Below are positions 1-64,000 of a stretch of 64,000 bases of DNA, in pieces. Each line of letters starts with the position of its first letter. The stretch's first letter is position 1. The DNA lies in contig CAZHIA010000005.1 in assembly GCA_964532425.1 (NCBI GenBank), forward strand, positions 66,772 through 130,771, given 5' to 3'. The position numbers and the translations under genes were made by a program. The notes beneath the pieces were generated by a model. The model was not told where the DNA came from, searched no databases, and saw nothing but the letters and a program-made list of their open reading frames with translations. The DNA comes from an uncultured Candidatus Saccharibacteria bacterium. Lineage in GTDB: Bacteria; Patescibacteriota; Doudnabacteria; UBA920.

Positions 1-432
1 ATAGTGCTCGGAAGGGATCGGGAGCAAAGATTTAGCTAACAGCTTATAGCTTGCAGCTTGCAGGGTTTTTTCACCGGTCTTGGTCGTAAACAGCGTTCCT
101 GTGGCTTCGATAAAATCGCCTATGTCAAAATTATTGAGCAAAAACTTGAATTGTTCCTCGCCGATATTGTCGGATTTGAATAAAACTTGGATCTTGGCTG
201 TCCCGTCCTCAATATGAGAAAAGATCAGTTTGCCCATGGTGCGCCAGGAACGGATTCTCCCAACAAGCGTAACCGGAGTTTGCGCTTGGCTCAGCGTATC
301 AAACTGCTCCAAGACCTCCTGGTTAGCATGGGTTCGGTCCGTGGTCGAGGGGTACGGATCAACCCCAGCAGCTTTGAGCTGATCAAGGCGCTGCCTGCGG
401 AATTTGATGATGTCTTCTAATCTTTCTGACAT
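1..432 (-). CDS. lysS: lysyl-tRNA synthetase, N-terminal part. Partial: the gene continues beyond the left edge.
   Basis: Minus-strand translation from the ATG at 432 gives MSERLEDIIKFRRQRLDQLKAAGVDPYPSTTDRTHANQEVLEQF...VTLVGRIRSWRTMGKLIFSHIEDGTAKIQV. This is the class II LysRS N-terminal anticodon-binding (OB) domain. The frame stays open to position 1. Confidence 0.7.
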   Translation of the reverse strand, partial: MSERLEDIIKFRRQRLDQLKAAGVDPYPSTTDRTHANQEVLEQFDTLSQAQTPVTLVGRIRSWRTMGKLIFSHIEDGTAKIQVLFKSDNIGEEQFKFLLNNFDIGDFIEATGTLFTTKTGEKTLQAASYKLLAKSLLPIPSEHY

Positions 433-439
433 AGTAGTT

Positions 440-492
440 ACTGTAGCGTGCCCATTTATGGGCTTCTTATGGCCGATAAATCGGCACGCTAC
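440..492. promoter_or_regulatory. Imperfect hairpin (gtagcgtgcc...ggcacgctac) in the lysS 5' region.
   Basis: A 10-bp inverted repeat flanks a roughly 30-nt loop immediately upstream of the lysS start. Function unknown. Confidence 0.3.
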
Positions 493-564
493 ACTATAGC
501 TTATGAATAATCTTGTTCAAATTATACCAAAAAGTGCGAAAAACAACAAAAAAGTACCAGTTGT

Positions 565-598
565 TGACAAATTTGATAAAATATGACATTATACCAAG
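565..598 (+). promoter_or_regulatory. Candidate sigma70-type promoter for the ORF starting at 629.
   Basis: TTGACA at 565-570 followed by an A/T-rich -10 region. A strong SD (aggaggg) sits 9 nt before the ATG at 629. Confidence 0.35.
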
Positions 599-628
599 TT
601 CGTAACAAAGTTCAGGAGGGATTAAACG

Positions 629-967
629 ATGTTGTTTCCAGCTAATTTTCGCCTTAAGGACGACTCCAGGAAGCTGGTCGAGGGACTGACTGGGCCAATC
701 TGTTATTATGAGGGCTTCCATATAGATGCCCTGGTCTCCATGTACATTGTGGCCAAGATCAGCTGGCTGCAAAAGGCCGGCGTATGGGACGCCTTCTTGA
801 GGGGCGAAAGCGTCGACATCGAGGAGTTTTGTCCCAAAGACTTCTTGGGTTCGTTGGACCTGGTGGGGATGGGTACGCATGGCGTGCTGTTTGCCGCCAT
901 CGATCGATTGGCCAACGAACGGCTGAAGGGCATTGTCCCAAAGCCTGCAACTCCGGCGGAAACCTAG
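629..967 (+). CDS. hypothetical protein (112 aa)
   Basis: ORF with a strong SD (aggaggg). No recognisable motifs. Confidence 0.5.
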   Translation: MLFPANFRLKDDSRKLVEGLTGPICYYEGFHIDALVSMYIVAKISWLQKAGVWDAFLRGESVDIEEFCPKDFLGSLDLVGMGTHGVLFAAIDRLANERLKGIVPKPATPAET

Positions 968-1066
968 ACAATCAAATCACGAACGCGAGCCTGTGGGCTC
1001 GCGTTCTTCTTATTGACTGGGGTAATCAAAAAACATATAATGAGCCCACTCAAAGGAGGTGCTACC

Positions 1067-1267
1067 ATGAATATTGGCGAACCGACATTGCCTGATGTTT
1101 GGAGACTTTTTAAAATTACGTGGCCGATACTGCTCGGCACCTTGCTCTGCATACTGATGCTTTGCAGCCCGAACATACCAGTTAGCGATGCATGGATCAG
1201 TCTCTGTGCCCAGCTCGCCTTGTACGCCTGGGGCATTCGGCGGATGTTCAAGCTCACTCACCGCTGA
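1067..1267 (+). CDS. small hydrophobic hypothetical protein (66 aa)
   Basis: ATG at 1067 is preceded by the SD aaaggagg. The product is hydrophobic (WPILLGTLLCILMLC). The track ORF starts earlier, at 1013, without an SD. Confidence 0.4.
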   Translation: MNIGEPTLPDVWRLFKITWPILLGTLLCILMLCSPNIPVSDAWISLCAQLALYAWGIRRMFKLTHR

Positions 1268-1293
1268 TAACTCGCCGATTATCCCTATCGCAT

Positions 1294-1321
1294 AAAAGCG
1301 GACCTTGTTAGGTCCGCTTTT
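1294..1321. terminator. Bidirectional rho-independent terminator between the 1067 ORF (+) and greA (-).
   Basis: Stem aaaagcggacc, loop ttgtta, stem ggtccgctttt, with A-run and T-run flanks. Confidence 0.6.
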
Positions 1322-1346
1322 CTATCAGTGATACAGTATCAATACC

Positions 1347-1808
1347 TTATTCAATCGAAACTATCTCGTACTCCATTTCCCCTGCCGGTGTGGCTACGGA
1401 GAATTTCTCATTGACTTTGCGGCCGAGCAGGGCTTTACCGACCAGTGACTCGTTTGAAATTTTGCCTTCCTTGGGGTTGGCTTCATTGCTGCCAACGATG
1501 GTGTAGGTCTTTTCTTGGCCTGCAACGCGGACATGGGCGGTCGAACCGATCATAATGGTGTTGCGATGCGCAGTAGTCTGGATAATCTCCGCGTTCTTGA
1601 TGATGTCTTCGATTTCCTGGATGCGGCCTTCAATGAAGCTTTGCTCCTCGCGGGCCTGGGCGTAATCAGCATTCTCGGAAAGGTCGCCATGGGCAGCCGC
1701 TTCGCGAATGCGCTCGATCACTTCCGGGCGCTTTTTTGCGATGAGTTCCTTTAATTCTTCATTAAGCTTGGTTAAGCCTTCAGCTGTTAGTAAATACTTT
1801 TTAGACAT
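1347..1808 (-). CDS. greA: transcription elongation factor GreA
   Basis: MSKKYLLTAEGLTKLNEELKELIAKKRPEV...GDLSENADYAQAREEQSFIEGRI...STAHVRVAGQEK is a typical GreA coiled-coil plus FKBP-like domain. Start chosen at the internal ATG at 1808 (154 aa) rather than the track start at 1868. Confidence 0.85.
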   Translation of the reverse strand: MSKKYLLTAEGLTKLNEELKELIAKKRPEVIERIREAAAHGDLSENADYAQAREEQSFIEGRIQEIEDIIKNAEIIQTTAHRNTIMIGSTAHVRVAGQEKTYTIVGSNEANPKEGKISNESLVGKALLGRKVNEKFSVATPAGEMEYEIVSIE

Positions 1809-1943
1809 GTGAGTATGGAAGCTATATTGCTGCGAATTGTATGACGCGGAATATGCTTGAATGTTCAATATTAATTAATATATCCGCCCCGTAGGCGGAA
1901 TAATGTTCCTGACTGCGTATATTGTAAAGAAATGTCGTAATCT

Positions 1944-1971
1944 TGTCAATTTATTGGCAGTGTGGTATGAT
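1944..1971 (+). promoter_or_regulatory. Candidate promoter: TTGTCA-16-TATGAT with an extended-10 TG.
   Basis: ttgtca at 1944-1949 and tatgat at 1966-1971 with a TG two nt upstream. SD aaggagga at 1988-1995 precedes the ATG at 2003. Confidence 0.45.
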
Positions 1972-2002
1972 GTTTCGTTTTATTCAGATAAGGAGGATAG
2001 AT

Positions 2003-2362
2003 ATGGAATCATCAGATTCTCTCGGTAGACTGGACATCCCATATAACTGCAAATTGGAATCCAGCATGTATTGCCTCATTCAGGATGTTGCGAGCAAATG
2101 GGGCATCAGCTTTGATTCGGCAGTTCAGGGCATTCTCCACTTGGGAGCCAGAATTTACGAAGGCGCAGCACCTGGGCAATCGGTGTTTGTAGCAAATTCC
2201 GACGGAAGCGGTCCATTGCTTGAGGCAGGTAACTTTCCAGCAACTAAAGGACGGGCTACGGTTTACCGGGTCGATACTGAATGGAAAAAGCGTCGACGCA
2301 TTCAGAAAGGTGGACTCAATGGAGGAACGAGTATCGGAGAATCTCAAGGCGTGGCAGAATAA
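2003..2362 (+). CDS. hypothetical protein. Its 3' end overlaps a second frame, so a frameshift is possible.
   Basis: The SD-supported ATG at 2003 gives MESSDSLGRLDIPYNCKLESSMYCLIQDVASKWGISF.... The tail (RRRIQKGGLNGGTSIGESQGVAE) is low-complexity. Confidence 0.4.
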   Translation: MESSDSLGRLDIPYNCKLESSMYCLIQDVASKWGISFDSAVQGILHLGARIYEGAAPGQSVFVANSDGSGPLLEAGNFPATKGRATVYRVDTEWKKRRRIQKGGLNGGTSIGESQGVAE

Positions 2363-2543
2363 ACGGGTCCGGATACTGTTCAAAGAAGAACATCCGAGAT
2401 ACCATACGCGTTTGTTCGAAGGAACCTTGAACTACTTTGACGAAAAACCTCTTGAACCCGGCCAATACTGGGGCATCCTCGATTTCGGCATGAGCATTAC
2501 ATTCGAAGCTGAAAATGTGGCTGAGGCCTGGCTCGTACCGTAA
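2220..2543 (+). CDS. hypothetical protein. It may be the C-terminal continuation of the 2003 ORF after a frameshift near the A5 run at 2285-2289.
   Basis: Frame 0 is open from 2193. The track start at 2220 is a TTG, and the first ATG is at 2319. Translation ...KAWQNKRVRILFKEEHPRYHTRLFEGTLNYFDEKPLEPGQYWGILDFGMSITFEAENVAEAWLVP looks like a folded domain. Confidence 0.35.
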   Translation: MRQVTFQQLKDGLRFTGSILNGKSVDAFRKVDSMEERVSENLKAWQNKRVRILFKEEHPRYHTRLFEGTLNYFDEKPLEPGQYWGILDFGMSITFEAENVAEAWLVP

Positions 2544-2545
2544 CA

Positions 2546-2578
2546 AAACGGCTACCAACAATGGTAGCCGTTGTTTTA
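2546..2578. terminator. Bidirectional rho-independent terminator.
   Basis: aaaacggctacc, loop aacaatg, gtagccgttgtttt. Lies between the 2543 ORF end (+) and the gyrB end (-). Confidence 0.6.
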
Positions 2579-2624
2579 TATTTGCAGGTTTTAATCCTTC
2601 AACGGGCTCAGGGTCAAGTCTAAA

Positions 2625-4691
<2,067 letters not shown>

Positions 4692-4862
4692 TTAAAATAA
4701 ATACAAAAATCAATCAAAAAATACTCAATCTTTCCTATTGAATCCCTACAAGAATTATAGCATAAAATTCGCAAAAAATCCATGAAAATTATGAAAATTT
4801 CCATCTTATATAAGAGGAATATTGGCAGTGTGGATTATCAGGTTTCTTAAGTAAACCACGGT

Positions 4863-4901
4863 AAAACAAAAAGGAGTCTTTAGCTTCAATAAAAGACTCC
4901 T
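4863..4901 (-). terminator. rho-independent terminator downstream of pheS
   Basis: Minus-strand hairpin aggagtcttt / aaagactcct followed by a T-run (ttttgtttt). Confidence 0.55.
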
Positions 4902-4929
4902 GAACAGGCCCCTTTTTGTTAAATTTTTA

Positions 4930-6108
4930 CTACCTTAACTCCGCTTGATAGGTTTCCGCAGTCTGTTTGTACAGCTCATTTTGCAATGGCTCAACTTCTT
5001 CTGCCGTGAGAGTTCGTTCCGGGCTGCGGTAAATGACCCGGTAGGTGTAGCTCATACGGTCAGGTCCGAATTTGCCATCGTTTTCGTATTTATCAAGAAG
5101 CTCTACCTGTTCGACCAGGTCACCGCCTATGTGGCGGATGAGGTCAAAATAGTTATTGGGCACGAAGTCCTTTTTTACGATGAACGAAATGTCGCGAATT
5201 ACTGGCGGGAATTTGCTGACCTCGACGAATTTCTTGCCCATGTGCAGCTGTTTGGTCACCCGAGGGTCCTCACTCCAGAGCAGGCGGATATCCGGCAGAC
5301 TCATGCTGACTATGGCCAGGCGCTCCAGGCCAAAACCGAATGCCCACCCCGTGTAATTGGAAGAATCGACGCCAAGTTTTTCCAAGACTGATCCCTTGAC
5401 CACGCCGCAGCCGACGACTTCGACCCAATTGCCTTCTATTTCTACTTCCATTTCCAGGGAAGGGTCTGTATACGGGAACGTGTCGGGATTGAGACGGTAT
5501 TTTACCTCAGGCCCGAAAACAGCTTTGGCAATGGCTCCCAGAGCCTCTTCCAGGTCCTGTTGGCCCATGGTCTTCATGGCTTTCGGCACTAGGTACCAGC
5601 CATCAATTTGATGGAAGACATTCATGTGCTTGCGGTCTATTTCATCCTTGCGATAGACTTTGCCGAAACTGAACGAACCGACGGGTTGATTGTCCGCCAT
5701 GCGCTGTTTGACTGCTTCGTTCTGCAGATAGTAATACCACATAACGGTCGTGTGCGTCCGCAGGATATTGCTGTCGTCGACATAGTAGGTATCGGATTTG
5801 CTGCGTGCCGGATGGTCGGCAGGAAAATCGAACAGGTCAAAGCTGATATCAGCCGGAACAATCTCCGGAGTTTTGATAATATCGAGATCCTTAAAGTAGT
5901 CGCTTGCAAGAATCTTTTCGACGATTTCGGCGATAGGGCTGCCCGGGGTGCGCGAAAGATCGGGCATAGCAAGATACCGCCGGATGCGCTGAGCTTCGAA
6001 ATCCGTGCGCTTTTCGAGTTCTATTCTTAAACGCTGTTCCTCTTCCGTTGAAATGATGATTTCTGTTCTCATAAAGTATTCAAATTTACTTAATACATCC
6101 GGCGTCAT
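4930..6108 (-). CDS. pheS: phenylalanine--tRNA ligase alpha subunit
   Basis: Class II aaRS motifs: FPYTDPSLEMEVEI (motif 2 region) and GWAFGFGLERLAIV (motif 3). 392 aa. The alternative internal start MRTEII is at 6072. Confidence 0.9.
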   Translation of the reverse strand: MTPDVLSKFEYFMRTEIIISTEEEQRLRIELEKRTDFEAQRIRRYLAMPDLSRTPGSPIAEIVEKILASDYFKDLDIIKTPEIVPADISFDLFDFPADHPARSKSDTYYVDDSNILRTHTTVMWYYYLQNEAVKQRMADNQPVGSFSFGKVYRKDEIDRKHMNVFHQIDGWYLVPKAMKTMGQQDLEEALGAIAKAVFGPEVKYRLNPDTFPYTDPSLEMEVEIEGNWVEVVGCGVVKGSVLEKLGVDSSNYTGWAFGFGLERLAIVSMSLPDIRLLWSEDPRVTKQLHMGKKFVEVSKFPPVIRDISFIVKKDFVPNNYFDLIRHIGGDLVEQVELLDKYENDGKFGPDRMSYTYRVIYRSPERTLTAEEVEPLQNELYKQTAETYQAELR

Positions 6109-6212
6109 CCTGAACCCGACTGCAGCGGAGAGTGAAGCATCTCTTAAACTACTGGTTTAAGGGATTCTTCGTCACTCGGATGCACTCGCTCCTCAGAATG
6201 ACGCCGGATATG
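6098..6212. mobile_element. Roughly 110-nt palindromic element with terminal inverted repeats (atccggcgtcatcctga ... tcagaatgacgccggat), copy A.
   Basis: Near-perfect 17-bp TIRs. The right half matches the copy at 11217-11330 (40 of 43 nt). Its left TIR overlaps the annotated pheS start codon (ATGACGCCGGAT). Confidence 0.55.
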
Positions 6213-6243
6213 GTAGTATTTTACTTAACTTCACTTATCGCTG

Positions 6244-6699
6244 TCAATTTTGTTCAATCATCCCCGGCTCAAACTGGTTCCCCGGCTTGGTATCTGGTTT
6301 GAGTATCATTATCCCCTTCCCTGGCTCGCTGGAGAGTCCAAGCTCGAAGGCCGCGCAGATCATACCTTGGCTTTCCACACCGCGGATCTTGGCTTTCTCA
6401 AGGACAAACGGCTCATGGGCCTCGCTATGGATGTTCTGCGGGATCTGGGCACCGGGCAGGGCCAGGGCCACCATGTCTCCGACTTCAAAGTTAAAGGCGC
6501 CACAGACAACCGGGTATATTTCTTTTTCACCATCCGTCAATTGAACGACCTGCAGCCGGTCGGCATTGGGATGCTTTTCTATAGCTAAAACTCGGGCTGT
6601 AATAATGCCAGAGTAGTTATTTGTTGGGTTTTTAGCCGGTGTGTTTTTGAATAGTCTTTGAAAAAATGAAAATAATTCCATAAAATTGATAATTAACAA
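6244..6699 (-). CDS. stand-alone tRNA-binding (Myf / EMAP / PheT N-terminal-like) domain protein
   Basis: GIITARVLAIEKHPNADRLQVVQLTDGEKEIYPVVCGAFNFEVGDMVALALPGAQIP...KIRGVESQGMICAAFELGL matches the N-terminal tRNA-binding domain of PheT and CsaA/Trbp111. The rest of pheT is not at this locus. Confidence 0.75.
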   Translation of the reverse strand: MLIINFMELFSFFQRLFKNTPAKNPTNNYSGIITARVLAIEKHPNADRLQVVQLTDGEKEIYPVVCGAFNFEVGDMVALALPGAQIPQNIHSEAHEPFVLEKAKIRGVESQGMICAAFELGLSSEPGKGIMILKPDTKPGNQFEPGMIEQN

Positions 6700-6833
6700 A
6701 TTTACAAATTAAATACTCTGTATTTGCTCCTCGGCTCGGATGTTGATTGTATTCAACATCTCTCGCCTTACGTCGCAAATAAAACTTACTGCGGCCCAAT
6801 TTGTTAATTTGTAAATTATTAAATTTGTTAATA
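6689..6833. repeat. Nested inverted repeats in the intergenic region.
   Basis: Outer arms ttaacaaatttacaaattaa (6692-6711) and ttaatttgtaaatt (6808-6821). Inner hairpin gatgttga-ttgtat-tcaacatc at about 6737-6760. Confidence 0.4.
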
Positions 6834-8396
6834 GTACCTGCATTCTTCCTGGTTGCACAGGTAGCCGGTGTAGCCGGTCGGGGCAGCGCTCAGCAAGGTC
6901 TTGAGGGTAAACGTATCAAAAGTGGCAGAAACTTTGTACTCATAATCGACACCGGAAAGAGGATCTTTCGGTATGGCAGAAATGTACTGAGGCACTAAGT
7001 CAGTCTTATACTTTTGTTCCGTAGGAAATACATATTCCTGATCGCCGGCAATATTATTGTTGCTGTACAGCAGAAGTGCCGTACGAATGCTCTCCATGTC
7101 AGATTTGCGCTGGTCGTCGTACATAGCAGCCTCAGTCTCTGTCTTATACCGTATGCCGTCCGAAGCTTTGAGCTTGATCAGCTGGTTTTGAGTCTCGCTG
7201 TAGAAAGTGAGGACATAATCCGTACCGTCATCGTTCGGCGTGTAGGTATACACGAATTCATTCTTGTTTATCGGGTCAACGGGATTCATAGCTACCCTCA
7301 GATATGGTTTTATAGACGAGACCATTTCGCTAAAATTCGTCGTCTTTGGGTATGTATCAAGGTCCTTCTTGTAATTCGTAAGGGCAATTGCAATGTTTTT
7401 CATGGTGGTCGTACGCTGTGCGTCACGATCTTGTTTTGCTTCCGGAGAACCGTCTGCAGCAGCTGATGAAGCGGAGTTTGTCGTCTCCGGGGTCGTGGAA
7501 GGAACAGCAGGAACTGTTGTACTGGTGGAAGTCGCTGGAGTGGCAGGGGTGAATTTATAGGTGGTTATTAAGACCTCACCCAGCGCGGTTATGGTCGGCT
7601 GGTGAAGATTAAACTGCTTCATCTTGGCCGTTATGGTATCAATCTCGGCCTGGGTCATGGCATTGCCCGTTTGCAAGCTATAACCGCCCTTGATAAAGTC
7701 GGAATCGGAATATTTTGGGTCTCCGGCAGAGTGACTATTGAGCGGATCGCTCATAAAGACATGAAATTCGTCGCCATCAGCAAGGCCATCCTGGTCTGAG
7801 TCCGGATTATTTGGATCGGTCTTCATTTTAAATTCTTCCTGATTGCTCAACCCGTCACGGTCCGCATCGGCATCCGGCCCGCACTGGTTCGGGCTTTGGC
7901 AGTTGTCTGTGTTGAAATATTTCACCAGCCAGTCTTTCCATTCCTGGGTATTTTCCACGGAAGAAGGTTCAGTTGAGCTGGCCTGGCCCTGGTCGTTCCC
8001 TGGTTGCTCCTTATTTGGTTTGGGTGCATTCTCATTCAAAACAATATCGCTTTTTGAAAGCGATACTACAAATTTTTCATAGATAAAATAGCCGGCAGCA
8101 CCTGCAACCGCCAAAATGACAATTATGATAATCCCCCATTTCATGTATTTATTCATTGGTCCGCGTGGTGCCTGCGCCGCCGGCGGTTCTTGCTCGATTT
8201 TTACCACCGGACTGACAACATCCCCGGTCTTTTTTTGGCGAGGCATGACATTATAAAACAAATACTCCGGTTCGGCGGATGCTTGAATTTTCTGTTCCTG
8301 ATCAGGCTGTGTCGGCTGTTGATCCGGTTTATCTGCGGGTTTGACGGGTTGAAGGTTAGGATTCTGGGTATCCATATGAATAAGCGAACTCGGCAC
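6828..8396 (-). CDS. membrane-anchored extracellular protein with thrombospondin type-3-like Ca-binding repeats and two GspG-like pseudopilin globular domains
   Basis: One N-terminal TM (WGIIIIVILAVAGAAGYFIY). DxDxDG repeats (DADADRDGLSNQEEF, DPNNPDSDQDGLADGDEF). Two copies of the RxxD[IM]xxIxxALxxY...Y[PF] motif (RDAQRTTTMKNIAIALTNYKKDLDTYP, RKSDMESIRTALLLYSNNN) typical of GspG/pseudopilin cores. T/P/S-rich linker. Confidence 0.65.
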   Translation of the reverse strand: MPSSLIHMDTQNPNLQPVKPADKPDQQPTQPDQEQKIQASAEPEYLFYNVMPRQKKTGDVVSPVVKIEQEPPAAQAPRGPMNKYMKWGIIIIVILAVAGAAGYFIYEKFVVSLSKSDIVLNENAPKPNKEQPGNDQGQASSTEPSSVENTQEWKDWLVKYFNTDNCQSPNQCGPDADADRDGLSNQEEFKMKTDPNNPDSDQDGLADGDEFHVFMSDPLNSHSAGDPKYSDSDFIKGGYSLQTGNAMTQAEIDTITAKMKQFNLHQPTITALGEVLITTYKFTPATPATSTSTTVPAVPSTTPETTNSASSAAADGSPEAKQDRDAQRTTTMKNIAIALTNYKKDLDTYPKTTNFSEMVSSIKPYLRVAMNPVDPINKNEFVYTYTPNDDGTDYVLTFYSETQNQLIKLKASDGIRYKTETEAAMYDDQRKSDMESIRTALLLYSNNNIAGDQEYVFPTEQKYKTDLVPQYISAIPKDPLSGVDYEYKVSATFDTFTLKTLLSAAPTGYTGYLCNQEECRYY

Positions 8397-8417
8397 GCTT
8401 TTAAACTTTTTGTTTCT

Positions 8418-8813
8418 TTAAATTTTGAGATTAAAGAAGGCTTCGAGGCAGACGAGGAACATTATCAGTGTGGCTTCCACCCACCAGTACAAAAGACCTT
8501 GGGAAGATAAGATGATCGATGCTGTCAGCAATACAGCCAGGAGCAGGGCTTGGCGGAAACTGATACCGAAATTCAGGAGGAAGGCCGTGCGCGCTAAAGC
8601 TTGTCTGAATCCCAGTCCTACCAGCGTGGCCAGGCTGGTTACGAAGATGAAGACACTTGCATATAGAAATACGAAAGTAAGCGTGCTTGCTGTTTGCGGC
8701 TCTGTGTACGTCATAATTGCCCCTGTCGAGAAAGCCGCCAGGAACATACTCAGGAACAGATAGAACGTACTTTGTTTTGAAGATCTCAACATTTTGATTA
8801 TACCATAGATCAC
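8418..8813 (-). CDS. hypothetical multi-pass membrane protein
   Basis: Four hydrophobic segments. SD ggagtg upstream of the ATG at 8813. The overlapping ORF 8431-8823 in another frame is not protein-like. Confidence 0.5.
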   Translation of the reverse strand: MIYGIIKMLRSSKQSTFYLFLSMFLAAFSTGAIMTYTEPQTASTLTFVFLYASVFIFVTSLATLVGLGFRQALARTAFLLNFGISFRQALLLAVLLTASIILSSQGLLYWWVEATLIMFLVCLEAFFNLKI

Positions 8814-8859
8814 TGATTAACACTAATCACTCCCCTTACTGTCAGTGTGTATCAGTGCA

Positions 8860-11800
8860 TCATTCCAGATACTCAAATTCGCACCGGTGGTCCCTGGCTT
8901 TCTTATGCTCTTCCTTGAACAGGTCGTACTTTGTCGTATATGCGATCCGTTCAACAAGCTCCAAGAGCCGCTGTTTGAGATCGGTAATCTCTTTTTCCGG
9001 CGCGATCTCCTCTTCAATGAACGTATTATCTTGCAAGTACCAGTACTTCAAGCCGACGACGGTTTCTTTCAAGTATTCCTCGGCCGCCCATTGGTAAATA
9101 TAGAGCTGGTCTAAGTCCTTGCTCTTTTTCGGCGTCTGTCCGGTCTTGTAATCCAGGAGAATAATACCGTTTTGCACGCTGTCGGCACGGTCGATTTTAC
9201 CGGTAAATAGATACTCTCCCAGCTTCAGCTGGAAGAACTTCTCGATATATTTTGGCACGAATTTCGCCTGCAGGCTGGTCTCATAGAATGTGCCGAGCAT
9301 TTTCCTACCAAGCACGCGATATTCCTCTTTTTGTTCTTTTGTATCGTACCAGTCATCCACCCAATGCTTTTCATATAGTTCTTCCAGGAATTTCGCCGGG
9401 GGCAGCACCACCTCCGGTTTGCCGCCGAACAAGTCCTGCTGCGGCAGGTCGAGATTGGTTTTGTATAGTTTTAAATACTCTTCGAAAACTTTATGGATGG
9501 TCTGGCCGAAGCTTAAATGGCAGCTGCCGGCTACCGGTAGTTTGAGGTAATGATGATATTTGTATTTGAGCGGACAAGTTTCAAAATCGTTCAGCTGGGA
9601 ATAAGAATACTTGAGCGACGGCACATATATCTGCTTCCCCGGTTGCGCTGCGGGGCGGAACATGACTTTGCCGGTAGCCTGATTTACCCGGTCGCTGGGC
9701 ACCAAGCCGGTCTCGACCAAAAAGCTTGACGGCTTCTTGGCCCGGCTGCCGCCATAGTCCTTGGCCCAGGTCAAATAGAGATAGGTCTTGGCCCGCGTCA
9801 TGGCAACATAAAACAGCCGGCGTTCTTCCTGCAAATGGAAATCCCCTTCCGGAAGGATATCTTTGATCAGGGCTTCCGGAATCTCGATCGGATCGCTTTT
9901 TTCCCGCGTCGGAAACCGCTGGTCTACCATGCTGATGACAAAGACATAGTTGAATTCCAGGCCTTTGGAGCTGTGAACAGTCATGACTTTAACGCTTTCA
10001 GGACCAGCATTCGGATCGAATTTTATTTCACCTTCATTGCCGGCTTCCAGCTCCAAGTCCAGGGTGGCCAAAAAATTATGCATGCTTCGGTCAGTTTCTT
10101 CCTGCCCGAATTCTTCGATCTTTTTGTAGAATTGGTCTACCAGCTCGCGGTTTTCGGCGTTTTCCAGCGTGTCTTCGGAAATAACCTCTTCGATACCAAT
10201 ATCCTTCACAATACTCACGAACAGCTCAGCTGCATGTATGCGCCGGGCAGCATCGCTATGGGCATGGAGGCAATTAATAAGCCGTTCGATGCTTTTTCGC
10301 GACTCATCGCTGGTTTCCGGGAAGCTTTTCGCGTCTTTTAACGCTTCATAGAGCGTTAAGGCCTTTTTATGCCCGTGGGCTAGAATATGAGCGCGCTCGT
10401 CATGGGGAATGAAAAACTTCGGCAGCGTTAGAACGCGGTAAAGGCTGTGCGAATCATGAAAATTATCGAGCAAGCGGAGATAGGACAGTATATCAACAAT
10501 GATCTGTTTTTTGTATAAACCGCGATTAGCCACGAACGTGTACGGTATATTGCGGCTGCCCAGGACGGGCAGCAGCTCGTCAGCTGATGCGTTTCGCCTG
10601 AGCAGAATAGCAAAATCATTCCAGCTGCAGGAGGGTTCTGAATTCTTCAACTCCATAATCTTATTGGCTACGCAATTCAGTTCCGAACTTAAATCTTGCG
10701 CCTCCAGGACCTCGATAACTCCTTCCTGGGGGATGTTTGCGTGGAGTTTTTTTGACAAGTCTAACTTGGTCTCCAGCCGGTCCGGATTGTTTTTTTGGAT
10801 GAAATCATACGCCAGATCAAGGATATTTTGGCTGCTGCGATAATTTTCGACCAGCGTGATCTCAGACAGTTCCGGGAAATCCTCTTTCAGCTTCAAGATA
10901 TTGGAAACGCTCGCGCCGCGGAATTTGTAAATGGACTGGTCATCGTCGCCAACTACGGTCAAGTTTTGGCGCACCCCAGCCAGCAACTTCACCAATTCGT
11001 ACTGGGCATAGTTCGTATCTTGAAATTCATCGACAAGGATATATTTGAACTTATCCTGATAATATTTGAGAATCTTCGGCCGCTTTTTGAATAATGCCAG
11101 CGTGTAGTTGATAAGGTCGGCAAAATCCAAATAATTGTGGTCGATGAGTAATTTTTGGTAGGTGTGGTACGCACCAGCCAGCTCTTCAATGCGGGCGATC
11201 TCCACAGGATCAACGTCAACCGGCGTCATCCTGACGTTGAGTGCATCCGAAACGGAAGGATCTTTTTTGCTGACCCGAGATTCTTCGCCACTCGGATGCA
11301 CTCGCGACTCAGAATGACGCCTTTTGGAAGGAGGATTGATTTTTGTCTGAGCAGGCTGATCTGTTTGCAATCTAAGACCTTCGGCAAAACTCAAATAGTC
11401 TTCTGGCCCTATAAGTTCGTCCTTGCAGCGGCTGAAGTGAGAGAGCATCGCGTCGATGAACTTGGCAGGATTGCCCAGCGGCCGGTAATAGCTCAATTTA
11501 AATTTAGACAGGTTTTTGTAAACCAGGATCCATTGTCTGGTTGAGTCGAGGAGCGTGAAATCGTTGGGAATGCCGATGTCGAGGGCATGCATTTTTAAAA
11601 TACGCTCGCAAAAACCGTGGAAGGTCGCGATCCATGTGTCGTACGCCCCGATGGGCAACAGCAAGTCCACGCGCTCCTGCATCTCACCGGCCGCTTTTTC
11701 GGTAAACGTTAGGGCGGCTATTTCATCCGGCCGGGCAGCGCCGGTTTCCAGCAAATAGGCTATGCGCCGCGTAATAACGGTTGTTTTTCCGGTGCCTGCT

Positions 11801-11940
11801 CCTGCAACGATAAGTAACGGACCTTCGGCATGTTTAACCGCCGTAAGTTGCTGCTGGTTCAATCCTTCAAATAACCGGTTGTCCGTTGGCAGAGCCTGCT
11901 GTTCGGCAATATTGGGAGTTTTTGTTGCTTGTTTGACCAT
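8860..11940 (-). CDS. UvrD/PcrA-family SF1 helicase with a C-terminal PD-(D/E)xK (AddB/Cas4-like) nuclease domain
   Basis: Motif I LIVAGAGTGKTTVITRR and motif II ILVDEFQDTNYAQYEL. The C-terminal domain has YSYSQLNDFETCPLKYKYHHYLK ... GKIDRADSVQNGIILLDYKTGQ. 1026 aa, including an in-frame roughly 37-aa insertion encoded by repeat copy B. Confidence 0.85.
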   Translation of the reverse strand: MVKQATKTPNIAEQQALPTDNRLFEGLNQQQLTAVKHAEGPLLIVAGAGTGKTTVITRRIAYLLETGAARPDEIAALTFTEKAAGEMQERVDLLLPIGAYDTWIATFHGFCERILKMHALDIGIPNDFTLLDSTRQWILVYKNLSKFKLSYYRPLGNPAKFIDAMLSHFSRCKDELIGPEDYLSFAEGLRLQTDQPAQTKINPPSKRRHSESRVHPSGEESRVSKKDPSVSDALNVRMTPVDVDPVEIARIEELAGAYHTYQKLLIDHNYLDFADLINYTLALFKKRPKILKYYQDKFKYILVDEFQDTNYAQYELVKLLAGVRQNLTVVGDDDQSIYKFRGASVSNILKLKEDFPELSEITLVENYRSSQNILDLAYDFIQKNNPDRLETKLDLSKKLHANIPQEGVIEVLEAQDLSSELNCVANKIMELKNSEPSCSWNDFAILLRRNASADELLPVLGSRNIPYTFVANRGLYKKQIIVDILSYLRLLDNFHDSHSLYRVLTLPKFFIPHDERAHILAHGHKKALTLYEALKDAKSFPETSDESRKSIERLINCLHAHSDAARRIHAAELFVSIVKDIGIEEVISEDTLENAENRELVDQFYKKIEEFGQEETDRSMHNFLATLDLELEAGNEGEIKFDPNAGPESVKVMTVHSSKGLEFNYVFVISMVDQRFPTREKSDPIEIPEALIKDILPEGDFHLQEERRLFYVAMTRAKTYLYLTWAKDYGGSRAKKPSSFLVETGLVPSDRVNQATGKVMFRPAAQPGKQIYVPSLKYSYSQLNDFETCPLKYKYHHYLKLPVAGSCHLSFGQTIHKVFEEYLKLYKTNLDLPQQDLFGGKPEVVLPPAKFLEELYEKHWVDDWYDTKEQKEEYRVLGRKMLGTFYETSLQAKFVPKYIEKFFQLKLGEYLFTGKIDRADSVQNGIILLDYKTGQTPKKSKDLDQLYIYQWAAEEYLKETVVGLKYWYLQDNTFIEEEIAPEKEITDLKQRLLELVERIAYTTKYDLFKEEHKKARDHRCEFEYLE
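11217..11330. mobile_element. Roughly 110-nt TIR palindromic element, copy B, inserted in frame inside the helicase CDS.
   Basis: TIRs ggcgtcatcctga / tcagaatgacgcc, with an internal inverted repeat gagtgcatccga / tcggatgcactc. On the coding strand it encodes KRRHSESRVHPSGEESRVSKKDPSVSDALNVRMTP with no stop. Confidence 0.55.
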
Positions 11941-11975
11941 GAATGCGCAATTGATTTATTTCGATTTGCAGAATT

Positions 11976-12437
11976 TCAGTGCTTCCCGTTACTGATAAAA
12001 CTCGTCCACTGCTTCCAGAGGTCCTCGCCTTCATCTTTAAAGGAGGACCAGAAAGCCGAAGGGTTGACTATCTTGACCCCTTGAAATTCTTCCAGTTTTA
12101 GCAGGGCATTATCGCTGCTCACCAGAAAGTCCGCCCGTGCTTCCACCGCGCTTTCGAGGATCTTATTGTCTTCGGGATCCTCGACAATGCGAATCTGGCG
12201 GCGATTGACCACCCAGTGGATCTTGGCAAACAGATCATCCAGCTGGTGGCGGTAATCATCATTGTCGATGAGCTGGGAAGCTATAAGTTTATTCTCCTGC
12301 AGGGTCTGGCGATTCGCGTAGGCCTCTATCTCTCCTGCCAGCACCGCATCGATGATCTTCTTTTCGTATGAGTAGTCGTCTTTAAAGCCGTTAATGAGAA
12401 CGTTGGTATCCAGGACTATCTTGGTAACATTTGACAT
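11976..12437 (-). CDS. PIN-domain protein (VapC-like putative ribonuclease)
   Basis: IVLDTNVLINGF ... DPEDNKILESAVEARADFLVSSD gives the PIN acidic residue pattern. The start codon lies inside a heptamer repeat block (MSNV = atg tca aat gtt). Confidence 0.8.
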   Translation of the reverse strand: MSNVTKIVLDTNVLINGFKDDYSYEKKIIDAVLAGEIEAYANRQTLQENKLIASQLIDNDDYRHQLDDLFAKIHWVVNRRQIRIVEDPEDNKILESAVEARADFLVSSDNALLKLEEFQGVKIVNPSAFWSSFKDEGEDLWKQWTSFISNGKH

Positions 12438-12457
12438 GTGACATTTGACCTTTGACC
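12426..12457. repeat. Heptamer repeat block (tttgaca, tgtgaca, tttgacc, tttgacc), left flank of the 4HB gene.
   Basis: 7-nt periodic TTTGAC units between the 4HB stop and the PIN start. Confidence 0.6.
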
Positions 12458-12465
12458 GCTTCCGA

Positions 12466-12852
12466 TTACTTCGTAGGGTTTTTTAATAGTACATCTCTAA
12501 ACGCAGTGAGTTGATCAGCAAGGTTTGCTCCTCTACTTAAAAATTCCTTGTGTTCTTCTTCATTAATATAATGATTATCTAAAGCGATATCTAAACAAGC
12601 AATAACTTCATTCAAAGAGGTATGCGATCTATTAAGAAATAGGGCGAAATCCTTATCGGTCCCTCTGTCGGATCCTTCTGCTATGTTAAGCAAAATCGAA
12701 TCCGCTGCGCGATACAGTTGGTTTGTTAAACTAAACAGTTCATATTGAGGAAAGTGGATCCTTGCTAGCTGTTTGACATCTATGACATATTTTCGGGCAT
12801 CCTGATAAACCGGAAAATTTCTAAATCGGAATTTTTTATCAGTGTTTCCCAT
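12466..12852 (-). CDS. four-helix-bundle protein (TIGR02436 / formerly 23S rRNA intervening-sequence protein family)
   Basis: FPVYQDARKYVIDV ... LTNQLYRAADSILLNIAEGS ... SLNEVIACLDIAL are family hallmarks. Confidence 0.8.
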   Translation of the reverse strand: MGNTDKKFRFRNFPVYQDARKYVIDVKQLARIHFPQYELFSLTNQLYRAADSILLNIAEGSDRGTDKDFALFLNRSHTSLNEVIACLDIALDNHYINEEEHKEFLSRGANLADQLTAFRDVLLKNPTK

Positions 12853-12885
12853 GTCAAATGTTAAAGGTTAATGGTCAAATGTTAT
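12853..12885. repeat. Heptamer repeat block in the opposite orientation (gtcaaat, gttaaag, gttaatg, gtcaaat), right flank of the 4HB gene.
   Basis: It abuts the 4HB ATG (aacatttgacATG on the coding strand). There is no SD. Confidence 0.6.
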
Positions 12886-13400
12886 CTTCTATTATTCTTT
12901 ATCGGCATTAAAAATTTTCGGGGATTATCGTCCAGGTCAATGAAGAAGTCCGTGAGTTCCTTGATTTTGCCGCTGCAGGACTTACCGAAAGCCACGGTTT
13001 CCGTAAGCTGGCCGGTCATCTGGAGGTATTCGAGCAGCGGGATAAAGTCCCCGTCGCCACTGCAGAGCACCACGACATCTAATTTGTTCATAAGCTTGAT
13101 GATGTCCATGGCAATGCCGACATCCCAGTCCCCTTTTTGGTGCCCGCCGGCGAAGGTTTGCAACTCCTTCATCTTTACTTCAAAACCAGCTTTCTCCAAG
13201 GCTTCAAAGAATGTATGTTCTTCGGGCATGTCGGCTTTGACCACATACGCGATGGCGCGGATCAGTCTGCGCCCGCCCACGGCCGAATCCAAAATCTCGT
13301 TAAATTTGACTCGTGCGTTATAAATATTACGCGCGCTGTAATAGAGGTTCTGAACATCCACGAATACGCCAACGCGCTGGTCGGGGTTTCTCATAGACAT
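12882..13400 (-). CDS. NYN-domain protein (LabA/YacP-like putative RNase)
   Basis: RVGVFVDVQNLYY ... DVGIAMDIIKL ... VVVLCSGDGDFIPLLEYL matches PF01936. Confidence 0.8.
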   Translation of the reverse strand: MSMRNPDQRVGVFVDVQNLYYSARNIYNARVKFNEILDSAVGGRRLIRAIAYVVKADMPEEHTFFEALEKAGFEVKMKELQTFAGGHQKGDWDVGIAMDIIKLMNKLDVVVLCSGDGDFIPLLEYLQMTGQLTETVAFGKSCSGKIKELTDFFIDLDDNPRKFLMPIKNNRR

Positions 13401-13428
13401 GAATTTATAAAATAATGATTATGTTTAA

Positions 13429-13929
13429 TTATTGACACAGGAATGGCTTAATGTAAGTCGAAATATCGTCACCACTTCCTACTTCGTCAATGCCATTCGG
13501 ACCGGCACTAAAAACCTGGTCGTTTCTGCAATCCGAAACTCCTGATTCGCGCTCATTCTCATCAATAAGGTACGGGGTTCCCCAGGGATCTTTGGGTGAT
13601 TGGGAGAATCCCAGCCTTTGCCAGGATGTTGCCAAGGCAGCCAAGCCAGCGGCATTGGCATTGACGAGCCCTGTGCCCCGGAAGACACAGTCAGAGCAAC
13701 CGCTTCCAGTAATTTGCAGCACGGTATTGTTATTGGTGGTTCTGGATAACTCGATCTGGGTAGCTATTTGGTGGAAATCAGCGTCAACTCTCGCGTACTT
13801 CGCCTTCTGCCGGGTATTATTCATAGCTACCAGCACAATGCTGGACAGTAACCCAATGACAGAAATAACGACCAACAACTCTATTAAGGTGAATCCGCGG
13901 CTATTTAGTTGAAACCGTACAATATCCAT
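13429..13929 (-). CDS. type IV pilin / pseudopilin (prepilin-type N-terminal cleavage/methylation domain)
   Basis: N-terminus MDIVRFQLNSRGFTLIELLVVISVIGLL is a class III signal peptide with G^FTLIE. Cys pair near the C-terminus. Confidence 0.8.
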   Translation of the reverse strand: MDIVRFQLNSRGFTLIELLVVISVIGLLSSIVLVAMNNTRQKAKYARVDADFHQIATQIELSRTTNNNTVLQITGSGCSDCVFRGTGLVNANAAGLAALATSWQRLGFSQSPKDPWGTPYLIDENERESGVSDCRNDQVFSAGPNGIDEVGSGDDISTYIKPFLCQ

Positions 13930-13946
13930 CTTCCATGCTTAGTAAG

Positions 13947-14972
13947 TTACTCCAAAAGTTGTTGCGGCTCCTTCACATGCGCATCCTCAGCCTCTAGCTC
14001 CAGATTCGCGGCATTTTGGATGCTGCCCCGCAATCGAGTGAAATCATTGGTAACAGTGCCCATGGTGTTGCCGGCGTTTTTGATATGCGTACCGAGCACA
14101 TCAAGATTTTTAGCAAATTTGTCGCTTTCGGTCTTAATGCCGGAGATCATCTTTAATATTTCCTGGGCTTTCTTGTTGATCTCCTGGCCGCGCAGGGACA
14201 ACATGATGTTCCGGAGGTAAATGTACATAGTATTCGGACTGACCGGAATGACCGCCTTACCGCGGCAGTAGTCGATAATATCCTCGGCTTCGATAACTTC
14301 CTGGTAAATGCCTTCGCTCGGAACGTACATTAAAGCAAAATCAAACGTTCCTTCCTGCGGGAGGATATATTTCTTATGAATCTCGTCCACGCGTTTTTTG
14401 ACGTCTTTTAAGAATGCCTTCTTCAGCGCGTCCGAAGCTTCATCAGTCTGGGCTTCCTTATAGAGACGGAAATTTTCCAGGGAAAACTTGCTATCGATGG
14501 ACAAGATGGTATTCCCGACGAATATGCAGGCATCCACGGTCTCCCCATTCTTGAAGCGGTACTGAATGCGGTAGCTGTTCTTGGGCAGGATCTGGGAAAG
14601 CATGTTTTCCAGCATCTCTTCCCCGAAATTGCCGCGCATTTTTGGACTAGCCAGCGTCTCACTGAGTCTTCGAATATCGGGGCCAATTTGGGACACGCCG
14701 CCCAGCTCTTTTGACAAGGCGCCAATGACCCGGGCTGCGTTATCCAGGCGCTCGTTGATGGTTTTTTGCGTTTCTTGGATACGTTCATCCATATTCTCAC
14801 GGGTTTTTTCCGTCGACTGCTTGATCTCCTTCATCCATTCCATCATAACCTTGAGAGTGGTATCGTCTTGTGGAGCCTGCTGCGTTTTGCGCATTTGCGT
14901 GATCATGTAGACAGTCACACCCAGTCCCACAGCCAGGATCGCCAGCCCGATGATCAAAATTGTGTTTTCCAT
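13947..14972 (-). CDS. rmuC: DNA recombination protein RmuC
   Basis: N-terminal TM, coiled-coil, KMRGNFGEEMLENMLSQILP and C-terminal nuclease-like core, typical of RmuC. Confidence 0.8.
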   Translation of the reverse strand: MENTILIIGLAILAVGLGVTVYMITQMRKTQQAPQDDTTLKVMMEWMKEIKQSTEKTRENMDERIQETQKTINERLDNAARVIGALSKELGGVSQIGPDIRRLSETLASPKMRGNFGEEMLENMLSQILPKNSYRIQYRFKNGETVDACIFVGNTILSIDSKFSLENFRLYKEAQTDEASDALKKAFLKDVKKRVDEIHKKYILPQEGTFDFALMYVPSEGIYQEVIEAEDIIDYCRGKAVIPVSPNTMYIYLRNIMLSLRGQEINKKAQEILKMISGIKTESDKFAKNLDVLGTHIKNAGNTMGTVTNDFTRLRGSIQNAANLELEAEDAHVKEPQQLLE

Positions 14973-15106
14973 ACAGTTTTGTTACTTGTTTCGTCCGTAT
15001 CGTATGTTCAAAGTATACCAAAAATGGCCTGTATTGCCAAAAAACGGCAGGCTGAGGACTGCCGGGCATCGAATCAGGCCCCTGATGGTCAAAACAGGAT
15101 CCTGAC

Positions 15107-15135
15107 TTGACAAATTAGCACTCTCGGGTATAGAC
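15107..15135 (+). promoter_or_regulatory. sigma70-like promoter (TTGACA-16-TATAGA) for hsp20
   Basis: ttgaca at 15107-15112. It overlaps the CIRCE element. Confidence 0.5.
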
Positions 15136-15141
15136 TGCTAA
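15115..15141 (+). promoter_or_regulatory. CIRCE operator (HrcA binding site)
   Basis: TTAGCACTC-N9-GACTGCTAA versus consensus TTAGCACTC-N9-GAGTGCTAA (1 mismatch). It sits between the promoter and the sHSP gene. Confidence 0.6.
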
Positions 15142-15239
15142 TACGTGAGGCAATAACGATAATTATAACGATAACTTAAAGACTTATAATCGTAATTGTT
15201 ATATTTATAGTTATGGTTATAAGTCAAGGAGAATAAAGC

Positions 15240-15650
15240 ATGCCATTTGATTTGATTCCCCGTTCTTTTTTCGGCCAATCCCGTCTGGGTAATTTTTTTG
15301 AGGACGAGGATTGGACCTCTTTTCTGCCCTCTTCCGGACTGACTGTTTCGGAAGATGATTTACATGTTTATGTAGAAGCCGCTGTCCCCGGTCTTGATCC
15401 GGACAAGGTGGAAGTCACATTCGATAAAGGTATTCTCTGGATCCGGGGCAGCCAGGAAGCCGAAGACACGCATGAGCCCAAAAAATATTACCGCAAAGCT
15501 TCGTCTTCCTTCTCCTACCGCGTAGCCATTCCCGGCGAAGTTGATGAATCCCAAGACCCGGAAGCGACGTGCAAGAACGGCATCATGAAAGTCTCGTTTG
15601 CAAAAAAGCCGGAAGTCCAGCCGAAGAAGATTAATGTAAGAAAAGAGTAA
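15240..15650 (+). CDS. Hsp20/alpha-crystallin family small heat-shock protein
   Basis: Alpha-crystallin domain: DLHVYVEAAVPGLDPDKVEVTFDKGILWIRG ... YRKASSSFSYRVAIPGEVD ... ATCKNGIMKVSFAKK. Confidence 0.85.
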   Translation: MPFDLIPRSFFGQSRLGNFFEDEDWTSFLPSSGLTVSEDDLHVYVEAAVPGLDPDKVEVTFDKGILWIRGSQEAEDTHEPKKYYRKASSSFSYRVAIPGEVDESQDPEATCKNGIMKVSFAKKPEVQPKKINVRKE

Positions 15651-15700
15651 AGACGCTGATAGAACACGGAACGCACGGCACCGCGGAAAAACGCGGAAAC

Positions 15701-15731
15701 AAAATTCCCTGGAAAATTTCCAGGGAATTTT
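15701..15731 (+). terminator. rho-independent terminator of hsp20
   Basis: Perfect hairpin aaaattccctgg-aaaattt-ccagggaatttt. Confidence 0.7.
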
Positions 15732-15809
15732 GATATAACAAAAAAATAAAAATCTGTTTTGTTGATGACGGAATCTTAAGAGTGAACCAGATATGCACAG
15801 CCTAAGCTC

Positions 15810-15838
15810 TTGTAGACAAAAAATTATTTTACTACAAT
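15810..15838 (+). promoter_or_regulatory. Candidate promoter TTGTAG-17-TACAAT for the PBP gene
   Basis: ttgtag at 15810-15815 and tacaat at 15833-15838. Confidence 0.4.
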
Positions 15839-15967
15839 GGGCTCAGAAGAGTAGCAAAGAATTTTTGTAACAGTAATTTAATTTCTTTCTTTGCGTCTCT
15901 GTAGGAAGAACGTTGTCTGATTACGATGTAACATCTTTTGAGTTAAAATAAAATCAAATCCGCTCCT

Positions 15968-18064
15968 ATGAATTTCTCGGCGCCAAAATCCCTTTCGCGT
16001 GCCAGCCAGCCTCTGCGCTGGTTTAGCATGTGGAAGGGATTTTTTGTTGCCCTGATACTCATTGGCACAATGTGTGGCTGGCTGGCTATCCGTTTCTACC
16101 GGAGCCTCCCGTCGGTTTCCGAGATTGGCAGCAAGAGAGCCGTTTCGTCTAAAATCCTGGACCGTAACGGAAACCTGCTCTACGAGATACACGGAGAGGC
16201 CAAGCGAACCCCTGTTGCATTAGCGGATATCTCCCCTCATCTTAGAGAGGCTACCATCACTGTTGAGGACAGAAAATTCTATTCACACCCTGGAATTGAG
16301 CTTCCCGCACTCATTCGAGCCTTTTGGAAGAACACGCAGGCTCACACAACCGTCCAAGGCGGAAGTACTATCACCCAGCAATTGGTCAAAAATACGCTAC
16401 TTTCCAATGAAAAAACCTATCAAAGGAAGCTCAAGGAGGCAGCTTTGGCTTTGAAGGTTGAACGCGAATATTCCAAGGATCAAATTTTGGAGATGTATTT
16501 AAATCAGATCCCCTATGGCCGCAATGCGTACGGCGCGGAAGCTGCCAGCCAAACGTATTTTGGCAAAGCCGCCAAAGATCTCGATCTGGCAGAAAGCGCC
16601 TATCTGGCCGCCCTGCCAAAAGCCCCCTCACTGTTTAGCCCGTTCGGGCCGAACCGCGATTACCTTGACCAGCGTAAAAACTATATTCTCGGCGAGATGA
16701 AAAAACTCGGGTATGTGACCGACAGCGAACTCAATGCGGCACGACAGGAGGCAGTGACATTCCGGCCAGCCAAAACTAAAATAGCAGCCCCCCACTTTGT
16801 GGAATATGTGCTTCAGGATCTGGAACAGCAGTATGGACGCGAATTTTTAGAAGAAGCCGGATGGAATGTTTACACAACCCTCGACTTGCCACTCCAGCAA
16901 CAGGCAGAACAGATCGTAAAGGAAGGAGCTGACAAAAACCGTGTGCGGGGAGCCTACAATGCCGCACTGGTCGCCATCGAACCAGCCACGGGAGAGATTA
17001 TAACCATGGTTGGCAGCCGCGATTACTTCGGCGATCCCGAACCACCCGGGTGCCGGCCAGGCGTCAATTGCCTGTTCGACCCGCAAACCAATATCGCTCT
17101 GGCAGAACGCCAACCGGGATCCAGCTTTAAGCCGTATACATACCTCACTGCTTTTTCTCCCGAGCACAAATTTACCCCGTCCAGCATGATTCTAGACAGC
17201 ACGACGAACTTTGCCGCGCCTGGTACTCGCGCCTATATTCCCCACGATTACGACGGCAAAGAACGAGGCTGGCTAACAATGAGAAAGGCTCTTTCTGGAA
17301 GTTTGAATATCCCGGCAGTGAGGACTTTGTCCATGGTTGGGGTTCAGAATGTAGTCGATACTGCCCATCATTTAGGAATCAATAGTCCCCTTTCAGGCTG
17401 CGGTCTATCGTTAACACTCGGTGCTTGCGAAGTCCGCTTGCTGGATCACGTGTACGCATATGCGGTAGTTGCCAATGGGGGTAAAAAAGCGCAGCTTCGG
17501 TCGGTACTCAAGATCAGTTCGGTAGACGGAAAATCTATCACAACCATTCCGGATCCGCCTCAGCAAGCAGTGAATGAAGAAGCCGTATACCTGGTTACGA
17601 ACGTCCTTTCGGATCCGACTGCACGCAATTTCATCTTTGGGTCGCATTCCCCGCTCACGCTACCCGACCGACCGGTAGCGGCCAAGACCGGTACAACTCA
17701 AAATTTCAAGGACGGCTGGACTATGGGGTATACGCCACAGCTGGCGGTCGGAGTCTGGGCCGGTAATAATGATGGCACACCGCTCAAATGGAAATCGGAT
17801 GGCGTGTTCGTCGCAGCGCCTATATGGCAGAAATTTATGATCGCCGCGCACCAGAATGTGCCGGTTGCCCAGTTTACCCGACCTTCCGGTATTGTCGAGC
17901 GGCCAGTTGACCCAAACACCGGACGGGTGGTATCAGACGATACTCCGGGATCTACCCGGGAAGTTTTTGCCAGCTATTCCGCTCCTGCTGAACATCTTTC
18001 TGCCAATCCCCAGCCCTGGAAGGTCACCATCCAAAATTTCCCCGATTCTCCTGCTCGGAATTAA
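15968..18064 (+). CDS. class A penicillin-binding protein (bifunctional glycosyltransferase/transpeptidase, PBP1A-type)
   Basis: GT51 motifs (EDRKFYSHPGIELPALIRAFWKN, GGSTITQQLVKN). Transpeptidase SxxK (GSSFKPY), SxN (SLN) and KTG (KTGTT). Confidence 0.9.
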   Translation: MNFSAPKSLSRASQPLRWFSMWKGFFVALILIGTMCGWLAIRFYRSLPSVSEIGSKRAVSSKILDRNGNLLYEIHGEAKRTPVALADISPHLREATITVEDRKFYSHPGIELPALIRAFWKNTQAHTTVQGGSTITQQLVKNTLLSNEKTYQRKLKEAALALKVEREYSKDQILEMYLNQIPYGRNAYGAEAASQTYFGKAAKDLDLAESAYLAALPKAPSLFSPFGPNRDYLDQRKNYILGEMKKLGYVTDSELNAARQEAVTFRPAKTKIAAPHFVEYVLQDLEQQYGREFLEEAGWNVYTTLDLPLQQQAEQIVKEGADKNRVRGAYNAALVAIEPATGEIITMVGSRDYFGDPEPPGCRPGVNCLFDPQTNIALAERQPGSSFKPYTYLTAFSPEHKFTPSSMILDSTTNFAAPGTRAYIPHDYDGKERGWLTMRKALSGSLNIPAVRTLSMVGVQNVVDTAHHLGINSPLSGCGLSLTLGACEVRLLDHVYAYAVVANGGKKAQLRSVLKISSVDGKSITTIPDPPQQAVNEEAVYLVTNVLSDPTARNFIFGSHSPLTLPDRPVAAKTGTTQNFKDGWTMGYTPQLAVGVWAGNNDGTPLKWKSDGVFVAAPIWQKFMIAAHQNVPVAQFTRPSGIVERPVDPNTGRVVSDDTPGSTREVFASYSAPAEHLSANPQPWKVTIQNFPDSPARN

Positions 18065-18092
18065 AACCCCTTGATGTTACATCAAGGGGTTT
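18064..18092. terminator. rho-independent terminator after the PBP gene
   Basis: aaaaccccttgatg-ttac-atcaaggggttt. Confidence 0.6.
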
Positions 18093-18108
18093 ATACTACT
18101 ACTCATTG

Positions 18109-18336
18109 TTACGTAATTTGAAGTTGCTGTTTAACTTTTTCCAGGTCGTTTTCTATTCTTCTTACCCATTCAATCGTAAATATCCGTTCCTGGTCAAGCC
18201 GCTTTAAGATAGCCATCGTTTCATCCTGATGTTTCAGATACTCCTCGCGAGTAATGAATCGTCCCATTTTTTCATCCAGACGGCCCATCTGTTCCTTAAT
18301 CTCGATAATGTGTTGAATTATTTTATCTTCGTTCAT
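18109..18336 (-). CDS. small coiled-coil hypothetical protein
   Basis: ATG at 18336 gives MNEDKIIQHIIEIKEQMGRLDEK.... The track start at 18387 is a TTG. No SD found. Confidence 0.35.
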   Translation of the reverse strand: MNEDKIIQHIIEIKEQMGRLDEKMGRFITREEYLKHQDETMAILKRLDQERIFTIEWVRRIENDLEKVKQQLQIT

Positions 18337-18451
18337 ATGCGTATATTTAGCTACCTCAATACTAGACGAAATAGGCAGGTGAGTCAAACAAAGGAATAAT
18401 ATTTATCTCGATAATTCCCATTAAAGAGATCCCCACCCCGCCTCACTATTG

Positions 18452-18478
18452 AAAAAAGCACCACCTAAAGGTGCTGCA
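18452..18478 (-). terminator. rho-independent terminator downstream of the tRNA cluster
   Basis: Minus-strand hairpin agcacc-tttagg-ggtgct followed by tttttt. Confidence 0.55.
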
Positions 18479-18486
18479 TTTTTCAA

Positions 18487-18563
18487 TGGCGGGGACGGCG
18501 GGGCTCGAACCCGTAACCTCTCGCGTGACAGGCGAGTGCTCTAACCAATTGAGCTACGCCCCC
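18487..18563 (-). tRNA. tRNA-Asp (GTC)
   Basis: GGGGGCGTAGCTCAATTGGTTAGAGCACTCGCCTGTCACGCGAGAGGTTACGGGTTCGAGCCCCGCCGTCCCCGCCA. Anticodon loop CTGTCAC, discriminator G73, encoded CCA. Confidence 0.9.
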
Positions 18564-18717
18564 GTATATTACGCTACTTTGGCCCTGAACCATTCCCCGC
18601 CTTCGGCAGATCAGGTACAAGGCATGAACCAGTCGCACAGCGTGCCGCCCACAAGAAACACTCACGAGCTTATGGCTGTGCCATGAACCGGAGCGAATCC
18701 GATGAGCGACTGGTTCA

Positions 18718-18794
18718 TGGTGCCGGAGAGAGGAATTGCACCTCTGACCTTGGGCTTATGAGTCCCACGCTCTAACTAACTGAGCTACTCCGGC
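18718..18794 (-). tRNA. tRNA-Met (CAT), elongator type. tRNA-Ile2 (lysidine) cannot be excluded.
   Basis: GCCGGAGTAGCTCAGTTAGTTAGAGCGTGGGACTCATAAGCCCAAGG...CTCCGGCACCA. Fully paired G1:C72. Anticodon loop CTCATAA. Confidence 0.85.
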
Positions 18795-18971
18795 CTGATT
18801 TTGCCAGTGTAGCCATTCATTTCTACGGCTGTTCAGCACAACGGTACAGCAGCCCGAATTTGCAGACTACATAAGCATTTTTTGATTTAAAAACCTGCTG
18901 GACAGCAGGAAAAGGCTGTCACGATAGGTATTTAATCAAGGCAGACTTCGATTTAAAATCAAAGGCTATCT

Positions 18972-19048
18972 TGGTTGCGGGACCCGGACTCGAACCGGGA
19001 ACCTCCAGGTTATGAGCCTGGCGAGCTGCCAAATTGCTCTATCCCGCG
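18972..19048 (-). tRNA. initiator tRNA-fMet (CAT)
   Basis: CGCGGGATAGAGCAATTTGGCAGCTCGCCAGGCTCATAACCTGGAGGTTCCCGGTTCGAGTCCGGGTCCCGCAACCA. C1xA72 mismatch. 5' and 3' ends are near-identical to E. coli tRNA-fMet. Confidence 0.9.
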
Positions 19049-19064
19049 ATAGTAGAACTCACTC

Positions 19065-19093
19065 ATTATAAAGCATATATATAAATAAAGCAA
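19065..19093 (-). promoter_or_regulatory. Candidate promoter (TTGCTT-17-TATAAT) for the tRNA cluster
   Basis: Minus-strand TATAAT is the reverse complement of attata at 19065-19070. TTGCTT is the reverse complement of 19088-19093. Confidence 0.4.
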
Positions 19094-19173
19094 GTGTTTG
19101 TTTTGATACTTAATATATAGACAAATCTACCAAACAGTGTTATTGTATGAGGTCAAATTTAAGGAGGACAGCG

Positions 19174-20268
19174 ATGAAAAAAGTACTTGTAACCGGCGGG
19201 CCGGTGCATGCGTATTTGGATGCGGTAAAGATTATTACCAATCGCTTCAAAGGCGGTCTTATCTGCGAGCTGGCGGAAAGTTTGTCCCAGATAGGGGCTG
19301 AAGTTACCTATCTCTGTGCGCCCAAAGTCGGGGCGCAGCTGCCACGAACCGATACGGGAATTAAAGTCATTACCCATAACGGGTTTTCTGACTACCACCA
19401 AAAAGTGCTCGAGCTGGCGCCCGGCATGAACAGTGTCATCTTGGGGGCTGCGGTGGCGAATCTGATTCCGGCAAACCCGTTGAAGGGCAAATTCCCAAGC
19501 CACAACTATAAACCCGGTGATCTCATTCCGATCGACTTCACGATCGCACCCCGGGTGATCGACGACATTAAGAAAGCCGCTCCGAACACCCATCTGTTCG
19601 GGTTCAAGCTTCTGTCAGGCGTCAGCCACGAAGAACTGATTCACGCCGCCTACGATATCGTGATCGACGCACACGCCACAGCGGTATTTGCCAACGATGC
19701 GATGCACTTGCAGCAGAAATATGCGGTAACCAAAGAACGCGGCGTGCATCCGCTCCAGCAACACGAACTCGCTTCATGGATATGGGAAGCGATCAATGAC
19801 ACGTACTACGCGACGGTCCTTGCGGGTGAAACCTCGGTTACCTATGGGGACGCAGGCCGCGTAAAAGCACTGATCAACCAGTACTCCGGGCGATTTACAG
19901 CCGTAGAAAACGGCCTCATCTTCGGCACGGTTGCAATGAGGAAAGGTTTCGGGTTTCTGACTACCGGGAGAGGAAAACGGGAGCTTGCTTCCGTTGTGTA
20001 TGTGGAGCAGGTAGACCACGCTACAAAGCAGGTACGCGTAGCCGGGACCGAGAAAGCATCACTCAACGCGCCTCTTCTCGCTACATTGTTCGAAAATCCG
20101 GCGGTGGACCGGATCGTCCATTATCATGAACAGGAACCTGACCTTCCCACGTACCCCTATGCCCCTCCGGGCACGGTTCGCGATAGCCGGCGGCCGAACA
20201 TCACCTCGTTCAATATTGCTGAGCATGGTTGCATGCTGCTGTTCGACAGGCAAGGGAGAAAACTGTAA
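19174..20268 (+). CDS. CoaB-like (phosphopantothenate--cysteine ligase / DFP-fold) protein fused to a roughly 150-aa C-terminal domain of unknown function
   Basis: SD aaggagga precedes the ATG at 19174. The N-terminal roughly 210 aa align with CoaB: VLVTGGPVHAYLDAVKIITNRFKGG..., GAAVANLIP, LFGFKLLSG, VFANDA. The C-terminal part (GFLTTGRGKRELASVVYVEQ...) is unrecognised. Confidence 0.65.
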   Translation: MKKVLVTGGPVHAYLDAVKIITNRFKGGLICELAESLSQIGAEVTYLCAPKVGAQLPRTDTGIKVITHNGFSDYHQKVLELAPGMNSVILGAAVANLIPANPLKGKFPSHNYKPGDLIPIDFTIAPRVIDDIKKAAPNTHLFGFKLLSGVSHEELIHAAYDIVIDAHATAVFANDAMHLQQKYAVTKERGVHPLQQHELASWIWEAINDTYYATVLAGETSVTYGDAGRVKALINQYSGRFTAVENGLIFGTVAMRKGFGFLTTGRGKRELASVVYVEQVDHATKQVRVAGTEKASLNAPLLATLFENPAVDRIVHYHEQEPDLPTYPYAPPGTVRDSRRPNITSFNIAEHGCMLLFDRQGRKL

Positions 20269-20924
20269 TGGCGCACTATCCTGATCACGAAACATACCGC
20301 GCCCTCTATCTTCGCTACATAAACGGACGCGATGTCGGCGAACTCCTATCGCTGTTACAGCCTCTGGAAGACACCCGCGTGCTCGATTTGTGCGGGGGCG
20401 GAGGCGGCTTGACCCTCGAAGCGATCAATTTAGGGGCTGGCACAGTCATACTTGCTGACGAAGAACCAAAAATGGTGCCGCATGGGTTTCTGGAACATCC
20501 CAAAGTGCATGTATACTTTGGTCCTGTTCGTATGACACTGGCGGACCTTATGGAAAAAGGCATTCAATTCGATCGTATTGCTTGCCGGCAGGCGGTCAAC
20601 TACTGGCTTAATGAATCCACGGCTGAAATGGTAGCCGAAGTCATGACACCAGGCGGTATTTTTGCCTTCAACACGTTCAATGTAAAGCCCTCTGAAATAC
20701 CCCGCGTATTGCAGTATGAATTGGAAAACCACACCTTCGTGGAAGTCAGCTGGCTCGTGGAAGATACGGTCCACCACCTGCAGGTGCGCGATGGATTAGA
20801 AGCCCATTCGACTTCGTTCCGATGGCTGTCACCGGAACGTTTCAGGGAGTTGCTCGATCCCTACTTTGCCGTTACCGAACACCGGCACGGAAAGACAAGT
20901 CTGTATCGCTGCATCAAGAAATAA
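20268..20924 (+). CDS. class I SAM-dependent methyltransferase
   Basis: Motif I VLDLCGGGGGLT. The start ATG overlaps the upstream stop (TAATG), indicating translational coupling. MTPGGIFAFN is motif IV-like. Confidence 0.8.
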   Translation: MAHYPDHETYRALYLRYINGRDVGELLSLLQPLEDTRVLDLCGGGGGLTLEAINLGAGTVILADEEPKMVPHGFLEHPKVHVYFGPVRMTLADLMEKGIQFDRIACRQAVNYWLNESTAEMVAEVMTPGGIFAFNTFNVKPSEIPRVLQYELENHTFVEVSWLVEDTVHHLQVRDGLEAHSTSFRWLSPERFRELLDPYFAVTEHRHGKTSLYRCIKK

Positions 20925-20930
20925 GATGCC

Positions 20931-20963
20931 CAGCGCGACTCAAAAAGTTGCGCTGTTTTATTT
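20931..20963 (+). terminator. rho-independent terminator (plus strand)
   Basis: cagcgc-gactcaaaaagtt-gcgctg followed by ttttatttt. Confidence 0.6.
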
Positions 20964-20964
20964 T

Positions 20965-20995
20965 AAAAAAGTAACCGGAAATTTGTTCCGGTTAC
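20965..20995 (-). terminator. rho-independent terminator (minus strand) for the exonuclease gene
   Basis: gtaaccggaa-atttgt-tccggttac with an A-run on the plus strand, which is a T-run on the minus strand. Confidence 0.55.
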
Positions 20996-21004
20996 AATGT
21001 TCTG

Positions 21005-21643
21005 TCACCCGATGCGGCGAAAGATAAGCTCCCTGCCGATCTTGGCGAGAAAAGCTGCATCGTAGTCAGCGCCGTGCGCGATGCGGCGGTCATCGAGGAT
21101 ACCAAGCCGTTTAAGACTGCTGTCCATACACTTGTCGTATCCACGGTACAGCGAATCCAGATCAATACCACCCCATCCGTATGGCAGCGGCGACCCGGCC
21201 AAGCAATTGCAATAATAACTGATCTGGCCGGCATCAAAGAAGACCGTGTCCGTCACGCCGATAACTTCCTCATACCCCATACACTGCGTGCCGACCCACT
21301 CGATGAATTGCTCCATACCAGCTTTAGGATCTTCCCCTACATCATTCAGAAGCTCCAGAATCCTGTACGGTTCGAACTCGGGACTGGTTGGATCATACCG
21401 CGAATCCCCAGTGAGGCCGTTTTTCGCGATGCAGTGCAGTCCCAGACAGCCAATGCGCATGGCCGACTCCGTGAACTCCCGGGAAATCGGCTTGAACTCA
21501 GCGTAAAATAACCGACCTCGTCGCACCAGTTCGTCAAATGGAAATTCGTGCGGCAGAATGACACAGGCTCCAAGCGAAAGCATGCTATGGACTCCGAGCA
21601 GCGGCCCGGCCGTTTCCACATCGTTAGCTATATACAGTTTCAT
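21005..21643 (-). CDS. DEDDh-family 3'-5' exonuclease (DnaQ/RNase T-like)
   Basis: SD aggagg precedes the ATG at 21643. Exo I is MKLYIANDVETAG. Exo III is HGADYDAAFLAKI. Confidence 0.7.
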   Translation of the reverse strand: MKLYIANDVETAGPLLGVHSMLSLGACVILPHEFPFDELVRRGRLFYAEFKPISREFTESAMRIGCLGLHCIAKNGLTGDSRYDPTSPEFEPYRILELLNDVGEDPKAGMEQFIEWVGTQCMGYEEVIGVTDTVFFDAGQISYYCNCLAGSPLPYGWGGIDLDSLYRGYDKCMDSSLKRLGILDDRRIAHGADYDAAFLAKIGRELIFRRIG

Positions 21644-21724
21644 TGTTCCTCCTAAGATCAAATTAGTATAAAAAAGCGGGGTTGCCTTGTCAAACACACC
21701 TCCCCCTATGATATACTGACCCAT

Positions 21725-22756
21725 ATGAAGATCTCACGGTTGCTTAAATCAAAAAAATATATTTATCCTTTAGGAACACTGCTGCTTATCGGGTCTTTTT
21801 TGGCCGGTCTTGCCGTACAATCAAGGCGTGATAGCCTGCGATTCAAGAACGAGATAAGGACCATTAAGCCAATTAGGGAAAATAATCTCAGCTACCAATT
21901 TATTTACCCCCTTCTGGCCTATGACTTAGGCAAGATTGGCGAATATTTTCGCAATGATGCTTTGGAACTGCAACTTCGCGCATATATTAATCAACAACTG
22001 ACATCCAAAAATGCGGACCAGGTTTCGATATATGCCAAGGATTTTATTGATAATACACAGGCTGGTGTTAACGAAAACACCCGCTTTGAACCAGGGAGTT
22101 TGCTTAAGGTGGCCATTTTGATTGCATATTATAAGCAAGCGGAAACCGAGCCTGCCATACTCGACAAGAATTTTACTTACACAAAGGAGAACGAGCGAGA
22201 AATTAATAGTGTGGGACAGCCTCTTCCTTCGTCACTCAACATTGGCAGTACCTACAGTGTTCCTGAATTGCTGAAAAAAATGATTACTGAATCCGATAAT
22301 GGAGCGGAAAGTATCCTTATAAACAATGTCAGCAGGGCCGTTTTGGATCAAACATTCATTGACCTAAAAATCCCCAACCCAGATACAGCTTCAGAGCCGT
22401 ATGCCATTTCCCCCCGGGAATATGCAGCATTGTTAAGAATCTTATATAATTCAACTTACCTTACTGAAGCTAGTTCAGAAAGCGCTCTGTCAATTATGAC
22501 CCAGTCAACATACACCGCCGGAATAAGGGCATCCGTGCCTCAAAATATACCTGTTGCCCAAAAGTATGGAGAGCGGTTGTCAAAAAATAGCGATGGTAGC
22601 CAAGCAGTTGAACTTCATGATTGCGGAATCGTTTACCATCCGCATCACCCCTATGTTATTTGTATAATGACTCGCGGACGAGACCCGGAAAAATTGGCTC
22701 ATGTCATTGCAGGCGCTTCGAAAATCGTCTACACTGCGTTTGATACGCGTCCTTAA
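21725..22756 (+). CDS. class A beta-lactamase-related serine hydrolase with an N-terminal membrane anchor
   Basis: SxxK (GSLLKV) and SDN (ITESDNGA) motifs. N-terminal TM LGTLLLIGSFLAGLAV. Confidence 0.7.
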   Translation: MKISRLLKSKKYIYPLGTLLLIGSFLAGLAVQSRRDSLRFKNEIRTIKPIRENNLSYQFIYPLLAYDLGKIGEYFRNDALELQLRAYINQQLTSKNADQVSIYAKDFIDNTQAGVNENTRFEPGSLLKVAILIAYYKQAETEPAILDKNFTYTKENEREINSVGQPLPSSLNIGSTYSVPELLKKMITESDNGAESILINNVSRAVLDQTFIDLKIPNPDTASEPYAISPREYAALLRILYNSTYLTEASSESALSIMTQSTYTAGIRASVPQNIPVAQKYGERLSKNSDGSQAVELHDCGIVYHPHHPYVICIMTRGRDPEKLAHVIAGASKIVYTAFDTRP

Positions 22757-22760
22757 GGTT

Positions 22761-22824
22761 AAACAAAAACAAAACCATCCTTCATTTTGAGGATGGTTTC
22801 GTCATGTTTCGCTTGAGGCGAAAC
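22761..22824. terminator. Two adjacent hairpins (aaaccatcct...aggatggttt and gtttcgc-ttgag-gcgaaac) terminating convergent transcripts.
   Basis: The first hairpin has A-run and T-run flanks, so it is bidirectional. The second abuts the stop of the mini-ORF. Confidence 0.5.
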
Positions 22825-22895
22825 TAGATGCGCTTTTTGGAAGACTTCTTCTTAGGAGCAGCCTTCTTTTTTGCGACCTTCTTTTTGGTAGCCAT
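22824..22895 (-). CDS. 23-aa lysine-rich mini-protein MATKKKVAKKKAAPKKKSSKKRI. Candidate only, found by eye.
   Basis: ATG is preceded by the SD gggaga at 5-nt spacing. A hairpin terminator lies immediately after the TAG. It is too short for the ORF track. Confidence 0.35.
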   Translation of the reverse strand: MATKKKVAKKKAAPKKKSSKKRI

Positions 22896-23059
22896 ACTAG
22901 TCTCCCTGAAGCACTGCTAATTTTGGCAGCGCTTCTTAATTTTCTACTTTTGGGCTTTATGCCCAACTAAGTAGCAATAAAAATTCTTTCTGTGTTTTCC
23001 CCCGAGAGTTTGAGTTTCCGAAAATCTATTTTTAAATTTCTGTCATCATTTTAAGATTT

Positions 23060-23767
23060 CTAAAAAAATTTGTCAAGCGTTTCCGGGTTGTTGATAACTT
23101 GTTCGATGCAATTCAAAATTTTTTTATCAGAAATTTTTTTTAATTCCGATTCGATTCTGCCTCGAGATATTTTTTTTATCAAATGAAAATTATTTTTGAG
23201 TGCTCTCGAAGTTTCATGTTCGAAGTCAAAACCGAGCGTCATTGAGAAGCGCAAAGCCCGGATAATACGCAATGGATCTTCGTACAATCTCGTTTCCGGC
23301 TGTCCGATAAAACGCAAAAGTTTTTGTGCAAGATCATTCAACCCATTATGAAAGTCTTCAATCTGCCCGCTATTTGCCTGTAAATATAGGGCATTTACGG
23401 TAAAATCTCGCCTATCGCTGTCGTGCTGTATATCTTGAATGAACGTTACCTTGGGATACCGATTTCCATTGTAGGTTTCATTTCTGAATGTAGTGATTTC
23501 CGCTTGCAGACTCCCCTGCTGTGCAATAACAACGCCAAAATTTTTATGCTTGCTGTCAGCGAAAATACCTGCGGTTCGCAATGCTGAAGCAACCTGTTCA
23601 GGACGTGCGGCCGTTGCCAAGTCAATATCGGATACGGTATGCATGAGCAAAAGGTCGCGAACCAAGCCACCGACAAAATACGCAGAGGAAAAGTTTTCCA
23701 CAAGCAAATTGTAAACCGTTTGCCCGAAGCGTTCCAAGTCTGTCTGAGGTTGAAATTCAATTTTCAT
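23060..23767 (-). CDS. cca: tRNA nucleotidyltransferase (CCA-adding enzyme family), head domain only
   Basis: GGLVRDLLL ... DIDLAT is the class II nucleotidyltransferase signature. 235 aa from the ATG at 23767. The track start at 23782 is a GTG. Confidence 0.75.
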   Translation of the reverse strand: MKIEFQPQTDLERFGQTVYNLLVENFSSAYFVGGLVRDLLLMHTVSDIDLATAARPEQVASALRTAGIFADSKHKNFGVVIAQQGSLQAEITTFRNETYNGNRYPKVTFIQDIQHDSDRRDFTVNALYLQANSGQIEDFHNGLNDLAQKLLRFIGQPETRLYEDPLRIIRALRFSMTLGFDFEHETSRALKNNFHLIKKISRGRIESELKKISDKKILNCIEQVINNPETLDKFF

Positions 23768-23798
23768 GTTTCTATTATACACTTATCACGAATGGACA

Positions 23799-23851
23799 CA
23801 AATAGAAAACGAATGGACACAAATTTGTGTCCATTCGTTTGTCAGTATTCG
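23799..23851. promoter_or_regulatory. Direct repeat plus a perfect 30-nt palindrome (acgaatggacacaaatttgtgtccattcgt) between atpC and cca.
   Basis: It probably serves as the atpC terminator and/or an operator for cca. A TGTATAAT extended -10 lies 6 nt upstream of the cca ATG, which would make the mRNA leaderless. Confidence 0.45.
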
Positions 23852-23853
23852 TG

Positions 23854-24306
23854 TTATTCGGAGAGTACGCCTTCGCCCGTAATTGGCGTTCTGCGGTGAG
23901 CATGTTTGCGAGCTACATTGAGACGCATCAGGCTGTGTTCCAGACTGGCAGCAACCTTGGCGTACTCTTCAGCAGTTAAGGTTTCCTCTGCCATTGCCTT
24001 GCGTGCCCGCTCACGAGCAGCTTCGGCAGCATTGAGGTCTATCTCGAAATGATGTTCAGCCGCGTCTGCGAGAACAACAACTTCGCCGCCTTCGCGAATC
24101 TCGACAAAACCGCCGGCCACATAAATATAATAATCATCTTGCTCCGACTTGGCGTGAAGCTCTCCAGGGATGAGGTTCGCCACGAGCGGGATGTGACCGG
24201 GAAGAACGGTAATCTGACCCAGAGATGTCGGGCAGCTTAAACTGCTCAGCTCCTGGGAAAGTACCGTCCGCTCGGGAGTTACTAATTGGAAATGGAATGT
24301 TTTCAT
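23854..24306 (-). CDS. atpC: ATP synthase F1 epsilon subunit
   Basis: MKTFHFQLVTPERTVLSQELSSLSCPTSLGQITVLPGHIPLVANLIPGEL. Start chosen at the ATG at 24306. The track start at 24345 is a TTG lying inside a heptamer repeat block. Confidence 0.8.
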   Translation of the reverse strand: MKTFHFQLVTPERTVLSQELSSLSCPTSLGQITVLPGHIPLVANLIPGELHAKSEQDDYYIYVAGGFVEIREGGEVVVLADAAEHHFEIDLNAAEAARERARKAMAEETLTAEEYAKVAASLEHSLMRLNVARKHAHRRTPITGEGVLSE

Positions 24307-24312
24307 ATTCTG

Positions 24313-24400
24313 GACATTTAACATTTGACCATTGACCTTTGACAAATCATTGTCATTTTTGATTCTAAAATGGTCACATGTTACCTGTTAAAGGTCAAAT
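24313..24400. repeat. Heptamer (TTTGAC / TTTAAC / ATTGAC) repeat blocks in inverted arrangement in the atpD-atpC spacer.
   Basis: Left half in one orientation and right half in the other, giving a composite imperfect palindrome. Confidence 0.6.
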
Positions 24401-24401
24401 G

Positions 24402-25799
<1,398 letters not shown>

Positions 25800-25935
25800 T
25801 TATAAAATTATCCTATTAATCAAGTTAATTAATGTGATACTGATATACGGATGCATGCTGATGATACTGATGAATACGGATAAAGAAATCAGTATTATCC
25901 GTATCATCCGTACTCATTCGTAAATCAGTATCTTA

Positions 25936-26862
25936 TTATTCCAATGCTATTTTACCTGCCGTGATCTCGGCTAGTTCCGTCGTGATCTTGTTCTGGCGCA
26001 GCTGGTTGTAGGTCAAGGTGTAGTCTGCTATCAAATCCCCTGCCGCTTCAGTGGCGTTCTTCATCATGACCATGCGAGCAGAATGTTCGGAAGCATCGCT
26101 TTCCAATATGGCTTGGTAGATCTGGCTCTCGATGATCCGCGGCAACAGGTGATCCAGCACTTCAGCCGGAGTCGGCTCAAACAAATAGTCGGATTCCGCT
26201 ATCGTCTCGGCATGCTCCTGGTGCCAAAGGTCTTCATCTTCCTGCACGTCCTCATATTCCATATCCAGATGCATCGGAGAGGTGCGGACACCTTCCTGGA
26301 TGAACGGCAACAGTTGCCTCACGGTCGGTTTTTGGACAAGGGTAGAAACGAAATGGTTGTAAACCAAAACGATCTTGGCATATTCTCCGGATGCATACGC
26401 ATCGGTAATGTACTTCGCAAGCGGATAAATATCTTGCGTGGTCACGCTTCGGTCCTGCTTTTCGAAGTCAGCGACAATCTGTGCTTTGTTGATCCGGGCC
26501 TGGTCTTTGGCTTTCTTGCCATATACCACAACCTCACTGATCAGCTCATGACTACCTAACTCTTTGAGTTTGGCCGCCAAATTGACATTCAGGCTTCCGA
26601 CAAACCCGCCGTTCGTACCCATAAGGACAACACCTATTTTCTTGGAACGCGGGAATGTTTTGAGCAGCGGGTTGTTGCTGGCGATCTTCTCGGACAGGTT
26701 GAGAATCAGCTCCCAAGCGAGCGTCGAGTAGGTGCGGCTGGCTAATACGGCAGTCTGTGACTTCCGCATCTTAGCAGCCGAAACCATCTGCATCGCGCGC
26801 GTAATCTTGCGGGTGCTTTGGACGCTCTTTATTCTTCGTTTAATATCGCGTAATCCGGCCAT
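25936..26862 (-). CDS. atpG: ATP synthase F1 gamma subunit
   Basis: N-terminus MAGLRDIKRRIKSVQSTRKITRAMQMVSAAKMRKSQ. Confidence 0.9.
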   Translation of the reverse strand: MAGLRDIKRRIKSVQSTRKITRAMQMVSAAKMRKSQTAVLASRTYSTLAWELILNLSEKIASNNPLLKTFPRSKKIGVVLMGTNGGFVGSLNVNLAAKLKELGSHELISEVVVYGKKAKDQARINKAQIVADFEKQDRSVTTQDIYPLAKYITDAYASGEYAKIVLVYNHFVSTLVQKPTVRQLLPFIQEGVRTSPMHLDMEYEDVQEDEDLWHQEHAETIAESDYLFEPTPAEVLDHLLPRIIESQIYQAILESDASEHSARMVMMKNATEAAGDLIADYTLTYNQLRQNKITTELAEITAGKIALE

Positions 26863-26932
26863 AAATTAATTGGGCAAAATTAAGTAAAATTGACAAAATT
26901 GACTAAAATTTTGAACCAGCTAGTTTCGTCAA

Positions 26933-28435
26933 TTATTTTACTGTCTGTAAGAACTGATCGATCGCGGTCTTGAGCTTCGCTTCCGTACTTTCGGATAATT
27001 CCTTCGTTTCGCGAATTTCCTTTAAGACATCCTTGGCGTTAGTCTCCATAAAGGAATGGAATTTCGCTTCGGCTTCAGCGATCTTATCAACCGGGATGAC
27101 ATTAAAATGCCCATTACCCACGGCGTACAGGATGGTGACTTCTTTTTCGAGAGAGTACGGAGTATACTGGGGCTGTTTCAAGACTTCGGTCATGCGGCGT
27201 CCGAGATCCAGCTGGCGCTGTGTCTCAGGGTCCAGGTCAGAACCAAACTGGGCAAAGGCTTCGAGCTCGCGGAATTGGGCCAGGGACAGTTTGAGCTTAC
27301 CAGCCACCTTTTTCATAGCCTTAGTCTGTGCGGAAGATCCGACACGGGAGACGGAAATACCGATGTTCAAAGCCGGGCGCACCCCTTTGTAGAACAGATC
27401 GGATTCCAGGAAGATCTGTCCGTCGGTAATGGAAATCACATTGGTTGGGATGTATGCAGAAACATCACCGGCCTGGGTTTCGATAATCGGAAGTGCAGTC
27501 AGGGAACCTCCGCCGAAATCAGGATTCAACTTGGCGGCGCGCTCAAGCAAGCGCGAGTGGAGATAAAACACGTCACCAGGGTAGGCTTCGCGTCCCGGCG
27601 GGCGGCGGAGCAACAAAGAAATTTCACGGTAAGCAACGGCCTGCTTGGAAAGGTCATCGTAAACGATCAAGGCGTCCTTGCCCTGGTCCATGAAATATTC
27701 CCCGATTGCGCAACCAGCATACGGAGCAATGTAGGAAAGAGCGGCCGGTTCGGAAGCGGAAGCGGATACAACAACGGTGTATTCCATGGCGCCGTGCTTT
27801 TCCAATTCGGTCACGATCTTTGCAATCTTGCTTTCCTTTTGACCAATGGCTACATAAATACAGATCATGTTCTGGCCTTTTTGGTTGATGATCGTATCGA
27901 TAGCTACGGCAGTCTTGCCGGTTTGGCGGTCACCGATAATGAGTTCGCGCTGGCCGCGGCCAATGGGAATCAAAGCGTCAATCGCTTTAATACCGGTCTG
28001 CACCGGCTGGCGCACGCCAAGACGCGTAATAACGCCAGGAGCGATTTTTTCTACGGGATAAAACAGGCTGGAGGCAATCGCGCCCTTGCCGTCTTTGGGT
28101 TCACCAAGTGCGGACACGGTTCGACCAATAAGGGCATCTCCGACCGGAACGGACAGAATCTTGCCGGTACTGCGAACCGTATCACCAACTTTAATCTCGT
28201 GGAAATCACCGAGCACGACCGCACCCACCATATCCTCTTCCAGGTTCAAAGCCACTCCGACGATATTATGGCCGAAATCGAGCATTTCCATAGATGCGAC
28301 TTCGGTCAAGCCCGATACCCGAGCCACACCGTCGCCGACTTCGACCACGGTTCCAACCTTCTCGACTTTGACGTCCGGGCTGAACCCGGCGATCTTATCT
28401 TTAAGCTGTTTGACTAATGTGTCTTGTGTTGCCAT
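26933..28435 (-). CDS. atpA: ATP synthase F1 alpha subunit
   Basis: [18 protein letters not shown]. 500 aa. Confidence 0.95.
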
Positions 28436-28551
28436 ATATTTCTTTCCGATCCGGATTTACAGATGATATCCGGATCAACGGATGACTACGGATCCAGATA
28501 TCCGCAGATATCTGTAGATCTGGATGTATCCGTATATCAGGATCGGGTTAA

Positions 28552-28944
28552 TTATTCCTTTAACGATTGATTAAGATTATGCAACTGAGTCTTCACACTG
28601 GCATCAATGAGCGTATCATCAACTTTCACCACCACGCCACCCACTATACCTTCATCGATCTTAGTCTTGAATTCCGCTTTCCCCTGTACCACCTTGTTCA
28701 ATTCGTGGATAATGTTCGGATTAATCTCGCGCGCGAAGGTTACCTCCGCCTCCTTGATTCCTTGCCGCTTCAGCTGCAAAGACCGGTACGCAGCTTCAAT
28801 CTTGTCATGCAAACCGAGGTCACCGTTGGCTGCCAGGATGCGGACAAAGTTATCGAGAACCTTGCCATGGTCTTTCGGTGCCGTTTCGGAGATGGCATCC
28901 AGCAGGGCTTCGGCGTATTGGGTGGGAGTGAATTTGTTAGACAC
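28552..28944 (-). CDS. atpH: ATP synthase delta subunit (OSCP), short form (130 aa)
   Basis: Operon position plus an OSCP-like helical N-terminal domain. Confidence 0.7.
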   Translation of the reverse strand: MSNKFTPTQYAEALLDAISETAPKDHGKVLDNFVRILAANGDLGLHDKIEAAYRSLQLKRQGIKEAEVTFAREINPNIIHELNKVVQGKAEFKTKIDEGIVGGVVVKVDDTLIDASVKTQLHNLNQSLKE

Positions 28945-29031
28945 AATCGTATTTCCATTGTATTTCTATTTATTTCCATTGTATTTCGAAATATGGCTGA
29001 AATACATTGAAATAAAATTGAAATACTGTTG

Positions 29032-29592
29032 TTAAATGCTCTTAAGAGACTCTTTGATCAGTGCCTCGTCCTTCTTGGCGTCCAGTTTCTGCCTCAGAAT
29101 TTTTTCCGCGGCCTGCGTCACCATGTCGGCAATTTCGGCTTTTGCGCTGGACAAGGCTTTGTCCTTTTCCTGTTTGATCTGCGTCGAAGCTTGCTCAACC
29201 ACCTTCTGTTGTTCTTCCTTGGTCTGGGCAATGGCCCGGTCTTTGGCGGCTCCCGCCTCTGATTGGGCTTTCGTGACGATCTCAGACGCCTGCAGACGCG
29301 CCTTACTCATTTCTTCTTCACGCCACTTGGAGAATTCCTGCTTTTCTTTCTCCACGCGTTCCGCGTCTTGCAGGGATTTTTCTATCCGCTGGGTGCGGGA
29401 TTGAAGGCCCTTCACCAGGCCGGGAAGGATGAGTTTCCAAAAAAGCAGCAATAAAACCGCAAAGTTGACCAACTGAGCAATGAACAACTTGCCGTTCAAG
29501 CCGAGCGTGGCAATGCCGCCCGAAGAAGCACTTTCTGCTGCCACCGCTTCGGATGCTGCATGGGCAACTGGAATAAGAAATTGTATATCCAT
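29032..29592 (-). CDS. atpF: ATP synthase Fo subunit b
   Basis: N-terminal TM followed by a long charged coiled-coil. Confidence 0.85.
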   Translation of the reverse strand: MDIQFLIPVAHAASEAVAAESASSGGIATLGLNGKLFIAQLVNFAVLLLLFWKLILPGLVKGLQSRTQRIEKSLQDAERVEKEKQEFSKWREEEMSKARLQASEIVTKAQSEAGAAKDRAIAQTKEEQQKVVEQASTQIKQEKDKALSSAKAEIADMVTQAAEKILRQKLDAKKDEALIKESLKSI

Positions 29593-29747
29593 AAGTGTGT
29601 TTGAAATACAATGGAAATATATTGAAATAAATGGAAATACAATTGTATATCTACCGTATTTCTACTTTATTTCTATTGTATTTCTGTCGTTAATCTTAAG
29701 TTGTAAATCCCGATAATCGTCACAATGACCATTATCGGTTCTAAAAC

Positions 29748-29993
<246 letters not shown>

Positions 29994-30046
29994 CTATTTG
30001 TGAGGGAGTTTAAAGTCCCGTTGAGCGAAAAAATAATTATTATGAT

Positions 30047-30117
30047 GTCAACATTTGACACCTGACTTTTGACATTTGACCGAAAGGCCACATGTCAATG
30101 GTCAAAGGTTAAATGTT
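30047..30117. repeat. Heptamer TTTGAC-family composite palindrome in the atpB-atpE spacer.
   Basis: catttgac, ttttgac, atttgac on the left. gtcaatg, gtcaaag, ttaaatg on the right. Confidence 0.6.
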
Positions 30118-30126
30118 TGCAATTTG

Positions 30127-31032
30127 TCACACCGTGGGTGTTTCGTCAGTATCCGCGCGTAAGCCGGCAGTTTCCGCTTCCAGCCCGTGTTCGGTGGAAG
30201 CTTCGTGCCCGGCATCATGACCGTGCACTGGTTCGGTAGCCACACTCAAGTACACCAGGGTCAACATGGAAAAAACGGTGGCTTGAATGAAACCCACAAG
30301 CAACTCAAGAAGCATGAACGGGATGGGAATAAAGAAGGCTCCGTATCCGGCAATCAGGGAACCAAGCACGGTGAGCAGTACTTCCCCGGCAAATATATTC
30401 CCGAATAACCGCAAACTGAGGGAAACCATTTTGGCAATTTCAGAAAAAACTTCAATCAACCCGACAAAAAACTCAATAAAGGCTATCATCATATTCATCG
30501 GCTTCAGGCTGGCCACTGCATGCCAGAGATCGCCAACCTTAATGAACTTGTTGGCGTACTTAAAGAACCCGATAGTAACTATTCCTAAAATATGAGAGGC
30601 AATGACCGCAAATACCGCTATAGCTAGGGTCAGATTCAGGTCAGTGTTGGCAGGCCTCAGGAGCGGGATCAATTCGGCGTGTTCGCGAAGGCCGATAGAG
30701 CCCGTACCAGGCAGCAACCCCATCCAGTTGGAAATAAGAATGAAAAAGAAGATACTGCCCACAATAGGCAAGAACTTCAAGCTCTTTTTACGATCGCGGG
30801 TCACGCCGTCAATGTACCCGAGCACAAATTCCAAAAGTGATTCGGCAAAATTGACGATGCCGCGCGGAGCATTGTGTTCCGGCTTCTGTTTATTCAAGGC
30901 GGCTCGCAGAACCAAAGCAAAAACCGCGAAGATCACCAATCCTATCCAGGCATTGATCATGGAGTTGGTGACCGGAAGCGGTCCGAGCGTGAAAATATGT
31001 TCTGCAGCGAGTGGTGGTAAAGCGAGGAGCAT
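30127..31032 (-). CDS. atpB: ATP synthase Fo subunit a
   Basis: LSLRLFGNIFAGE (conserved Arg). Acidic/His-rich C-terminal extension. Confidence 0.9.
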   Translation of the reverse strand: MLLALPPLAAEHIFTLGPLPVTNSMINAWIGLVIFAVFALVLRAALNKQKPEHNAPRGIVNFAESLLEFVLGYIDGVTRDRKKSLKFLPIVGSIFFFILISNWMGLLPGTGSIGLREHAELIPLLRPANTDLNLTLAIAVFAVIASHILGIVTIGFFKYANKFIKVGDLWHAVASLKPMNMMIAFIEFFVGLIEVFSEIAKMVSLSLRLFGNIFAGEVLLTVLGSLIAGYGAFFIPIPFMLLELLVGFIQATVFSMLTLVYLSVATEPVHGHDAGHEASTEHGLEAETAGLRADTDETPTV

Positions 31033-31063
31033 GTGAAGTGTTTGTCTATAAAAGCATTAATTT

Positions 31064-31354
31064 TTATGGCTGCTGAGAGGGCTTTTGACTGCGATCCTGC
31101 CTGTTTTTGACCAGCGCCTGGATCTCCAGGATTTTGCGATACACCCCCAGCGAACTGACGAACAATGCGACTAAAATTCCGATCAAAACAAAAAAGTGGT
31201 GGTTGTATTTCTGATCGAGCCACTTTCCTACGTAAATAAAGGCGACAAGCGGAAGCGCGATAATAACAGCAAATGAGATGCCTGCATCCACCAAGGCATA
31301 CTTCATCAGATGTTCCGCCGAATTTTTTACTTCGGGCTTTTCGTCTTTTTGCAT
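31064..31354 (-). CDS. AtpZ/AtpI-family small membrane protein (ATP synthase operon gene 1)
   Basis: 96 aa with two TM helices. First gene of the atp operon. Confidence 0.6.
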   Translation of the reverse strand: MQKDEKPEVKNSAEHLMKYALVDAGISFAVIIALPLVAFIYVGKWLDQKYNHHFFVLIGILVALFVSSLGVYRKILEIQALVKNRQDRSQKPSQQP

Positions 31355-31369
31355 TTTAACGCGTTAAAT

Positions 31370-31398
31370 TTATAAAATTTTAGAGCTTTTGTCAAGAC
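31370..31398 (-). promoter_or_regulatory. Candidate atp operon promoter (TTGACA-15/17-TATAAAT)
   Basis: Minus-strand TTGACA is the reverse complement of tgtcaa at 31393-31398. An A/T-rich -10 lies downstream. Confidence 0.4.
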
Positions 31399-31448
31399 TC
31401 GTCGAATTGACTCCCCTTGACAAATTGCCGTATCTGCATTCGCTTCGG

Positions 31449-32012
31449 CTACACTGAGCCAAAAATTGCGGCTTTTAACTGACGTTTGCGTTCTGGGTGT
31501 ATCCTGGCCATCAAAACCTCCGCTAAAAATGGCCCGAAATAGCAGTGTGGACTGTCTGAGACCTTTAAAAAATCTTCATACTCAAGATATAAGACGGAAA
31601 TCTTCTCCCCCGCATCCAACTGCTGGGCAGAGACTTGCGTACAGTCGCTGGCCACAAAAAAATAGACCTTTTGAATAACCTTGCCGCTCGGGGAATACGT
31701 TTTCCAGAGTTTAATGCGCTTCGGCTTCAGCCCAGTTTCTTCCCGTAGCTCACGCAGGGCGGCTTTTTTTGGTGTTTCCCCTGCTTTATCCATCCGACCG
31801 CTCGGCAGATCGTAATACCACTCTTTGCGATCAGGCTGCTGCTGTTTCAGTAAAACGATTCTGTCACCGACCGTCGCAACAATAACCACGGTATCCTGCC
31901 GCTTGAGTTTTTCGAAGGTTTTAAAACTGCCGTCGTACATTTTTTGCTGCCAGTGGTAGACATCAAAAATAATACCTTTAAAGACCTTCTGTGCCGATTT
32001 TGGTATAGACAT
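31449..32012 (-). CDS. NUDIX hydrolase
   Basis: Nudix box GRMDKAGETPKKAALRELREETGL. Start at the ATG at 32012 (MSIPKS). Confidence 0.8.
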   Translation of the reverse strand: MSIPKSAQKVFKGIIFDVYHWQQKMYDGSFKTFEKLKRQDTVVIVATVGDRIVLLKQQQPDRKEWYYDLPSGRMDKAGETPKKAALRELREETGLKPKRIKLWKTYSPSGKVIQKVYFFVASDCTQVSAQQLDAGEKISVLYLEYEDFLKVSDSPHCYFGPFLAEVLMARIHPERKRQLKAAIFGSV

Positions 32013-32140
32013 AAAAAAATTCCCCTCTGGGCTGAAGTTTAGCAAAACTCCTACCTTAGTATACACATAATTCTGATGTTTGTATATTATCCTGTATACC
32101 AAATGAGCCGCCCATTACGGGCGGCATCTAAGTTTGAATA

Positions 32141-32216
32141 TGGAGCCGGCTGTCGGACTTGAACCGACCACCTGCGGTTTACGATACCGCTGCTCTACCA
32201 GATGAGCTAAGCCGGC
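32141..32216 (-). tRNA. tRNA-Thr (CGT)
   Basis: GCCGGCTTAGCTCATCTGGTAGAGCAGCGGTATCGTAAACCGCAGGTGGTCGGTTCAAGTCCGACAGCCGGCTCCA. Anticodon loop ATCGTAA. Confidence 0.85.
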
Positions 32217-32247
32217 ACAAACACCTTTAGGGCACTGATGTATTTTA

Positions 32248-33369
32248 TCAAATAAAATACTTTTTGATAAGGGGGTTGAGCCGGGTCACTATTTCGTAAT
32301 GGCTCGTGCCTGCAATATCAGCCAATTCAGAGGCGGTCACCGATTCTTTTCCCTGGGAACCGATCAATACCGTTTCGTCTCCTACTTTTACTTTCGGGAT
32401 GCCTGTCACGTCTACGACTGTCATATCCATAGCCACGCGCCCCAGTACTCTTGCCCGCTGGCCCCGAATGAGCACATGGGCCTTGCTCGAAAACGCACGC
32501 CAATAGCCGTGCCAATACCCAATAGGCAGAATTGCAATGGTAGTATCCCGCTGCAAGGTTTCCGTATAATCGTACCCAATGCGCTGTCCTTTTTTGACTT
32601 GCTTAATCTCTGACACTATGGTTTTCCAGGACAGAATCGGTTTGAGCGGATGCAAAACCTGCCAGGCAGCCTGCGTTTCTTCAGCCGGCCAAAGACCGTA
32701 CAGCGCAATACCGGCTCTGACCAAATCATAATGAGCACCGGGAAAATTGAATGTCCCCCCGCTGGCTCCGGCGTGAACGAGAGGACTAAATCCCGCCTGC
32801 CTGATTACAGCTATCGCCTGCTGTAACTGCTGTATCTGATCGAGCGTGTCAGCAGTATCCCGGGGGTCTTTTGCTACCGCAAAATGCGTAAAAATGCCCT
32901 CTACGCGGGTTTTTTTTGATTTTTTGAGCAATGATACGACTTTGACTAACTGGTCCGGATAAAAGCCTTGCCTATGCATGCCGCTATCGATCTTTACGTG
33001 GATTTTGAGCGCTTTTGTAATCCTCTCCAATGCTTTTAAATTTTCAAAACCGGATATGGTCAAACTGATATCAAACCGGGAAGCGAGCGAAAAATTTTCC
33101 GGTAGCGTATACCCCATGACCAAGATCGGTTTTTTGACACCATTGCTCCGGAGTGCGAGCGCCTCAGTGATCGAATCCACCCCAAGCCAATCAATGCCAA
33201 GGATGGACAATGCCTTGCCCATGCCAACCAGCTCATGTCCATATGCATTGGATTTGATAACCCCCAGCATTTTCGTGCCAGGGGCTAACAGGCTGCGAAT
33301 AGTTTTGTAATTGAAGGAAAGATTGGATTTAGAAATCTCGATCCAAGTTCTGAAGTGCTTGGTTTTCAT
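32248..33369 (-). CDS. alr: alanine racemase
   Basis: PLP-lysine region VIKSNAYGHELVGMG. 373 aa fold-type III. Confidence 0.85.
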   Translation of the reverse strand: MKTKHFRTWIEISKSNLSFNYKTIRSLLAPGTKMLGVIKSNAYGHELVGMGKALSILGIDWLGVDSITEALALRSNGVKKPILVMGYTLPENFSLASRFDISLTISGFENLKALERITKALKIHVKIDSGMHRQGFYPDQLVKVVSLLKKSKKTRVEGIFTHFAVAKDPRDTADTLDQIQQLQQAIAVIRQAGFSPLVHAGASGGTFNFPGAHYDLVRAGIALYGLWPAEETQAAWQVLHPLKPILSWKTIVSEIKQVKKGQRIGYDYTETLQRDTTIAILPIGYWHGYWRAFSSKAHVLIRGQRARVLGRVAMDMTVVDVTGIPKVKVGDETVLIGSQGKESVTASELADIAGTSHYEIVTRLNPLIKKYFI

Positions 33370-33385
33370 GGAGCGTGCATTTGTC

Positions 33386-33416
33386 TGTAGGGGCGGGTTT
33401 GGAACCCACCCCTACG
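33386..33416. promoter_or_regulatory. GC-rich hairpin (gtaggggcgggtt ... aacccacccctac) 17 nt upstream of the alr start.
   Basis: 13-bp stem between the envelope-protein gene end and the alr start. Confidence 0.4.
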
Positions 33417-33435
33417 TGTTTGTGAAAATATCTCT

Positions 33436-35520
33436 TTACTTAATCCCCTGCGGCGACAGCGTATGCAGTCCGGCCTGGTACCCACCAACCTCGCTACCCA
33501 GACAGAATGTCATGGCGTATTCCGACGTTTGCGAACGGGTGTATGTATACGTATTGTTATCGGCCGTACAACCTCCATCCGGCGGAGTGGGCGCTGTAGG
33601 AACCAAGCCTATATATGTCGGGGAAAGCTGCTGCAGATTTTCCGGGTATTGGCTCTTGTCGTTAAAGTACAGTTCAAGCGCGCTCGCCATTTGGCGCACA
33701 TCGGCCAACCGTTTGTAATCTCTGCTCTGCGACCTGCTTTCATTCATTTTTTTGAGTATATCGAGATACTCGGTCGGCGGTTTAAGCTCAACCTTGGTGC
33801 CGTAATTACTATAATCGGTATCAGCACGGAATTCCGCACTGAATTCCAATTTATCGATAAAATTCTGGATCTGCTGCCTCATCTCAGCATCAGCGTCCTG
33901 CTCCACGCCTCCTTGCCGCTCGCACTGTTCCGGCCTCCCCGGACACGGGACGGAAGACTGAATGCCGGCAGGCGTCAATTTTGCGATCCCTGCCCCATAC
34001 CCTCCAGTCGACGAACCGAGACAGAATGTCAGTTCATACGAGGAATAAACAGTTTTACCGTCAGTCGTCGTGGTTTTCTGACCATTTGGCACATACCAGT
34101 AGGAATTATAGTAATCCGTACACTTACCACTCGGCGCGGGAGACGTCGGAACTTTTCCAATATACATCGGCTCCAAGCCCACTGGCTTCCCCGAGCTGTC
34201 TACATCAGGATACCCGGAATGATCGTTAAAATACAGCTCAAGCGCGCTGGCCATTTGACGCACATCGGCCAACCGGGTCGCGTCAGCGGAGGATCCGAAG
34301 TTATCCAGTGAGTCGGCGTTCTTAACAAGCGAAACAACGGAAGGCGCATTTGTGACGAGATGCACTCGATACAATCGGAAGTCTTTTACGCCAACCCACG
34401 TATCGAACTCTTTCACTTCCACCTTATTGATCAGGCTGGCAAGGACGGCTTTCAGGGTGTTCATGTCCTGTTCGGTCACAGAGGAGTCCTTAGACCTGAC
34501 CTTCTCCGCAATCTTGTCGATATACTGGTCGGTTAATTTGGTCAAAGCCTGCTTATCGATCGTATTTTTAAAGTGCAGCGTGCTGGTCTGGTTTATTTTT
34601 TCTCTGCCGACATACTTGTCGACTTTTACAATGGTCGTGTCGTCCCACATTTTCTGCAGTTCCTGCTTAAAGGTGGGGTCAAACATTTCTTGCCAGGCCG
34701 CGGCATCGGATTTGGACTGCTCGTCCGCATTCTTGATGTCCTGCAGATTTATCTTGATCCAATCGTACTTTTTTCCGTCGCTGTCGCTTGAACTCGTCAA
34801 AGCCTGGAGCAACGGATTACTGCCGACATTGATGTATAGATTTTGATTGATCAGCTTAAACGACATGCCGGTTTTGAAACTGGTCATGCCACTGCCTTCA
34901 CCGCTGCTGAACTCATACTGAATATCAACGGATGATTCCGGATTGTTTTGGTCCGCAATGTTGGCATAGGCATCGCCGGTTACCCCGACTTTGATATTCT
35001 TGAAATTAAAGCCGAGTTCGTTCTTTTTATCATCCGGAAGCTGATTCGGATCGGTGTAGGAAACATTGAACTTGGTCTGGGTAATAGACTCTTTCGTCCC
35101 ATGGGCGAATTTGTCCCAAACTTTGGTCGGATTGTTGTAGGCGAATGTGTAATAGGCAAAAGCACCGCCACCGAGTATAACCAAAACAAGCACGGCTACA
35201 ATCGCCATAAGCAGCGTACTCCGCTTGCGCGGGACCTCTTCCTGGACCGGCTGCGCTGGCGTAGCTGCCGCTGCCGGTTGGACTTGCTGCACTGGGCTTA
35301 CAGCCTGAGCAGCGGCTGCGGGAGCAGGCTGGCTTGCTATCGGCTTTTGCTGGACACCACCTATTTTTGGCCACTTGCTCTCCACAAGCGAATCCTGCAG
35401 GAAACTCTCTTCCACGACCTTCGGATCCCAGCCTGCGGCGATCAGGTTCTTTTTAATTTCCGCATCCTGGAGGCCGTGCTCCTTGGCGGCCTTAATGTAA
35501 TTGATTATCTCAATTTCCAT
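33436..35520 (-). CDS. large membrane-anchored extracellular protein with two C-terminal GspG-like pseudopilin domains
   Basis: TM at about residues 100-125. ATRLADVRQMASALELYFNDHSGYP and KRLADVRQMASALELYFNDKSQYP repeats. Confidence 0.65.
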   Translation of the reverse strand: MEIEIINYIKAAKEHGLQDAEIKKNLIAAGWDPKVVEESFLQDSLVESKWPKIGGVQQKPIASQPAPAAAAQAVSPVQQVQPAAAATPAQPVQEEVPRKRSTLLMAIVAVLVLVILGGGAFAYYTFAYNNPTKVWDKFAHGTKESITQTKFNVSYTDPNQLPDDKKNELGFNFKNIKVGVTGDAYANIADQNNPESSVDIQYEFSSGEGSGMTSFKTGMSFKLINQNLYINVGSNPLLQALTSSSDSDGKKYDWIKINLQDIKNADEQSKSDAAAWQEMFDPTFKQELQKMWDDTTIVKVDKYVGREKINQTSTLHFKNTIDKQALTKLTDQYIDKIAEKVRSKDSSVTEQDMNTLKAVLASLINKVEVKEFDTWVGVKDFRLYRVHLVTNAPSVVSLVKNADSLDNFGSSADATRLADVRQMASALELYFNDHSGYPDVDSSGKPVGLEPMYIGKVPTSPAPSGKCTDYYNSYWYVPNGQKTTTTDGKTVYSSYELTFCLGSSTGGYGAGIAKLTPAGIQSSVPCPGRPEQCERQGGVEQDADAEMRQQIQNFIDKLEFSAEFRADTDYSNYGTKVELKPPTEYLDILKKMNESRSQSRDYKRLADVRQMASALELYFNDKSQYPENLQQLSPTYIGLVPTAPTPPDGGCTADNNTYTYTRSQTSEYAMTFCLGSEVGGYQAGLHTLSPQGIK

Positions 35521-35544
35521 ATACGTGCATAATTATTTTGTTTT

Positions 35545-36435
35545 TTAAATTTTTACGAAAATATGGGTTTTGTAATTTTGCCTCTGCTGTTCGAACCATT
35601 TGGAAAAATCGGAGGTTTTCACGAAGATTTGCTTTATGTGCAGGCGCGTGCCTCCGTCCATTCCCCCATTGTCATGGCCGGCTACTTTGACCAGATGCAG
35701 GCCGTACCGGCTGGAGATTAATTTCACTTCACCGTCGCTTGTTCCGTCAAGTTGTTCCTTGAATTCAGGGAGAAGTTCCTGGATATCCAAAAAACCTAAA
35801 TCCCCTTCCAGCTGCTTACTGGCGGTGTCTTCGCTCTGCTGGTTCGCTAGGGTTTCGAATGAAGTTCCTGCCTGGAGACTTTGCTGCAGGGATGCAACTT
35901 TTTTATATGCCTGATCATTGAGCATCTGCTGCCGATTGAACCATAAGTTTAAGTCCAGCCAGAGCTGCTGCGGTCTCATGATGTTATTCTTGAACTCGGC
36001 CTTCGTAAGACCGTTCTGATCCAGGAAAGACTGAAATCCGTTCGGCTCCCGGGCATTCATCTGCCTTTCGGCTTCCGCAGCTCCGGTTTCTATTTCACGG
36101 TTGGAGACCGATACTCCGTGCCTGGCCGCAACCAGTGAAACTTCCTGCTCGCGGACCAGTTGACGGAATATCTGTTCTTTGGCATTCGCCATATTAAAAT
36201 CGGCACGGCCGGAATACACACGTTCAGCTACGGTTAACCGCTGGTAAAAATCGCGTGTCTTAATGAACTTACCCCCAACTTCCGCGAGCGGATACGGGAT
36301 AGCGTGCAAGATCGATTCTTTTAGCTGGCCTGCTGGCGCATATCGAAGCCAGGCTACCCCCAGCAGCATGAGTACAAGCACAGTAAAAAGGCTGGCGAAA
36401 AAAATTTTTAATACTGCGCGGCGTTTCTTATGCAT
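35545..36435 (-). CDS. peptidyl-prolyl cis-trans isomerase (parvulin/PpiC-type, SurA/PrsA-like)
   Basis: N-terminal TM, SurA-N-like helical region, parvulin domain GDLGFLDIQELLPEFKEQL...LISSRYGLHLVKV. Confidence 0.75.
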   Translation of the reverse strand: MHKKRRAVLKIFFASLFTVLVLMLLGVAWLRYAPAGQLKESILHAIPYPLAEVGGKFIKTRDFYQRLTVAERVYSGRADFNMANAKEQIFRQLVREQEVSLVAARHGVSVSNREIETGAAEAERQMNAREPNGFQSFLDQNGLTKAEFKNNIMRPQQLWLDLNLWFNRQQMLNDQAYKKVASLQQSLQAGTSFETLANQQSEDTASKQLEGDLGFLDIQELLPEFKEQLDGTSDGEVKLISSRYGLHLVKVAGHDNGGMDGGTRLHIKQIFVKTSDFSKWFEQQRQNYKTHIFVKI

Positions 36436-36436
36436 G

Positions 36437-36811
36437 TTAATGTGAATTTAGAAAATAGTCCCACCATTTCCGGGCATTGTTCGGTTTGCCTGAGGTAGTT
36501 TGGGCCTGGACTGCCGGCTGGGAGACGCCACTGTCCGAAAAGCTGTATACCAACTCGCCATCCTTTTTTAAGTTTAATTGCTGACGTGCCACGCGTTCAC
36601 GAAAACTGTCGGAATTGAAGTATGAGATGGATTCGCTCAATTCCCGGTTCTTCTGTTCAAGCGCGGCGGCTTGTTGTGCTAGGGTATTTTTTTCCGCTTC
36701 GATTGCTTTTTGCTGGCGGTATTGCCTGAATTTAAGATTTCCAAAAAATACCAGAAGCCCCACCATGAGAATGACCGCTATTTTGGATGAAGCAAACCCC
36801 GCTATTTTCAT
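36437..36811 (-). CDS. ftsB: septum formation initiator (FtsB/DivIC-like)
   Basis: Single TM then coiled-coil QQKAIEAEKNTLAQQAAALEQKNRELSESISYF. Confidence 0.6.
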   Translation of the reverse strand: MKIAGFASSKIAVILMVGLLVFFGNLKFRQYRQQKAIEAEKNTLAQQAAALEQKNRELSESISYFNSDSFRERVARQQLNLKKDGELVYSFSDSGVSQPAVQAQTTSGKPNNARKWWDYFLNSH

Positions 36812-36821
36812 AATCTTTGAT

Positions 36822-37505
36822 TTACACTATTTTGCGTTTCTGCTGAAATTTGCCTGCCTGTTTTTCCGGTGGCCAAAGGTTGTCTGCCATTTTTTTGAGC
36901 GTATGCACATCGCGCGGACTGGCCTGCTTTTTTTCGGCATCCAGACGACCACCTGGGGCGTGCCGCCTGGGAACTTCCGTTTGTGTTGTGGGCTTTTGTT
37001 CCGATGAAGACTCGGGCGTTTCGCCGATTTGATGGCGGCCGACAAGTTGCTGTAGGAATCCGTTCAATTCTTCGGGATTACGGACGTCCTCCAAACTTAT
37101 GAATTGATGCACGCCTCTCACATACACATCCACACATCCATAATGCAGCAGGGATGATAACAAACCGCGTGTCCTATACTGTAAATGGCTGATATTCTCC
37201 AAAGGAATATCGCTTACTGTTTTTTGGAATATCGTTCGGTAATTTACCTTTATGATCCTGCGATCGGTAATCACAAGGGCGTTCAATAGCCATAAGACAT
37301 ATCGATTAATCCCATAGAGCAGCACTGCGACAGTCCAGGCTAAAAGCGCGAGCCGCCATTCATACAGCATGTCATTCGTCAGCAGCAGCCATACTGGCAC
37401 ATACAACGCTACACAAATGGCCAGGACTGGTTTTAATAGCATCCATTCGGTCGTACGCTGAAGCCGCAGGGGCTTTTCGTCCTGGTGGAGTGTAAACGTG
37501 AACAT
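36822..37505 (-). CDS. membrane protein with a bacterial PH (bPH_2/YdbT-like) domain
   Basis: Two TM helices then ITDRRIIKVNYRTIFQKTVSDIPLENISHLQY. Confidence 0.5.
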   Translation of the reverse strand: MFTFTLHQDEKPLRLQRTTEWMLLKPVLAICVALYVPVWLLLTNDMLYEWRLALLAWTVAVLLYGINRYVLWLLNALVITDRRIIKVNYRTIFQKTVSDIPLENISHLQYRTRGLLSSLLHYGCVDVYVRGVHQFISLEDVRNPEELNGFLQQLVGRHQIGETPESSSEQKPTTQTEVPRRHAPGGRLDAEKKQASPRDVHTLKKMADNLWPPEKQAGKFQQKRKIV

Positions 37506-37515
37506 GGCCCGATAG

Positions 37516-37620
37516 CTACCTTAAGAATGAGCCGCCGAATAAGGCGATTACCATAGACAAGACCACGACAACCATAACAACGACCATGATCTTTTCTAAA
37601 CGTTTGCGATTTCTAAACAT
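37516..37620 (-). CDS. possible 34-aa single-TM peptide (MFRNRKRLEKIMVVVMVVVVLSMVIALFGGSFLR)
   Basis: Found by eye, 12 nt upstream of the PH-domain gene. No SD. Confidence 0.2.
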   Translation of the reverse strand: MFRNRKRLEKIMVVVMVVVVLSMVIALFGGSFLR

Positions 37621-37680
37621 ATATATATATTGTACCATAAATAGAGCCCCGGCGTGAAAAACGCCAGGGCTGGGATGATT

Positions 37681-38280
37681 TCATGCGATCGTACGGGCCT
37701 TTGACTGCCGTTTATAGGCCCGGCTGAGCTGGTCCAATTCCGGCAGGATGCGCGGATCTTTAATCTGCTGGCGGGCAGCAAGTAGTATGTTTTCAAAGGA
37801 ACCGTCGAGTTCTCCTCGCTGGTAGTGGGTATATGCTTGGTAGCACAAATCAAGCTCGTGGAGCTGGCGCAACAGCAGCACCGCTTCATCCTTTCCTTTG
37901 GCATACTGACGCCATAACCGCCGGATAAACTTGCCGTCCTCGCCGGAGCGGTCCCGAATCATTTGAATAGAAAGCTTCTTGCGATGCTCGTATTCAGAAC
38001 GGAACAAGTTATTGGTAAGCGGCTGGCCTGAAACGGCCTTATGGTCGTCATGGACCAGGGCTAGCTGAATGAGCCTCAACTGGACCGATTCTTTGAGTTT
38101 GTGACGCTGGCCAAATAACATGGCCAGGTGCGACAGACTGAAACTGTGTTCAGCCACGCTCTGCATCGTCAGTTGCTTGGCATTACTTTCGCTATTAACC
38201 GGGATCCGACAGTGCCTCACCCGTTTCAGCGAATCAATAAAATGCATTGCTCCAACTGTGGGTGGAGTATTTGATCGCAC
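37681..38280 (-). CDS. HD-domain phosphohydrolase (YfbR-like)
   Basis: HSFSLSHLAMLF ... LALVHDDHKAVSG. Confidence 0.6.
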   Translation of the reverse strand: MRSNTPPTVGAMHFIDSLKRVRHCRIPVNSESNAKQLTMQSVAEHSFSLSHLAMLFGQRHKLKESVQLRLIQLALVHDDHKAVSGQPLTNNLFRSEYEHRKKLSIQMIRDRSGEDGKFIRRLWRQYAKGKDEAVLLLRQLHELDLCYQAYTHYQRGELDGSFENILLAARQQIKDPRILPELDQLSRAYKRQSKARTIA

Positions 38281-38371
38281 TCTTCCTCCTCAACTGTTCG
38301 TGCGGTACCTTTTAGTACGCCATAACACTATTGTAACTGCTTTAGCAGCACTCGGCAAACGCGCCTGATCA

Positions 38372-38896
38372 TCAGATCTTCCGTGAATCAATTGCCCAAT
38401 GCAGGAGCGCTTGCCGCTGTTTTCTGTGACATGTGAGATCTCTGGGATGGCAATGCTTCTTGAGCTGCACAATATGCCGGTTGATGTTTTTCCAGCGTTT
38501 GATCTGGCGCATATCGTCTTCTGTGCGCCTTCCCCGATAGTATCGGCAGTACCACTGGAACCAGCCGCGCGGATCCTGGGGATGAATCCAGCCTTTCTTC
38601 TGCCAGACCGAGAGCGGCTGCGAGGCGTTGAGCCGGAAGAAATTCTTTTGAGGATCATGATTAGCTTCCACTGTGACATCCTTATAGGTCAGCTTAGCTT
38701 TCTTGAACCACGTCTTTGGAAATTCGCTTTGACAATCAGCCAAATATAAACCCCCGAACACACCCAGCTCCAACATCTGCCTAGGCGTCAGTTCAGGCTT
38801 GAAATCGGGATAAAAATGTTTCCCTTCCGGTTCGGTCAAATAATAATGATAATCCGTCTGCAATTCGTCATGGACAGTGATTCTTTTTGGGTTCAT
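38372..38896 (-). CDS. hypothetical protein (174 aa, Trp/Arg-rich)
   Basis: No family recognised. Confidence 0.5.
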   Translation of the reverse strand: MNPKRITVHDELQTDYHYYLTEPEGKHFYPDFKPELTPRQMLELGVFGGLYLADCQSEFPKTWFKKAKLTYKDVTVEANHDPQKNFFRLNASQPLSVWQKKGWIHPQDPRGWFQWYCRYYRGRRTEDDMRQIKRWKNINRHIVQLKKHCHPRDLTCHRKQRQALLHWAIDSRKI

Positions 38897-38993
38897 TGTA
38901 AGAAAAATTAAGACACCTCCGTATTACGAATTGGGTACACTGAAACGTAATTCGCAATACGTAATGCGTAATTGTTCCTAATTGTCTAAGATT

Positions 38994-40382
38994 TTATGCC
39001 GCAATCTTCCTGGTCGGCCAGTGAGTCGGGCTTTCCTGAAACAACCATTCCGGACCGCTTGCTTTGATAAGGTCGAGAATCTTGTTACAGAAATAGTCTT
39101 CACGAAACCTCGGTGTAAGCAATTGTTCTACGGCAACGACCGCTTCATGATGCGTCAGCTGTACTCCGGTTTCCCGATGCCTTCTCCTCACCGCTGCTTC
39201 GTATTTATCCATGACCATCAAAAGCCTGGCCATGAACACCTGGCGGCACTCCGGCGTATCTGTAACACCCTCCTCTTTCACCGGCTTGAACCACCAGTCT
39301 TTGCGGTACGGACTGCTGTCGCGGTCGGCATGGTGTGCAGCCACGATCTCGATGGTCTGCTCATTAAAGACTTCCTGATGCTCTTTCAAGACTTCCACTG
39401 ACCATGCGCCGTGCTGGTCATATAATTTCCTTATAGGCTGGGCAAGATCCACGCCAGTCTGTTCGAGCGCTTTGAGCATCTTGATCTTGCCATCGCGGTT
39501 ATCCCATTCCATATAGGTTTCTATAACGGTCCGCACGGATGTATGTTCGGCATCCCGCACCCCCTCAACTGCGTAAAGTTTTGTCACGGCTTCCTGGGAC
39601 TGCAGCGATATATTCGACGGTCCGGTTTTGCCGATATCATGAACCAGGCTGGCCAGTCGCAAATTATGCATTTCCTGCACATCCAGATTCAATGCAGAAG
39701 AAGTGCGCCCCATAATAGCCTGCCAGAGGTGAACGACGCGCTCGCATCCCGCCATGATTTTTTTACAATCTTGGTTGAAATTGGTGAATTCTTCCAGTTG
39801 CTCCAACCGCTGCAATGGTCCGGCAGGGAATATTTCGGCGTCGAACCCCACTGCATGCAATTGTTCTTGCAGATTCAACTCCGCGATTGCCTTAAAATAC
39901 TTTTGGTGGACAATGGCACGAAAATCTTCATAGGTAGTTCCCGGACGCACTCGGGAAGCCGTAAGCAGCTGGATAATCATTGACCGAGCTTCGTTTATAC
40001 CATTTGGATCATGGGCAAATTTGGCAATTTCCGCTTTTTGGTCGAGCAGAAGAGCCGGAATCTCAGACATACGCTGATTGCCGAACATACTGCCATGTTG
40101 AACCGCCTTGTCGAGTAAGGTACAGGAGTTTTCCAATTCGCGCTTGAGCTGGTCCGCCGTGAGGTGAAATTCCTTGCAAAGTCCTGTCACATAGTTTCGG
40201 TCTTCAGACCCGGCTTCCCATGCGGCCCGAACCAATTCGTCTTCCTGCTCATGGGCGGCTTCCTCAGGAGACTGTCCCTGATCAACGGAAATTTCTGGAT
40301 GGCTCGTTTTCCACTCATTCCAACGATCCGCCATGCGACTTTCGAAGTCTTGCCGCCATTTGTCTTGTTCTGACGCACTCAT
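38994..40382 (-). CDS. HD-domain protein (462 aa)
   Basis: LASLVHDIGKTG and IVAAHHADRD. The N-terminal roughly 230 aa are unrecognised. Confidence 0.65.
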   Translation of the reverse strand: MSASEQDKWRQDFESRMADRWNEWKTSHPEISVDQGQSPEEAAHEQEDELVRAAWEAGSEDRNYVTGLCKEFHLTADQLKRELENSCTLLDKAVQHGSMFGNQRMSEIPALLLDQKAEIAKFAHDPNGINEARSMIIQLLTASRVRPGTTYEDFRAIVHQKYFKAIAELNLQEQLHAVGFDAEIFPAGPLQRLEQLEEFTNFNQDCKKIMAGCERVVHLWQAIMGRTSSALNLDVQEMHNLRLASLVHDIGKTGPSNISLQSQEAVTKLYAVEGVRDAEHTSVRTVIETYMEWDNRDGKIKMLKALEQTGVDLAQPIRKLYDQHGAWSVEVLKEHQEVFNEQTIEIVAAHHADRDSSPYRKDWWFKPVKEEGVTDTPECRQVFMARLLMVMDKYEAAVRRRHRETGVQLTHHEAVVAVEQLLTPRFREDYFCNKILDLIKASGPEWLFQESPTHWPTRKIAA

Positions 40383-40446
40383 TTTTTGTATCGTTAATGG
40401 ACCAATTTGGCTTTATTATAACAAAAAAAGGCTGATGATAAAAGTA

Positions 40447-40479
40447 AAGCAGCGTTCCACAGTTTAAGGAACGCTGCTT
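40447..40479 (-). terminator. rho-independent terminator
   Basis: aagcagcgttcc-loop-ggaacgctgctt, then a T-rich run on the minus strand. Confidence 0.55.
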
Positions 40480-40498
40480 CTAAGGCAAGGACTGCCGA

Positions 40499-40717
40499 TT
40501 AGTTTATGGTGCCGGGCTTGTCGAATTGAATCGGCTGGGAAAAAACCGCATCCCAGTTGTCCCGGTATGCATTGGTAGAACCCACGAACGCGCGGCCACC
40601 CGCACGAGTGCCGTGTACGGGACAATTTTGCGGAGAATAGCGGCTAAACGCGAGGGCCGCCCCCTCTTCCGTAATGATCCCATCGACAACTATGTGGTCC
40701 TTCTCATTACTGTCCAT
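40499..40717 (-). CDS. hypothetical protein (72 aa)
   Basis: Strong SD aggagg. Confidence 0.5.
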   Translation of the reverse strand: MDSNEKDHIVVDGIITEEGAALAFSRYSPQNCPVHGTRAGGRAFVGSTNAYRDNWDAVFSQPIQFDKPGTIN

Positions 40718-40831
40718 GCTTCCTCCTTTGAACGGACTTTCTATTATAAATAAGAGGGATTACCATGTCAACCACACTACAAACATACCTTCGATGCGCA
40801 ATGACATTGAAGGTATTGCATACCTAGCATG

Positions 40832-41425
40832 TTAACCCGGATCTATCGAAGAAATATCTGAATCGTTTTGGGACAATCTGGCTCTTTTCTGATAGGCTCT
40901 GAGGGAATAGATGCAGCCGCAATAATTTTGGATGTAAAGCTTCCTGTCCTGGGCCATGGACCTGCCTTTGTCCCATCTCCCCTGCTTTTTCCAATCTTCC
41001 TCATAAAATTGCACACCGTAAATTTGCCCGAGCATCCGACCGAGCGGATTGATGATCTTGGCTTCTTTGAACCTCCCCATGGACAATGTAGTGCTAAACA
41101 GCTCATACCCTTCCTGCTTTGCAAATTCCGCCGTCTTGTTCAGCCGCATTAAAATGCATTGGCTGCACCGTGGCCCGCCTTCTTTTTCCCGTTCCAGGCC
41201 CTTAATCGCTTGAGCCCACTTAGCCGGCTCATAGTCGCCGTCGATCATGGGAACCTGCCATTCATTGCAGACTTTAATCACTTGCTGCTTGCGTTTTTCG
41301 TATTCTGCTATGGGGTATATATTCGGATTATAAAAATAGGCCGTGAGATCGAACTTCGTCTTTAGTTCGTCAATGACCGCAATACTGCACGGGCCGCAAC
41401 AGATATGGAGGAGAAATTTCTTCAT
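40832..41425 (-). CDS. queH: epoxyqueuosine reductase QueH (DUF208)
   Basis: LLHICCGPCS ... YFYNPNIYP ... CSQC signature. Confidence 0.85.
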   Translation of the reverse strand: MKKFLLHICCGPCSIAVIDELKTKFDLTAYFYNPNIYPIAEYEKRKQQVIKVCNEWQVPMIDGDYEPAKWAQAIKGLEREKEGGPRCSQCILMRLNKTAEFAKQEGYELFSTTLSMGRFKEAKIINPLGRMLGQIYGVQFYEEDWKKQGRWDKGRSMAQDRKLYIQNYCGCIYSLRAYQKRARLSQNDSDISSIDPG

Positions 41426-41491
41426 ATTGACTCGGAACGGTTATGATAGTATTGTATAGAATCCCAAGAATTTGGACAAAAGGAGGAACCA

Positions 41492-41890
41492 ATGCCCACT
41501 AAGCAATGGGTAATCGCAAGGGCTTTACTCTATGCGGCCCTGGCAGCCGTTATTACAGCTGTACTTTCGGTACAGGATTCGCCCGGACAGAATGCCGGAC
41601 GTTTCACCTGCGATCAAATGAGGCCATTTCTTTCAGGCCTCGCAACCATGGCCGCATTCAGTGCCTGGAACTGGGTTTCAGGCGATGCGGTACAAACCTG
41701 GGCCTACACCAAGTACTGGGCCTTCTCATTTCTGTTTGTACAGCTCGCAGGACTCTGGTTGTTGGTCTGTCTCGGCAGCCTGTCCAACCAGCAAGGAAAG
41801 AGCGTTCTTATCGGGATCCTCGTGGGTACGATTATCGGCTCACTCCGAGTTCTGAACGCGCTTATAAAGAATGAGCGAATCGATTTCTGA
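41492..41890 (+). CDS. hypothetical membrane protein
   Basis: SD aaggagga. Four hydrophobic helices. Confidence 0.55.
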   Translation: MPTKQWVIARALLYAALAAVITAVLSVQDSPGQNAGRFTCDQMRPFLSGLATMAAFSAWNWVSGDAVQTWAYTKYWAFSFLFVQLAGLWLLVCLGSLSNQQGKSVLIGILVGTIIGSLRVLNALIKNERIDF

Positions 41891-42008
41891 ATCGACCGCA
41901 AGGGTCATCTTTGTTTACAAAGGTGGCCTTTTAAATTGGTAGGTCTTGACGTACCTGCAATATCTTATTACAAATACTATGCGAGGCACAAAGAGAAAGG
42001 ACGGGTCC

Positions 42009-42314
42009 ATGAAGTTAGGGGCATTCTTAACCCAGAATCGCGATACAGTTCAAAGTCTGAAAGGCAAGCGAATTAAGATCACGGGAAATTTCGGAGGGAA
42101 AGGCTTTTCAGAGTCTTCCACCATCGAAAGCATCCAGTCCAGGCGCGACGAGATTCGTATAACATTCCAGCCCGGGGTGAAGATCACCATTGCGGGGGAA
42201 TCTGCCCAAGTCGTAGGCGCCTACTGGCTCAAAGCGTTCGATGAGACGAATTTCCTGGTCGACCGAGAAGGATCGCCGGCCATCATCCCCCATGCGATCG
42301 TAGAAGTCCTCTAA
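42009..42314 (+). CDS. hypothetical protein
   Basis: ATG at 42009 with SD aaagga. The track start at 41946 lacks an SD. Confidence 0.45.
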   Translation: MKLGAFLTQNRDTVQSLKGKRIKITGNFGGKGFSESSTIESIQSRRDEIRITFQPGVKITIAGESAQVVGAYWLKAFDETNFLVDREGSPAIIPHAIVEVL

Positions 42315-42323
42315 ACGACAAAA

Positions 42324-42353
42324 TAAAGCGGTACCATGTACGGTACCGCTTTT
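42324..42353. terminator. Bidirectional rho-independent terminator
   Basis: aaagcggtacc-atgta-cggtaccgctttt. Confidence 0.65.
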
Positions 42354-42380
42354 AATTCAATTGAGGGAAAGGCTGTAATG

Positions 42381-44219
42381 TTATTTCTTTAAAACAGCCA
42401 AGAACGCTTCCTGCGGAATATCAACTTTACCGATTTTCTTCATTTTTTTCTTGCCGCGCTTCTGCTTGTTGAGAAGCTTCATCTTGCGGGTCACGTCGCC
42501 GCCGTAGAGGTAGCCGGTCACGTCCTTGCGCAGGGCAGAAATAGTCTCGCGCGCAATAACCTTGCCGCCGATAGCTGCCTGGATTGCGATCTCAAATTGG
42601 TGGCGCGGAATGAGCTGCTTGAGCTTTTCCACCAGTTCTTTACCATCAGTTTGGGCAACTGAGCGGTGCATGATGGCAGCGAGAGCCGGAACCGGCTCTC
42701 CTGCTACAAGGATGTCGACTTTGACCAAATCCCCTACCCGCTCTTCAATAAAATCATAATTCAGAGATGCATATCCGGAAGAAACCGACTTCAGTTTGTC
42801 GTAAAAATCCAGAATAATATTGGCCAGCGGCATCTCGAACATCATATCTACGCGCGTGTTGCCAATGTATTTGATATCTTTGGAAATAGCCCGGCGCTGG
42901 TTGGAAATTTCCATGATGGGACCGATATAATCCGTCGGCGTCAGGATATTGACTGACATCCACGGTTCATAGATCTCCTTGATGGTTGCGGGATCGGGAA
43001 ACTCCGCAGGGTTATGAATATAGAATTCCTCGCCGTTGGTTTTGACCACGCGGTAGGCTACGGAAGGTGCGGTCAGCACTAAATCCAGGTTATACTCGCG
43101 CATCAGGCGTTCCTGCACAATATCCATGTGCAAGAGGCCCAAAAACCCGGTCCGGAAACCGAAGCCAATGGACGGAATGTTGATCGGCTCGAATTCCAAA
43201 GCCGCATCGGATAGCTTGAGCTTTTCCATGGCATCGCGCAGCAGCGGGTAATCGTCTCCCGAGACTGGGAAAATGGTCGCATAGACCATGGGCTTAATTT
43301 GCTTGTACCCGGGCAGCTGGGTGACCTGCGATTTACCGGCGGAAAGCGTAACCGTATCTCCGACACGCGCCTTACTGACATCCCGCAAGCCGGTCACAAT
43401 GTACCCGACCTCACCCGTTTTAATCTCGTCCGACTTTTCCATTTTAGGATGGAAATAACCAACCTCAAGACTTTCCGCTTCGGTTTGAGAACCGATCATA
43501 AAGATCTTTTCGCGGTTTTTGAGGCTGCCATCCATGGCGCGGACAAACACAATAACTCCGCGATGAATGTCGTACATGGAATCGAAGATGAGGCCGCGGA
43601 ACGGTCTTTGCGGATCGCCTTTCGGCTGGGGTACGCGCTCGATAACTGCCTTTAAAATTTCCTCCACCCCTTCCCCGGTCTTGCCGGATGCATACAAAAT
43701 TTCGTCATCAGTAAACCCGAACGCGCTCTTTAACTCCTCAGCTGTCTTTTTGCGATCGGAGTTTGGCAGGTCAATCTTGTTTACGACCGGAATCAGTACA
43801 AGGTCATGTTCGAGCGCCAGGTAGACGTTAGCCAGGGTCTGGGCTTCTATGCCTTGGGTAGAGTCCACAACCAAAATCGCCCCCTCGCAGCACGCCAGCG
43901 AACGGGAAACTTCATAGGTAAAGTCCACATGACCCGGGGTATCAATTAAGTTCAAAGTGAAAAGTTCAAAGTTAGAAGTTTCTTCTCCGTCAATTTTTAA
44001 CTTTTCACTTTGAACTTTGAATGTATATTCCATCCTCACCGGCTGCAGTTTGATGGTAATGCCGCGTTCGCGTTCCAGATCCATTTGGTCCAGCAGCTGG
44101 TCTTTCATCTCCCGCTTGCTCACCGTATGTGTCACTTCCAAAAGCCGGTCAGCCAGTGTGGACTTGCCGTGATCGATATGCGCGATGATGCAGAAATTTC
44201 GTATGTGTGACTGGTCCAT
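42381..44219 (-). CDS. lepA: elongation factor 4 (LepA)
   Basis: NFCIIAHIDHGKSTLADRLL, DTPGHVDF and the LepA C-terminal domain. Contains an in-frame roughly 20-aa insertion encoded by a palindromic repeat. Confidence 0.95.
   Translation of the reverse strand: MDQSHIRNFCIIAHIDHGKSTLADRLLEVTHTVSKREMKDQLLDQMDLERERGITIKLQPVRMEYTFKVQSEKLKIDGEETSNFELFTLNLIDTPGHVDFTYEVSRSLACCEGAILVVDSTQGIEAQTLANVYLALEHDLVLIPVVNKIDLPNSDRKKTAEELKSAFGFTDDEILYASGKTGEGVEEILKAVIERVPQPKGDPQRPFRGLIFDSMYDIHRGVIVFVRAMDGSLKNREKIFMIGSQTEAESLEVGYFHPKMEKSDEIKTGEVGYIVTGLRDVSKARVGDTVTLSAGKSQVTQLPGYKQIKPMVYATIFPVSGDDYPLLRDAMEKLKLSDAALEFEPINIPSIGFGFRTGFLGLLHMDIVQERLMREYNLDLVLTAPSVAYRVVKTNGEEFYIHNPAEFPDPATIKEIYEPWMSVNILTPTDYIGPIMEISNQRRAISKDIKYIGNTRVDMMFEMPLANIILDFYDKLKSVSSGYASLNYDFIEERVGDLVKVDILVAGEPVPALAAIMHRSVAQTDGKELVEKLKQLIPRHQFEIAIQAAIGGKVIARETISALRKDVTGYLYGGDVTRKMKLLNKQKRGKKKMKKIGKVDIPQEAFLAVLKK
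43971..44041. repeat. 71-nt imperfect palindrome (ttcaaagtgaaaagttcaaagtt ... aacttttcactttgaactttgaa) inside lepA.
   Basis: Arms are reverse-complementary. In frame, it encodes FKVQSEKLKIDGEETSNFELFTL just before the G3 motif DTPGH. Confidence 0.55.
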
Positions 44220-44319
44220 AGATGCAGATATACAGATTAATGCAGATTTACAAATAACTACAGATAATCAGCCTCTATCTGTAGTTATCTGTAAATTTGT
44301 TATTATTTGTAGATTGGCA

Positions 44320-45918
44320 TTATTGGTTTTTATTATACAGAATCCGCTTGAAAAAATCCAGGGTCTTTTGGGCTTGTTCGAGCCTGGTTACCATCGTCAG
44401 GATTACAAAGACAGCTAAACCGGCACCAATCGACAATCCTGATTGAACGAAGATCCCGAACGTTGTCCGGGTGTTGACCAGCGGAGCGAACAGGCGGATA
44501 CAACCGTAGCTGACCAGCCCCATTCCCAGGCTTGCTATAGAAATTTTGTAGACGAAAATGGAGAGCTTGCGGTCGAACTCCTGGATGACATCGCGACTCC
44601 CAAGCTTACTGTGCAGGATAAGGAACAACAGAAGCGCATCCAGGGTCGTCGAAAGGGCAAAAGCCGACGCTATGCCGGTGAGCCCATAAGCCCTGCCCCA
44701 GAAGTACGCCAGTACTGCGTTAAGAATGATCGAGGACAGATTGGTGCAAACCGGTATGATCGTGTTATGGCGGGCATAAAAAGACTTGGCAAACAATGGA
44801 GACAAGCTCTGGCCAATCAACGAGAACGTAAAGATGCCCAGAGTGTTCAGTGTCGCCACGGTCTCAGGCCATCCGAATTTTCCATGGCCAAGCACCAGAC
44901 GAACGATATATGCACGGAATACCATCATCAGCACAGAGATCGGGACAATGAAGAACAGAATTTGCATCGCAGTACTGGCCAATGTATCGGCAAATTTTTC
45001 GAGCCGACCTTCCGCGTAATATTCCGACAACACCGGAAATGAAGCGGTGGCTACAGAAATGGCGAATATACCGAGCGGTACCGCTTGGAGATTGTTGGCA
45101 AAATTGAAGACACTCACCGACCCGGCAACCAGTATCGAGCCGACCGAAGTTCCAATGAGCAGGCTTATTTGAGAATTATCCATGCCCAAAATGCGCGGCA
45201 AAAAAAGCCGGCCAACTTGCCGCAACACCGGCTCCTTCCAGTCCACGCTTGCACTCCACCGATAGCCGAAACGTACTGCTTCCGGGATTTGCACCAGCAG
45301 ATGGCTAACAGCTCCAATTATTACCCCAAAACCGAGCCCCATGAGCCCTAACTTTGGATACAGGAAGAACAGCCCGAATATAATCCCGAGATTGTACATG
45401 ATCGGAGCCAGGCTCACGACCAGGAACTTTTTTTGGGAATTTAAAATGCTGGTAAAGACGTTGGAAATGGTAAAGATGATTGGCGACAGCAGGAACAACC
45501 TCGTTAGCCTGACCGTGTCCTCGAATTTCCCGTCCGTAAACCCCGGTACAAGCCCGTGGGCAATCTGCCGCGAGCCGGCGTACAGAATGGCACATATCAG
45601 AATAATGCTCAACGCCGAAATATTCAGCACTGAATTGGCGATCCGGTATGCCCGGTCTTTATCTTTCATCAACCACTCGGTGAATACCGGAATGAACGCC
45701 ACGGAGAGCGTGCCCAAAACAAGCAGGTTAAACGTAAAGTCAGGAATGCGGAATGCCGCGTAGTACGTGTCGAGCGTGTCTCCCGGGCCGATCTTGCCGG
45801 CCAGCAGCGAATCGCGCAGCAAAGCCACGAGTTTTGCCACAAGCGTAAACACCCCGACAATAATCGCGGCTTTAGTGATAGAAAAATTGGTTTCCAGGCT
45901 TTGAAGTTTTCGTATCAT
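44320..45918 (-). CDS. murJ: lipid II flippase MurJ
   Basis: 532 aa, 14-TM MviN/MurJ pattern. Confidence 0.85.
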   Translation of the reverse strand: MIRKLQSLETNFSITKAAIIVGVFTLVAKLVALLRDSLLAGKIGPGDTLDTYYAAFRIPDFTFNLLVLGTLSVAFIPVFTEWLMKDKDRAYRIANSVLNISALSIILICAILYAGSRQIAHGLVPGFTDGKFEDTVRLTRLFLLSPIIFTISNVFTSILNSQKKFLVVSLAPIMYNLGIIFGLFFLYPKLGLMGLGFGVIIGAVSHLLVQIPEAVRFGYRWSASVDWKEPVLRQVGRLFLPRILGMDNSQISLLIGTSVGSILVAGSVSVFNFANNLQAVPLGIFAISVATASFPVLSEYYAEGRLEKFADTLASTAMQILFFIVPISVLMMVFRAYIVRLVLGHGKFGWPETVATLNTLGIFTFSLIGQSLSPLFAKSFYARHNTIIPVCTNLSSIILNAVLAYFWGRAYGLTGIASAFALSTTLDALLLFLILHSKLGSRDVIQEFDRKLSIFVYKISIASLGMGLVSYGCIRLFAPLVNTRTTFGIFVQSGLSIGAGLAVFVILTMVTRLEQAQKTLDFFKRILYNKNQ

Positions 45919-48062
45919 TGGCGGGAGGTCAGGACAAAACCGTAAAAATGATTACCGGCGATTTCCCCTGTAACACTGATCGAATCCGAACTAACTTGCG
46001 CATCAGCTGCATTAGTCCATTCTAGCCGTTTTCCGGGGAAATGGAAAGCGTAAGAAAATGGATAATTGACCGCGCCGATCTGTTTTTCGACAAGCAAACT
46101 CGCATGGTCCACACTACCGAGCGTGTATGGCAACAGGTACGTTAACTGGATAGTCCGGCTTTGTCCGCCTTCAAGGGTCAGCCAGTTTCCGAAAAATGTT
46201 TTGCCGGATTCCTTACCAATCAAGGTGCCGGTAGTTACGTCGCGTACGGCATTCTTTTCCCAGGCTTGGACGTCTGGATCCGTCATGTAGTCGCCGGGCG
46301 GCTGCACCAGGTCCTTCCGGTCAAAACCGCTATTGTCCACCAACACAGAACCAGCAGGCACATAAATCCGAACAAAACTGGTGTTTTCCGTGTCTTTCAT
46401 TTGGGGTAGCCGGTTCGTGCGCGTAATCGTCACATGGTTCTGAATCTGCCCGTTCGGCAAGAGCGTGGAGTCCAGTGACACCTGCTGACTGATGAACAGG
46501 TCTGTTTTCGTCCCACCCAAATTACTTGAAACGATCGACAAAAAATCCCGATCAGTATCTTTCATGCTTCCAGACCAATTAAACGCTTCAAGTAAGCTTT
46601 CCGCTTGCGGGTCACGGGAATACACGACCGCCTGTTTTTCGTTTAGACTCAGTTGGAGGTTTTCAACGAACAGTGCGAATTGGTCAGGGGGCAAGGCCGT
46701 AATTTTTTGAATGAGTACGGGGAAGAAATCGGCAAGCAGTTGCTTGGGAGTGTTCAGGGGCTGAGTGCTGCTCATCGTAGTCAGCGCTTGCACCTGTTCG
46801 ACAAAATTGTCTGAATCCAGCGTTACATTGTAGCTGGGCATCTCGATGGGGCCGGTCACTTTGAGGGTATTAACTACCACGGTCGGTGTCATGGCAATAA
46901 CCACATCAGGCGTCTCCCCTCCTTCTTTTTCGTAAAATGAAGAAATCTTGCGGGCCGTTTTCGGAAAATCGGCAAACCAGTTGCTGTCGCGCAAGTACCA
47001 GCGGTCATTGACATTGAGCACCGGTTCCGGCGGGGCAATTTTTTCTTCAAGCTGGCCGTCCAGGTCATAAATGCTGCTGATGTGCATGCGTTCGATCTGT
47101 CCATTCTGCAAATTGACAGCACCGAACGTACCGATAAAACCCCCGCCCGCGCGAAGTTCATTATTATTCTCAAAAACGAACAGGATGTTTTTGTTCCCGC
47201 GGATCAACCCGGTCCCCAAAGTAAAAAGCTGGGAAAAATTATCGGCCGTTTTAGAAAGCACAGCTAACTTGCCTTTGAGATCTGAAAATTCTGTCCGCCG
47301 CTGTTCTGGCAGAACTGATTCCTGGATCGAGGAAACTTTCTCATTTGCCGCATCGATATTTTTTACTACAAGTGACAGGGTTACTGTCAAAGAGTCTAAT
47401 ATCTGCCCACTATCCCCCGAAAAAGCCAGGCCTTGCGGGGTGAATTTTACCTGTTCAGCGGTGTGGTAAAATTCAATAATCTCCGTACCGGCCAAAGCCA
47501 TATGTTGCCCTGCTTCAATAAGATTCTCCCCTCCCTTTTTTTGAGGAAGGACACTGAATAAAGCATTAGCCAGGCTGCCTGCTGAATCCAGTTCTTGTTT
47601 ACTTTCTTTAAAATTTTTCAAAGCCGCAGTGAACTCGTTTCTCGCTCCGGTTATATCTTTATCAGACATTGACTGCTTCGCTTCGAACAAGTGCTCACTG
47701 CCCCGGGTGGCGAACTGCATGACGCGATCTTTTAACTGCAATCCTGCGGCAGCAAGATATGCAGACTGCAGAGCCAAAACCGATAAAGCCACAAGCAGCA
47801 AGAAACAACCCAAAGCAAATTTAAAATTCGCGCTGGCAGCCAGACGGCGGCGAATGCGAAGATGCAGCTTAGTTTCTACCCATTGGGCATACGCCGATCT
47901 CAAAAGCATGCCTGCCGCAAGAATGATGGCGTTCCCAATGTAGTAATTGAGCATGAATAAAGCTTTGAAAGGAGCAAAAAACGCCCGAGCGATCCACGCG
48001 CGTCGTTTGTATCCTTTCGGCTTTGGAACCGGGAGATTGTATGAAGAATGAATATGGGGCAT
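45915..48062 (-). CDS. DUF4012 domain-containing envelope protein
   Basis: N-terminal TM. FENNNELRAGGGFIGTFG is the DUF4012 hallmark. Overlaps the murJ start by 4 nt. Confidence 0.75.
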   Translation of the reverse strand: MPHIHSSYNLPVPKPKGYKRRAWIARAFFAPFKALFMLNYYIGNAIILAAGMLLRSAYAQWVETKLHLRIRRRLAASANFKFALGCFLLLVALSVLALQSAYLAAAGLQLKDRVMQFATRGSEHLFEAKQSMSDKDITGARNEFTAALKNFKESKQELDSAGSLANALFSVLPQKKGGENLIEAGQHMALAGTEIIEFYHTAEQVKFTPQGLAFSGDSGQILDSLTVTLSLVVKNIDAANEKVSSIQESVLPEQRRTEFSDLKGKLAVLSKTADNFSQLFTLGTGLIRGNKNILFVFENNNELRAGGGFIGTFGAVNLQNGQIERMHISSIYDLDGQLEEKIAPPEPVLNVNDRWYLRDSNWFADFPKTARKISSFYEKEGGETPDVVIAMTPTVVVNTLKVTGPIEMPSYNVTLDSDNFVEQVQALTTMSSTQPLNTPKQLLADFFPVLIQKITALPPDQFALFVENLQLSLNEKQAVVYSRDPQAESLLEAFNWSGSMKDTDRDFLSIVSSNLGGTKTDLFISQQVSLDSTLLPNGQIQNHVTITRTNRLPQMKDTENTSFVRIYVPAGSVLVDNSGFDRKDLVQPPGDYMTDPDVQAWEKNAVRDVTTGTLIGKESGKTFFGNWLTLEGGQSRTIQLTYLLPYTLGSVDHASLLVEKQIGAVNYPFSYAFHFPGKRLEWTNAADAQVSSDSISVTGEIAGNHFYGFVLTSRQ

Positions 48063-48068
48063 AGGGAC

Positions 48069-48150
48069 ACATTTAACCTTTAACCATTAACATGTAACAA
48101 ATCCGCATTGTCCGAGTGTCTAGGTCAAATGTCAAATGTCACATGTCAAA
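48069..48150. repeat. Heptamer TTTAAC/TTTGAC-family composite palindrome between the DUF4012 gene and ftsW.
   Basis: catttaac, ctttaac, cattaac on the left. gtcaaat, gtcaaat, gtcacat, gtcaaat on the right. Confidence 0.6.
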
Positions 48151-48155
48151 TGTTT

Positions 48156-49295
48156 CTATAAGTTTGACTGCCGTGAAATATTCAGCAGAATACCTACGCC
48201 GGCCATGGATGCAATGAGGGCTGTGCTCCCGTAGCTGAAAAATGGCAGCGGAATACCGGTGAGCGGCAGCAGATTTACCATAGCGCCTATGTTGATGACA
48301 GCCTGGAATCCGATGTACGCGACAATACCAACTGCAATCATTTTGCCGAAACCATCCGGCGCGTTTTTGGCAATTTTGATTCCCCGCAGGACAAACGCGA
48401 CAAATAATAGGATCAGTATGGTCACTCGGAAGAAACCCAATTCCTCGGCCATAATGGCAAAAATAGAATCCGTGGTCGTTTCGGGGAGATAGTTATATTT
48501 TTGGCGAGAGAGGCCGTAGCCATACCCCCATAAACCGCCGGAACCGATAGCTAAAAGCGCCTGGTTTATCTGGTAGCTGATCCCTTTGGGATCGATAGCC
48601 GGGTTTAAAAATGTCGTAATCCGGCGCGCTCGGTAGGGCTCAAATTTAATAAATGCCGCGAGCGCCAGCACCCCGGTGACAATAGTCCAAAAAAAATACC
48701 GCAAATTAATGCCACCGACGAACAACATGACCATGGAAGTAACGATAAGCACGATCATGGTACCCAAGTCCGGCTGCCATAAAATGAAAGCCGCAAAGAG
48801 CCCAATAATCAACAGCGATGGCAGAACGCCGAAATAAAAGTCATTCATGGCATGTTTTTTCCGGTCCGCCCAGGCTGCCAGGTATAAGATAATGACAAGT
48901 TTTGCGAATTCGCCCGGCTGCACCGAAATAAAACCCAGGTCGAGCCAGCGGACAGCACCCCCGGCCGAATATCCCATGCCTGGCATTTTGACGAGCACCA
49001 GACTGACCAGGGAAACAATAATCAGTCCCGGAAGCAGCTTGAGCCAAATGTGATAATCCAAACGGCTGCAAATATACAAAGCCACAGCTCCAACGAGTCC
49101 ACCATAGACTGCCTGATGGATGATATAATACGTAATCGTGCCGTGATCCTTATATGACTGGACCGTAGATGCGGAGAAGAGCACCATAAACCCGTACACC
49201 AGCAGCGCCAGGGTAATAAGCAGCACCGGTAAATCAATTTTTCCGTTTTTTGCTTTTTTCATTTCAGGAAGATTATGTAACCTCGAATATACCAA
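48156..49295 (-). CDS. ftsW: SEDS-family peptidoglycan glycosyltransferase FtsW/RodA
   Basis: 10-TM SEDS topology. Alternative start MKKAKNGKIDLP at 49262. Confidence 0.85.
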   Translation of the reverse strand: MVYSRLHNLPEMKKAKNGKIDLPVLLITLALLVYGFMVLFSASTVQSYKDHGTITYYIIHQAVYGGLVGAVALYICSRLDYHIWLKLLPGLIIVSLVSLVLVKMPGMGYSAGGAVRWLDLGFISVQPGEFAKLVIILYLAAWADRKKHAMNDFYFGVLPSLLIIGLFAAFILWQPDLGTMIVLIVTSMVMLFVGGINLRYFFWTIVTGVLALAAFIKFEPYRARRITTFLNPAIDPKGISYQINQALLAIGSGGLWGYGYGLSRQKYNYLPETTTDSIFAIMAEELGFFRVTILILLFVAFVLRGIKIAKNAPDGFGKMIAVGIVAYIGFQAVINIGAMVNLLPLTGIPLPFFSYGSTALIASMAGVGILLNISRQSNL

Positions 49296-49317
49296 ATCCC
49301 TAAATGGGGAAAACTAG

Positions 49318-50727
49318 TCAGGAACGCGATAAATTCTTTACTAGTTCTTTAAAGCGTTCTCCCCTGTCTTTGTAATTTTTAAACATGCCGAAACTTGCGC
49401 ATGCGGGCGACAGCAGTACAACATCACCTGCTGTAGCAACAGAACGGGCTTGCCCGAGAATTTCTTCCATGGATGCAGCACCGGTCAGTACTTGCCCGTT
49501 AAATCCTCTTCCTTGTCCAAGCACTTCCCTGATCCGTTCAGCTTCCTGCCCTATGAGAATAACAGCTTTGATATTATGCGCCGAACGAATGACCTGTCCG
49601 AGCTCGGTAAAGTCGCTATGTTTGGTTGACCCCCCTAAAATAATAATCTCTGGTTCAGTAAAAGCTTTTATAGCGGCAATGGCTGTCTCAGGAACTGTAG
49701 AAAAAGAATCATTGTAGTATGCAACGCCTTCGTGGGCGCCAACCGGCTCAAGCCGATGTTCCAGCCCGGCAAAACTCTTAAGGACATCAGCCACCGCTTC
49801 CGGTTCGATGTCTAAGGCACCCGCTGCCGCGACCGCTGCGCAGACGTTCTCAAGATTATGACGCCCCTTCAGCTTAAGTTCATTGCATGGAAAGGAAAAA
49901 ATCCGTGGGAAGATTCCGACTGCGACCATTTGGTCCTGTTCGATAAAGCATCCCTCCCGCAGCTGTTCATGCGTGCTCACAGAAAGTTTCTTGTGAGCCT
50001 GCCCCATTTCACCAATGAGCCTGGTGGCGGGGTAGTCGATATTATAAATGGAAACATCTTCTCGCTTTTGATAGACCGTAAGCGAGCTTTTGGCAGCATG
50101 GTATTCGCGAATATGCCTATGTTGATCAAGATGCTCCTGGGTGACCATGAGACAAACCGCGATGTGAGGGCTTTTGTGCAGATCCTGAAGCTGGAAACTA
50201 GAAAGCTCGAATACCACTATATCGCGCTCCGTCATGTCATCCAAAAATTCGAACGGCTGGATCTTGCCGATGTTGCCGGTCAGGAACATTTGACCTTTGA
50301 CATTTGACCATTGACCATTCAACTTCAACATTTCATAAATAAGAGTGCTGGTGGTTCCCTTGCCTTTCGTGCCGGTCACTCCGACAATCTTACCCGGGCA
50401 GTGGTCAAAGAACCATTTGGTCTGGCTCGTGATTTTCAACCCCTTGTGTTCGGCCGCTAACAGATCAGGGTGCAGCCGCCATAGTCCCGGACTACGGAAG
50501 GCCGCGTGAAAGCCGGTAAGTTCTTTCAGACAGTCCGGACCGAAGATAAAATTGAGGTTGAGCGCTTTTATTTTTTCTTGTTCTTCCGGCGCCCATTGTT
50601 CCCACGGGCGCTGGTCAAAAAGCACGGGGGTAATGCCGTGCTTGAGCAAATATTCGGTAACAGCCTGCCCTTCGCGTCCAAAACCCAATACCGCGGTGAG
50701 TTTTTGATCCAAATCTTTGAGTTCCAT
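49318..50727 (-). CDS. murD: UDP-N-acetylmuramoyl-L-alanine--D-glutamate ligase
   Basis: Start at the ATG at 50727 (MELKDLDQKLTAVLGFGREGQAV). GVTGTKGKGTT is the Mur ligase P-loop. The track ORF extends further upstream through an overlap. Confidence 0.85.
   Translation of the reverse strand: MELKDLDQKLTAVLGFGREGQAVTEYLLKHGITPVLFDQRPWEQWAPEEQEKIKALNLNFIFGPDCLKELTGFHAAFRSPGLWRLHPDLLAAEHKGLKITSQTKWFFDHCPGKIVGVTGTKGKGTTSTLIYEMLKLNGQWSNVKGQMFLTGNIGKIQPFEFLDDMTERDIVVFELSSFQLQDLHKSPHIAVCLMVTQEHLDQHRHIREYHAAKSSLTVYQKREDVSIYNIDYPATRLIGEMGQAHKKLSVSTHEQLREGCFIEQDQMVAVGIFPRIFSFPCNELKLKGRHNLENVCAAVAAAGALDIEPEAVADVLKSFAGLEHRLEPVGAHEGVAYYNDSFSTVPETAIAAIKAFTEPEIIILGGSTKHSDFTELGQVIRSAHNIKAVILIGQEAERIREVLGQGRGFNGQVLTGAASMEEILGQARSVATAGDVVLLSPACASFGMFKNYKDRGERFKELVKNLSRS
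50286..50325. repeat. Heptamer TTTGAC block inside murD.
   Basis: On the coding strand tggtcaa atgtcaa aggtcaa is 21 nt. It adds WSNVKGQ between the conserved EMLK..G and GNIG. Confidence 0.6.
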
Positions 50728-50806
50728 TGTAATTAATTTTACCACTTTTTCAAGGATTCTCAAAATTAAAAGGGAGCCGCTTAAGCGACCCCTTGCCAGC
50801 CGGCTG

Positions 50807-51613
50807 CTAGGCCGGCGTAATTTCGTACCGCGGTCCATGGCTGCCAATGCACCGCTCGCCGCCAAGACCTTCAAAAAGCAAGGCCCAGCCTCCGCACTGC
50901 GGATCAAAGGCGAATGTCTCCCGGGCACCGGTCGGTTTTCCTGCTTCGTCTGTTCTTTCGATCGTAAGCTCGGACCGCAAATCGGATACAACCTGGACCG
51001 TATCGATGACAAGACCGCCTTCCTTGATCTGAACTTTTGCCCCTGGTTCAAACAACACCCGGCCTGACCGATCACGTTTAGCCACGTATCCTGCGGTTGC
51101 GGTGCCAGTTTCGTTGCTGGCACAATCGAACTCGCACTTGCCAAACGGAATAGTAGGCGGGATGTTCAATTTGCACACAGCAGTCGCGAGCGCACTTAAG
51201 GCAATAAAACCGATCTTCGGCTGTTTTGACGCTTGGTCAGCAAGAGCCATAGGCAACCGGAAGACTTCTTTCAGATCAGCGGTGTTCTCCAAGGCTGACC
51301 CAAGCCCACAACTTTCTTCCAGCCAGTCCCCCTCGGGGCCATCGATCACCACCGGATACACGTATGTGAGTACGTCTTCATGGTCTATATGACCTTTGTG
51401 AAAAACGTGCCAGGGCGTGAAGTATGAAAAGTCCGTCCCGCGGCAGATTTGGGACAGAATGACATCCCAATCCCACTGCTTCGGATCCGTGTCCAAGCCT
51501 TCCGGCCAAAAGACACTTTCTCCGTCTTGATGATTGTCCAGCACGACGACTCTCGAGAGTTCCGCCCCTTGTTCAGTTACTTTGCGTACGACTCCAACTG
51601 GTACGATGAACAT
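50807..51613 (-). CDS. hypothetical protein (268 aa, acidic)
   Basis: Strong SD gaggagga. No family recognised. Confidence 0.55.
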   Translation of the reverse strand: MFIVPVGVVRKVTEQGAELSRVVVLDNHQDGESVFWPEGLDTDPKQWDWDVILSQICRGTDFSYFTPWHVFHKGHIDHEDVLTYVYPVVIDGPEGDWLEESCGLGSALENTADLKEVFRLPMALADQASKQPKIGFIALSALATAVCKLNIPPTIPFGKCEFDCASNETGTATAGYVAKRDRSGRVLFEPGAKVQIKEGGLVIDTVQVVSDLRSELTIERTDEAGKPTGARETFAFDPQCGGWALLFEGLGGERCIGSHGPRYEITPA

Positions 51614-51737
51614 GATTCCTCCTCATGAACGAATCTGAGCAGTATATAACTAAAAAAGCTTATTGGCAATACCGCCAAAAGCCTAAAAGGAATCAGCACC
51701 AAAACCCTCAGAACGATGGCTTCTAAGGTTGCATGAA

Positions 51738-53303
51738 TTACGATCTCCGCAGCGCGTAGCCGGGCAAATTCCCGGTTAGCTTACCATCCGCTACGACTGG
51801 CCTGCCGTTTACGAATACGTAGGCAATGCCCCGGGCATATTGGTAGGGATTTTGATAGGTTGCCGCGTCACTCATCGTTCTTGTATCAAACAATACAAGG
51901 TCAGCGAAATTACCTACCTTAATAGTCCCGCGGCGCTTGAGTCCGAGTTTTGCCGCCGGACCTCCGGTAAGTTTAAATACTGCGTCTTCGAGCGGCAATG
52001 AATTCGTAGCAATGGTATCCTTGAGAAATTTTGGAGCTGTGCCGAAACAGCGAGGGTGAACCAGGCGATCCTGGGTATTGATACTAAACCCCCCACCGTC
52101 GGTCGTAATAAACGACAGCGGGTGACAAGATAGGTCTTTAACCTGCTCCTCGCTGAGGTTACGTTCAAAAACCATCACTTCGCTGCCGCCGTTTTGAATA
52201 ATATTCAAAGCAGCCTCTTCGCTTGAAGTTTCCATATTCGCGGCAATCTGCCCAATGGTCTTCCCTGAAAAGTTCAGCTTATTGGCAGTTGAGGCCACGA
52301 TAAGGTCAGCAAATTTGACTCCGCTGTTGCTTAAAAATGACAAGATCTTCCTGCGCTGGATCGGATCGTTGAAATGTTTAAACATTAACGATCTGCCTCC
52401 CTCATAAGCCCATTTGGGCAAGTACGAGTACAAGACCTGCCAGATCGTATCATACGGGTACAGGTCAAAATGCACATTTAGTCCGCGGTGAAAGGCGGTG
52501 TCTATGTGCTGCATCAATCCTTCGTATTTGTTCCAGTTCTGCTTGCCGCGTATCTTGAAATGCGAGATCTTCAAATTAATCTCCGATGCGCGGGCAATAT
52601 CTAACGCCTCGTCTACAGCCTCCAAAACCTCCGCACCTTCGCTGCGCAAATGAACGGAAAGCAGGGCGCCTTTTTTGGCGACGATCTTTGCCAGTTCATA
52701 AAGTTCAAATTCGGAAATTATAATCTCATGAGCATATGAGAGTCCGGTAGAAAGGCCAAATGCCCCGGCTTCCAAACTATCTTCAAGTGCGCGCTTGATG
52801 CTCGCCAGTTCGGATTTTTCCAAGCCCCTGATCTGGTCGCCGACGAGGCCGCGACGCAGTGTTGAATACCCGACCAGCGTGGCTATATTACAGGCAAAGC
52901 GCCGCCGGGACAGTTCTTCAATAAATTCGGAAAACGACTGCCAGTTAACATTCAGTCCTTCGAGCGGGTGCCATTTCTGGATAGAAGCCAGAGCCTCATG
53001 CGAAAGCAGCGGTGCCAAGCTCGCGCCGCAATTCCCGACCAAGATTGTGGTAAAACCCTGCGTAGTCAAACTGTCGAGCCCTGGGTTGTCGAAGATCTGC
53101 CAGTACCCATCGCTGTGATTCTGGACATCAATAAAGCCGGGGGCCAGCACCAGATCGGACCCGTCGATGACGGATTGTGCAGAGGTTTGGATATTGTCGG
53201 CAATCGCGACAATCTCATCTCCCTGGACAGCAACATCCTTATGCGATCCCTTCTTGCCGGTTCCATCAATAAGAAGAGCGTTTTTTATGAGTAAACTGTA
53301 CAT
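51738..53303 (-). CDS. amidohydrolase-family D-aminoacylase (N-acyl-D-amino-acid deacylase-like)
   Basis: N-terminus LLIKNALLIDGTG ... metal-binding HxD ... large-insert domain typical of D-aminoacylases. Confidence 0.7.
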   Translation of the reverse strand: MYSLLIKNALLIDGTGKKGSHKDVAVQGDEIVAIADNIQTSAQSVIDGSDLVLAPGFIDVQNHSDGYWQIFDNPGLDSLTTQGFTTILVGNCGASLAPLLSHEALASIQKWHPLEGLNVNWQSFSEFIEELSRRRFACNIATLVGYSTLRRGLVGDQIRGLEKSELASIKRALEDSLEAGAFGLSTGLSYAHEIIISEFELYELAKIVAKKGALLSVHLRSEGAEVLEAVDEALDIARASEINLKISHFKIRGKQNWNKYEGLMQHIDTAFHRGLNVHFDLYPYDTIWQVLYSYLPKWAYEGGRSLMFKHFNDPIQRRKILSFLSNSGVKFADLIVASTANKLNFSGKTIGQIAANMETSSEEAALNIIQNGGSEVMVFERNLSEEQVKDLSCHPLSFITTDGGGFSINTQDRLVHPRCFGTAPKFLKDTIATNSLPLEDAVFKLTGGPAAKLGLKRRGTIKVGNFADLVLFDTRTMSDAATYQNPYQYARGIAYVFVNGRPVVADGKLTGNLPGYALRRS

Positions 53304-53448
53304 GGTCTCGAGGTGTTTGTTTTTTAGTAGTAATCTCTAATATACGAATCAAGCATAAATATCCGAATACCGCACACCGTACTTTGTTACTTGGAACGGC
53401 CAATAGCCATTCGCATATTTTGCGCTGTATTCGTTATATTCGAGATTA

Positions 53449-54489
53449 CTATCCGACAAAGAATATGATTATTCCAATGATACTCGTCACCGCAGCAATA
53501 ATCCAAAACCGCATGGTCACTTTCGTTTCCGGCCATCCTTTGGCCTGCAGGTGCAAGTGAACGGGTGATGACAGAAACAGCTTGCGCTTGAAAACTTTCT
53601 TCCAGAACATCTGGACCAGGAACGAGGCTGCTTCCAGGATGAATACGAATCCGGTACAAATCAATACGCCGATCGAGTTGGTTAAAAACGCGACAATCGC
53701 GAGCAGTACCCCAAGGCCCATGGACCCCGTATCCCCCATGAAGAACCGCGCGGGATATACATTGAACCATAAAAAGGCCAACAAGGAACCACAAATCACT
53801 CCAATGAAGCTTGCCAGGTTGTCGCGCCCCTGGAGGTATGCAATCAACCCATATGAAAAGAATGAGATCAGCAGCGTACCGCCGGCGAGTCCGTCTAGGC
53901 CGTCGGTTTCATTAACTGCAAAACTGGTACCTATGACCACCAGCAGGAAAAACGGAATGAACCAGATACCGAGATTTATACTGCCCATGAACGGGATATG
54001 GACGGAAGTAAATCCGAGTTTGAAGTAAAACCACCAGGCCCCGATCAGCGCAACCGCTGCGTACAGGAAAAATTTAACTCTGAAGCGCAAACCTCTGCCT
54101 TTATGGCCGAGGCGGTTGATGTCCAGCCAGTCATCAAGGAGACCGACGAGCGAAGCTCCAAACAGCGCACCCAGCGGCAACAACGTTTCCTTGCGAGTGA
54201 GAAAATTAAGCCAATGGAACGCGGATACATGGAATAGCCGGTCCATAGCCCAAAACAGGGAAATTAGCACGCACAACGTACCCCAGACCAGCACACCACC
54301 CATAGTAGGCGTGCCTTCCTTGCTTGCATGGAGCTTGGTAAAAATCGGGGTCGTTCCGTCGTTACGAATCTGCTTGCCGAGCCGGTATTTGTAAAGGAAA
54401 TTCGTCAGCAGCGGTGTACTGAACAGCGCCACAAGGAACGACAGCGATGTCAGGGTGAATATTTTAGTCAGCGGCGAGTAATAATCCAT
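53449..54489 (-). CDS. mraY: phospho-N-acetylmuramoyl-pentapeptide transferase
   Basis: DDWLDINRLGHKGRGL ... GDTGSMGLG. Confidence 0.9.
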   Translation of the reverse strand: MDYYSPLTKIFTLTSLSFLVALFSTPLLTNFLYKYRLGKQIRNDGTTPIFTKLHASKEGTPTMGGVLVWGTLCVLISLFWAMDRLFHVSAFHWLNFLTRKETLLPLGALFGASLVGLLDDWLDINRLGHKGRGLRFRVKFFLYAAVALIGAWWFYFKLGFTSVHIPFMGSINLGIWFIPFFLLVVIGTSFAVNETDGLDGLAGGTLLISFFSYGLIAYLQGRDNLASFIGVICGSLLAFLWFNVYPARFFMGDTGSMGLGVLLAIVAFLTNSIGVLICTGFVFILEAASFLVQMFWKKVFKRKLFLSSPVHLHLQAKGWPETKVTMRFWIIAAVTSIIGIIIFFVG

Positions 54490-54631
54490 AATAGCAATAG
54501 TATTTTAGCATGAAACTACTGTCCAAGGAAAAGATTGCTTTATTCCCGGGCAGCAGCAATGGATTTGCATCACGAGTACGCAGCTGCAGCTAACCCCCAT
54601 GCTTGCACCTGCCAGTTTTAGTGACTGTTTC

Positions 54632-55585
54632 CTACTTCCACTCAATATGGCCAAAAATCTCGTCTTTCAGGTCCAAGATATCCCGTTCACGATCCGAACT
54701 CCCGACCACTATTAAAATTACCGTATGGCCGCCTTGTGTAGATTTCACAGCCATTGAGCCACCCGAACCCTCAGTAAAGCCTGTTTTAATTGCTGTTATA
54801 TCGGCATGATGACGGATTAGCTTATTGGTCGCCTGGGTGGCATAGCTGATACCCGTAGCACCCTGAAGCTCGTACCGGGACAGCTTCCCCACCTCCCGGA
54901 ATGGCAGCAGCTTCTGGGTTGTTTGGATCAACTTAGCCAAGTCATTCGCACTCGAATAATTGTATTGGCTATCAAATCCCGTTGGGTTGGAAAAGCGGGT
55001 ATTTGCCATGCCTAACCGGCTTGCTTCATCATTCATGAGTGAAACAAAAGTTGTCGAGGCTTTGCTTTCGATGAATTTTGCCAGGGCCTGAGCCGCGTCA
55101 TTGCATGACCCGACCAACATAGCTTTCATGACATCCTCAGTGCGCACCTGATCGCCTGTCCTAAGACCAAGAATCGGGCTGGTACCAGTCAATCCTCCTA
55201 ATACCGTAACTTCGTCAGACATACTGAGCTCACGATATGCAACCAGGCCCGTCATCAGCTTGGTTAGGCTCGCAATGGGAAGCCGCTGGTCGGCATTACG
55301 ACTGGCCAGCACAGCTCCGGTTGCCTCATCGTATACTACGTAGCTTTTAGCCGAAATACGGGAGTCGTCGAACCCAGCCCCAAGAACGGGCTTAGAAACA
55401 GGCGGAAGCGCTGCCCCGCGGATCTGTACCGTGCTCGCGCCAAGGACTTGAGGTGCTTCCGCAGATGCCGGGCTCGGTCCTATGGCATCGGTATCCGGCT
55501 GCCGCAACATCATGTACCCTAAGCTCCATGCGCCAGCAATGAAGACCGCAATTGCTACACCGAATAATATTTTTATTTTTACCAT
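54632..55585 (-). CDS. D-alanyl-D-alanine carboxypeptidase (S11, PBP5/6-like)
   Basis: Signal peptide. SxxK (ASLTKLMT), SxN (GSCNDAA) and KTG (KTGFT). Confidence 0.85.
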   Translation of the reverse strand: MVKIKILFGVAIAVFIAGAWSLGYMMLRQPDTDAIGPSPASAEAPQVLGASTVQIRGAALPPVSKPVLGAGFDDSRISAKSYVVYDEATGAVLASRNADQRLPIASLTKLMTGLVAYRELSMSDEVTVLGGLTGTSPILGLRTGDQVRTEDVMKAMLVGSCNDAAQALAKFIESKASTTFVSLMNDEASRLGMANTRFSNPTGFDSQYNYSSANDLAKLIQTTQKLLPFREVGKLSRYELQGATGISYATQATNKLIRHHADITAIKTGFTEGSGGSMAVKSTQGGHTVILIVVGSSDRERDILDLKDEIFGHIEWK

Positions 55586-55647
55586 TCCTTGTTTATTTCT
55601 AGATAAAGCCTCGAATAGCTACTAGTATTATACGATGGCTGGAGTAA

Positions 55648-55676
55648 TTGACAAAGGCAATGTATGTGGATAAAAT
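55648..55676 (+). promoter_or_regulatory. Near-consensus promoter TTGACA-17-TAAAAT about 180 nt upstream of trxA.
   Basis: ttgacaaaggcaatgtatgtggataaaat. Confidence 0.5.
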
Positions 55677-55855
55677 ACACCCATGCACCAAAATCCTTAG
55701 ATGCCGCATTGTAGACCGCACCGCAGCGATCTTACAGAGCGGTTTGTTTATTGTTTAAGGGCTTTGATGCCAGGCACATTAGCTAACCAATTTCCCTCAC
55801 CGTTTTAGCTTTCAAATAAAGCCAAAAGTGAGTGGACTAAAATCAAGGACACATT

Positions 55856-56179
55856 ATGAATCCGGTTACTATTAACGAGCAAAACTTCGAACAAGAAGTT
55901 ATCAAATCCGACACCCCGGTATTAGTAGACTTTTGGGCAGTATGGTGCGGGCCGTGCAAAGTTATCGCCCCGGTGGTCGAAGAGCTCTCACAGGAATACC
56001 ACGGCAAGCTCAAAGTCGCCAAGGTCAATGTAGATGAGAATAACATGCTCGCCGGTAAATATGGCATCATGAGCATTCCAACCCTTAAAATCTTCAAAAA
56101 CGGACAAATTGTCGGTGAAATTATAGGAGCAGCGCCAAAAACCGCGATTGAAGCCGAGATCAAGAAACACGTAGCGTAA
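55856..56179 (+). CDS. trxA: thioredoxin
   Basis: WCGPCK active site. 107 aa. Confidence 0.95.
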   Translation: MNPVTINEQNFEQEVIKSDTPVLVDFWAVWCGPCKVIAPVVEELSQEYHGKLKVAKVNVDENNMLAGKYGIMSIPTLKIFKNGQIVGEIIGAAPKTAIEAEIKKHVA

Positions 56180-56187
56180 GACTTACA

Positions 56188-56214
56188 AAGACCCTCTTCG
56201 AGGGTCTTTTTTTG
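56188..56214 (+). terminator. rho-independent terminator of trxA
   Basis: aaagaccctc-ttcg-agggtcttttttt. Confidence 0.7.
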
Positions 56215-56363
56215 ATACCGTGAGATAATTATTCATTTTTTTGAAAAGCCTCATTATTATCGTGGTTCTCATACGTCATACAGAATATATAAGATAGAAA
56301 AATGTAAAAGGCGTCCAGTCTAATCTTTTTATTTTATATTTTTCTATTTTTAACACTTACTCT

Positions 56364-56672
56364 ATGGCCATAAATGATTTTGAGAACTTTTTAAACACAG
56401 TCAGGTATATGGATTATGAAGATGCCATAACTACCGCCGATGCCATGGCAACGAAACTTGAGAAGTCCCCGGGCAGGATGGATCGCAAGGAATCCCAGAT
56501 CCAGCATAATAAGGTCAGAGGGTTTCTCTATTGGATCAAAACGGGCAAAAAACCTACCGGGCTGACCACCCAGGAATTTCTTGAATTGCGCCCGGTGTGC
56601 GAAAATCTCATATCAAAAAAACAGCTGCACCCCACAGCGAGGGATATCTTTAAAAAATTTGGTAAATCATAG
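56364..56672 (+). CDS. hypothetical protein (102 aa)
   Basis: ORF followed by a terminator. No SD. Confidence 0.4.
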   Translation: MAINDFENFLNTVRYMDYEDAITTADAMATKLEKSPGRMDRKESQIQHNKVRGFLYWIKTGKKPTGLTTQEFLELRPVCENLISKKQLHPTARDIFKKFGKS

Positions 56673-56689
56673 TCTCACTGCGACCTTAT

Positions 56690-56720
56690 AAAACGCCGCC
56701 CACGGTACGGGCGGCGTTTG
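56690..56720. terminator. Bidirectional rho-independent terminator
   Basis: aaaacgccgccc-acggtac-gggcggcgttt. Confidence 0.65.
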
Positions 56721-56763
56721 TATATCTACGGAGGCGCTTGCTGCGCATTGAGTATCCACTTTA

Positions 56764-58845
56764 CTAGAATTTCTGCGACTGTCCTGGCTTCAACACGGTC
56801 CGCTGTATTGGCTTTTCCGAAGAGGGTTGCGGTGCGGGAACCGTGTCTTCCTGCCTGTCGTGAGGAGCTTCCGGGAGCGGCCGCAATACCGGCTGTTGAG
56901 ACTTGGCCGGTTCGCTCATAAGACTGTTGACCACTTGCGTCAGACGCTCGTGCTCTTGCTTCTTCTTTTCTTGATGCAGGTTTGCGACAGTACTCCAAAT
57001 AGGATTCGTATTCTTCTTCGGTTCGCTGCGGTGACGGTGTTCATTCAGCTGCCGTTCCCGGCGAGTACCCTGGCCATCACGGCCGTCTCGCGGGCCGCCA
57101 TGACGGTCATCGCGTCCAAATTTCCGCACATGTCCATGGTCATTTTTATGCAATGACTGGTGCGCTGGCTGCTGCCGTTCAGGCCTTGGTACCTGGAGTG
57201 CCACCGGTTGTTCCTGCCGGACCGCAGGTTTTGGGACGATCACCGGCTTTTCAGGAATAATCGGCTGCGGAGCCTGCTGGATTACCGGCTGCGGAAGCGG
57301 CACCTGTTCCACTTCCTGGGTCAAAACAAGCAGAGGTTCGGGCTTTTTTTCTTCTGGCCGGACCTCGTCTTGCCGGGCCTCCCTGAATGATGCTACGGTT
57401 GGATGCTTCTCTTGTACCGGTTCTTCCTGGTGCTGTTCTCGCTCTTCCGAGGCTTGAGCCTCTTCCGCCTGAATAGTCAGCATTCTACCGCTCGGCAATG
57501 ATTCTACCGGAGCGCCTGCCATCTCAGCTGCGGCTTCCTGGTGGAACTCCGATCCCATCCAGCGCGTGATCTTGTCTTCCACCTCCGCTACAGGATTAGC
57601 ATACCGTTCTCGCGAGACTTTGATGACTTTGTCCGTATTACCACTGAACCAATCGGGGCTGGGAGGAATCGTGGTTGCGGAAAACGGCTCACTCGCCACG
57701 CCATTGATCATGAGTTTCAATACCACATTGAATTTCGGCAGGTTCACCAAATCATTGGGAGTAAAGGTTGGTTCGAACTCCGTCTCAAGAAACTCGGCAT
57801 CCGCCGCCCCGATGCGGAATACCACCATGGTGCCGACGTTGCCGAAAATAGCATCGCGGACTTTGGTGTTCTTATCCTGCTCGAGCTGGGCGATATATTG
57901 GTGTCCCACAATGAGATTCAAACGGTATTTTCTCGCTTCAGACAAGATGGTGGCAAAGCTCTCGGTGGCAAAATTCTGGAACTCGTCTACATACAGATAG
58001 AAATCCTTGCGCTCATGTTCCGGAATATCGGTTCTCGACATGGCTGCCAGCTGCAGCTTGGTCACCACCATGGCTCCAAGCAGCGCCGAATTGTCCTCAC
58101 CGACCTTGCCTTTGGACAGGTCCATGATCAGAATTTTGCGATTATCCATAATGTCGCGCATGTCGATAGTGCTCTTCGGCTGGCCGACGATATTGCGAAT
58201 AATGGCGCTCGACAAAAACTGCCCGACCTTATTCTGAATCGGCGCCACAGCCTCGGTGCGGTACTTTTCTGCGTAATTGGCGAATTCGTCCACCCAAAAC
58301 GCGCGGACCATAGGATCTTTAATATTGTCCACGATCTTCTTGCGGTATTTCTTATCCGCGTACATGCGGGTGATTCCGAGCAGCGTATTCCCCGGGCTGT
58401 CGAGCAAGGCCAAAATGGTGTTGTTCAGAATGTATTCCATTCTTGCCGACCACAAATTCGCCCAAATTTTGGTGAATACGCCCATGAGACCCGAAGCAAC
58501 CAAATGTTTGTATTTCGTATCCACCGCTTCGAGAATATTAAATGCCAAGGGATGATCCATGTCAGCCGGATTGAAGTAGACCACATCATTGATGCGACTA
58601 TTCGGGACGCAGTCCAAAATGCGTTGGACAGAATCCCCGTGCGGGTCAAGAAACGCCACACCATGACCGTTCCGTATATCCTGAATAACCATGGTTTCCA
58701 TTGCGGTCGTCTTACCCATACCGGTTTTACCGATAAGATACATATGCCGCCGTCGGTCGTCTGTCTTTATACCAAAAGGCACTTCCTTATTCCGGAAGTT
58801 GGTGCGGGCAAAAATCGTGATTAGATTCTTATCGTCAGTGGCCAT
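56764..58845 (-). CDS. VirD4/TraD/TrwB-type coupling-protein-like ATPase with a roughly 270-aa disordered P/Q/E/R-rich C-terminal tail
   Basis: Walker A LIGKTGMGKTT followed by VAFLDPHGD (TrwB/TraD signature). Walker B FYLYVDEFQNF. Start at the ATG at 58845 (MATDDKN). The track start at 58923 lies inside a heptamer repeat block. Confidence 0.7.
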   Translation of the reverse strand: MATDDKNLITIFARTNFRNKEVPFGIKTDDRRRHMYLIGKTGMGKTTAMETMVIQDIRNGHGVAFLDPHGDSVQRILDCVPNSRINDVVYFNPADMDHPLAFNILEAVDTKYKHLVASGLMGVFTKIWANLWSARMEYILNNTILALLDSPGNTLLGITRMYADKKYRKKIVDNIKDPMVRAFWVDEFANYAEKYRTEAVAPIQNKVGQFLSSAIIRNIVGQPKSTIDMRDIMDNRKILIMDLSKGKVGEDNSALLGAMVVTKLQLAAMSRTDIPEHERKDFYLYVDEFQNFATESFATILSEARKYRLNLIVGHQYIAQLEQDKNTKVRDAIFGNVGTMVVFRIGAADAEFLETEFEPTFTPNDLVNLPKFNVVLKLMINGVASEPFSATTIPPSPDWFSGNTDKVIKVSRERYANPVAEVEDKITRWMGSEFHQEAAAEMAGAPVESLPSGRMLTIQAEEAQASEEREQHQEEPVQEKHPTVASFREARQDEVRPEEKKPEPLLVLTQEVEQVPLPQPVIQQAPQPIIPEKPVIVPKPAVRQEQPVALQVPRPERQQPAHQSLHKNDHGHVRKFGRDDRHGGPRDGRDGQGTRRERQLNEHRHRSEPKKNTNPIWSTVANLHQEKKKQEHERLTQVVNSLMSEPAKSQQPVLRPLPEAPHDRQEDTVPAPQPSSEKPIQRTVLKPGQSQKF

Positions 58846-58892
58846 GGATATAGTATACGATATGTAATTGCAGTTAGATAGTACAAACTCAC

Positions 58893-58955
58893 AACATTTG
58901 ACATTTGACTTTCTGCGACCCAAGTCAAAGGTTAATGGTCAAACGTCAAATGTTG
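58893..58955. repeat. Heptamer TTTGAC-family composite palindrome between the TM protein and the ATPase gene.
   Basis: acatttgacatttgact ... gtcaaaggttaatggtcaaacgtcaaatgtt. Confidence 0.6.
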
Positions 58956-58959
58956 CCTT

Positions 58960-60288
58960 CTAAAAGTCTTCCGATACCGGCAAATTAATCGGCGCTGAGG
59001 CTTTCTTGCTCTCAGTCCGTTCGATAGGCACCGCAGCTGCGGTCGTCGAAATCGGGAAATGGTACAATGTAGCCAATTCCTCAACATTCATGACGAACAT
59101 GGGATTGCCAATATGCACATCACGGTTCTTATAGCCTTTAAACATCATAACCTTGCGGCGTTTTTCTTCCCATTCGATATACGGTTTTTCCAGCGTCGGG
59201 GAAATATGATATTCAAGGCTGGTCCAGGTCAGCTTAGTATCCGGCTTGAACGTGTTGGTATTGGCAGAGCCCAAAGGCCGGTACGAGCCGATGACCACGG
59301 ACTTCTTAGACCCGTCATATTTGTCCTTAGGCGCAATATATAAGTGGCGGATCTTAGTCCTGTATCCCGGTTTGCCAATTTTTCGCTGAATGAGATTGAC
59401 GCGCTCCTTCTCCATGTCAGTCATGCTTTGCCAGTTGTTCTTGGGGCCTTTTTCATCATGGCCATGACCATGACCGCCTCCTAAAAGGGCATCCTTAAAG
59501 CTAAAGTTCGCAAATGCGTTAAGCGGTGCAAGGAAAAAGTCACTCCAAGAAGCCTCATGCGCCACCGCTTCGCCAATCAACTCCTTCACCTTTGACTCCC
59601 CTTTCGGCTGCCATTCATTATCGCCAAGCGGTTGTATGATGATTTGCACCCCGTAAAATTCATGCGGACCGATCTTGGACAGTGCCTCAAAATGCGAGGC
59701 AAGAGGATCGATAACCTTTTCTTCCGCTACCGGATGCTCAAAATCTTTATATGTTTTGATAGGTATTACGTCGTCGGCCAATAGCTTATATTCGCAGCCC
59801 CAAATGTCAAAACTGCTGGTTTCTGGATCATAATTGATATTCTCCATGTAATCTTCAACCTGGGTAATTTCCGCCGTCGGATATTGCGCATAAAATGCTG
59901 CCTCGACCAGGTCCCTGGTCTTTTTTGGGCACATGATTAAAAACGAGATCTTGCCGCCCATGCTGATGATCTCCAGGCTGTACCAAAGTTGGTCCTTGCC
60001 TTCCACATATTTTTGAGCGAATGTTATCCCGGTATGGAGCGCGTGCATCTGGGCGAAAATCGATTCTACCGCGAGTGTACTGACCAAATTTTCTTTCGGA
60101 ACTTTGATGTTCAAGAAAATCCATTCCTGGCTATGAATGAACTGGTGCTGAATCTCTCCCATATACAGCCAGAACAGGATCCGAACAGTTACGAGAACGA
60201 CCAAAACCCAGCCTCCATACAAGAAAAAAGAGGCTGTCGTTCTCAGCAGATCCCCAACATTTGGGAAAATTCCCTGGAAAATATCCAT
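58960..60288 (-). CDS. hypothetical membrane protein (442 aa, N-terminal TM)
   Basis: TM FFLYGGWVLVVLVTVRILFWLYM. Its end is 114 nt upstream of the coupling-ATPase-like gene, co-oriented. Confidence 0.55.
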   Translation of the reverse strand: MDIFQGIFPNVGDLLRTTASFFLYGGWVLVVLVTVRILFWLYMGEIQHQFIHSQEWIFLNIKVPKENLVSTLAVESIFAQMHALHTGITFAQKYVEGKDQLWYSLEIISMGGKISFLIMCPKKTRDLVEAAFYAQYPTAEITQVEDYMENINYDPETSSFDIWGCEYKLLADDVIPIKTYKDFEHPVAEEKVIDPLASHFEALSKIGPHEFYGVQIIIQPLGDNEWQPKGESKVKELIGEAVAHEASWSDFFLAPLNAFANFSFKDALLGGGHGHGHDEKGPKNNWQSMTDMEKERVNLIQRKIGKPGYRTKIRHLYIAPKDKYDGSKKSVVIGSYRPLGSANTNTFKPDTKLTWTSLEYHISPTLEKPYIEWEEKRRKVMMFKGYKNRDVHIGNPMFVMNVEELATLYHFPISTTAAAVPIERTESKKASAPINLPVSEDF

Positions 60289-60400
60289 TTATTGATTTTC
60301 GGTGTTTTAATTTCAGTTACAATCACAGATTCACAGATGGCACAGATAACGCCGATAATCGGTTATCATCTGCGCCATCAGCGTTCATTCCATCTGCGAT

Positions 60401-61483
60401 CTATGCCAGGGCGTACAAGTTCCGGCCGACTTTTTTGAAAAGCTTCTTATTGGAAAGGCCAACCAGAATGGTATTCTTTTTGACCATGCGGCGCTTCATG
60501 ACTTCTTCGATGATCTTTTCGCGAGGCATCGGCTCCTTAGCCGCTTTCAGCACATCGACAATAACGTCAGCCACAACGCCAGGTTTGAAACCCCATTCAG
60601 AAAGCGCATAAATGCCGCGGCCAATAAGAATAAAGCGGTTGTCCTTAATAAGCTCGTTATGAACGGTTTCCTTGTAAGCCGTGCGGTTGTCAAATTTCGC
60701 CTTGTTGATCATGTCGGTAATGGCGGAATAGTGTTCCGGCTTGCCATGATATTTCATGACCAAGTAGGCCTTATCACCGACGTCTTTAGGGCTAATCTCT
60801 TTCCATTCCCCAAGCCCCCAATGATCGAAGACGTTCTTTTCAATCTGTTCAGCCAAGTCGAGGTAATTCAAAATGACGCGGTCCGACAAATCTTGCTGGT
60901 TTTGCTTGTAGAAATCAGTCTCTTTAAATTTCTTTAAAAAGTCCTCGGAGTGCACTGGCTTGGCCGACTCTTTCAAAATGGTGTGGCTCGTAGCGGTAAA
61001 ATCACCAAGCAATTGCTTGTTGAACAGGACCGTGATCCAGGTCTTCTTGTAATTGGCATGCAAATAATCTTCCAGTTCTTCCATGAGATGGAGCAGGAAA
61101 ATGATGGCATTACGGTCTTCTTCGCTCTTAATGCCCATGTAGCGAAGCAAGGTCTCTTCCGCCATGATCTTGCCATGTTCGGTAATCGTGTCGAGAAGCA
61201 AATTCTTGGTTTCCAGATACGTCTGCTTGTCGAGATTGGATTTGCGCAGATGCTTGATGAGATCCTTCTCAATCTGCCGCACGCGTTCGCGCGTCAAATT
61301 CTGACTCTCGCCAATGGCAGCCAAAGTTTTAATCTCATTGCCGCCCAATCCGTACCGATGGGTCAGAATCTGGCGGTCCCGCTCTTTCAGGGACTTCAAA
61401 ATATCGTTCACAATCTCAGCTGGCTTGAATTGCTGAAGTGAATCGTGCTGTTTTGTATGGATGATTGTGTCCAAAATTCCCAT
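60401..61483 (-). CDS. sigma-70 region-4 domain-containing DNA-binding protein
   Basis: LKSLKERDRQILTHRYGL ... TLAAIGESQNLTRERVRQIEKDLIKHLR is a region 4 helix-turn-helix. There are no regions 2 or 3. Confidence 0.6.
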   Translation of the reverse strand: MGILDTIIHTKQHDSLQQFKPAEIVNDILKSLKERDRQILTHRYGLGGNEIKTLAAIGESQNLTRERVRQIEKDLIKHLRKSNLDKQTYLETKNLLLDTITEHGKIMAEETLLRYMGIKSEEDRNAIIFLLHLMEELEDYLHANYKKTWITVLFNKQLLGDFTATSHTILKESAKPVHSEDFLKKFKETDFYKQNQQDLSDRVILNYLDLAEQIEKNVFDHWGLGEWKEISPKDVGDKAYLVMKYHGKPEHYSAITDMINKAKFDNRTAYKETVHNELIKDNRFILIGRGIYALSEWGFKPGVVADVIVDVLKAAKEPMPREKIIEEVMKRRMVKKNTILVGLSNKKLFKKVGRNLYALA

Positions 61484-61552
61484 ATCAGTCGAATTAGGTT
61501 ATTTGCTCATTTTCCCCTTTATTTACAGGGTGTTTATTGAGTTCGCCTATAG

Positions 61553-61581
61553 TATAGCATATATAACTTTTTCTGTCAACT
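61553..61581 (-). promoter_or_regulatory. Candidate promoter TTGACA-17-TATACT for the region-4 protein gene.
   Basis: Minus strand: ttgacagaaaaagttatatatgctatact. Confidence 0.45.
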
Positions 61582-61631
61582 GACTATAGGTAAACCGTAG
61601 AATTTTTACCGACAAACGGCTCAAACAGAAT

Positions 61632-61670
61632 AAAAAACATCCCGTCCCGACCAGCAGTCAGAACGGGATG
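61632..61670 (-). terminator. rho-independent terminator after secF
   Basis: catcccgt-loop-acgggatg then tttttt on the minus strand. Confidence 0.6.
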
Positions 61671-61677
61671 CAAGAGG

Positions 61678-62571
61678 TTATGCGTTGCGCATTTTCCATT
61701 TTTGCCATAAGACCAAAACAGGGCTGGCGATAAATATGGAGGAATACGTTCCCACAATGATACCAACGAACAAAGCGAGTACGAAATAACGGATAGTCTC
61801 GCCGCCAAACAAGAGCAAAGCCAGCAAGACAAACAACACGGTCAAGCTCGTATTCAACGATCTGACGATCGTTTGCGCAATACTGTGGTTTACCACAAAG
61901 TCGATGCTCTGTCCGGCGTAGACCTTGAGGTTCTCGCGGATCCGGTCAAAGACCACGATCGTGTCATGTACCGAAAATCCCAAAACCGTCAGCATGGCGG
62001 TTACGAACAAGCTGTCGACTTCCACGCCCTTGAAATGTCCGAGCACGGAGAAGAAGCCGAGAACAAACAAAAGGTCGTGTAGCAAAGCAATAACTGCTGA
62101 CCAGCCGAAGCGCCAGGAAGTAACCGGCTTGGACACGCGTCGAAACGCATACCCAATATAGAATACGATACCGAGGGAGACCAAAACGAGCTGGTAAATC
62201 GCATGCTTTTTCAATTCTTGGCCGATAACCGGTCCTATCGTATCGAGCTGGATCTCTTTAAAACTGCCTACGCCAGTCTCGAGTGCTTTTAAAACCTCGT
62301 CATGCTTAGCCTTGTCCAGACTTTCGGTCTTAATGATGAGCTGGTTATTTTCCGCGGTTTGCAGCTGATAATTACCGAGCTTTTGGGTATTGAGCGCTTC
62401 ACGAACCTTCCCCATATCAAACGGCTGGTTAAACTGGAGAATATCCTGGGTACCGCCTTTGAAATCAATCCCCAAGCGCAGACCGTACATGGAAAGGGAT
62501 ACAATGCCGAACAGCAGGATTATGCCGGAAACCGTAAACCAAAATTTTGCGTATTTTAATGTGTTGAACAT
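61678..62571 (-). CDS. secF: protein translocase subunit SecF
   Basis: MFNTLKYAKFWFTVSGIILLFGIVSLSMYGLRLGIDFKGGT and the 6-TM SecF fold. Confidence 0.9.
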   Translation of the reverse strand: MFNTLKYAKFWFTVSGIILLFGIVSLSMYGLRLGIDFKGGTQDILQFNQPFDMGKVREALNTQKLGNYQLQTAENNQLIIKTESLDKAKHDEVLKALETGVGSFKEIQLDTIGPVIGQELKKHAIYQLVLVSLGIVFYIGYAFRRVSKPVTSWRFGWSAVIALLHDLLFVLGFFSVLGHFKGVEVDSLFVTAMLTVLGFSVHDTIVVFDRIRENLKVYAGQSIDFVVNHSIAQTIVRSLNTSLTVLFVLLALLLFGGETIRYFVLALFVGIIVGTYSSIFIASPVLVLWQKWKMRNA

Positions 62572-62621
62572 ATATATTTCTAAATCGCTGATTAATCGCT
62601 GATAAGCACGCTGACCAGCGC

Positions 62622-64000
62622 CTATTCAGCGGTGGTATTAAGTTCGGCATTCTTTCGGCGGCTTACCCCGAAGAGCCACGGATGAGTCATGATGTTATTA
62701 CCGAGGAACAAGCGGAGCAGCGTGCGGGTCACGGTAATGGCCGTAAACATGGAAATGAGAATACCGATTCCCAGCGTCAGGGCGAATCCTTTAATGGATG
62801 GCGTACCGAAGGCGTACAAGATCACCGTGGTGATCAAGCTTGAGACGTTAGAATCGCGAATGGACAGCCAAGCGCGGGCGAAACCGTCATCAACAGCTTT
62901 ATGAATATCCTTCCCAGCGCGAATTTCTTCTTTCAGGCGCTCGAATATCAGGATGTTCGCGTCCACGGCCATACCAATGGACAGGATAAATCCGGTAATA
63001 CCAGCCAGTGTCAACGTTACCGGCGATAGGCCTTTCAGGAAAATAAGCAGAACATAACTTAAAAGTGCCAGCAGACCAAACCAAGAATTGACCGTAAGGC
63101 CGAGGAAAAAGAACAGCCCAACGAGGACGATCGCGGTAAATGAAATCCCGATCTTAAACACTGCAAAAGATACCAGAGCGTACATGAGCAACGCTCCAAA
63201 AGCCAGCAAGCCCGGGAAGCGGTAGTATGCGATCATGAACAAGGCAATCAGCAGTATGCCGATAAATCCCGCAATCACGGATTTTTGAATGGATTCCTGG
63301 CCCAGGGATGCGCCGACCGTTTGCTGGGTAACAAGATGGATCGGTACTGGCAAGGCTCCCGAATTCAGGCGGGTGGCCAGGGCTTTTGCCTCATCGGTCG
63401 TAAAATTGCCGGTAATGATAGCCGTGCCATCAGTAATGGCATTCTGAACGACCGGGGCGCTGATGATCTGGCCATCGAGCACGATCGCTACCGGCTTGCC
63501 CACATTGGCAGTGGTGATATCGGAGAATAATTTGGTTCCTTCGCCATTAAACTGAAGCCTGACCACAACCTGATTGGAGATTCCCCTGCCCTGCTGAAAA
63601 TCGACAGTCGCTTTTTGCAGCTGCTTGCCGGAGAGGCCGGTTGGCGACCAGGCGTCGAGCGGATTAATCTGGTTCGGCGTGGAAGTCGAGCCCAATAGCG
63701 CTGCGGCATTCGGGTTTTCTACGCGAAATTCCAGATACGGTGTCTGCCCGATCTGGTCAATTGCCTGATTGATATCTTTAATGCCGGGAAGCTCGACTAT
63801 AATACGGTCGGTGCCGGAGACCTGAACCACTGGCTCGGAAACTCCGAAGCTGTTCACGCGGCGCTCGATTGTGTCACGGATGGCATTTAAGGCATCCTGG
63901 CGGTCGCCCTGCTTAATGTCTTTGAAATCAGCCTGGTAGACCAAGTGCGAGCCTCCTTGCAGGTCTAACCCCAAACGGGTCTTGAATTGCTGAGAATACG
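62622..64000 (-). CDS. secD: protein translocase subunit SecD. Partial: the N-terminus lies beyond the right edge.
   Basis: LGLDLQGGSHLVYQAD periplasmic domain start plus the C-terminal RND-like TM bundle. The frame is open to position 64000. The track M at 63974 is a TTG. Confidence 0.85.
   Translation of the reverse strand, partial: YSQQFKTRLGLDLQGGSHLVYQADFKDIKQGDRQDALNAIRDTIERRVNSFGVSEPVVQVSGTDRIIVELPGIKDINQAIDQIGQTPYLEFRVENPNAAALLGSTSTPNQINPLDAWSPTGLSGKQLQKATVDFQQGRGISNQVVVRLQFNGEGTKLFSDITTANVGKPVAIVLDGQIISAPVVQNAITDGTAIITGNFTTDEAKALATRLNSGALPVPIHLVTQQTVGASLGQESIQKSVIAGFIGILLIALFMIAYYRFPGLLAFGALLMYALVSFAVFKIGISFTAIVLVGLFFFLGLTVNSWFGLLALLSYVLLIFLKGLSPVTLTLAGITGFILSIGMAVDANILIFERLKEEIRAGKDIHKAVDDGFARAWLSIRDSNVSSLITTVILYAFGTPSIKGFALTLGIGILISMFTAITVTRTLLRLFLGNNIMTHPWLFGVSRRKNAELNTTAE

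Follow-up and report, generated by a model that had tools for sequence, protein, structure and literature searches.

The window analysed here, a 64,000-nucleotide stretch of DNA from an uncultured bacterium of the Doudnabacteria, carries murD, which encodes UDP-N-acetylmuramoyl-L-alanine--D-glutamate ligase, a single-copy, essential core enzyme of the cell wall. The 469-residue product begins MELKDL; a 608-amino acid open reading frame also listed for the gene was rejected as an upstream over-extension. The exact protein (P0001) has the Mur ligase Pfam domains and aligns with solved MurD structures at E=7e-52. Its nearest relatives are annotated MurD proteins of Candidatus Doudnabacteria, the closest being 59% identical and none belonging to a close strain. 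A promoter and terminator scan around murD gave a terminator-like site (50792-50773) and promoter-like sites just upstream of the murD start, and no signal at the array described below. The features of the window are collected in the table.

Table. Features of the murD array and of related heptamer elements in the window.
Feature	Position	Strand	Basis
Second solo arm, in frame in gyrB (ORF 2625-4688, - strand)	2916..2948	+	alignment
IVS-like unit: inverted 32-nt arms (12425-12456 and 12853-12884) around a 128-aa ORF	12425..12884	-	PF05635, fold
S23p / 23S-rRNA-IVP family ORF, 128 aa	12466-12852	.	PF05635, E=1.3e-26
Inverted arm pair, atpD-like/atpC-like spacer	24311..24405	.	RNA fold z = -2.5
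Intergenic hairpin, two four-unit arms	30051..30116	.	-28.8 kcal/mol, z = -5.1
Hairpin of variant units (TTCAAAG / CTTTGAA), in frame in lepA	43948..44021	.	TRF, translation, fold
Hairpin, entire ftsW-to-DUF4012 spacer (TTAAC-variant arm and TTGAC arm)	48069..48153	.	z = -2.3
murD CDS	49318..50727	-	ORF list; 469 aa
Solo arm of the 32-nt heptamer element in murD	50285..50316	+	TRF, TTGAC cores, gap-free alignment
21-nt "insertion" of the preliminary description (three of the four units)	50290..50310	-	direct reading
Intergenic hairpin, short arm and four-unit arm	58894..58953	.	-28.2 kcal/mol, z = -5.1

Within murD, an array of tandem heptamers occupies the loop that joins the GNIG beta-strand to the helix after the ATP-binding P-loop. 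Here the coding strand reads AAT GGT CAA TGG TCA AAT GTC AAA GGT CAA ATG TT, within the peptide K L N G Q W S N V K G Q M F L T G N I G. The preliminary description of this DNA recognized exactly three heptamers, the 21 nucleotides TGGTCAAATGTCAAAGGTCAA (TGG TCA AAT GTC AAA GGT CAA), that encode WSNVKGQ. The heptamers are real, in frame and do encode this peptide, but there are four full units plus a terminus. On the coding strand the arm is GGTCAAT GGTCAAA TGTCAAA GGTCAAA TGTT, encoding roughly G138-F148, and on the + strand it is AACATTTGACC TTTGACA TTTGACC ATTGACC, with four perfect TTGAC cores; it can also be written as tggtcaa tggtcaa atgtcaa aggtcaa followed by a conserved terminal ATGTT. 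Tandem Repeats Finder (TRF) reports a period-7 array at 50289-50316, with 4.0 copies and 85% matches.

The periodicity belongs to the DNA and not to the peptide, in agreement with the earlier proposal that the extra MurD residues are encoded by a DNA heptamer repeat. Matches at a lag of seven nucleotides number 22 of 26 in the array, against 13.3 +/- 2.3 in synonymous recodings (P~1e-4), and 22 was the top value reached among 20,000 such recodings. Peptide-level selection as the source of the periodicity is ruled out by this null and by unit changes in orthologs that are seen in all three frames, as in locus L083, where an A-to-G change appears in each (CGA, TCG and GAA). A role for the murD arm as a hairpin or terminator is likewise ruled out, as a partner arm is absent and the RNA fold has a z of only -0.2.

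That the array is an artefact of assembly or a chance similarity is exceedingly improbable. Short repeats are prone to mis-assembly, and the sequence comes from a metagenome-assembled genome, but Logan contigs from two different runs agree with the window at 100% identity throughout 5017 nt (SRR11567520) and 3443 nt (SRR11567528), and both cover the array. Since these independent assemblies (of the same population) agree, the murD array is not an assembly artefact; the heterogeneity by which the preliminary description expected such an artefact to betray itself is not seen, and the array does not vary in length between the two. In addition, the murD reading frame is intact, its product models well, and the same feature is present in orthologs from many studies. 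As for chance, the three-unit pattern TTGACNNTTGACNNTTGAC (at most two mismatches) has 20 matches in the window, where 0.13 are expected, and no array of three or more units arose in 50 shuffles.

The size of the insert depends on the reference chosen. Between GTKGKGTT and GNIG the window protein has 36 residues, compared with 30 in about 85% of 164 MurD loci among the matches listed; these loci, mostly from outside the Doudnabacteria, define the canonical spacing, and none of them has an out-of-frame murD allele. The net gain over the canonical spacing is 6 residues (18 nt), while the gain over the 29-residue form, found in one Doudnabacteria ortholog (L167), is exactly 7 residues (21 nt). 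The proposal that the insertion is precisely 3 x 7 nt therefore holds against L167 but not against the canonical spacing, and as 18 nt is not divisible by 7, an uncomplicated three-unit history needs either a 29-residue ancestor or an additional 3-nt event. The L167 form, which has no array, and the array-bearing ortholog L092 (36 residues) agree in their flanks, and the difference in length between them is exactly seven codons (21 nt); removal of the 21 nt from the window murD yields KLNGQMFLT, which is near the KLQGQTYLT of L167. In the AlphaFold2 (AF2) model of the protein (mean pLDDT 90.7), a helix at residues 123-141, a loop at 142-146 and a strand at 147-151 occupy the site, with pLDDT ~86 there, and alignment with solved structure 3lk7 places a 6-residue gap at the array. 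The model suggests that the array lengthens the helix by about one turn and adds a short loop. Judged from the model and the alignment, the array-bearing segment would be an exposed, permissive surface loop.

The murD repeat is probably one solo copy of a dispersed element of ~32 nt, AACA(TTTGACN)4, that is abundant in this genome. The window contains twelve arms that align without gaps over 32 nt (consensus AACATTTGACnTTTGACCTTTGACATTTGACC), the murD arm and 11 others, and most form inverted pairs that make intergenic hairpins. The arms have the terminus AACATTT in common, and each of the window's 18 ACATTT[GA]AC sites falls within an array. Ten of the twelve arms are intergenic or reach into a start or stop codon (the TAA stop of atpD lies within an arm terminus of the adjacent pair), and two are within coding sequences. 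Of the hairpins, that at 30051 was not equalled in stability by any of 200 shuffles. The second coding-sequence arm, in gyrB, has the coding-strand terminus GTCAAATGTTCC, a 12-mer identical to that of murD, and both arms encode the peptide SNVKGQ; in GyrB the arm falls in a segment unaligned to solved GyrB structures (query residues 103-153, C-terminal fragment). An array indifferent to coding context had been suggested beforehand, and this is borne out by a single family that occupies hairpins between genes, the starts and stops of genes and an in-frame site in gyrB, with a variant unit in lepA. The 74-nt lepA hairpin adds ~15 residues between switch I and DTPGH, has a 19-bp perfect stem (z = -6.3) and includes a compensatory pair of unit changes; lepA orthologs have inserts of 42-46 residues, compared with 27-31, at the same site and with their own units.

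Neither a conserved target nor a target-site duplication was found in the flanks of the aligned arms, and no transposase was found among 10 ORFs scanned in the window. The known RNA families in the window (Rfam, gathering thresholds) are just four tRNAs, with no rRNA. A reading of the TTGACA arrays as simple sigma-70 -35 boxes is at odds with how they are oriented and spaced with respect to genes. Viral contigs yielded ten perfect TTGACAT arrays alone, in unrelated contigs, and are uninformative.

One pair of arms encloses an ORF of the S23p/IVP family. These arms form a 32-nt inverted repeat that is 78% complementary, with 396 nt between, and in the minimum-free-energy (MFE) fold the terminal units close the element (z = -2.6). 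A search of 2.2 Mb of the loci compared for further S23p homologues gave two distant matches, one of which (in L139) is flanked by a 17-nt inverted repeat, with no clear heptamer array. The arrangement recalls the intervening sequences (IVS) of 23S rRNA. The IVS of Coxiella burnetii is 428 nt in length and has a terminal stem of 28 bp; before its S23p start come tandem GACAGAT heptamers, three to four in number and variable among strains (PMC4990558). Like an rRNA IVS, the window unit has its S23p/IVP ORF (PF05635) within inverted repeats of ~32 nt, in a stem-loop of ~460 nt, and heptamers are present here too, in the window arms: four units of GACATTT or GACCTTT, 28 nt plus terminus. Unlike the 23S rRNA IVS, which occupy helix 25 or 45, this element sits between protein genes (NYN and PIN). 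Most copies in the window are, again unlike an IVS, hairpins without an ORF or solo arms, and that in murD is one coding-sequence arm, with neither ORF nor partner.

Many Doudnabacteria have lineage-specific units in the same MurD loop and in the same codon register. Over 119 Doudnabacteria orthologs the loop ranges from 28 to 70 residues, with modes at 30, 34, 36 and 37; 18 have the canonical 30, that is, no insert, and lengths of +4, +5, +6, +7 and +19 relative to the canonical also occur. Heptamer arrays are encoded at the loop in at least 28% of these orthologs, and in 33 of the 119 the loop contains an 8-mer that matches the translation of a heptamer array with at most one mismatch, versus 5 of 325 control windows. 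Period-7 DNA is present at the same codons in L083, L084, L085, L086, L092, L172 and others, with units TCGAATT, TCAAATG/T, TCAAATC and TTAAATC. The units at this loop vary widely among lineages and also include CAGTATC, CGCACCT and CTACAAG. Similar residues in orthologs are not the product of non-repeat DNA, which had been raised as a point against the original proposal: QISNVKCQ, KISNLKSK and RISNFEFQ all come from repeat DNA. The suggestion that selection favors multiples of three units finds support in the 21-nt step between L167 and L092 but does not hold generally, arrays being present in the +4, +6, +7, +17 and +18 loop classes. Twenty murD genes yielded 17 arrays, all of period 7, with none of period 6 or of 8-15. 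Widely differing units at one loop would be better explained by generation in situ than by the spread of a single element.

Other occupants of the loop include decayed array copies (in L168, L001, L087 and L088), which would fit a passenger without sequence constraint, and, in further orthologs, unrelated palindromic inserts at the same site. In other Doudnabacteria, arrays at three MurD loops number 11 in ~17 kb of murD versus 3 in ~103 kb of flanks, a count from just the 12 loci chosen by similarity alone; this concentration in murD is not foreseen by a purely neutral passenger model and counts against the reading preferred here. A neighbor-joining tree of 120 MurD proteins (~55% identity throughout) was too star-like for insert gains and losses to be counted.

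We consider it likely that the murD array is a passenger, a repeat tolerated by a permissive loop and screened by selection for reading frame and for a stop-free orientation. At the DNA level, arrays would arise and turn over through unit slippage, copying from other arrays, or both. Given that murD is essential, alleles would be expected to survive only if they preserve the frame, for example through a 21-nt step of three units. Survival would further be limited to stop-free orientations: on the coding strand GTCAAA is open in all frames, and TTGACNN gives TGA once per three units. The encoded WSNVKGQ would then be a tolerated passenger peptide with no function of its own.

A purely local origin, in which heptamer-specific replication slippage acted on a chance seed in the loop, is unlikely. 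It would entail no descent from the intergenic copies, their likeness to the murD copy being due to a shared mutational or coding filter. It accounts readily for the many unrelated units at this loop in orthologs and for arrays at two other MurD loops in other lineages, where the flanks of the loci have no matching arrays; the array-less L167 even reads GGC CAA ACT at the site, a near-unit and possible seed. Heptamers are also reported to be the over-represented class of long simple repeats in prokaryotes, an excess for which slippage has been put forward as an explanation (PMC4679880; PMC4692102). What it does not reproduce is the defined end of the arm: the murD copy matches 11 others in its four-unit length, its unit variants and its terminus AACATTTGAC, the 12-nt terminus is common to murD and gyrB, and independent slippage would not be expected to yield such an end.

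Retention of the array for a function within murD, at the level of RNA, DNA or protein, appears to us quite improbable. Candidate functions include a site where a protein binds, a signal for processing or pausing, an adaptive loop, and an internal ribosome-binding site, as the coding strand has AAAGGTCAAATG, in which a Shine-Dalgarno-like motif (AAAGG) precedes an in-frame ATG. The concentration of arrays at three recurrent murD loops across lineages, always of period 7, could be taken as a sign of function, as could the arms elsewhere that overlap real start and stop codons and the compensatory unit changes of the lepA hairpin. Yet the units differ in sequence from lineage to lineage and the arrays decay in several, orthologs at the canonical spacing lack the insert, unrelated palindromes occupy its place in others, the murD arm has neither a partner nor a predicted structure, and a product of the internal start would be a MurD without its P-loop. 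The passenger reading remains the one that we prefer.

Dispersed heptamer families are known from other bacteria: the STRR of cyanobacteria and the TAACTGA repeats of Beggiatoaceae (PMC4679880), and GGGAATC / GGGGA(C/T)T repeats in Xanthomonas and Nostoc (PMC4692102). The window element resembles such families in its 7-nt unit and many dispersed copies, mostly between co-directional genes near starts and stops, in a preference for about four units, and in having few copies within ORFs, limited to the stop-free orientation. It differs in its unit (TTGACNN) and its host, a member of the Candidate Phyla Radiation (CPR), and in its defined terminus and usual arrangement as inverted pairs. It differs also in that copies within ORFs are interior to the essential enzymes MurD, GyrB and LepA rather than at protein termini or in hypothetical ORFs, and in the occupation of one and the same protein loop throughout an entire class of organisms. 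Among the papers searched, none joins heptanucleotide tandem repeats with the CPR.

In-frame fusion of repeats with host genes is best known from Rickettsia palindromic elements (RPE) and other MITE-type elements (reviewed in PMC10969869). As with RPE, selfish repeat DNA is in frame in unrelated housekeeping genes, a recurrent peptide (SNVKGQ) results, and the insert sites are, from the model, apparently tolerated by the fold. RPE are palindromes of ~100-150 bp, whereas here there is a 32-nt tandem heptamer arm, with a 74-nt hairpin in lepA; the target-site duplication and transposase looked for in the arm flanks and the 10 ORFs were not found, and orthologs show turnover of units in place. 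Contingency loci, phase-variable repeats whose changes in length turn dispensable genes (commonly surface ones) on or off, share the presence in a coding sequence of a tandem unit whose length is not a multiple of three, so that slippage by one unit would shift the frame. The murD array is unlike them in its location in an essential housekeeping gene, its short run of four units, its constant length between two assemblies and the in-frame states alone that comparative data reveal.

It is possible, though we would not call it likely, that Doudnabacteria hold an active heptamer-specific system, in which S23p/IVP-type, IVS-like arms outside rRNA time and again colonize and rewrite the few permissive loops of essential enzymes, with turnover in steps of three units; the loops so rewritten would be three in MurD, one in LepA and the GyrB linker, with the frame never lost. 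If so, and if the S23p-family protein spreads or processes the arms, a widespread protein family would gain its first functional handle, and selfish DNA would be seen to mold the loops of proteins in reduced genomes by a new route. The arm-flanked S23p-family ORF also links dispersed heptamer hairpins to rRNA intervening sequences.

Selection is expected to remove from essential genes any repeat whose unit length is not divisible by three, and here one is fixed in murD. Heptamer arrays occur at one MurD loop across a whole CPR class, where in-frame periods (6, 9 and 12) are absent; the pattern points to a DNA process that is heptamer-specific, and strong even though just one-third of events can survive, with MurD loops as its natural recorders. 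For annotation of CPR genomes, such inserts inflate apparent protein divergence and can yield spurious starts, stops and ORFs.

The repeat in murD of this Candidatus Doudnabacteria genome (Patescibacteria / Candidate Phyla Radiation, CPR) is a period-7 array at 50289-50316, scored at 4.0 copies by Tandem Repeats Finder. The coding strand reads AAG TTG AAT GGT CAA TGG TCA AAT GTC AAA GGT CAA ATG TTC CTG ACC GGC AAC ATC GGC, translated as K L N G Q W S N V K G Q M F L T G N I G. The preliminary description had counted exactly three heptamers; tggtcaa, atgtcaa and aggtcaa are indeed present at 50290-50310, but the array has four units, starting one unit earlier, and a conserved ATGTT end. A longer ORF extending to 51144 was rejected as murD, being an over-extension upstream. 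A 268-aa ORF without a Pfam match (50807-51613, - strand) separates murD from the amidohydrolase gene, and no gene occupies its place in the syntenic loci of four relatives (L083-L086); ahead of the murD start are promoter-like sites and a terminator-like hairpin (50792-50773).

That the array is an artefact or a product of chance has almost no probability left. Misassembly is ruled out by two Logan assemblies, each from a different run, that match the window at 100% identity across 5017 and 3443 nt with the array within, and chance is ruled out by the three-unit pattern TTGACNNTTGACNNTTGAC, which with at most 2 mismatches allowed occurs 20 times in the window versus 0.13 expected, together with the absence of any array of at least three units from 50 shuffles. 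The heptamer periodicity is a property of the DNA: the stretch encoding NGQWSNVKGQM has 22 of 26 possible lag-7 matches, against a mean of 13.3 +/- 2.3 and a maximum of 22 in 20,000 synonymous recodings drawn from the window's own codon usage (P ~1e-4). The array also uses rare codons, such as TCA (11% of Ser codons).

The same heptamers form a dispersed family. Twelve copies, or arms, align without gaps to the ~32-nt consensus AACATTTGACnTTTGACCTTTGACATTTGACC, which is AACA followed by four units, and all 18 occurrences of ACATTT[GA]AC in the 64-kb window fall inside heptamer arrays. Ten arms lie in gene spacers or over start or stop codons, most commonly as inverted pairs, and the other two are solo copies within coding sequences (see the table). 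Arm termini supply codons to neighboring genes (window positions 12437, 12882 and 24402): the NYN and atpD-like genes take their stop codons from gaTAACATTTGAC, as the TAA of TAACATTTGAC, and the PIN gene takes its start codon from GTCAAATGtt, the ATG within GTCAAATGTT, giving a protein that begins MSNV. The gyrB copy encodes a peptide in the GyrB linker that is unaligned to solved GyrB structures.

Heptamer features of the window (window positions) and arrays in MurD loops of related loci (L-numbers; positions are those of the locus)
Feature	Position	Strand	Details
murD	49318-50727	-	469 aa, starts MELKDL
gyrB solo arm, in frame	2916-2948		gyrB ORF 2625-4688, - strand
Inverted arm pair, 32 nt	12425-12456 + 12853-12884		78% complementary; brackets S23p ORF
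S23p / 23S-rRNA-IVS-protein family ORF	12466-12852	-	128 aa; PF05635, E=1.3e-26
Inverted arm pair	24311-24405		RNA fold z = -2.5
Inverted arm pair	30051-30116		RNA fold z = -5.1
Inverted arm pair	48069-48153		RNA fold z = -2.3
Inverted arm pair	58894-58953		RNA fold z = -5.1
lepA variant hairpin, in frame	43948-44021		units TTCAAAG / CTTTGAA; lepA ORF 42381-44219, - strand
L083 loop array			unit TCGAATT
L084 and L092 loop arrays			units TCAAATG / TCAAATT
L085 loop array			unit TCAAATC
L086 and L172 loop arrays			unit TTAAATC
L168 loop			decayed copy of window's units
Arrays at MurD loop ~83-95	L083 10249-10281; L089 517-542; L093 1134-1159
Arrays at MurD loop ~266-283	L084 10401-10432; L088 6825-6857; L090 6837-6872; L091 4556-4593; L092 905-942; L144 3462-3495

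One inverted pair brackets an S23p ORF, and the whole unit (12425-12884) sits between the NYN-domain and PIN-domain genes; its 481-nt transcript is predicted to fold into a structure closed by the terminal units. The S23p-bearing IVS of Coxiella burnetii shares this anatomy, with 428 nt, a terminal inverted-repeat stem of 28 bp that RNase III cuts, and three to four tandem GACAGAT heptamers, varying in number by strain, before the S23p start (PMC4990558). The paired arms find their nearest anatomical match in S23p-type IVS elements, although the Coxiella element interrupts rRNA, whereas the unit described here stands between protein-coding genes and an Rfam search found no rRNA in the window. 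Among 2.2 Mb of fetched loci, one distant S23p homologue (L139) also lies within an inverted repeat, of 17 nt.

A variant of the repeat occurs in lepA as a hairpin with a perfect 19-bp stem (z = -6.3), in which CTT TTC stands where a unit would otherwise read CTT TGA, a change matched by its complement in the partner arm. LepA gains ~15 aa from it between switch I and DTPGH. Orthologs from four other loci (L083, L085, L086 and L094) measure 42-46 aa versus 27-31 aa at the same place and have their own units. LepA behaves as MurD does, at one loop in five lineages.

For MurD the nearest other protein is 59% identical, and the comparison is therefore across species rather than strains. In ~85% of 164 murD loci with DNA, some Doudnabacteria included, GTKGKGTT and GNIG delimit a span of 30 aa, versus 36 aa in the window; its lengths in 119 Doudnabacteria-like orthologs run from 28 to 70 aa and peak at 30 (n=18), 34 (n=17), 36 (n=34) and 37 (n=11). 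All 36-aa forms with an array-like loop peptide for which DNA was fetched showed period 7 in the window's codon register with lineage-specific units; in three other 36-aa loci (L118, L119, L152) no period-7 signal was found. Every unit of L083 carries an A-to-G change, yielding CGA, TCG and GAA across the three frames, a concerted change at the DNA level. A peptide-only test identified a loop 8-mer with no more than one mismatch to a heptamer-array translation in 33 of the 119 orthologs, versus 5 of 325 control windows. Arrays also occur in loops of 34 aa (AGCTAAA) and 47-48 aa (TTCCCAA, TTTTCAA or CAAGAAA).

In some orthologs the same loop holds unrelated palindromic inserts (...SLR..PRNDT..., ...PIYR..LINQ..T... 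and GCCGATGAATCGGC), the last a small palindrome in L173 where an 84%-identical relative has an array, and close relatives can have wholly different loops (30 versus 49 aa at 86% protein identity). The longer inserts of the first two types (P0043, P0050, P0057, P0064 and P0112, and P0047 and P0053) presumably resemble translated read-through of GC-rich palindromic repeat elements. The genes for the amidohydrolase and FtsW beside murD are each called as two shorter ORFs (6408-8001, 9602-10721) in L170, which is closely related to P0022; frameshifts or gene decay may be the reason.

It had been proposed that insertions are selected in multiples of three units. An array-less locus with 29-aa spacing (L167) and a 36-aa locus (L092) differ by exactly seven codons between common flanks, ATA TTA AAG TTG CAA ... 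CAA ACx TAy CTz ACC, so a 21-nt step exists, whether as a gain or as a loss; removal of the three named units from the window leaves KLNGQMFLT, close to the KLQGQTYLT of L167. There is no general rule, however, with arrays found in loops of +4, +5, +6, +7, +17 and +18 aa against the canonical 30 aa, a reference by which the window has gained 18 nt.

In 12 Doudnabacteria-like loci picked by similarity alone, 11 period-7 arrays fall in ~17 kb of murD versus 3 in ~103 kb of flanks; adding loci picked by loop peptide gives 17 versus 6. The MurD arrays cluster at three loops, residues ~83-95, 133-150 and 266-283, and the murD genes examined yielded none of period 6 or 8-15, though with such periods it would be easier to preserve the reading frame. 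Together with the recurrence in LepA, this points to a DNA process specific to heptamers, and a purely neutral account fits poorly because the flanks of the other genomes are almost without arrays. At loop ~83-95, L083 and L089 use AGGTCAA / TTGACNN as in the window, the L083 copy ending in GTCAGATGTT; orthologs with an array there are shorter than those without one, which means that it takes the place of sequence rather than simply adding to it. Units at loop ~266-283 are CTTCCGA, AATTTCC, TCTTCAA, ACTTACA and GATTAAA, and the window's MurD has no array at that loop.

The murD repeat is probably a solo arm of this genome's dispersed element, which would have been fixed as a passenger in a permissive loop, with purifying selection on an essential gene passing only alleles that preserve frame and lie in the stop-free orientation. 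Orientation would matter because the TTGACNN sense (TTG ACN NTT GAC NNT TGA) holds one stop per three units and the GTCAAA sense has no stop in any frame; an equivalent argument was made for the TAACTGA repeats of Beggiatoaceae (PMC4679880). The best solved relative, 3lk7, aligns over the whole of MurD with a 6-residue gap at the insert (...aggqr----g--llagnig versus ...lngqwsnvkgqmfltgnig), and an AlphaFold2 model from 40 orthologs has a mean pLDDT of 90.7 and ~86 at the insert; alignment and model suggest a permissive surface site. Purely local slippage, with the dispersed copies unrelated, seems unlikely; the murD and gyrB copies have the terminal 12-mer GTCAAATGTTCC in common. It is rather improbable that the array is functional inside murD, where the arm has neither a partner arm nor a predicted RNA structure (z = -0.2).

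Dispersed heptamer families, in-frame selfish repeats and S23p-type IVS elements are already known. The first include the STRR of cyanobacteria, TAACTGA in Beggiatoaceae (PMC4679880) and GGGAATC and GGGGA(C/T)T in Xanthomonas / Nostoc (PMC4692102), which are mostly intergenic, with four units reported as the preferred number and occasional copies in ORFs (PMC4679880, PMC4692102); Rickettsia palindromic elements are selfish repeats that colonise housekeeping genes in frame (PMC10969869). The literature that could be searched holds no precedent for a CPR host lineage, for copies at interior positions of essential enzymes, for class-wide recurrence at the same loops with lineage-specific heptamer units, or for heptamer arms flanking an S23p ORF outside rRNA. 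Ten viral/giant-virus contigs (L174-L183) also contain perfect tandem arrays of TTGACAT, with 4 to 10 units, several of them directly upstream of a ribosome-binding site; these seem to have no relation to the window's mixed-unit arms.

Follow-up and report, generated by a model that had tools for sequence, protein, structure and literature searches.

A DUF8128 protein as the putative detached N-terminal half of a coupling-protein-like ATPase in Patescibacteria

The DUF8128 protein encoded beside a VirD4/TrwB-like ATPase in the window, the 64,000-nucleotide stretch of DNA analysed here, appears from comparison with fused homologues to be the detached N-terminal half of a coupling-protein-like ATPase, and this assignment is strongly supported. 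Our preferred reading, held with about even confidence, is that the two proteins form a single motor of the T4CP type, split at a domain boundary, encoded outside any T4SS cluster and likely to move DNA. The earlier literature has noted orphan T4CPs in Patescibacteria, not this split anatomy.

Gene organisation and conservation

The window is part of the housekeeping chromosome of an ultra-small bacterium, a Patescibacteria member (Doudnabacteria-like). As the preliminary description had it, three co-oriented genes occupy 56764-61483; they lie on the minus strand, and all three open reading frames were confirmed. The first encodes a 360-residue DNA-binding protein with sigma-70 region 4 and HARE-HTH domains in Pfam (60401..61483, minus strand), the second a 442-residue DUF8128 protein (58960..60288, minus strand; PF26449 from precomputed annotation) and the third a 693-residue T4CP (VirD4/TrwB)-like ATPase (56764..58845, minus strand, stop codon included). 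As the start of the ATPase the ATG at 58845 is preferred to the TTG at 58923, which would give 719 residues, because both the public gene call and the N-termini seen in relatives favour it. The trio is flanked by secDF, trx, PBP5, mraY and murD, the GC content hardly changes along the region, and within the window no T4SS component, relaxase or VirB4 was found, in agreement with what had been described, nor any second copy.

Immediately past secF a strong terminator-like hairpin (61637..61671, minus strand; 16-bp stem with 8 GC pairs, then a T-run) parts the trio from secDF. It is followed, upstream of the first gene, by a near-consensus sigma-70-type promoter-like site (61551..61579, minus strand; TTGACA-17-TATACT with a TG), which at 11 of 12 hexamer positions is the best in the region, as a consensus match only. 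Neither of the two gaps inside the trio holds a comparable site, and no strong terminator was found within it; weak terminator-like hairpins, as pattern matches only, lie about 120 nt past the ATPase stop codon (56624..56646, minus strand). The DUF8128/ATPase pair would be transcribed with, or just after, the upstream gene.

Such an arrangement goes far beyond what chance would give. The ATPase comes directly after DUF8128 in 76 of the 77 evaluable species-representative loci, with a gap of 10 nt or less in 35 of 76 (often 1-5 nt among the fetched ABY1 relatives), 73 of 76 ABY1 loci have the regulator upstream of DUF8128 and SecDF lies upstream of the trio in 61 of 64, so that the gene order presented in the preliminary description is indeed conserved in relatives. 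The synteny of the regulator gene reaches deep, being shared by ABY1 and Saccharimonadia, and housekeeping genes always surround the window-type ortholog group, which fits the non-conjugative role that had been suggested. The ATPase core (residues 1-440; 57526..58845, minus strand) is 63-90% identical across 76 species genomes, whereas the partner genes drop to about 32%. We read the pair as vertically inherited and as part of the Patescibacteria core.

In Southlakia epibionticum SEML1_0294 precedes SEML1_0293. These are the presumed orthologs of the regulator and of the window pair respectively, the latter from synteny and Pfam content only, and the presumed homologs in this species have been listed as 'core family' and 'Patescibacteria enriched'. 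By published Tn-seq SEML1_0293 is non-essential while the adjacent SEML1_0294 is essential, as are the T4SS genes and the paralog SEML1_0142.

It would seem very improbable, given this distribution, that the trio is an anti-phage defence module or what is left of a prophage or mobile element, with a DndH/MADS/HerA-type ATPase and an MzaA-like sigma-like protein. PADLOC does match mad8 (4e-16), DndH (5e-4), HerA and MzaA (9e-9), and fused homologs occur in Bacillus phages, but the PADLOC matches are limited to the shared P-loop or region-4 domain and the neighbourhood lacks a nuclease, a methyltransferase or any other partner of such a system. The genes are near-universal, vertical, very highly conserved and in a fixed housekeeping context of uniform GC content, whereas defence islands are patchy and fast-evolving.

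The ATPase core

The TrwB/TraD signature that had been noted in the ATPase is borne out both by the motifs GKTGMGKT, FLDPHGD and YLYVDEFQNF and by profile searches, in which the Pfam matches are TrwB_AAD_bind (4.7e-15), DUF87, TraG-D_C and T4SS-DNA_transf. The Walker A motif (residues 39-46; 58708..58731, minus strand) is invariant in alignments A2 and A3, and the Walker B region, DFYLYVDEFQNF (residues 281-292; 57970..58005, minus strand), which aligns to the Walker B of TrwB, is also invariant. TrwB and DotL are the sole significant sequence relatives in the PDB, and by fold it comes closest to DotL, Cagbeta and TrwB; the C-domain of DndH, which would favour a defence role, is a further fold match. 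The model of the ATPase made here is poor (pLDDT 54).

The ATPase belongs by Pfam to the same family as the T4CPs TrwB of R388, VirD4, TraD, DotL and Cagbeta, with Walker A and B intact and, as in these, a helical region between them, though its identity to the solved T4CPs is only about 14-16%. Unlike them it has no transmembrane domain in its own chain, as had been claimed from the start, has no relaxase or T4SS genes nearby and is a core gene of the chromosome, conserved at the level of housekeeping genes. Canonical T4CPs in turn lack the VirB4-N-domain-like domain of about 360 residues found here, and the anchor of the window protein is a separate one-helix gene.

An FtsK/SpoIIIE-like chromosome-segregation pump could likewise be put together from a separate anchor, a motor whose tail resembles a linker and a winged-helix protein that reads DNA, and the cell-envelope and division genes mraY, murD and ftsW are in the neighbourhood. 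FtsK_SpoIIIE is, however, absent from the Pfam matches of the ATPase and FtsK from its PDB sequence and fold matches, and the canonical FtsK of S. epibionticum, with 4TM, alpha, motor and gamma domains, is complete and essential while the presumed ortholog of the pair is dispensable there, which makes this the least probable of the readings considered.

The DUF8128 protein

DUF8128 is a single-pass anchor with an otherwise soluble domain, so that the 'large membrane protein' of the preliminary description is not polytopic. The single N-terminal transmembrane helix (residues 21-43; 60160..60228, minus strand) was found by hydropathy scan and is helical in the AF2 model; by the same scan 72 of 79 DUF8128 proteins have such a helix compared with 1 of 76 ATPases. 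Residues 55-415 (59044..60126, minus strand) make up a predicted cytoplasmic alpha/beta domain (AF2 model pLDDT 75, pTM 0.73), which in Foldseek and BFVD searches would seem to resemble the N-terminal domain of VirB4. The top PDB matches in Foldseek are TrwK/VirB4 of R388 with a probability of 0.99-1.0, though the TM-scores are low (0.34-0.38) and no sequence similarity to VirB4 was found. BFVD matches of the model include phage G gp156 and the VirB4-like gp155.

If correct, this gives the pair the layout of VirB4 (TrwK of R388), an N-domain followed by an FtsK/HerA-type ATPase, though the ATPase half groups with VirD4 and not with VirB4. VirB3-VirB4 fusions attach to the membrane via a short N-terminal element, and the attachment of DUF8128 is comparable. 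At its C-terminus DUF8128 carries a conserved peptide, EELATLYHFPI ... ESKKxxxPxNLPV, of invariant or near-invariant columns (58975..59082, minus strand).

Fused homologues and paralogs

In more than 90 proteins, found in Berkel-, Falkow-, Sacchari- and Gottesmanbacteria, PF26449 shares one chain with PF10412, PF01935 or PF12696. Their domain boundary coincides with the gene split in the window, and the C-terminal peptide of DUF8128 directly precedes their ATPase domain. These chains strongly support the proposal, made when the locus was first described, that the membrane protein is a split N-terminal anchor. The fused DUF8128-T4CPs of Patescibacteria (SEML1_0293, SEML1_0142; P0418-P0509) have the two domains in the same order as the window, and the window-type fused orthologs, with ATPases 55-60% identical, share the N-terminal transmembrane helix, the long tail and the C-terminal peptide; SEML1_0293 has in addition the upstream sigma4/HARE-HTH neighbour. 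The window and the fetched ABY1 relatives differ in having two genes where in other Patescibacteria one fused chain is common.

The same fusion is seen outside Patescibacteria. Both window proteins match phrog_5156, DUF8128 at profile positions 61-289 and the ATPase at 383-811, and this family (Bacillus phage G gp156 and SPO1 gp27.4) has a DUF8128-like N-domain fused to the same ATPase. The DUF8128 alignment matches gp156 in hhalign with a probability of 95% (E 3e-8). A local DUF8128 HMM built from 335 sequences matches gp156 (1.8e-23), SPO1 gp27.4 (6e-9) and a conjugative T4CP of the actinobacterial Embleya plasmid NZ_CP108778 (1e-7), the last match including the pre-ATPase peptide. The phage proteins are only 25-29% identical, have no N-terminal transmembrane helix and end in ...LEFLD; gp156 adjoins the VirB4-like ATPase gp155. 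The Embleya protein (812 aa) has an N-terminal transmembrane helix, a divergent DUF8128-like region, the pre-ATPase peptide at residues 343-393 and an ATPase domain from about residue 415 that is 30-31% identical to that of the window. It is fused and without a long tail, where the window protein is split and long-tailed, and it lies in a conjugation-type context (PrgI-VirB4-T4CP-Replic_Relax-NlpC/P60).

There are at least three paralogous groups of DUF8128-T4CPs, the window pair being one of them. A group 50-53% identical in the ATPase core has neither transmembrane helix nor tail, and one member lies divergently beside a PrgI/VirB4 cluster; another fused protein next to T4SS genes has a core 40% identical. 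'Paralog B', at 41-48% identity, is short-tailed, has a small gene upstream and is essential in S. epibionticum. Relatives of the ATPase thus do occur in T4SS loci, as had been anticipated as a counter-indication, but these are paralogs (40-53% and 30-31% identical) and not the window ortholog group.

The C-terminal tail of the ATPase

Residues 441-693 (56767..57525, minus strand) form a low-complexity tail rich in P (13%), E (12%), Q (12%) and R (9%). The composition is as first described; the length is 253 residues and not 270, and the tail, which had been called repeat-like, holds no real repeats, only an array of 1.9 copies of a 15-nt unit and two weakly echoed 7-mers. Among 76 relatives the tail ranges from 85 to 254 residues and cannot be aligned. 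A conserved island within it, KKNTNPIWSTVANL (56977..57018, minus strand), with near-invariant I, W and K columns in alignment A3, is retained in close relatives only.

The extreme C-terminus is a conserved peptide, RTVLKPGQSQKF (56767..56802, minus strand), ending in VLKPGQSQKF, with the family pattern [KR][KT][VI]L[KQ]PG[QE][ST]x[K][FLI]. By a crude test 62 of 76 relatives have P[GN] in the last 22 residues, mostly 7 residues from the end, and the fused orthologs end in LEDGQIVKF, LKDGETVKL or LDDGKTIKL. TraD and DotL likewise have a C-terminal extension that closes with a conserved peptide. A domain parse of the published AlphaFold model of SEML1_0293 places residues 901-920 in the P-loop domain, so in that species' model, and perhaps here, the tip of the tail appears to dock on the ATPase itself.

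Relation to type IV secretion and proposed mechanism

Long, adaptor-binding C-terminal tails typify T4CPs, as in TraD with TraM and DotL with its adaptors, and T4CPs are often encoded apart from the mating-pair-formation genes. Coupling of the window pair to a T4SS in trans is quite possible because the 50-53% and 40% identical relatives adjoin T4SS genes. That the pair is the coupling protein of a chromosomal Patescibacteria T4SS encoded elsewhere, with DUF8128 docking VirB3/VirB4/VirB6 and the tail recruiting particular substrates, is a possible though rather doubtful account. It would suit the tail, the Embleya relative in its PrgI-VirB4-T4CP-relaxase locus and the presence of a T4SS in about 80% of Patescibacteria, usually without a linked T4CP. 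Against it, the presumed ortholog SEML1_0293 is non-essential where the T4SS is essential, and the essential paralog SEML1_0142 is the better candidate. The constant housekeeping synteny of the group and the 63-90% identity of its cores also speak against it. Only 148 of 5,713 Patescibacterial T4CP homologs lie near virB4, and VirB4 is the less widespread, found in 2,417 of 3,035 genomes compared with 2,918 for T4CP homologs (PMC12102498). This excess could be an artefact of incomplete MAGs.

The preferred account is a split motor that probably acts outside the T4SS locus. DUF8128 would provide one membrane helix, oriented N-out/C-in, and in the cytoplasm a VirB4-N-domain-like module whose C-terminal peptide would abut the ATPase, a VirD4/TrwB-type motor with Walker A and B intact. 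Motors of this type are presumed hexameric, and this one may be too. The last 12 or so residues would be a docking peptide tethered on a long flexible tail, most likely folding back on the ATPase domain, its own or a neighbour's. The paralog would then have left the T4SS gene cluster to become a self-anchored motor at the cytoplasmic membrane. By analogy DNA would be the most likely substrate, e.g. during uptake or transfer, because of the general role of the T4CP/FtsK/HerA clade and the DNA-binding neighbour. The role would be one strongly selected in nature and dispensable in laboratory co-culture.

The sigma4/HARE-HTH protein

The upstream regulator had been described as mainly a region-4 HTH. 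In Pfam it has both a sigma-70 region 4 (Sigma70_r4, 5e-12; residues 29-81; 61241..61399, minus strand) and a HARE-HTH winged helix (5e-12; residues 238-297; 60593..60772, minus strand). In a three-protein DNA device it would be the DNA-recognition adaptor, in the role of TraM or FtsK gamma, captured by the tail peptide to load specific DNA onto the membrane motor. The conserved order of the three genes, shared by SEML1_0294-SEML1_0293 in Saccharimonadia, the one good promoter before the first gene with no strong terminator inside the trio, and the conserved peptide that ends the tail are all consistent with this, but the tip appears docked on the ATPase itself and the fused orthologs of Berkelbacteria and L070 lack the regulator gene upstream. 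Since SEML1_0294 is essential and the neighbouring ATPase is not, the sigma4/HARE protein must do more than serve the ATPase, and its dominant role would lie elsewhere. We consider such a device improbable, and it is unproven that the trio works as a single functional module.

NCBIfam sigma models match the regulator at their C-terminal end only, and it was rejected as a complete sigma factor on this ground. The HARE-HTH region also matches the RNAP delta-subunit model TIGR04567 (1.2e-8).

Organisation of the gene trio

The three co-oriented ORFs proposed in the preliminary description are all present on the minus strand. The first encodes a 360-aa protein (60401-61483) with Pfam matches to Sigma70_r4 and HARE-HTH, the second a 442-aa protein (58960-60288) assigned to PF26449 (DUF8128) by public precomputed annotation, and the third an ATPase of 693 aa (56764-58845), recognised by the Walker A and B motifs already quoted for it and by Pfam. 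Relatives and the public gene call agree in placing the start of the ATPase at ATG 58845 and not at an upstream TTG. A strong hairpin lies 3' of secF and is followed by a near-consensus promoter-like site 5' of the sigma4/HARE gene, as judged by pattern matching, and a pattern search of the window found no strong terminator inside the trio; together these features suggest that the trio may be a single transcription unit. The surroundings are those of an ordinary Patescibacteria chromosome (gyrB, a UvrD/PD-(D/E)XK helicase-nuclease, PBP1, ATP synthase, lepA, murJ, murD, mraY and secDF), with a GC content that is uniform along the window. As had been stated, neither VirB4 nor a relaxase is found in the 64-kb window, nor is there a further copy of the DUF8128 or ATPase gene within it.

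The ATPase is most closely related to type IV coupling proteins

The TrwB/TraD signature reported for the ATPase was confirmed. The Walker A motif GKTGMGKT (residues 39-46) and the motif YLYVDEFQNF (283-292) show no variation among relatives and can be aligned with TrwB, and the best Pfam match is to TrwB_AAD_bind (4.7e-15, covering residues 53-372), accompanied by DUF87, TraG-D_C and T4SS-DNA_transf, with no match to AAA_10, CagE or FtsK_SpoIIIE. A profile search of the PDB returned only TrwB (3.4e-7) and DotL (2.3e-5). The AF2 model of the ATPase core was built from a shallow alignment (80-89% identity) and is of low confidence (pLDDT 54), so was used with caution; in a Foldseek search it retrieved DotL, Cagbeta and TrwB first, then HerA and DndH-C, with VirB4 far lower. 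It has nine helices between Walker A and Walker B (residues 110-234), where the pLDDT is below 50. The ATPase is thus closer to the coupling proteins (T4CPs) than to VirB4, FtsK or HerA.

That the protein might replace FtsK can be rejected. Its sequence has no Pfam match to the FtsK motor or gamma domains (PF01580, PF17854, PF09397), FtsK is absent from its sequence and fold matches in the PDB, and in Southlakia epibionticum the canonical FtsK is a separate, complete and essential gene (Wang et al, 2023; PMC10633639). A defence system was likewise rejected as the main reading, since the PADLOC matches (MADS mad8, Dnd DndH and MZA MzaA) are at the level of domains only and the neighbours are housekeeping genes.

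The ATPase differs from a canonical T4CP in at least two respects. Whereas the canonical protein carries an N-terminal transmembrane domain on the same chain, the ATPase of the window, with Walker A starting at residue 39, has no anchor of its own, as the preliminary description had it, and the same is true of 75 of 76 relatives; the anchor would be supplied in trans by the single helix of the DUF8128 protein. Secondly, while the T4CP family is associated with relaxase and VirB4 genes, the pair of DUF8128 protein and ATPase has neither in the window nor in the annotated flanks of four loci (L001, L003, L005 and L090).

The closest plasmid match to the ATPase, at 38.9% identity and ahead of every conjugative T4CP, is a 395-aa stand-alone ATPase encoded between transposases on a plasmid of the alphaproteobacterium Sulfitobacter mediterraneus (NZ_CP081110; L088:6938-8125). 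It lacks the N-domain, the anchor and the tail, and may represent horizontal transfer of the motor alone.

The DUF8128 protein corresponds to the N-terminal half of the motor

Precomputed annotation places PF26449 on the window's own protein and on most relatives, weakly in L005, while our local copy of Pfam gave no match for the 442-aa protein. A DUF8128 profile built from 20 members matched 2,531 clusters at E ≤ 1e-3. Within the PHROG family phrog_5156 (824 positions) DUF8128 matches positions 61-289 and the ATPase 383-811. In gp156 of Bacillus phage G (825 aa), residues 31-312 align to DUF8128 (hhalign probability 95%; HMM E 1.8e-23) and residues 381-780 to the window ATPase, and the 906-aa gp27.4 of SPO1 shows the same alignment over both domains. 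A search seeded with gp156 yielded more than 90 single chains of 720-1140 aa that combine PF26449 with PF10412, PF01935 or PF12696, from sources named Berkelbacteria, Falkowbacteria, Saccharibacteria, Gottesmanbacteria and 'Patescibacteria group'. Lastly, an actinobacterial T4CP from an Embleya plasmid, in the locus PrgI-VirB4-T4CP-Replic_Relax-NlpC/P60, has an N-terminal transmembrane helix and weak, collinear DUF8128 matches, with the C-terminal peptide of DUF8128 (ELAaLaHLP...PParIP) directly before the ATPase domain. These collinear matches were obtained with an HMM of 335 sequences; the Embleya sequence taken alone gave no significant hhalign match to DUF8128 (probability 4%).

In all of these the domain junction of the fused chain corresponds to the gene boundary in the window, and the four independent lines concur in indicating that the DUF8128 gene encodes the N-terminal half of the ATPase as a detached protein. 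The fused chains thereby bear out the suggestion that the membrane protein is a split N-terminal anchor. We consider it very probable that the two proteins make up a split, membrane-tethered ATPase of the T4CP type, encoded by a vertically inherited core gene of the Patescibacteria.

The description of the 442-aa product as a membrane protein holds in so far as a hydrophobic helix is present (residues 21-43; found in 72 of 79 family members), but this is the only one, and after it comes an alpha/beta domain, whose model has a pLDDT of 75 and a pTM of 0.73. Because in the fused forms the ATPase comes after it with no further transmembrane segment, this domain should lie in the cytoplasm. In the PDB the model matches R388 TrwK/VirB4 chains best (probability 0.99-1.0, E about 2e-4), with TM-scores of only 0.29-0.38, and in a library of viral structures it matched gp156 (1.3e-15) and the VirB4-like gp155 of phage G (1.4e-6). 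We found no sequence link of DUF8128 to any solved structure. A fold like that of the VirB4 N-domain is predicted as a supported lead, not as an established assignment.

A variable loop of the domain contains a His/Gly-rich insert of low confidence, GGGHGHGHDEKGPKNNW (window 59450-59500, residues about 262-281). The length and composition of this loop differ widely between relatives, and gp156 has a hydrophobic segment at the same site.

The ATPase tail ends in a conserved peptide

The C-terminal tail of the ATPase comprises 253 aa of low-complexity sequence rich in Pro, Glu, Gln and Arg. It had been called repeat-like, but neither TRF nor self-comparison revealed any real repeats. Among relatives the tail ranges between 85 and 254 aa in length and its sequence resists alignment, with an island, KKNTNPIWSTVANL, conserved in close relatives only. 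Most tails nevertheless finish with the motif [KR][KT][VI]L[KQ]PG[QE][ST]xK[FLI], which in the window reads RTVLKPGQSQKF, and fused orthologues from other lineages end in LEDGQIVKF, LKDGETVKL or LDDGKTIKL. The structure-based annotation published for S. epibionticum assigns residues 361-795 and 901-920 of SEML1_0293, the presumed fused orthologue of the pair, to the P-loop domain, which places the last 20 residues with the ATPase domain. It would seem plausible that the terminal peptide, tethered by the tail, docks back onto an ATPase domain.

The upstream regulator contains two DNA-binding-type domains

The upstream protein had been described as mainly a sigma-70 region 4. Region 4 is indeed present (residues 29-81) and is the only sigma region matched by Pfam, but there is also a HARE-HTH winged helix at residues 238-297 (PF05066, 5e-12). 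The RNAP delta model TIGR04567 matches at 1.2e-8, under its cut-off. Region 2, responsible for core binding and -10 recognition, was matched by neither Pfam nor NCBIfam, and the NCBIfam sigma models align over their last ~70 positions only, with scores far under their cut-offs. With region 4 alone and no region 2, the protein is not a sigma factor.

Conservation of the gene order

When each species was represented by a single genome, relatives of DUF8128 turned up in at least 573 genomes, and 80 loci were retrieved. The three-gene order proved to be conserved: the gene after DUF8128 is that of the ATPase in 76 of 77 evaluable loci, 35 of which have a gap of 10 nt or less, and the gene before it is sigma4/HARE in 73 of 76. 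The sole exception for the ATPase is a Falkowbacteria contig (L082, 1579-5415), where ybeY, the diacylglycerol kinase gene dagK and ftsA come after DUF8128 instead, so that the ATPase gene must lie at another site or have been lost. The ATPase core is 63-90% identical among relatives, while identity drops to about 32% for DUF8128 and the regulator.

The block extends further upstream: of the 64 loci that have enough upstream sequence, 61 carry secD-secF there on the same strand, including the most divergent, in which DUF8128 is only 32-37% identical. The adjacency may be functional or just frozen synteny. More widely, the loci of relatives are flanked by secDF, trx, PBP5 and mraY. The uniform GC, these core-gene flanks and the conservation of the order across species led us to reject a mobile element or prophage.

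In the window secF and secD occupy 61678-63974, immediately upstream of the trio (loci compared: L006-L085). One relative, L070, has secDF upstream though it is without the regulator gene, and in Berkelbacteria secDF adjoins the locus in convergent orientation. In one MAG (L054:6001-7926) the DUF8128 frame (residues 1-238) continues directly into the ATPase, joining it at about residue 114, as a single ORF of 856 aa, which suggests an internal deletion or an assembly error more than a natural fusion. Many species-representative MAGs with loci of the Doudnabacteria/ABY1 type (L020-L057 and others) bear the title 'uncultured Candidatus Saccharibacteria bacterium' or 'uncultured Gammaproteobacteria bacterium'; the record names of these bins are unreliable as taxonomy.

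Paralogue groups and phage relatives

When sorted by identity to the window ATPase core, the fused proteins fall into groups. The window-type group (55-60% identical) has the transmembrane helix, the long tail and the C-terminal motif. Members of the 50-53% group, of about 725-736 aa, have neither helix nor tail, and one of them, P0484, adjoins a PrgI/VirB4 cluster. The 41-48% group has a helix, a short tail and a small gene upstream, and includes a Saccharibacteria protein in the context of SEML1_0141/0142. A further fused protein adjacent to a T4SS, P0493 (918 aa), is 40% identical. Berkelbacteria have two fused paralogues in tandem beside the convergent secDF. P0476 and P0493 were considered as Saccharimonadia orthologues of the window type and rejected, as they proved to be other paralogues. 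The preliminary description would have counted relatives with the ATPase inside a complete conjugative T4SS locus against its reading; a T4SS context was found for the paralogues P0484 and P0493 and the Embleya relative only, and not for the window or the annotated flanks.

In the jumbo phage G (L086:1220-5362) the VirB4-like gp155 (P-loop_TraG, AAA_10) is encoded directly upstream of the fused gp156, which is mis-annotated as 'MsbA-like'; SPO1-like phages carry the 906-aa homologue, gp27.4 in SPO1 itself (L087:3747-6467). It is odd that a phage should bear a pair of VirB4 and T4CP.

Possible roles of the pair

In S. epibionticum SEML1_0294 (349 aa; Sigma70_r4 and HARE-HTH) lies directly upstream of SEML1_0293 (921 aa; TrwB_AAD_bind at 402-719), and both are tabulated as 'core' and 'Patescibacteria-enriched' (Wang et al, 2023; PMC10633639, Tables S1/S2). 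From synteny and Pfam content, rather than from sequence, we infer that SEML1_0293 is orthologous to the window pair. It is non-essential, with normalised Tn-seq reads of 5817, 2940 and 1372 from T0 to T2, while its paralogue SEML1_0142 and SEML1_0294 are essential (PMC10633639). The essentiality of SEML1_0294 points to another, dominant role for the sigma4/HARE-HTH protein, which we regard as a deeply syntenic neighbour and do not count as a proven part of the machine.

With much lower confidence than for its architecture, we propose that the pair would work away from a T4SS locus as a self-anchored motor, that it would most plausibly handle DNA, and that its role may be dispensable in laboratory co-culture. 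As the main rival we see coupling of the pair in trans to the chromosomal T4SS. In the passages searched of their survey, Quinonero-Coronel et al (2025; PMC12102498) report 5,713 VirD4-like T4CP homologues in 2,918 of 3,035 Patescibacteria genomes and VirB4 in 2,417 genomes; only 148 of the homologues are near virB4, and for the orphan genes exaptation 'cannot be ruled out'. Those passages do not mention a sigma-like neighbour. The T4SS genes of S. epibionticum are essential and its com genes non-essential (PMC10633639). Coupling in trans seems to us possible, if doubtful.

Beyond the self-anchored motor proposed here, a bolder and rather unlikely reading is that the pair is a phylum-wide, T4SS-independent motor, either the inner-membrane ATPase of DNA uptake or a new export route, gated by the sigma4/HARE-HTH protein or the tail peptide. 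Uptake comes into question because ComEC, ComFC and DprA are described for Patescibacteria and ComFA is not mentioned. On the same improbable reading, an architecture that joins a VirB4-like N-domain to a VirD4-like motor could have survived as an intermediate form linking the two families of T4SS ATPases.

The Patescibacteria make up a large part of bacterial diversity, and much of their core gene set is without known function. The ATPase family, the Pfam entry for DUF8128 and the occurrence of orphan T4CPs in the phylum are already known. In the literature searched we found no paper that uses the term 'DUF8128', nor did we find there the split/fusion relationship, the VirB4-like N-domain fold, the paralogue structure, the conserved terminal peptide or the SecDF-sigma4/HARE-DUF8128-ATPase block. 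Our analysis supplies the orphan T4CP with an anatomy: an obligatory, membrane-anchored partner or N-domain, DUF8128, with a predicted fold like that of the VirB4 N-terminal domain, at least three paralogue groups in differing contexts, a tethered C-terminal peptide and a deeply conserved gene block. This bears on the relationship between the VirB4 and VirD4 ATPases and opens direct experiments in S. epibionticum, the one genetically tractable relative.

Other features of the window

A structured RNA element was rejected, as the Rfam gathering scan of the window returned four tRNAs only. Two ORFs on the minus strand, of 694 aa (33436-35520) and 522 aa (6828-8396), have no Pfam match at 1e-5; these and a 715-aa DUF4012 protein adjoining murJ (45915-48062) are uncharacterised Patescibacteria proteins. 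Convergent with the ATPase gene is an ORF of 102 aa on the plus strand (56364-56672), which the public annotation of the contig lists as a gene. It has no family match, is missing at the same position in the relatives L001 and L003, and appears to be lineage-specific.
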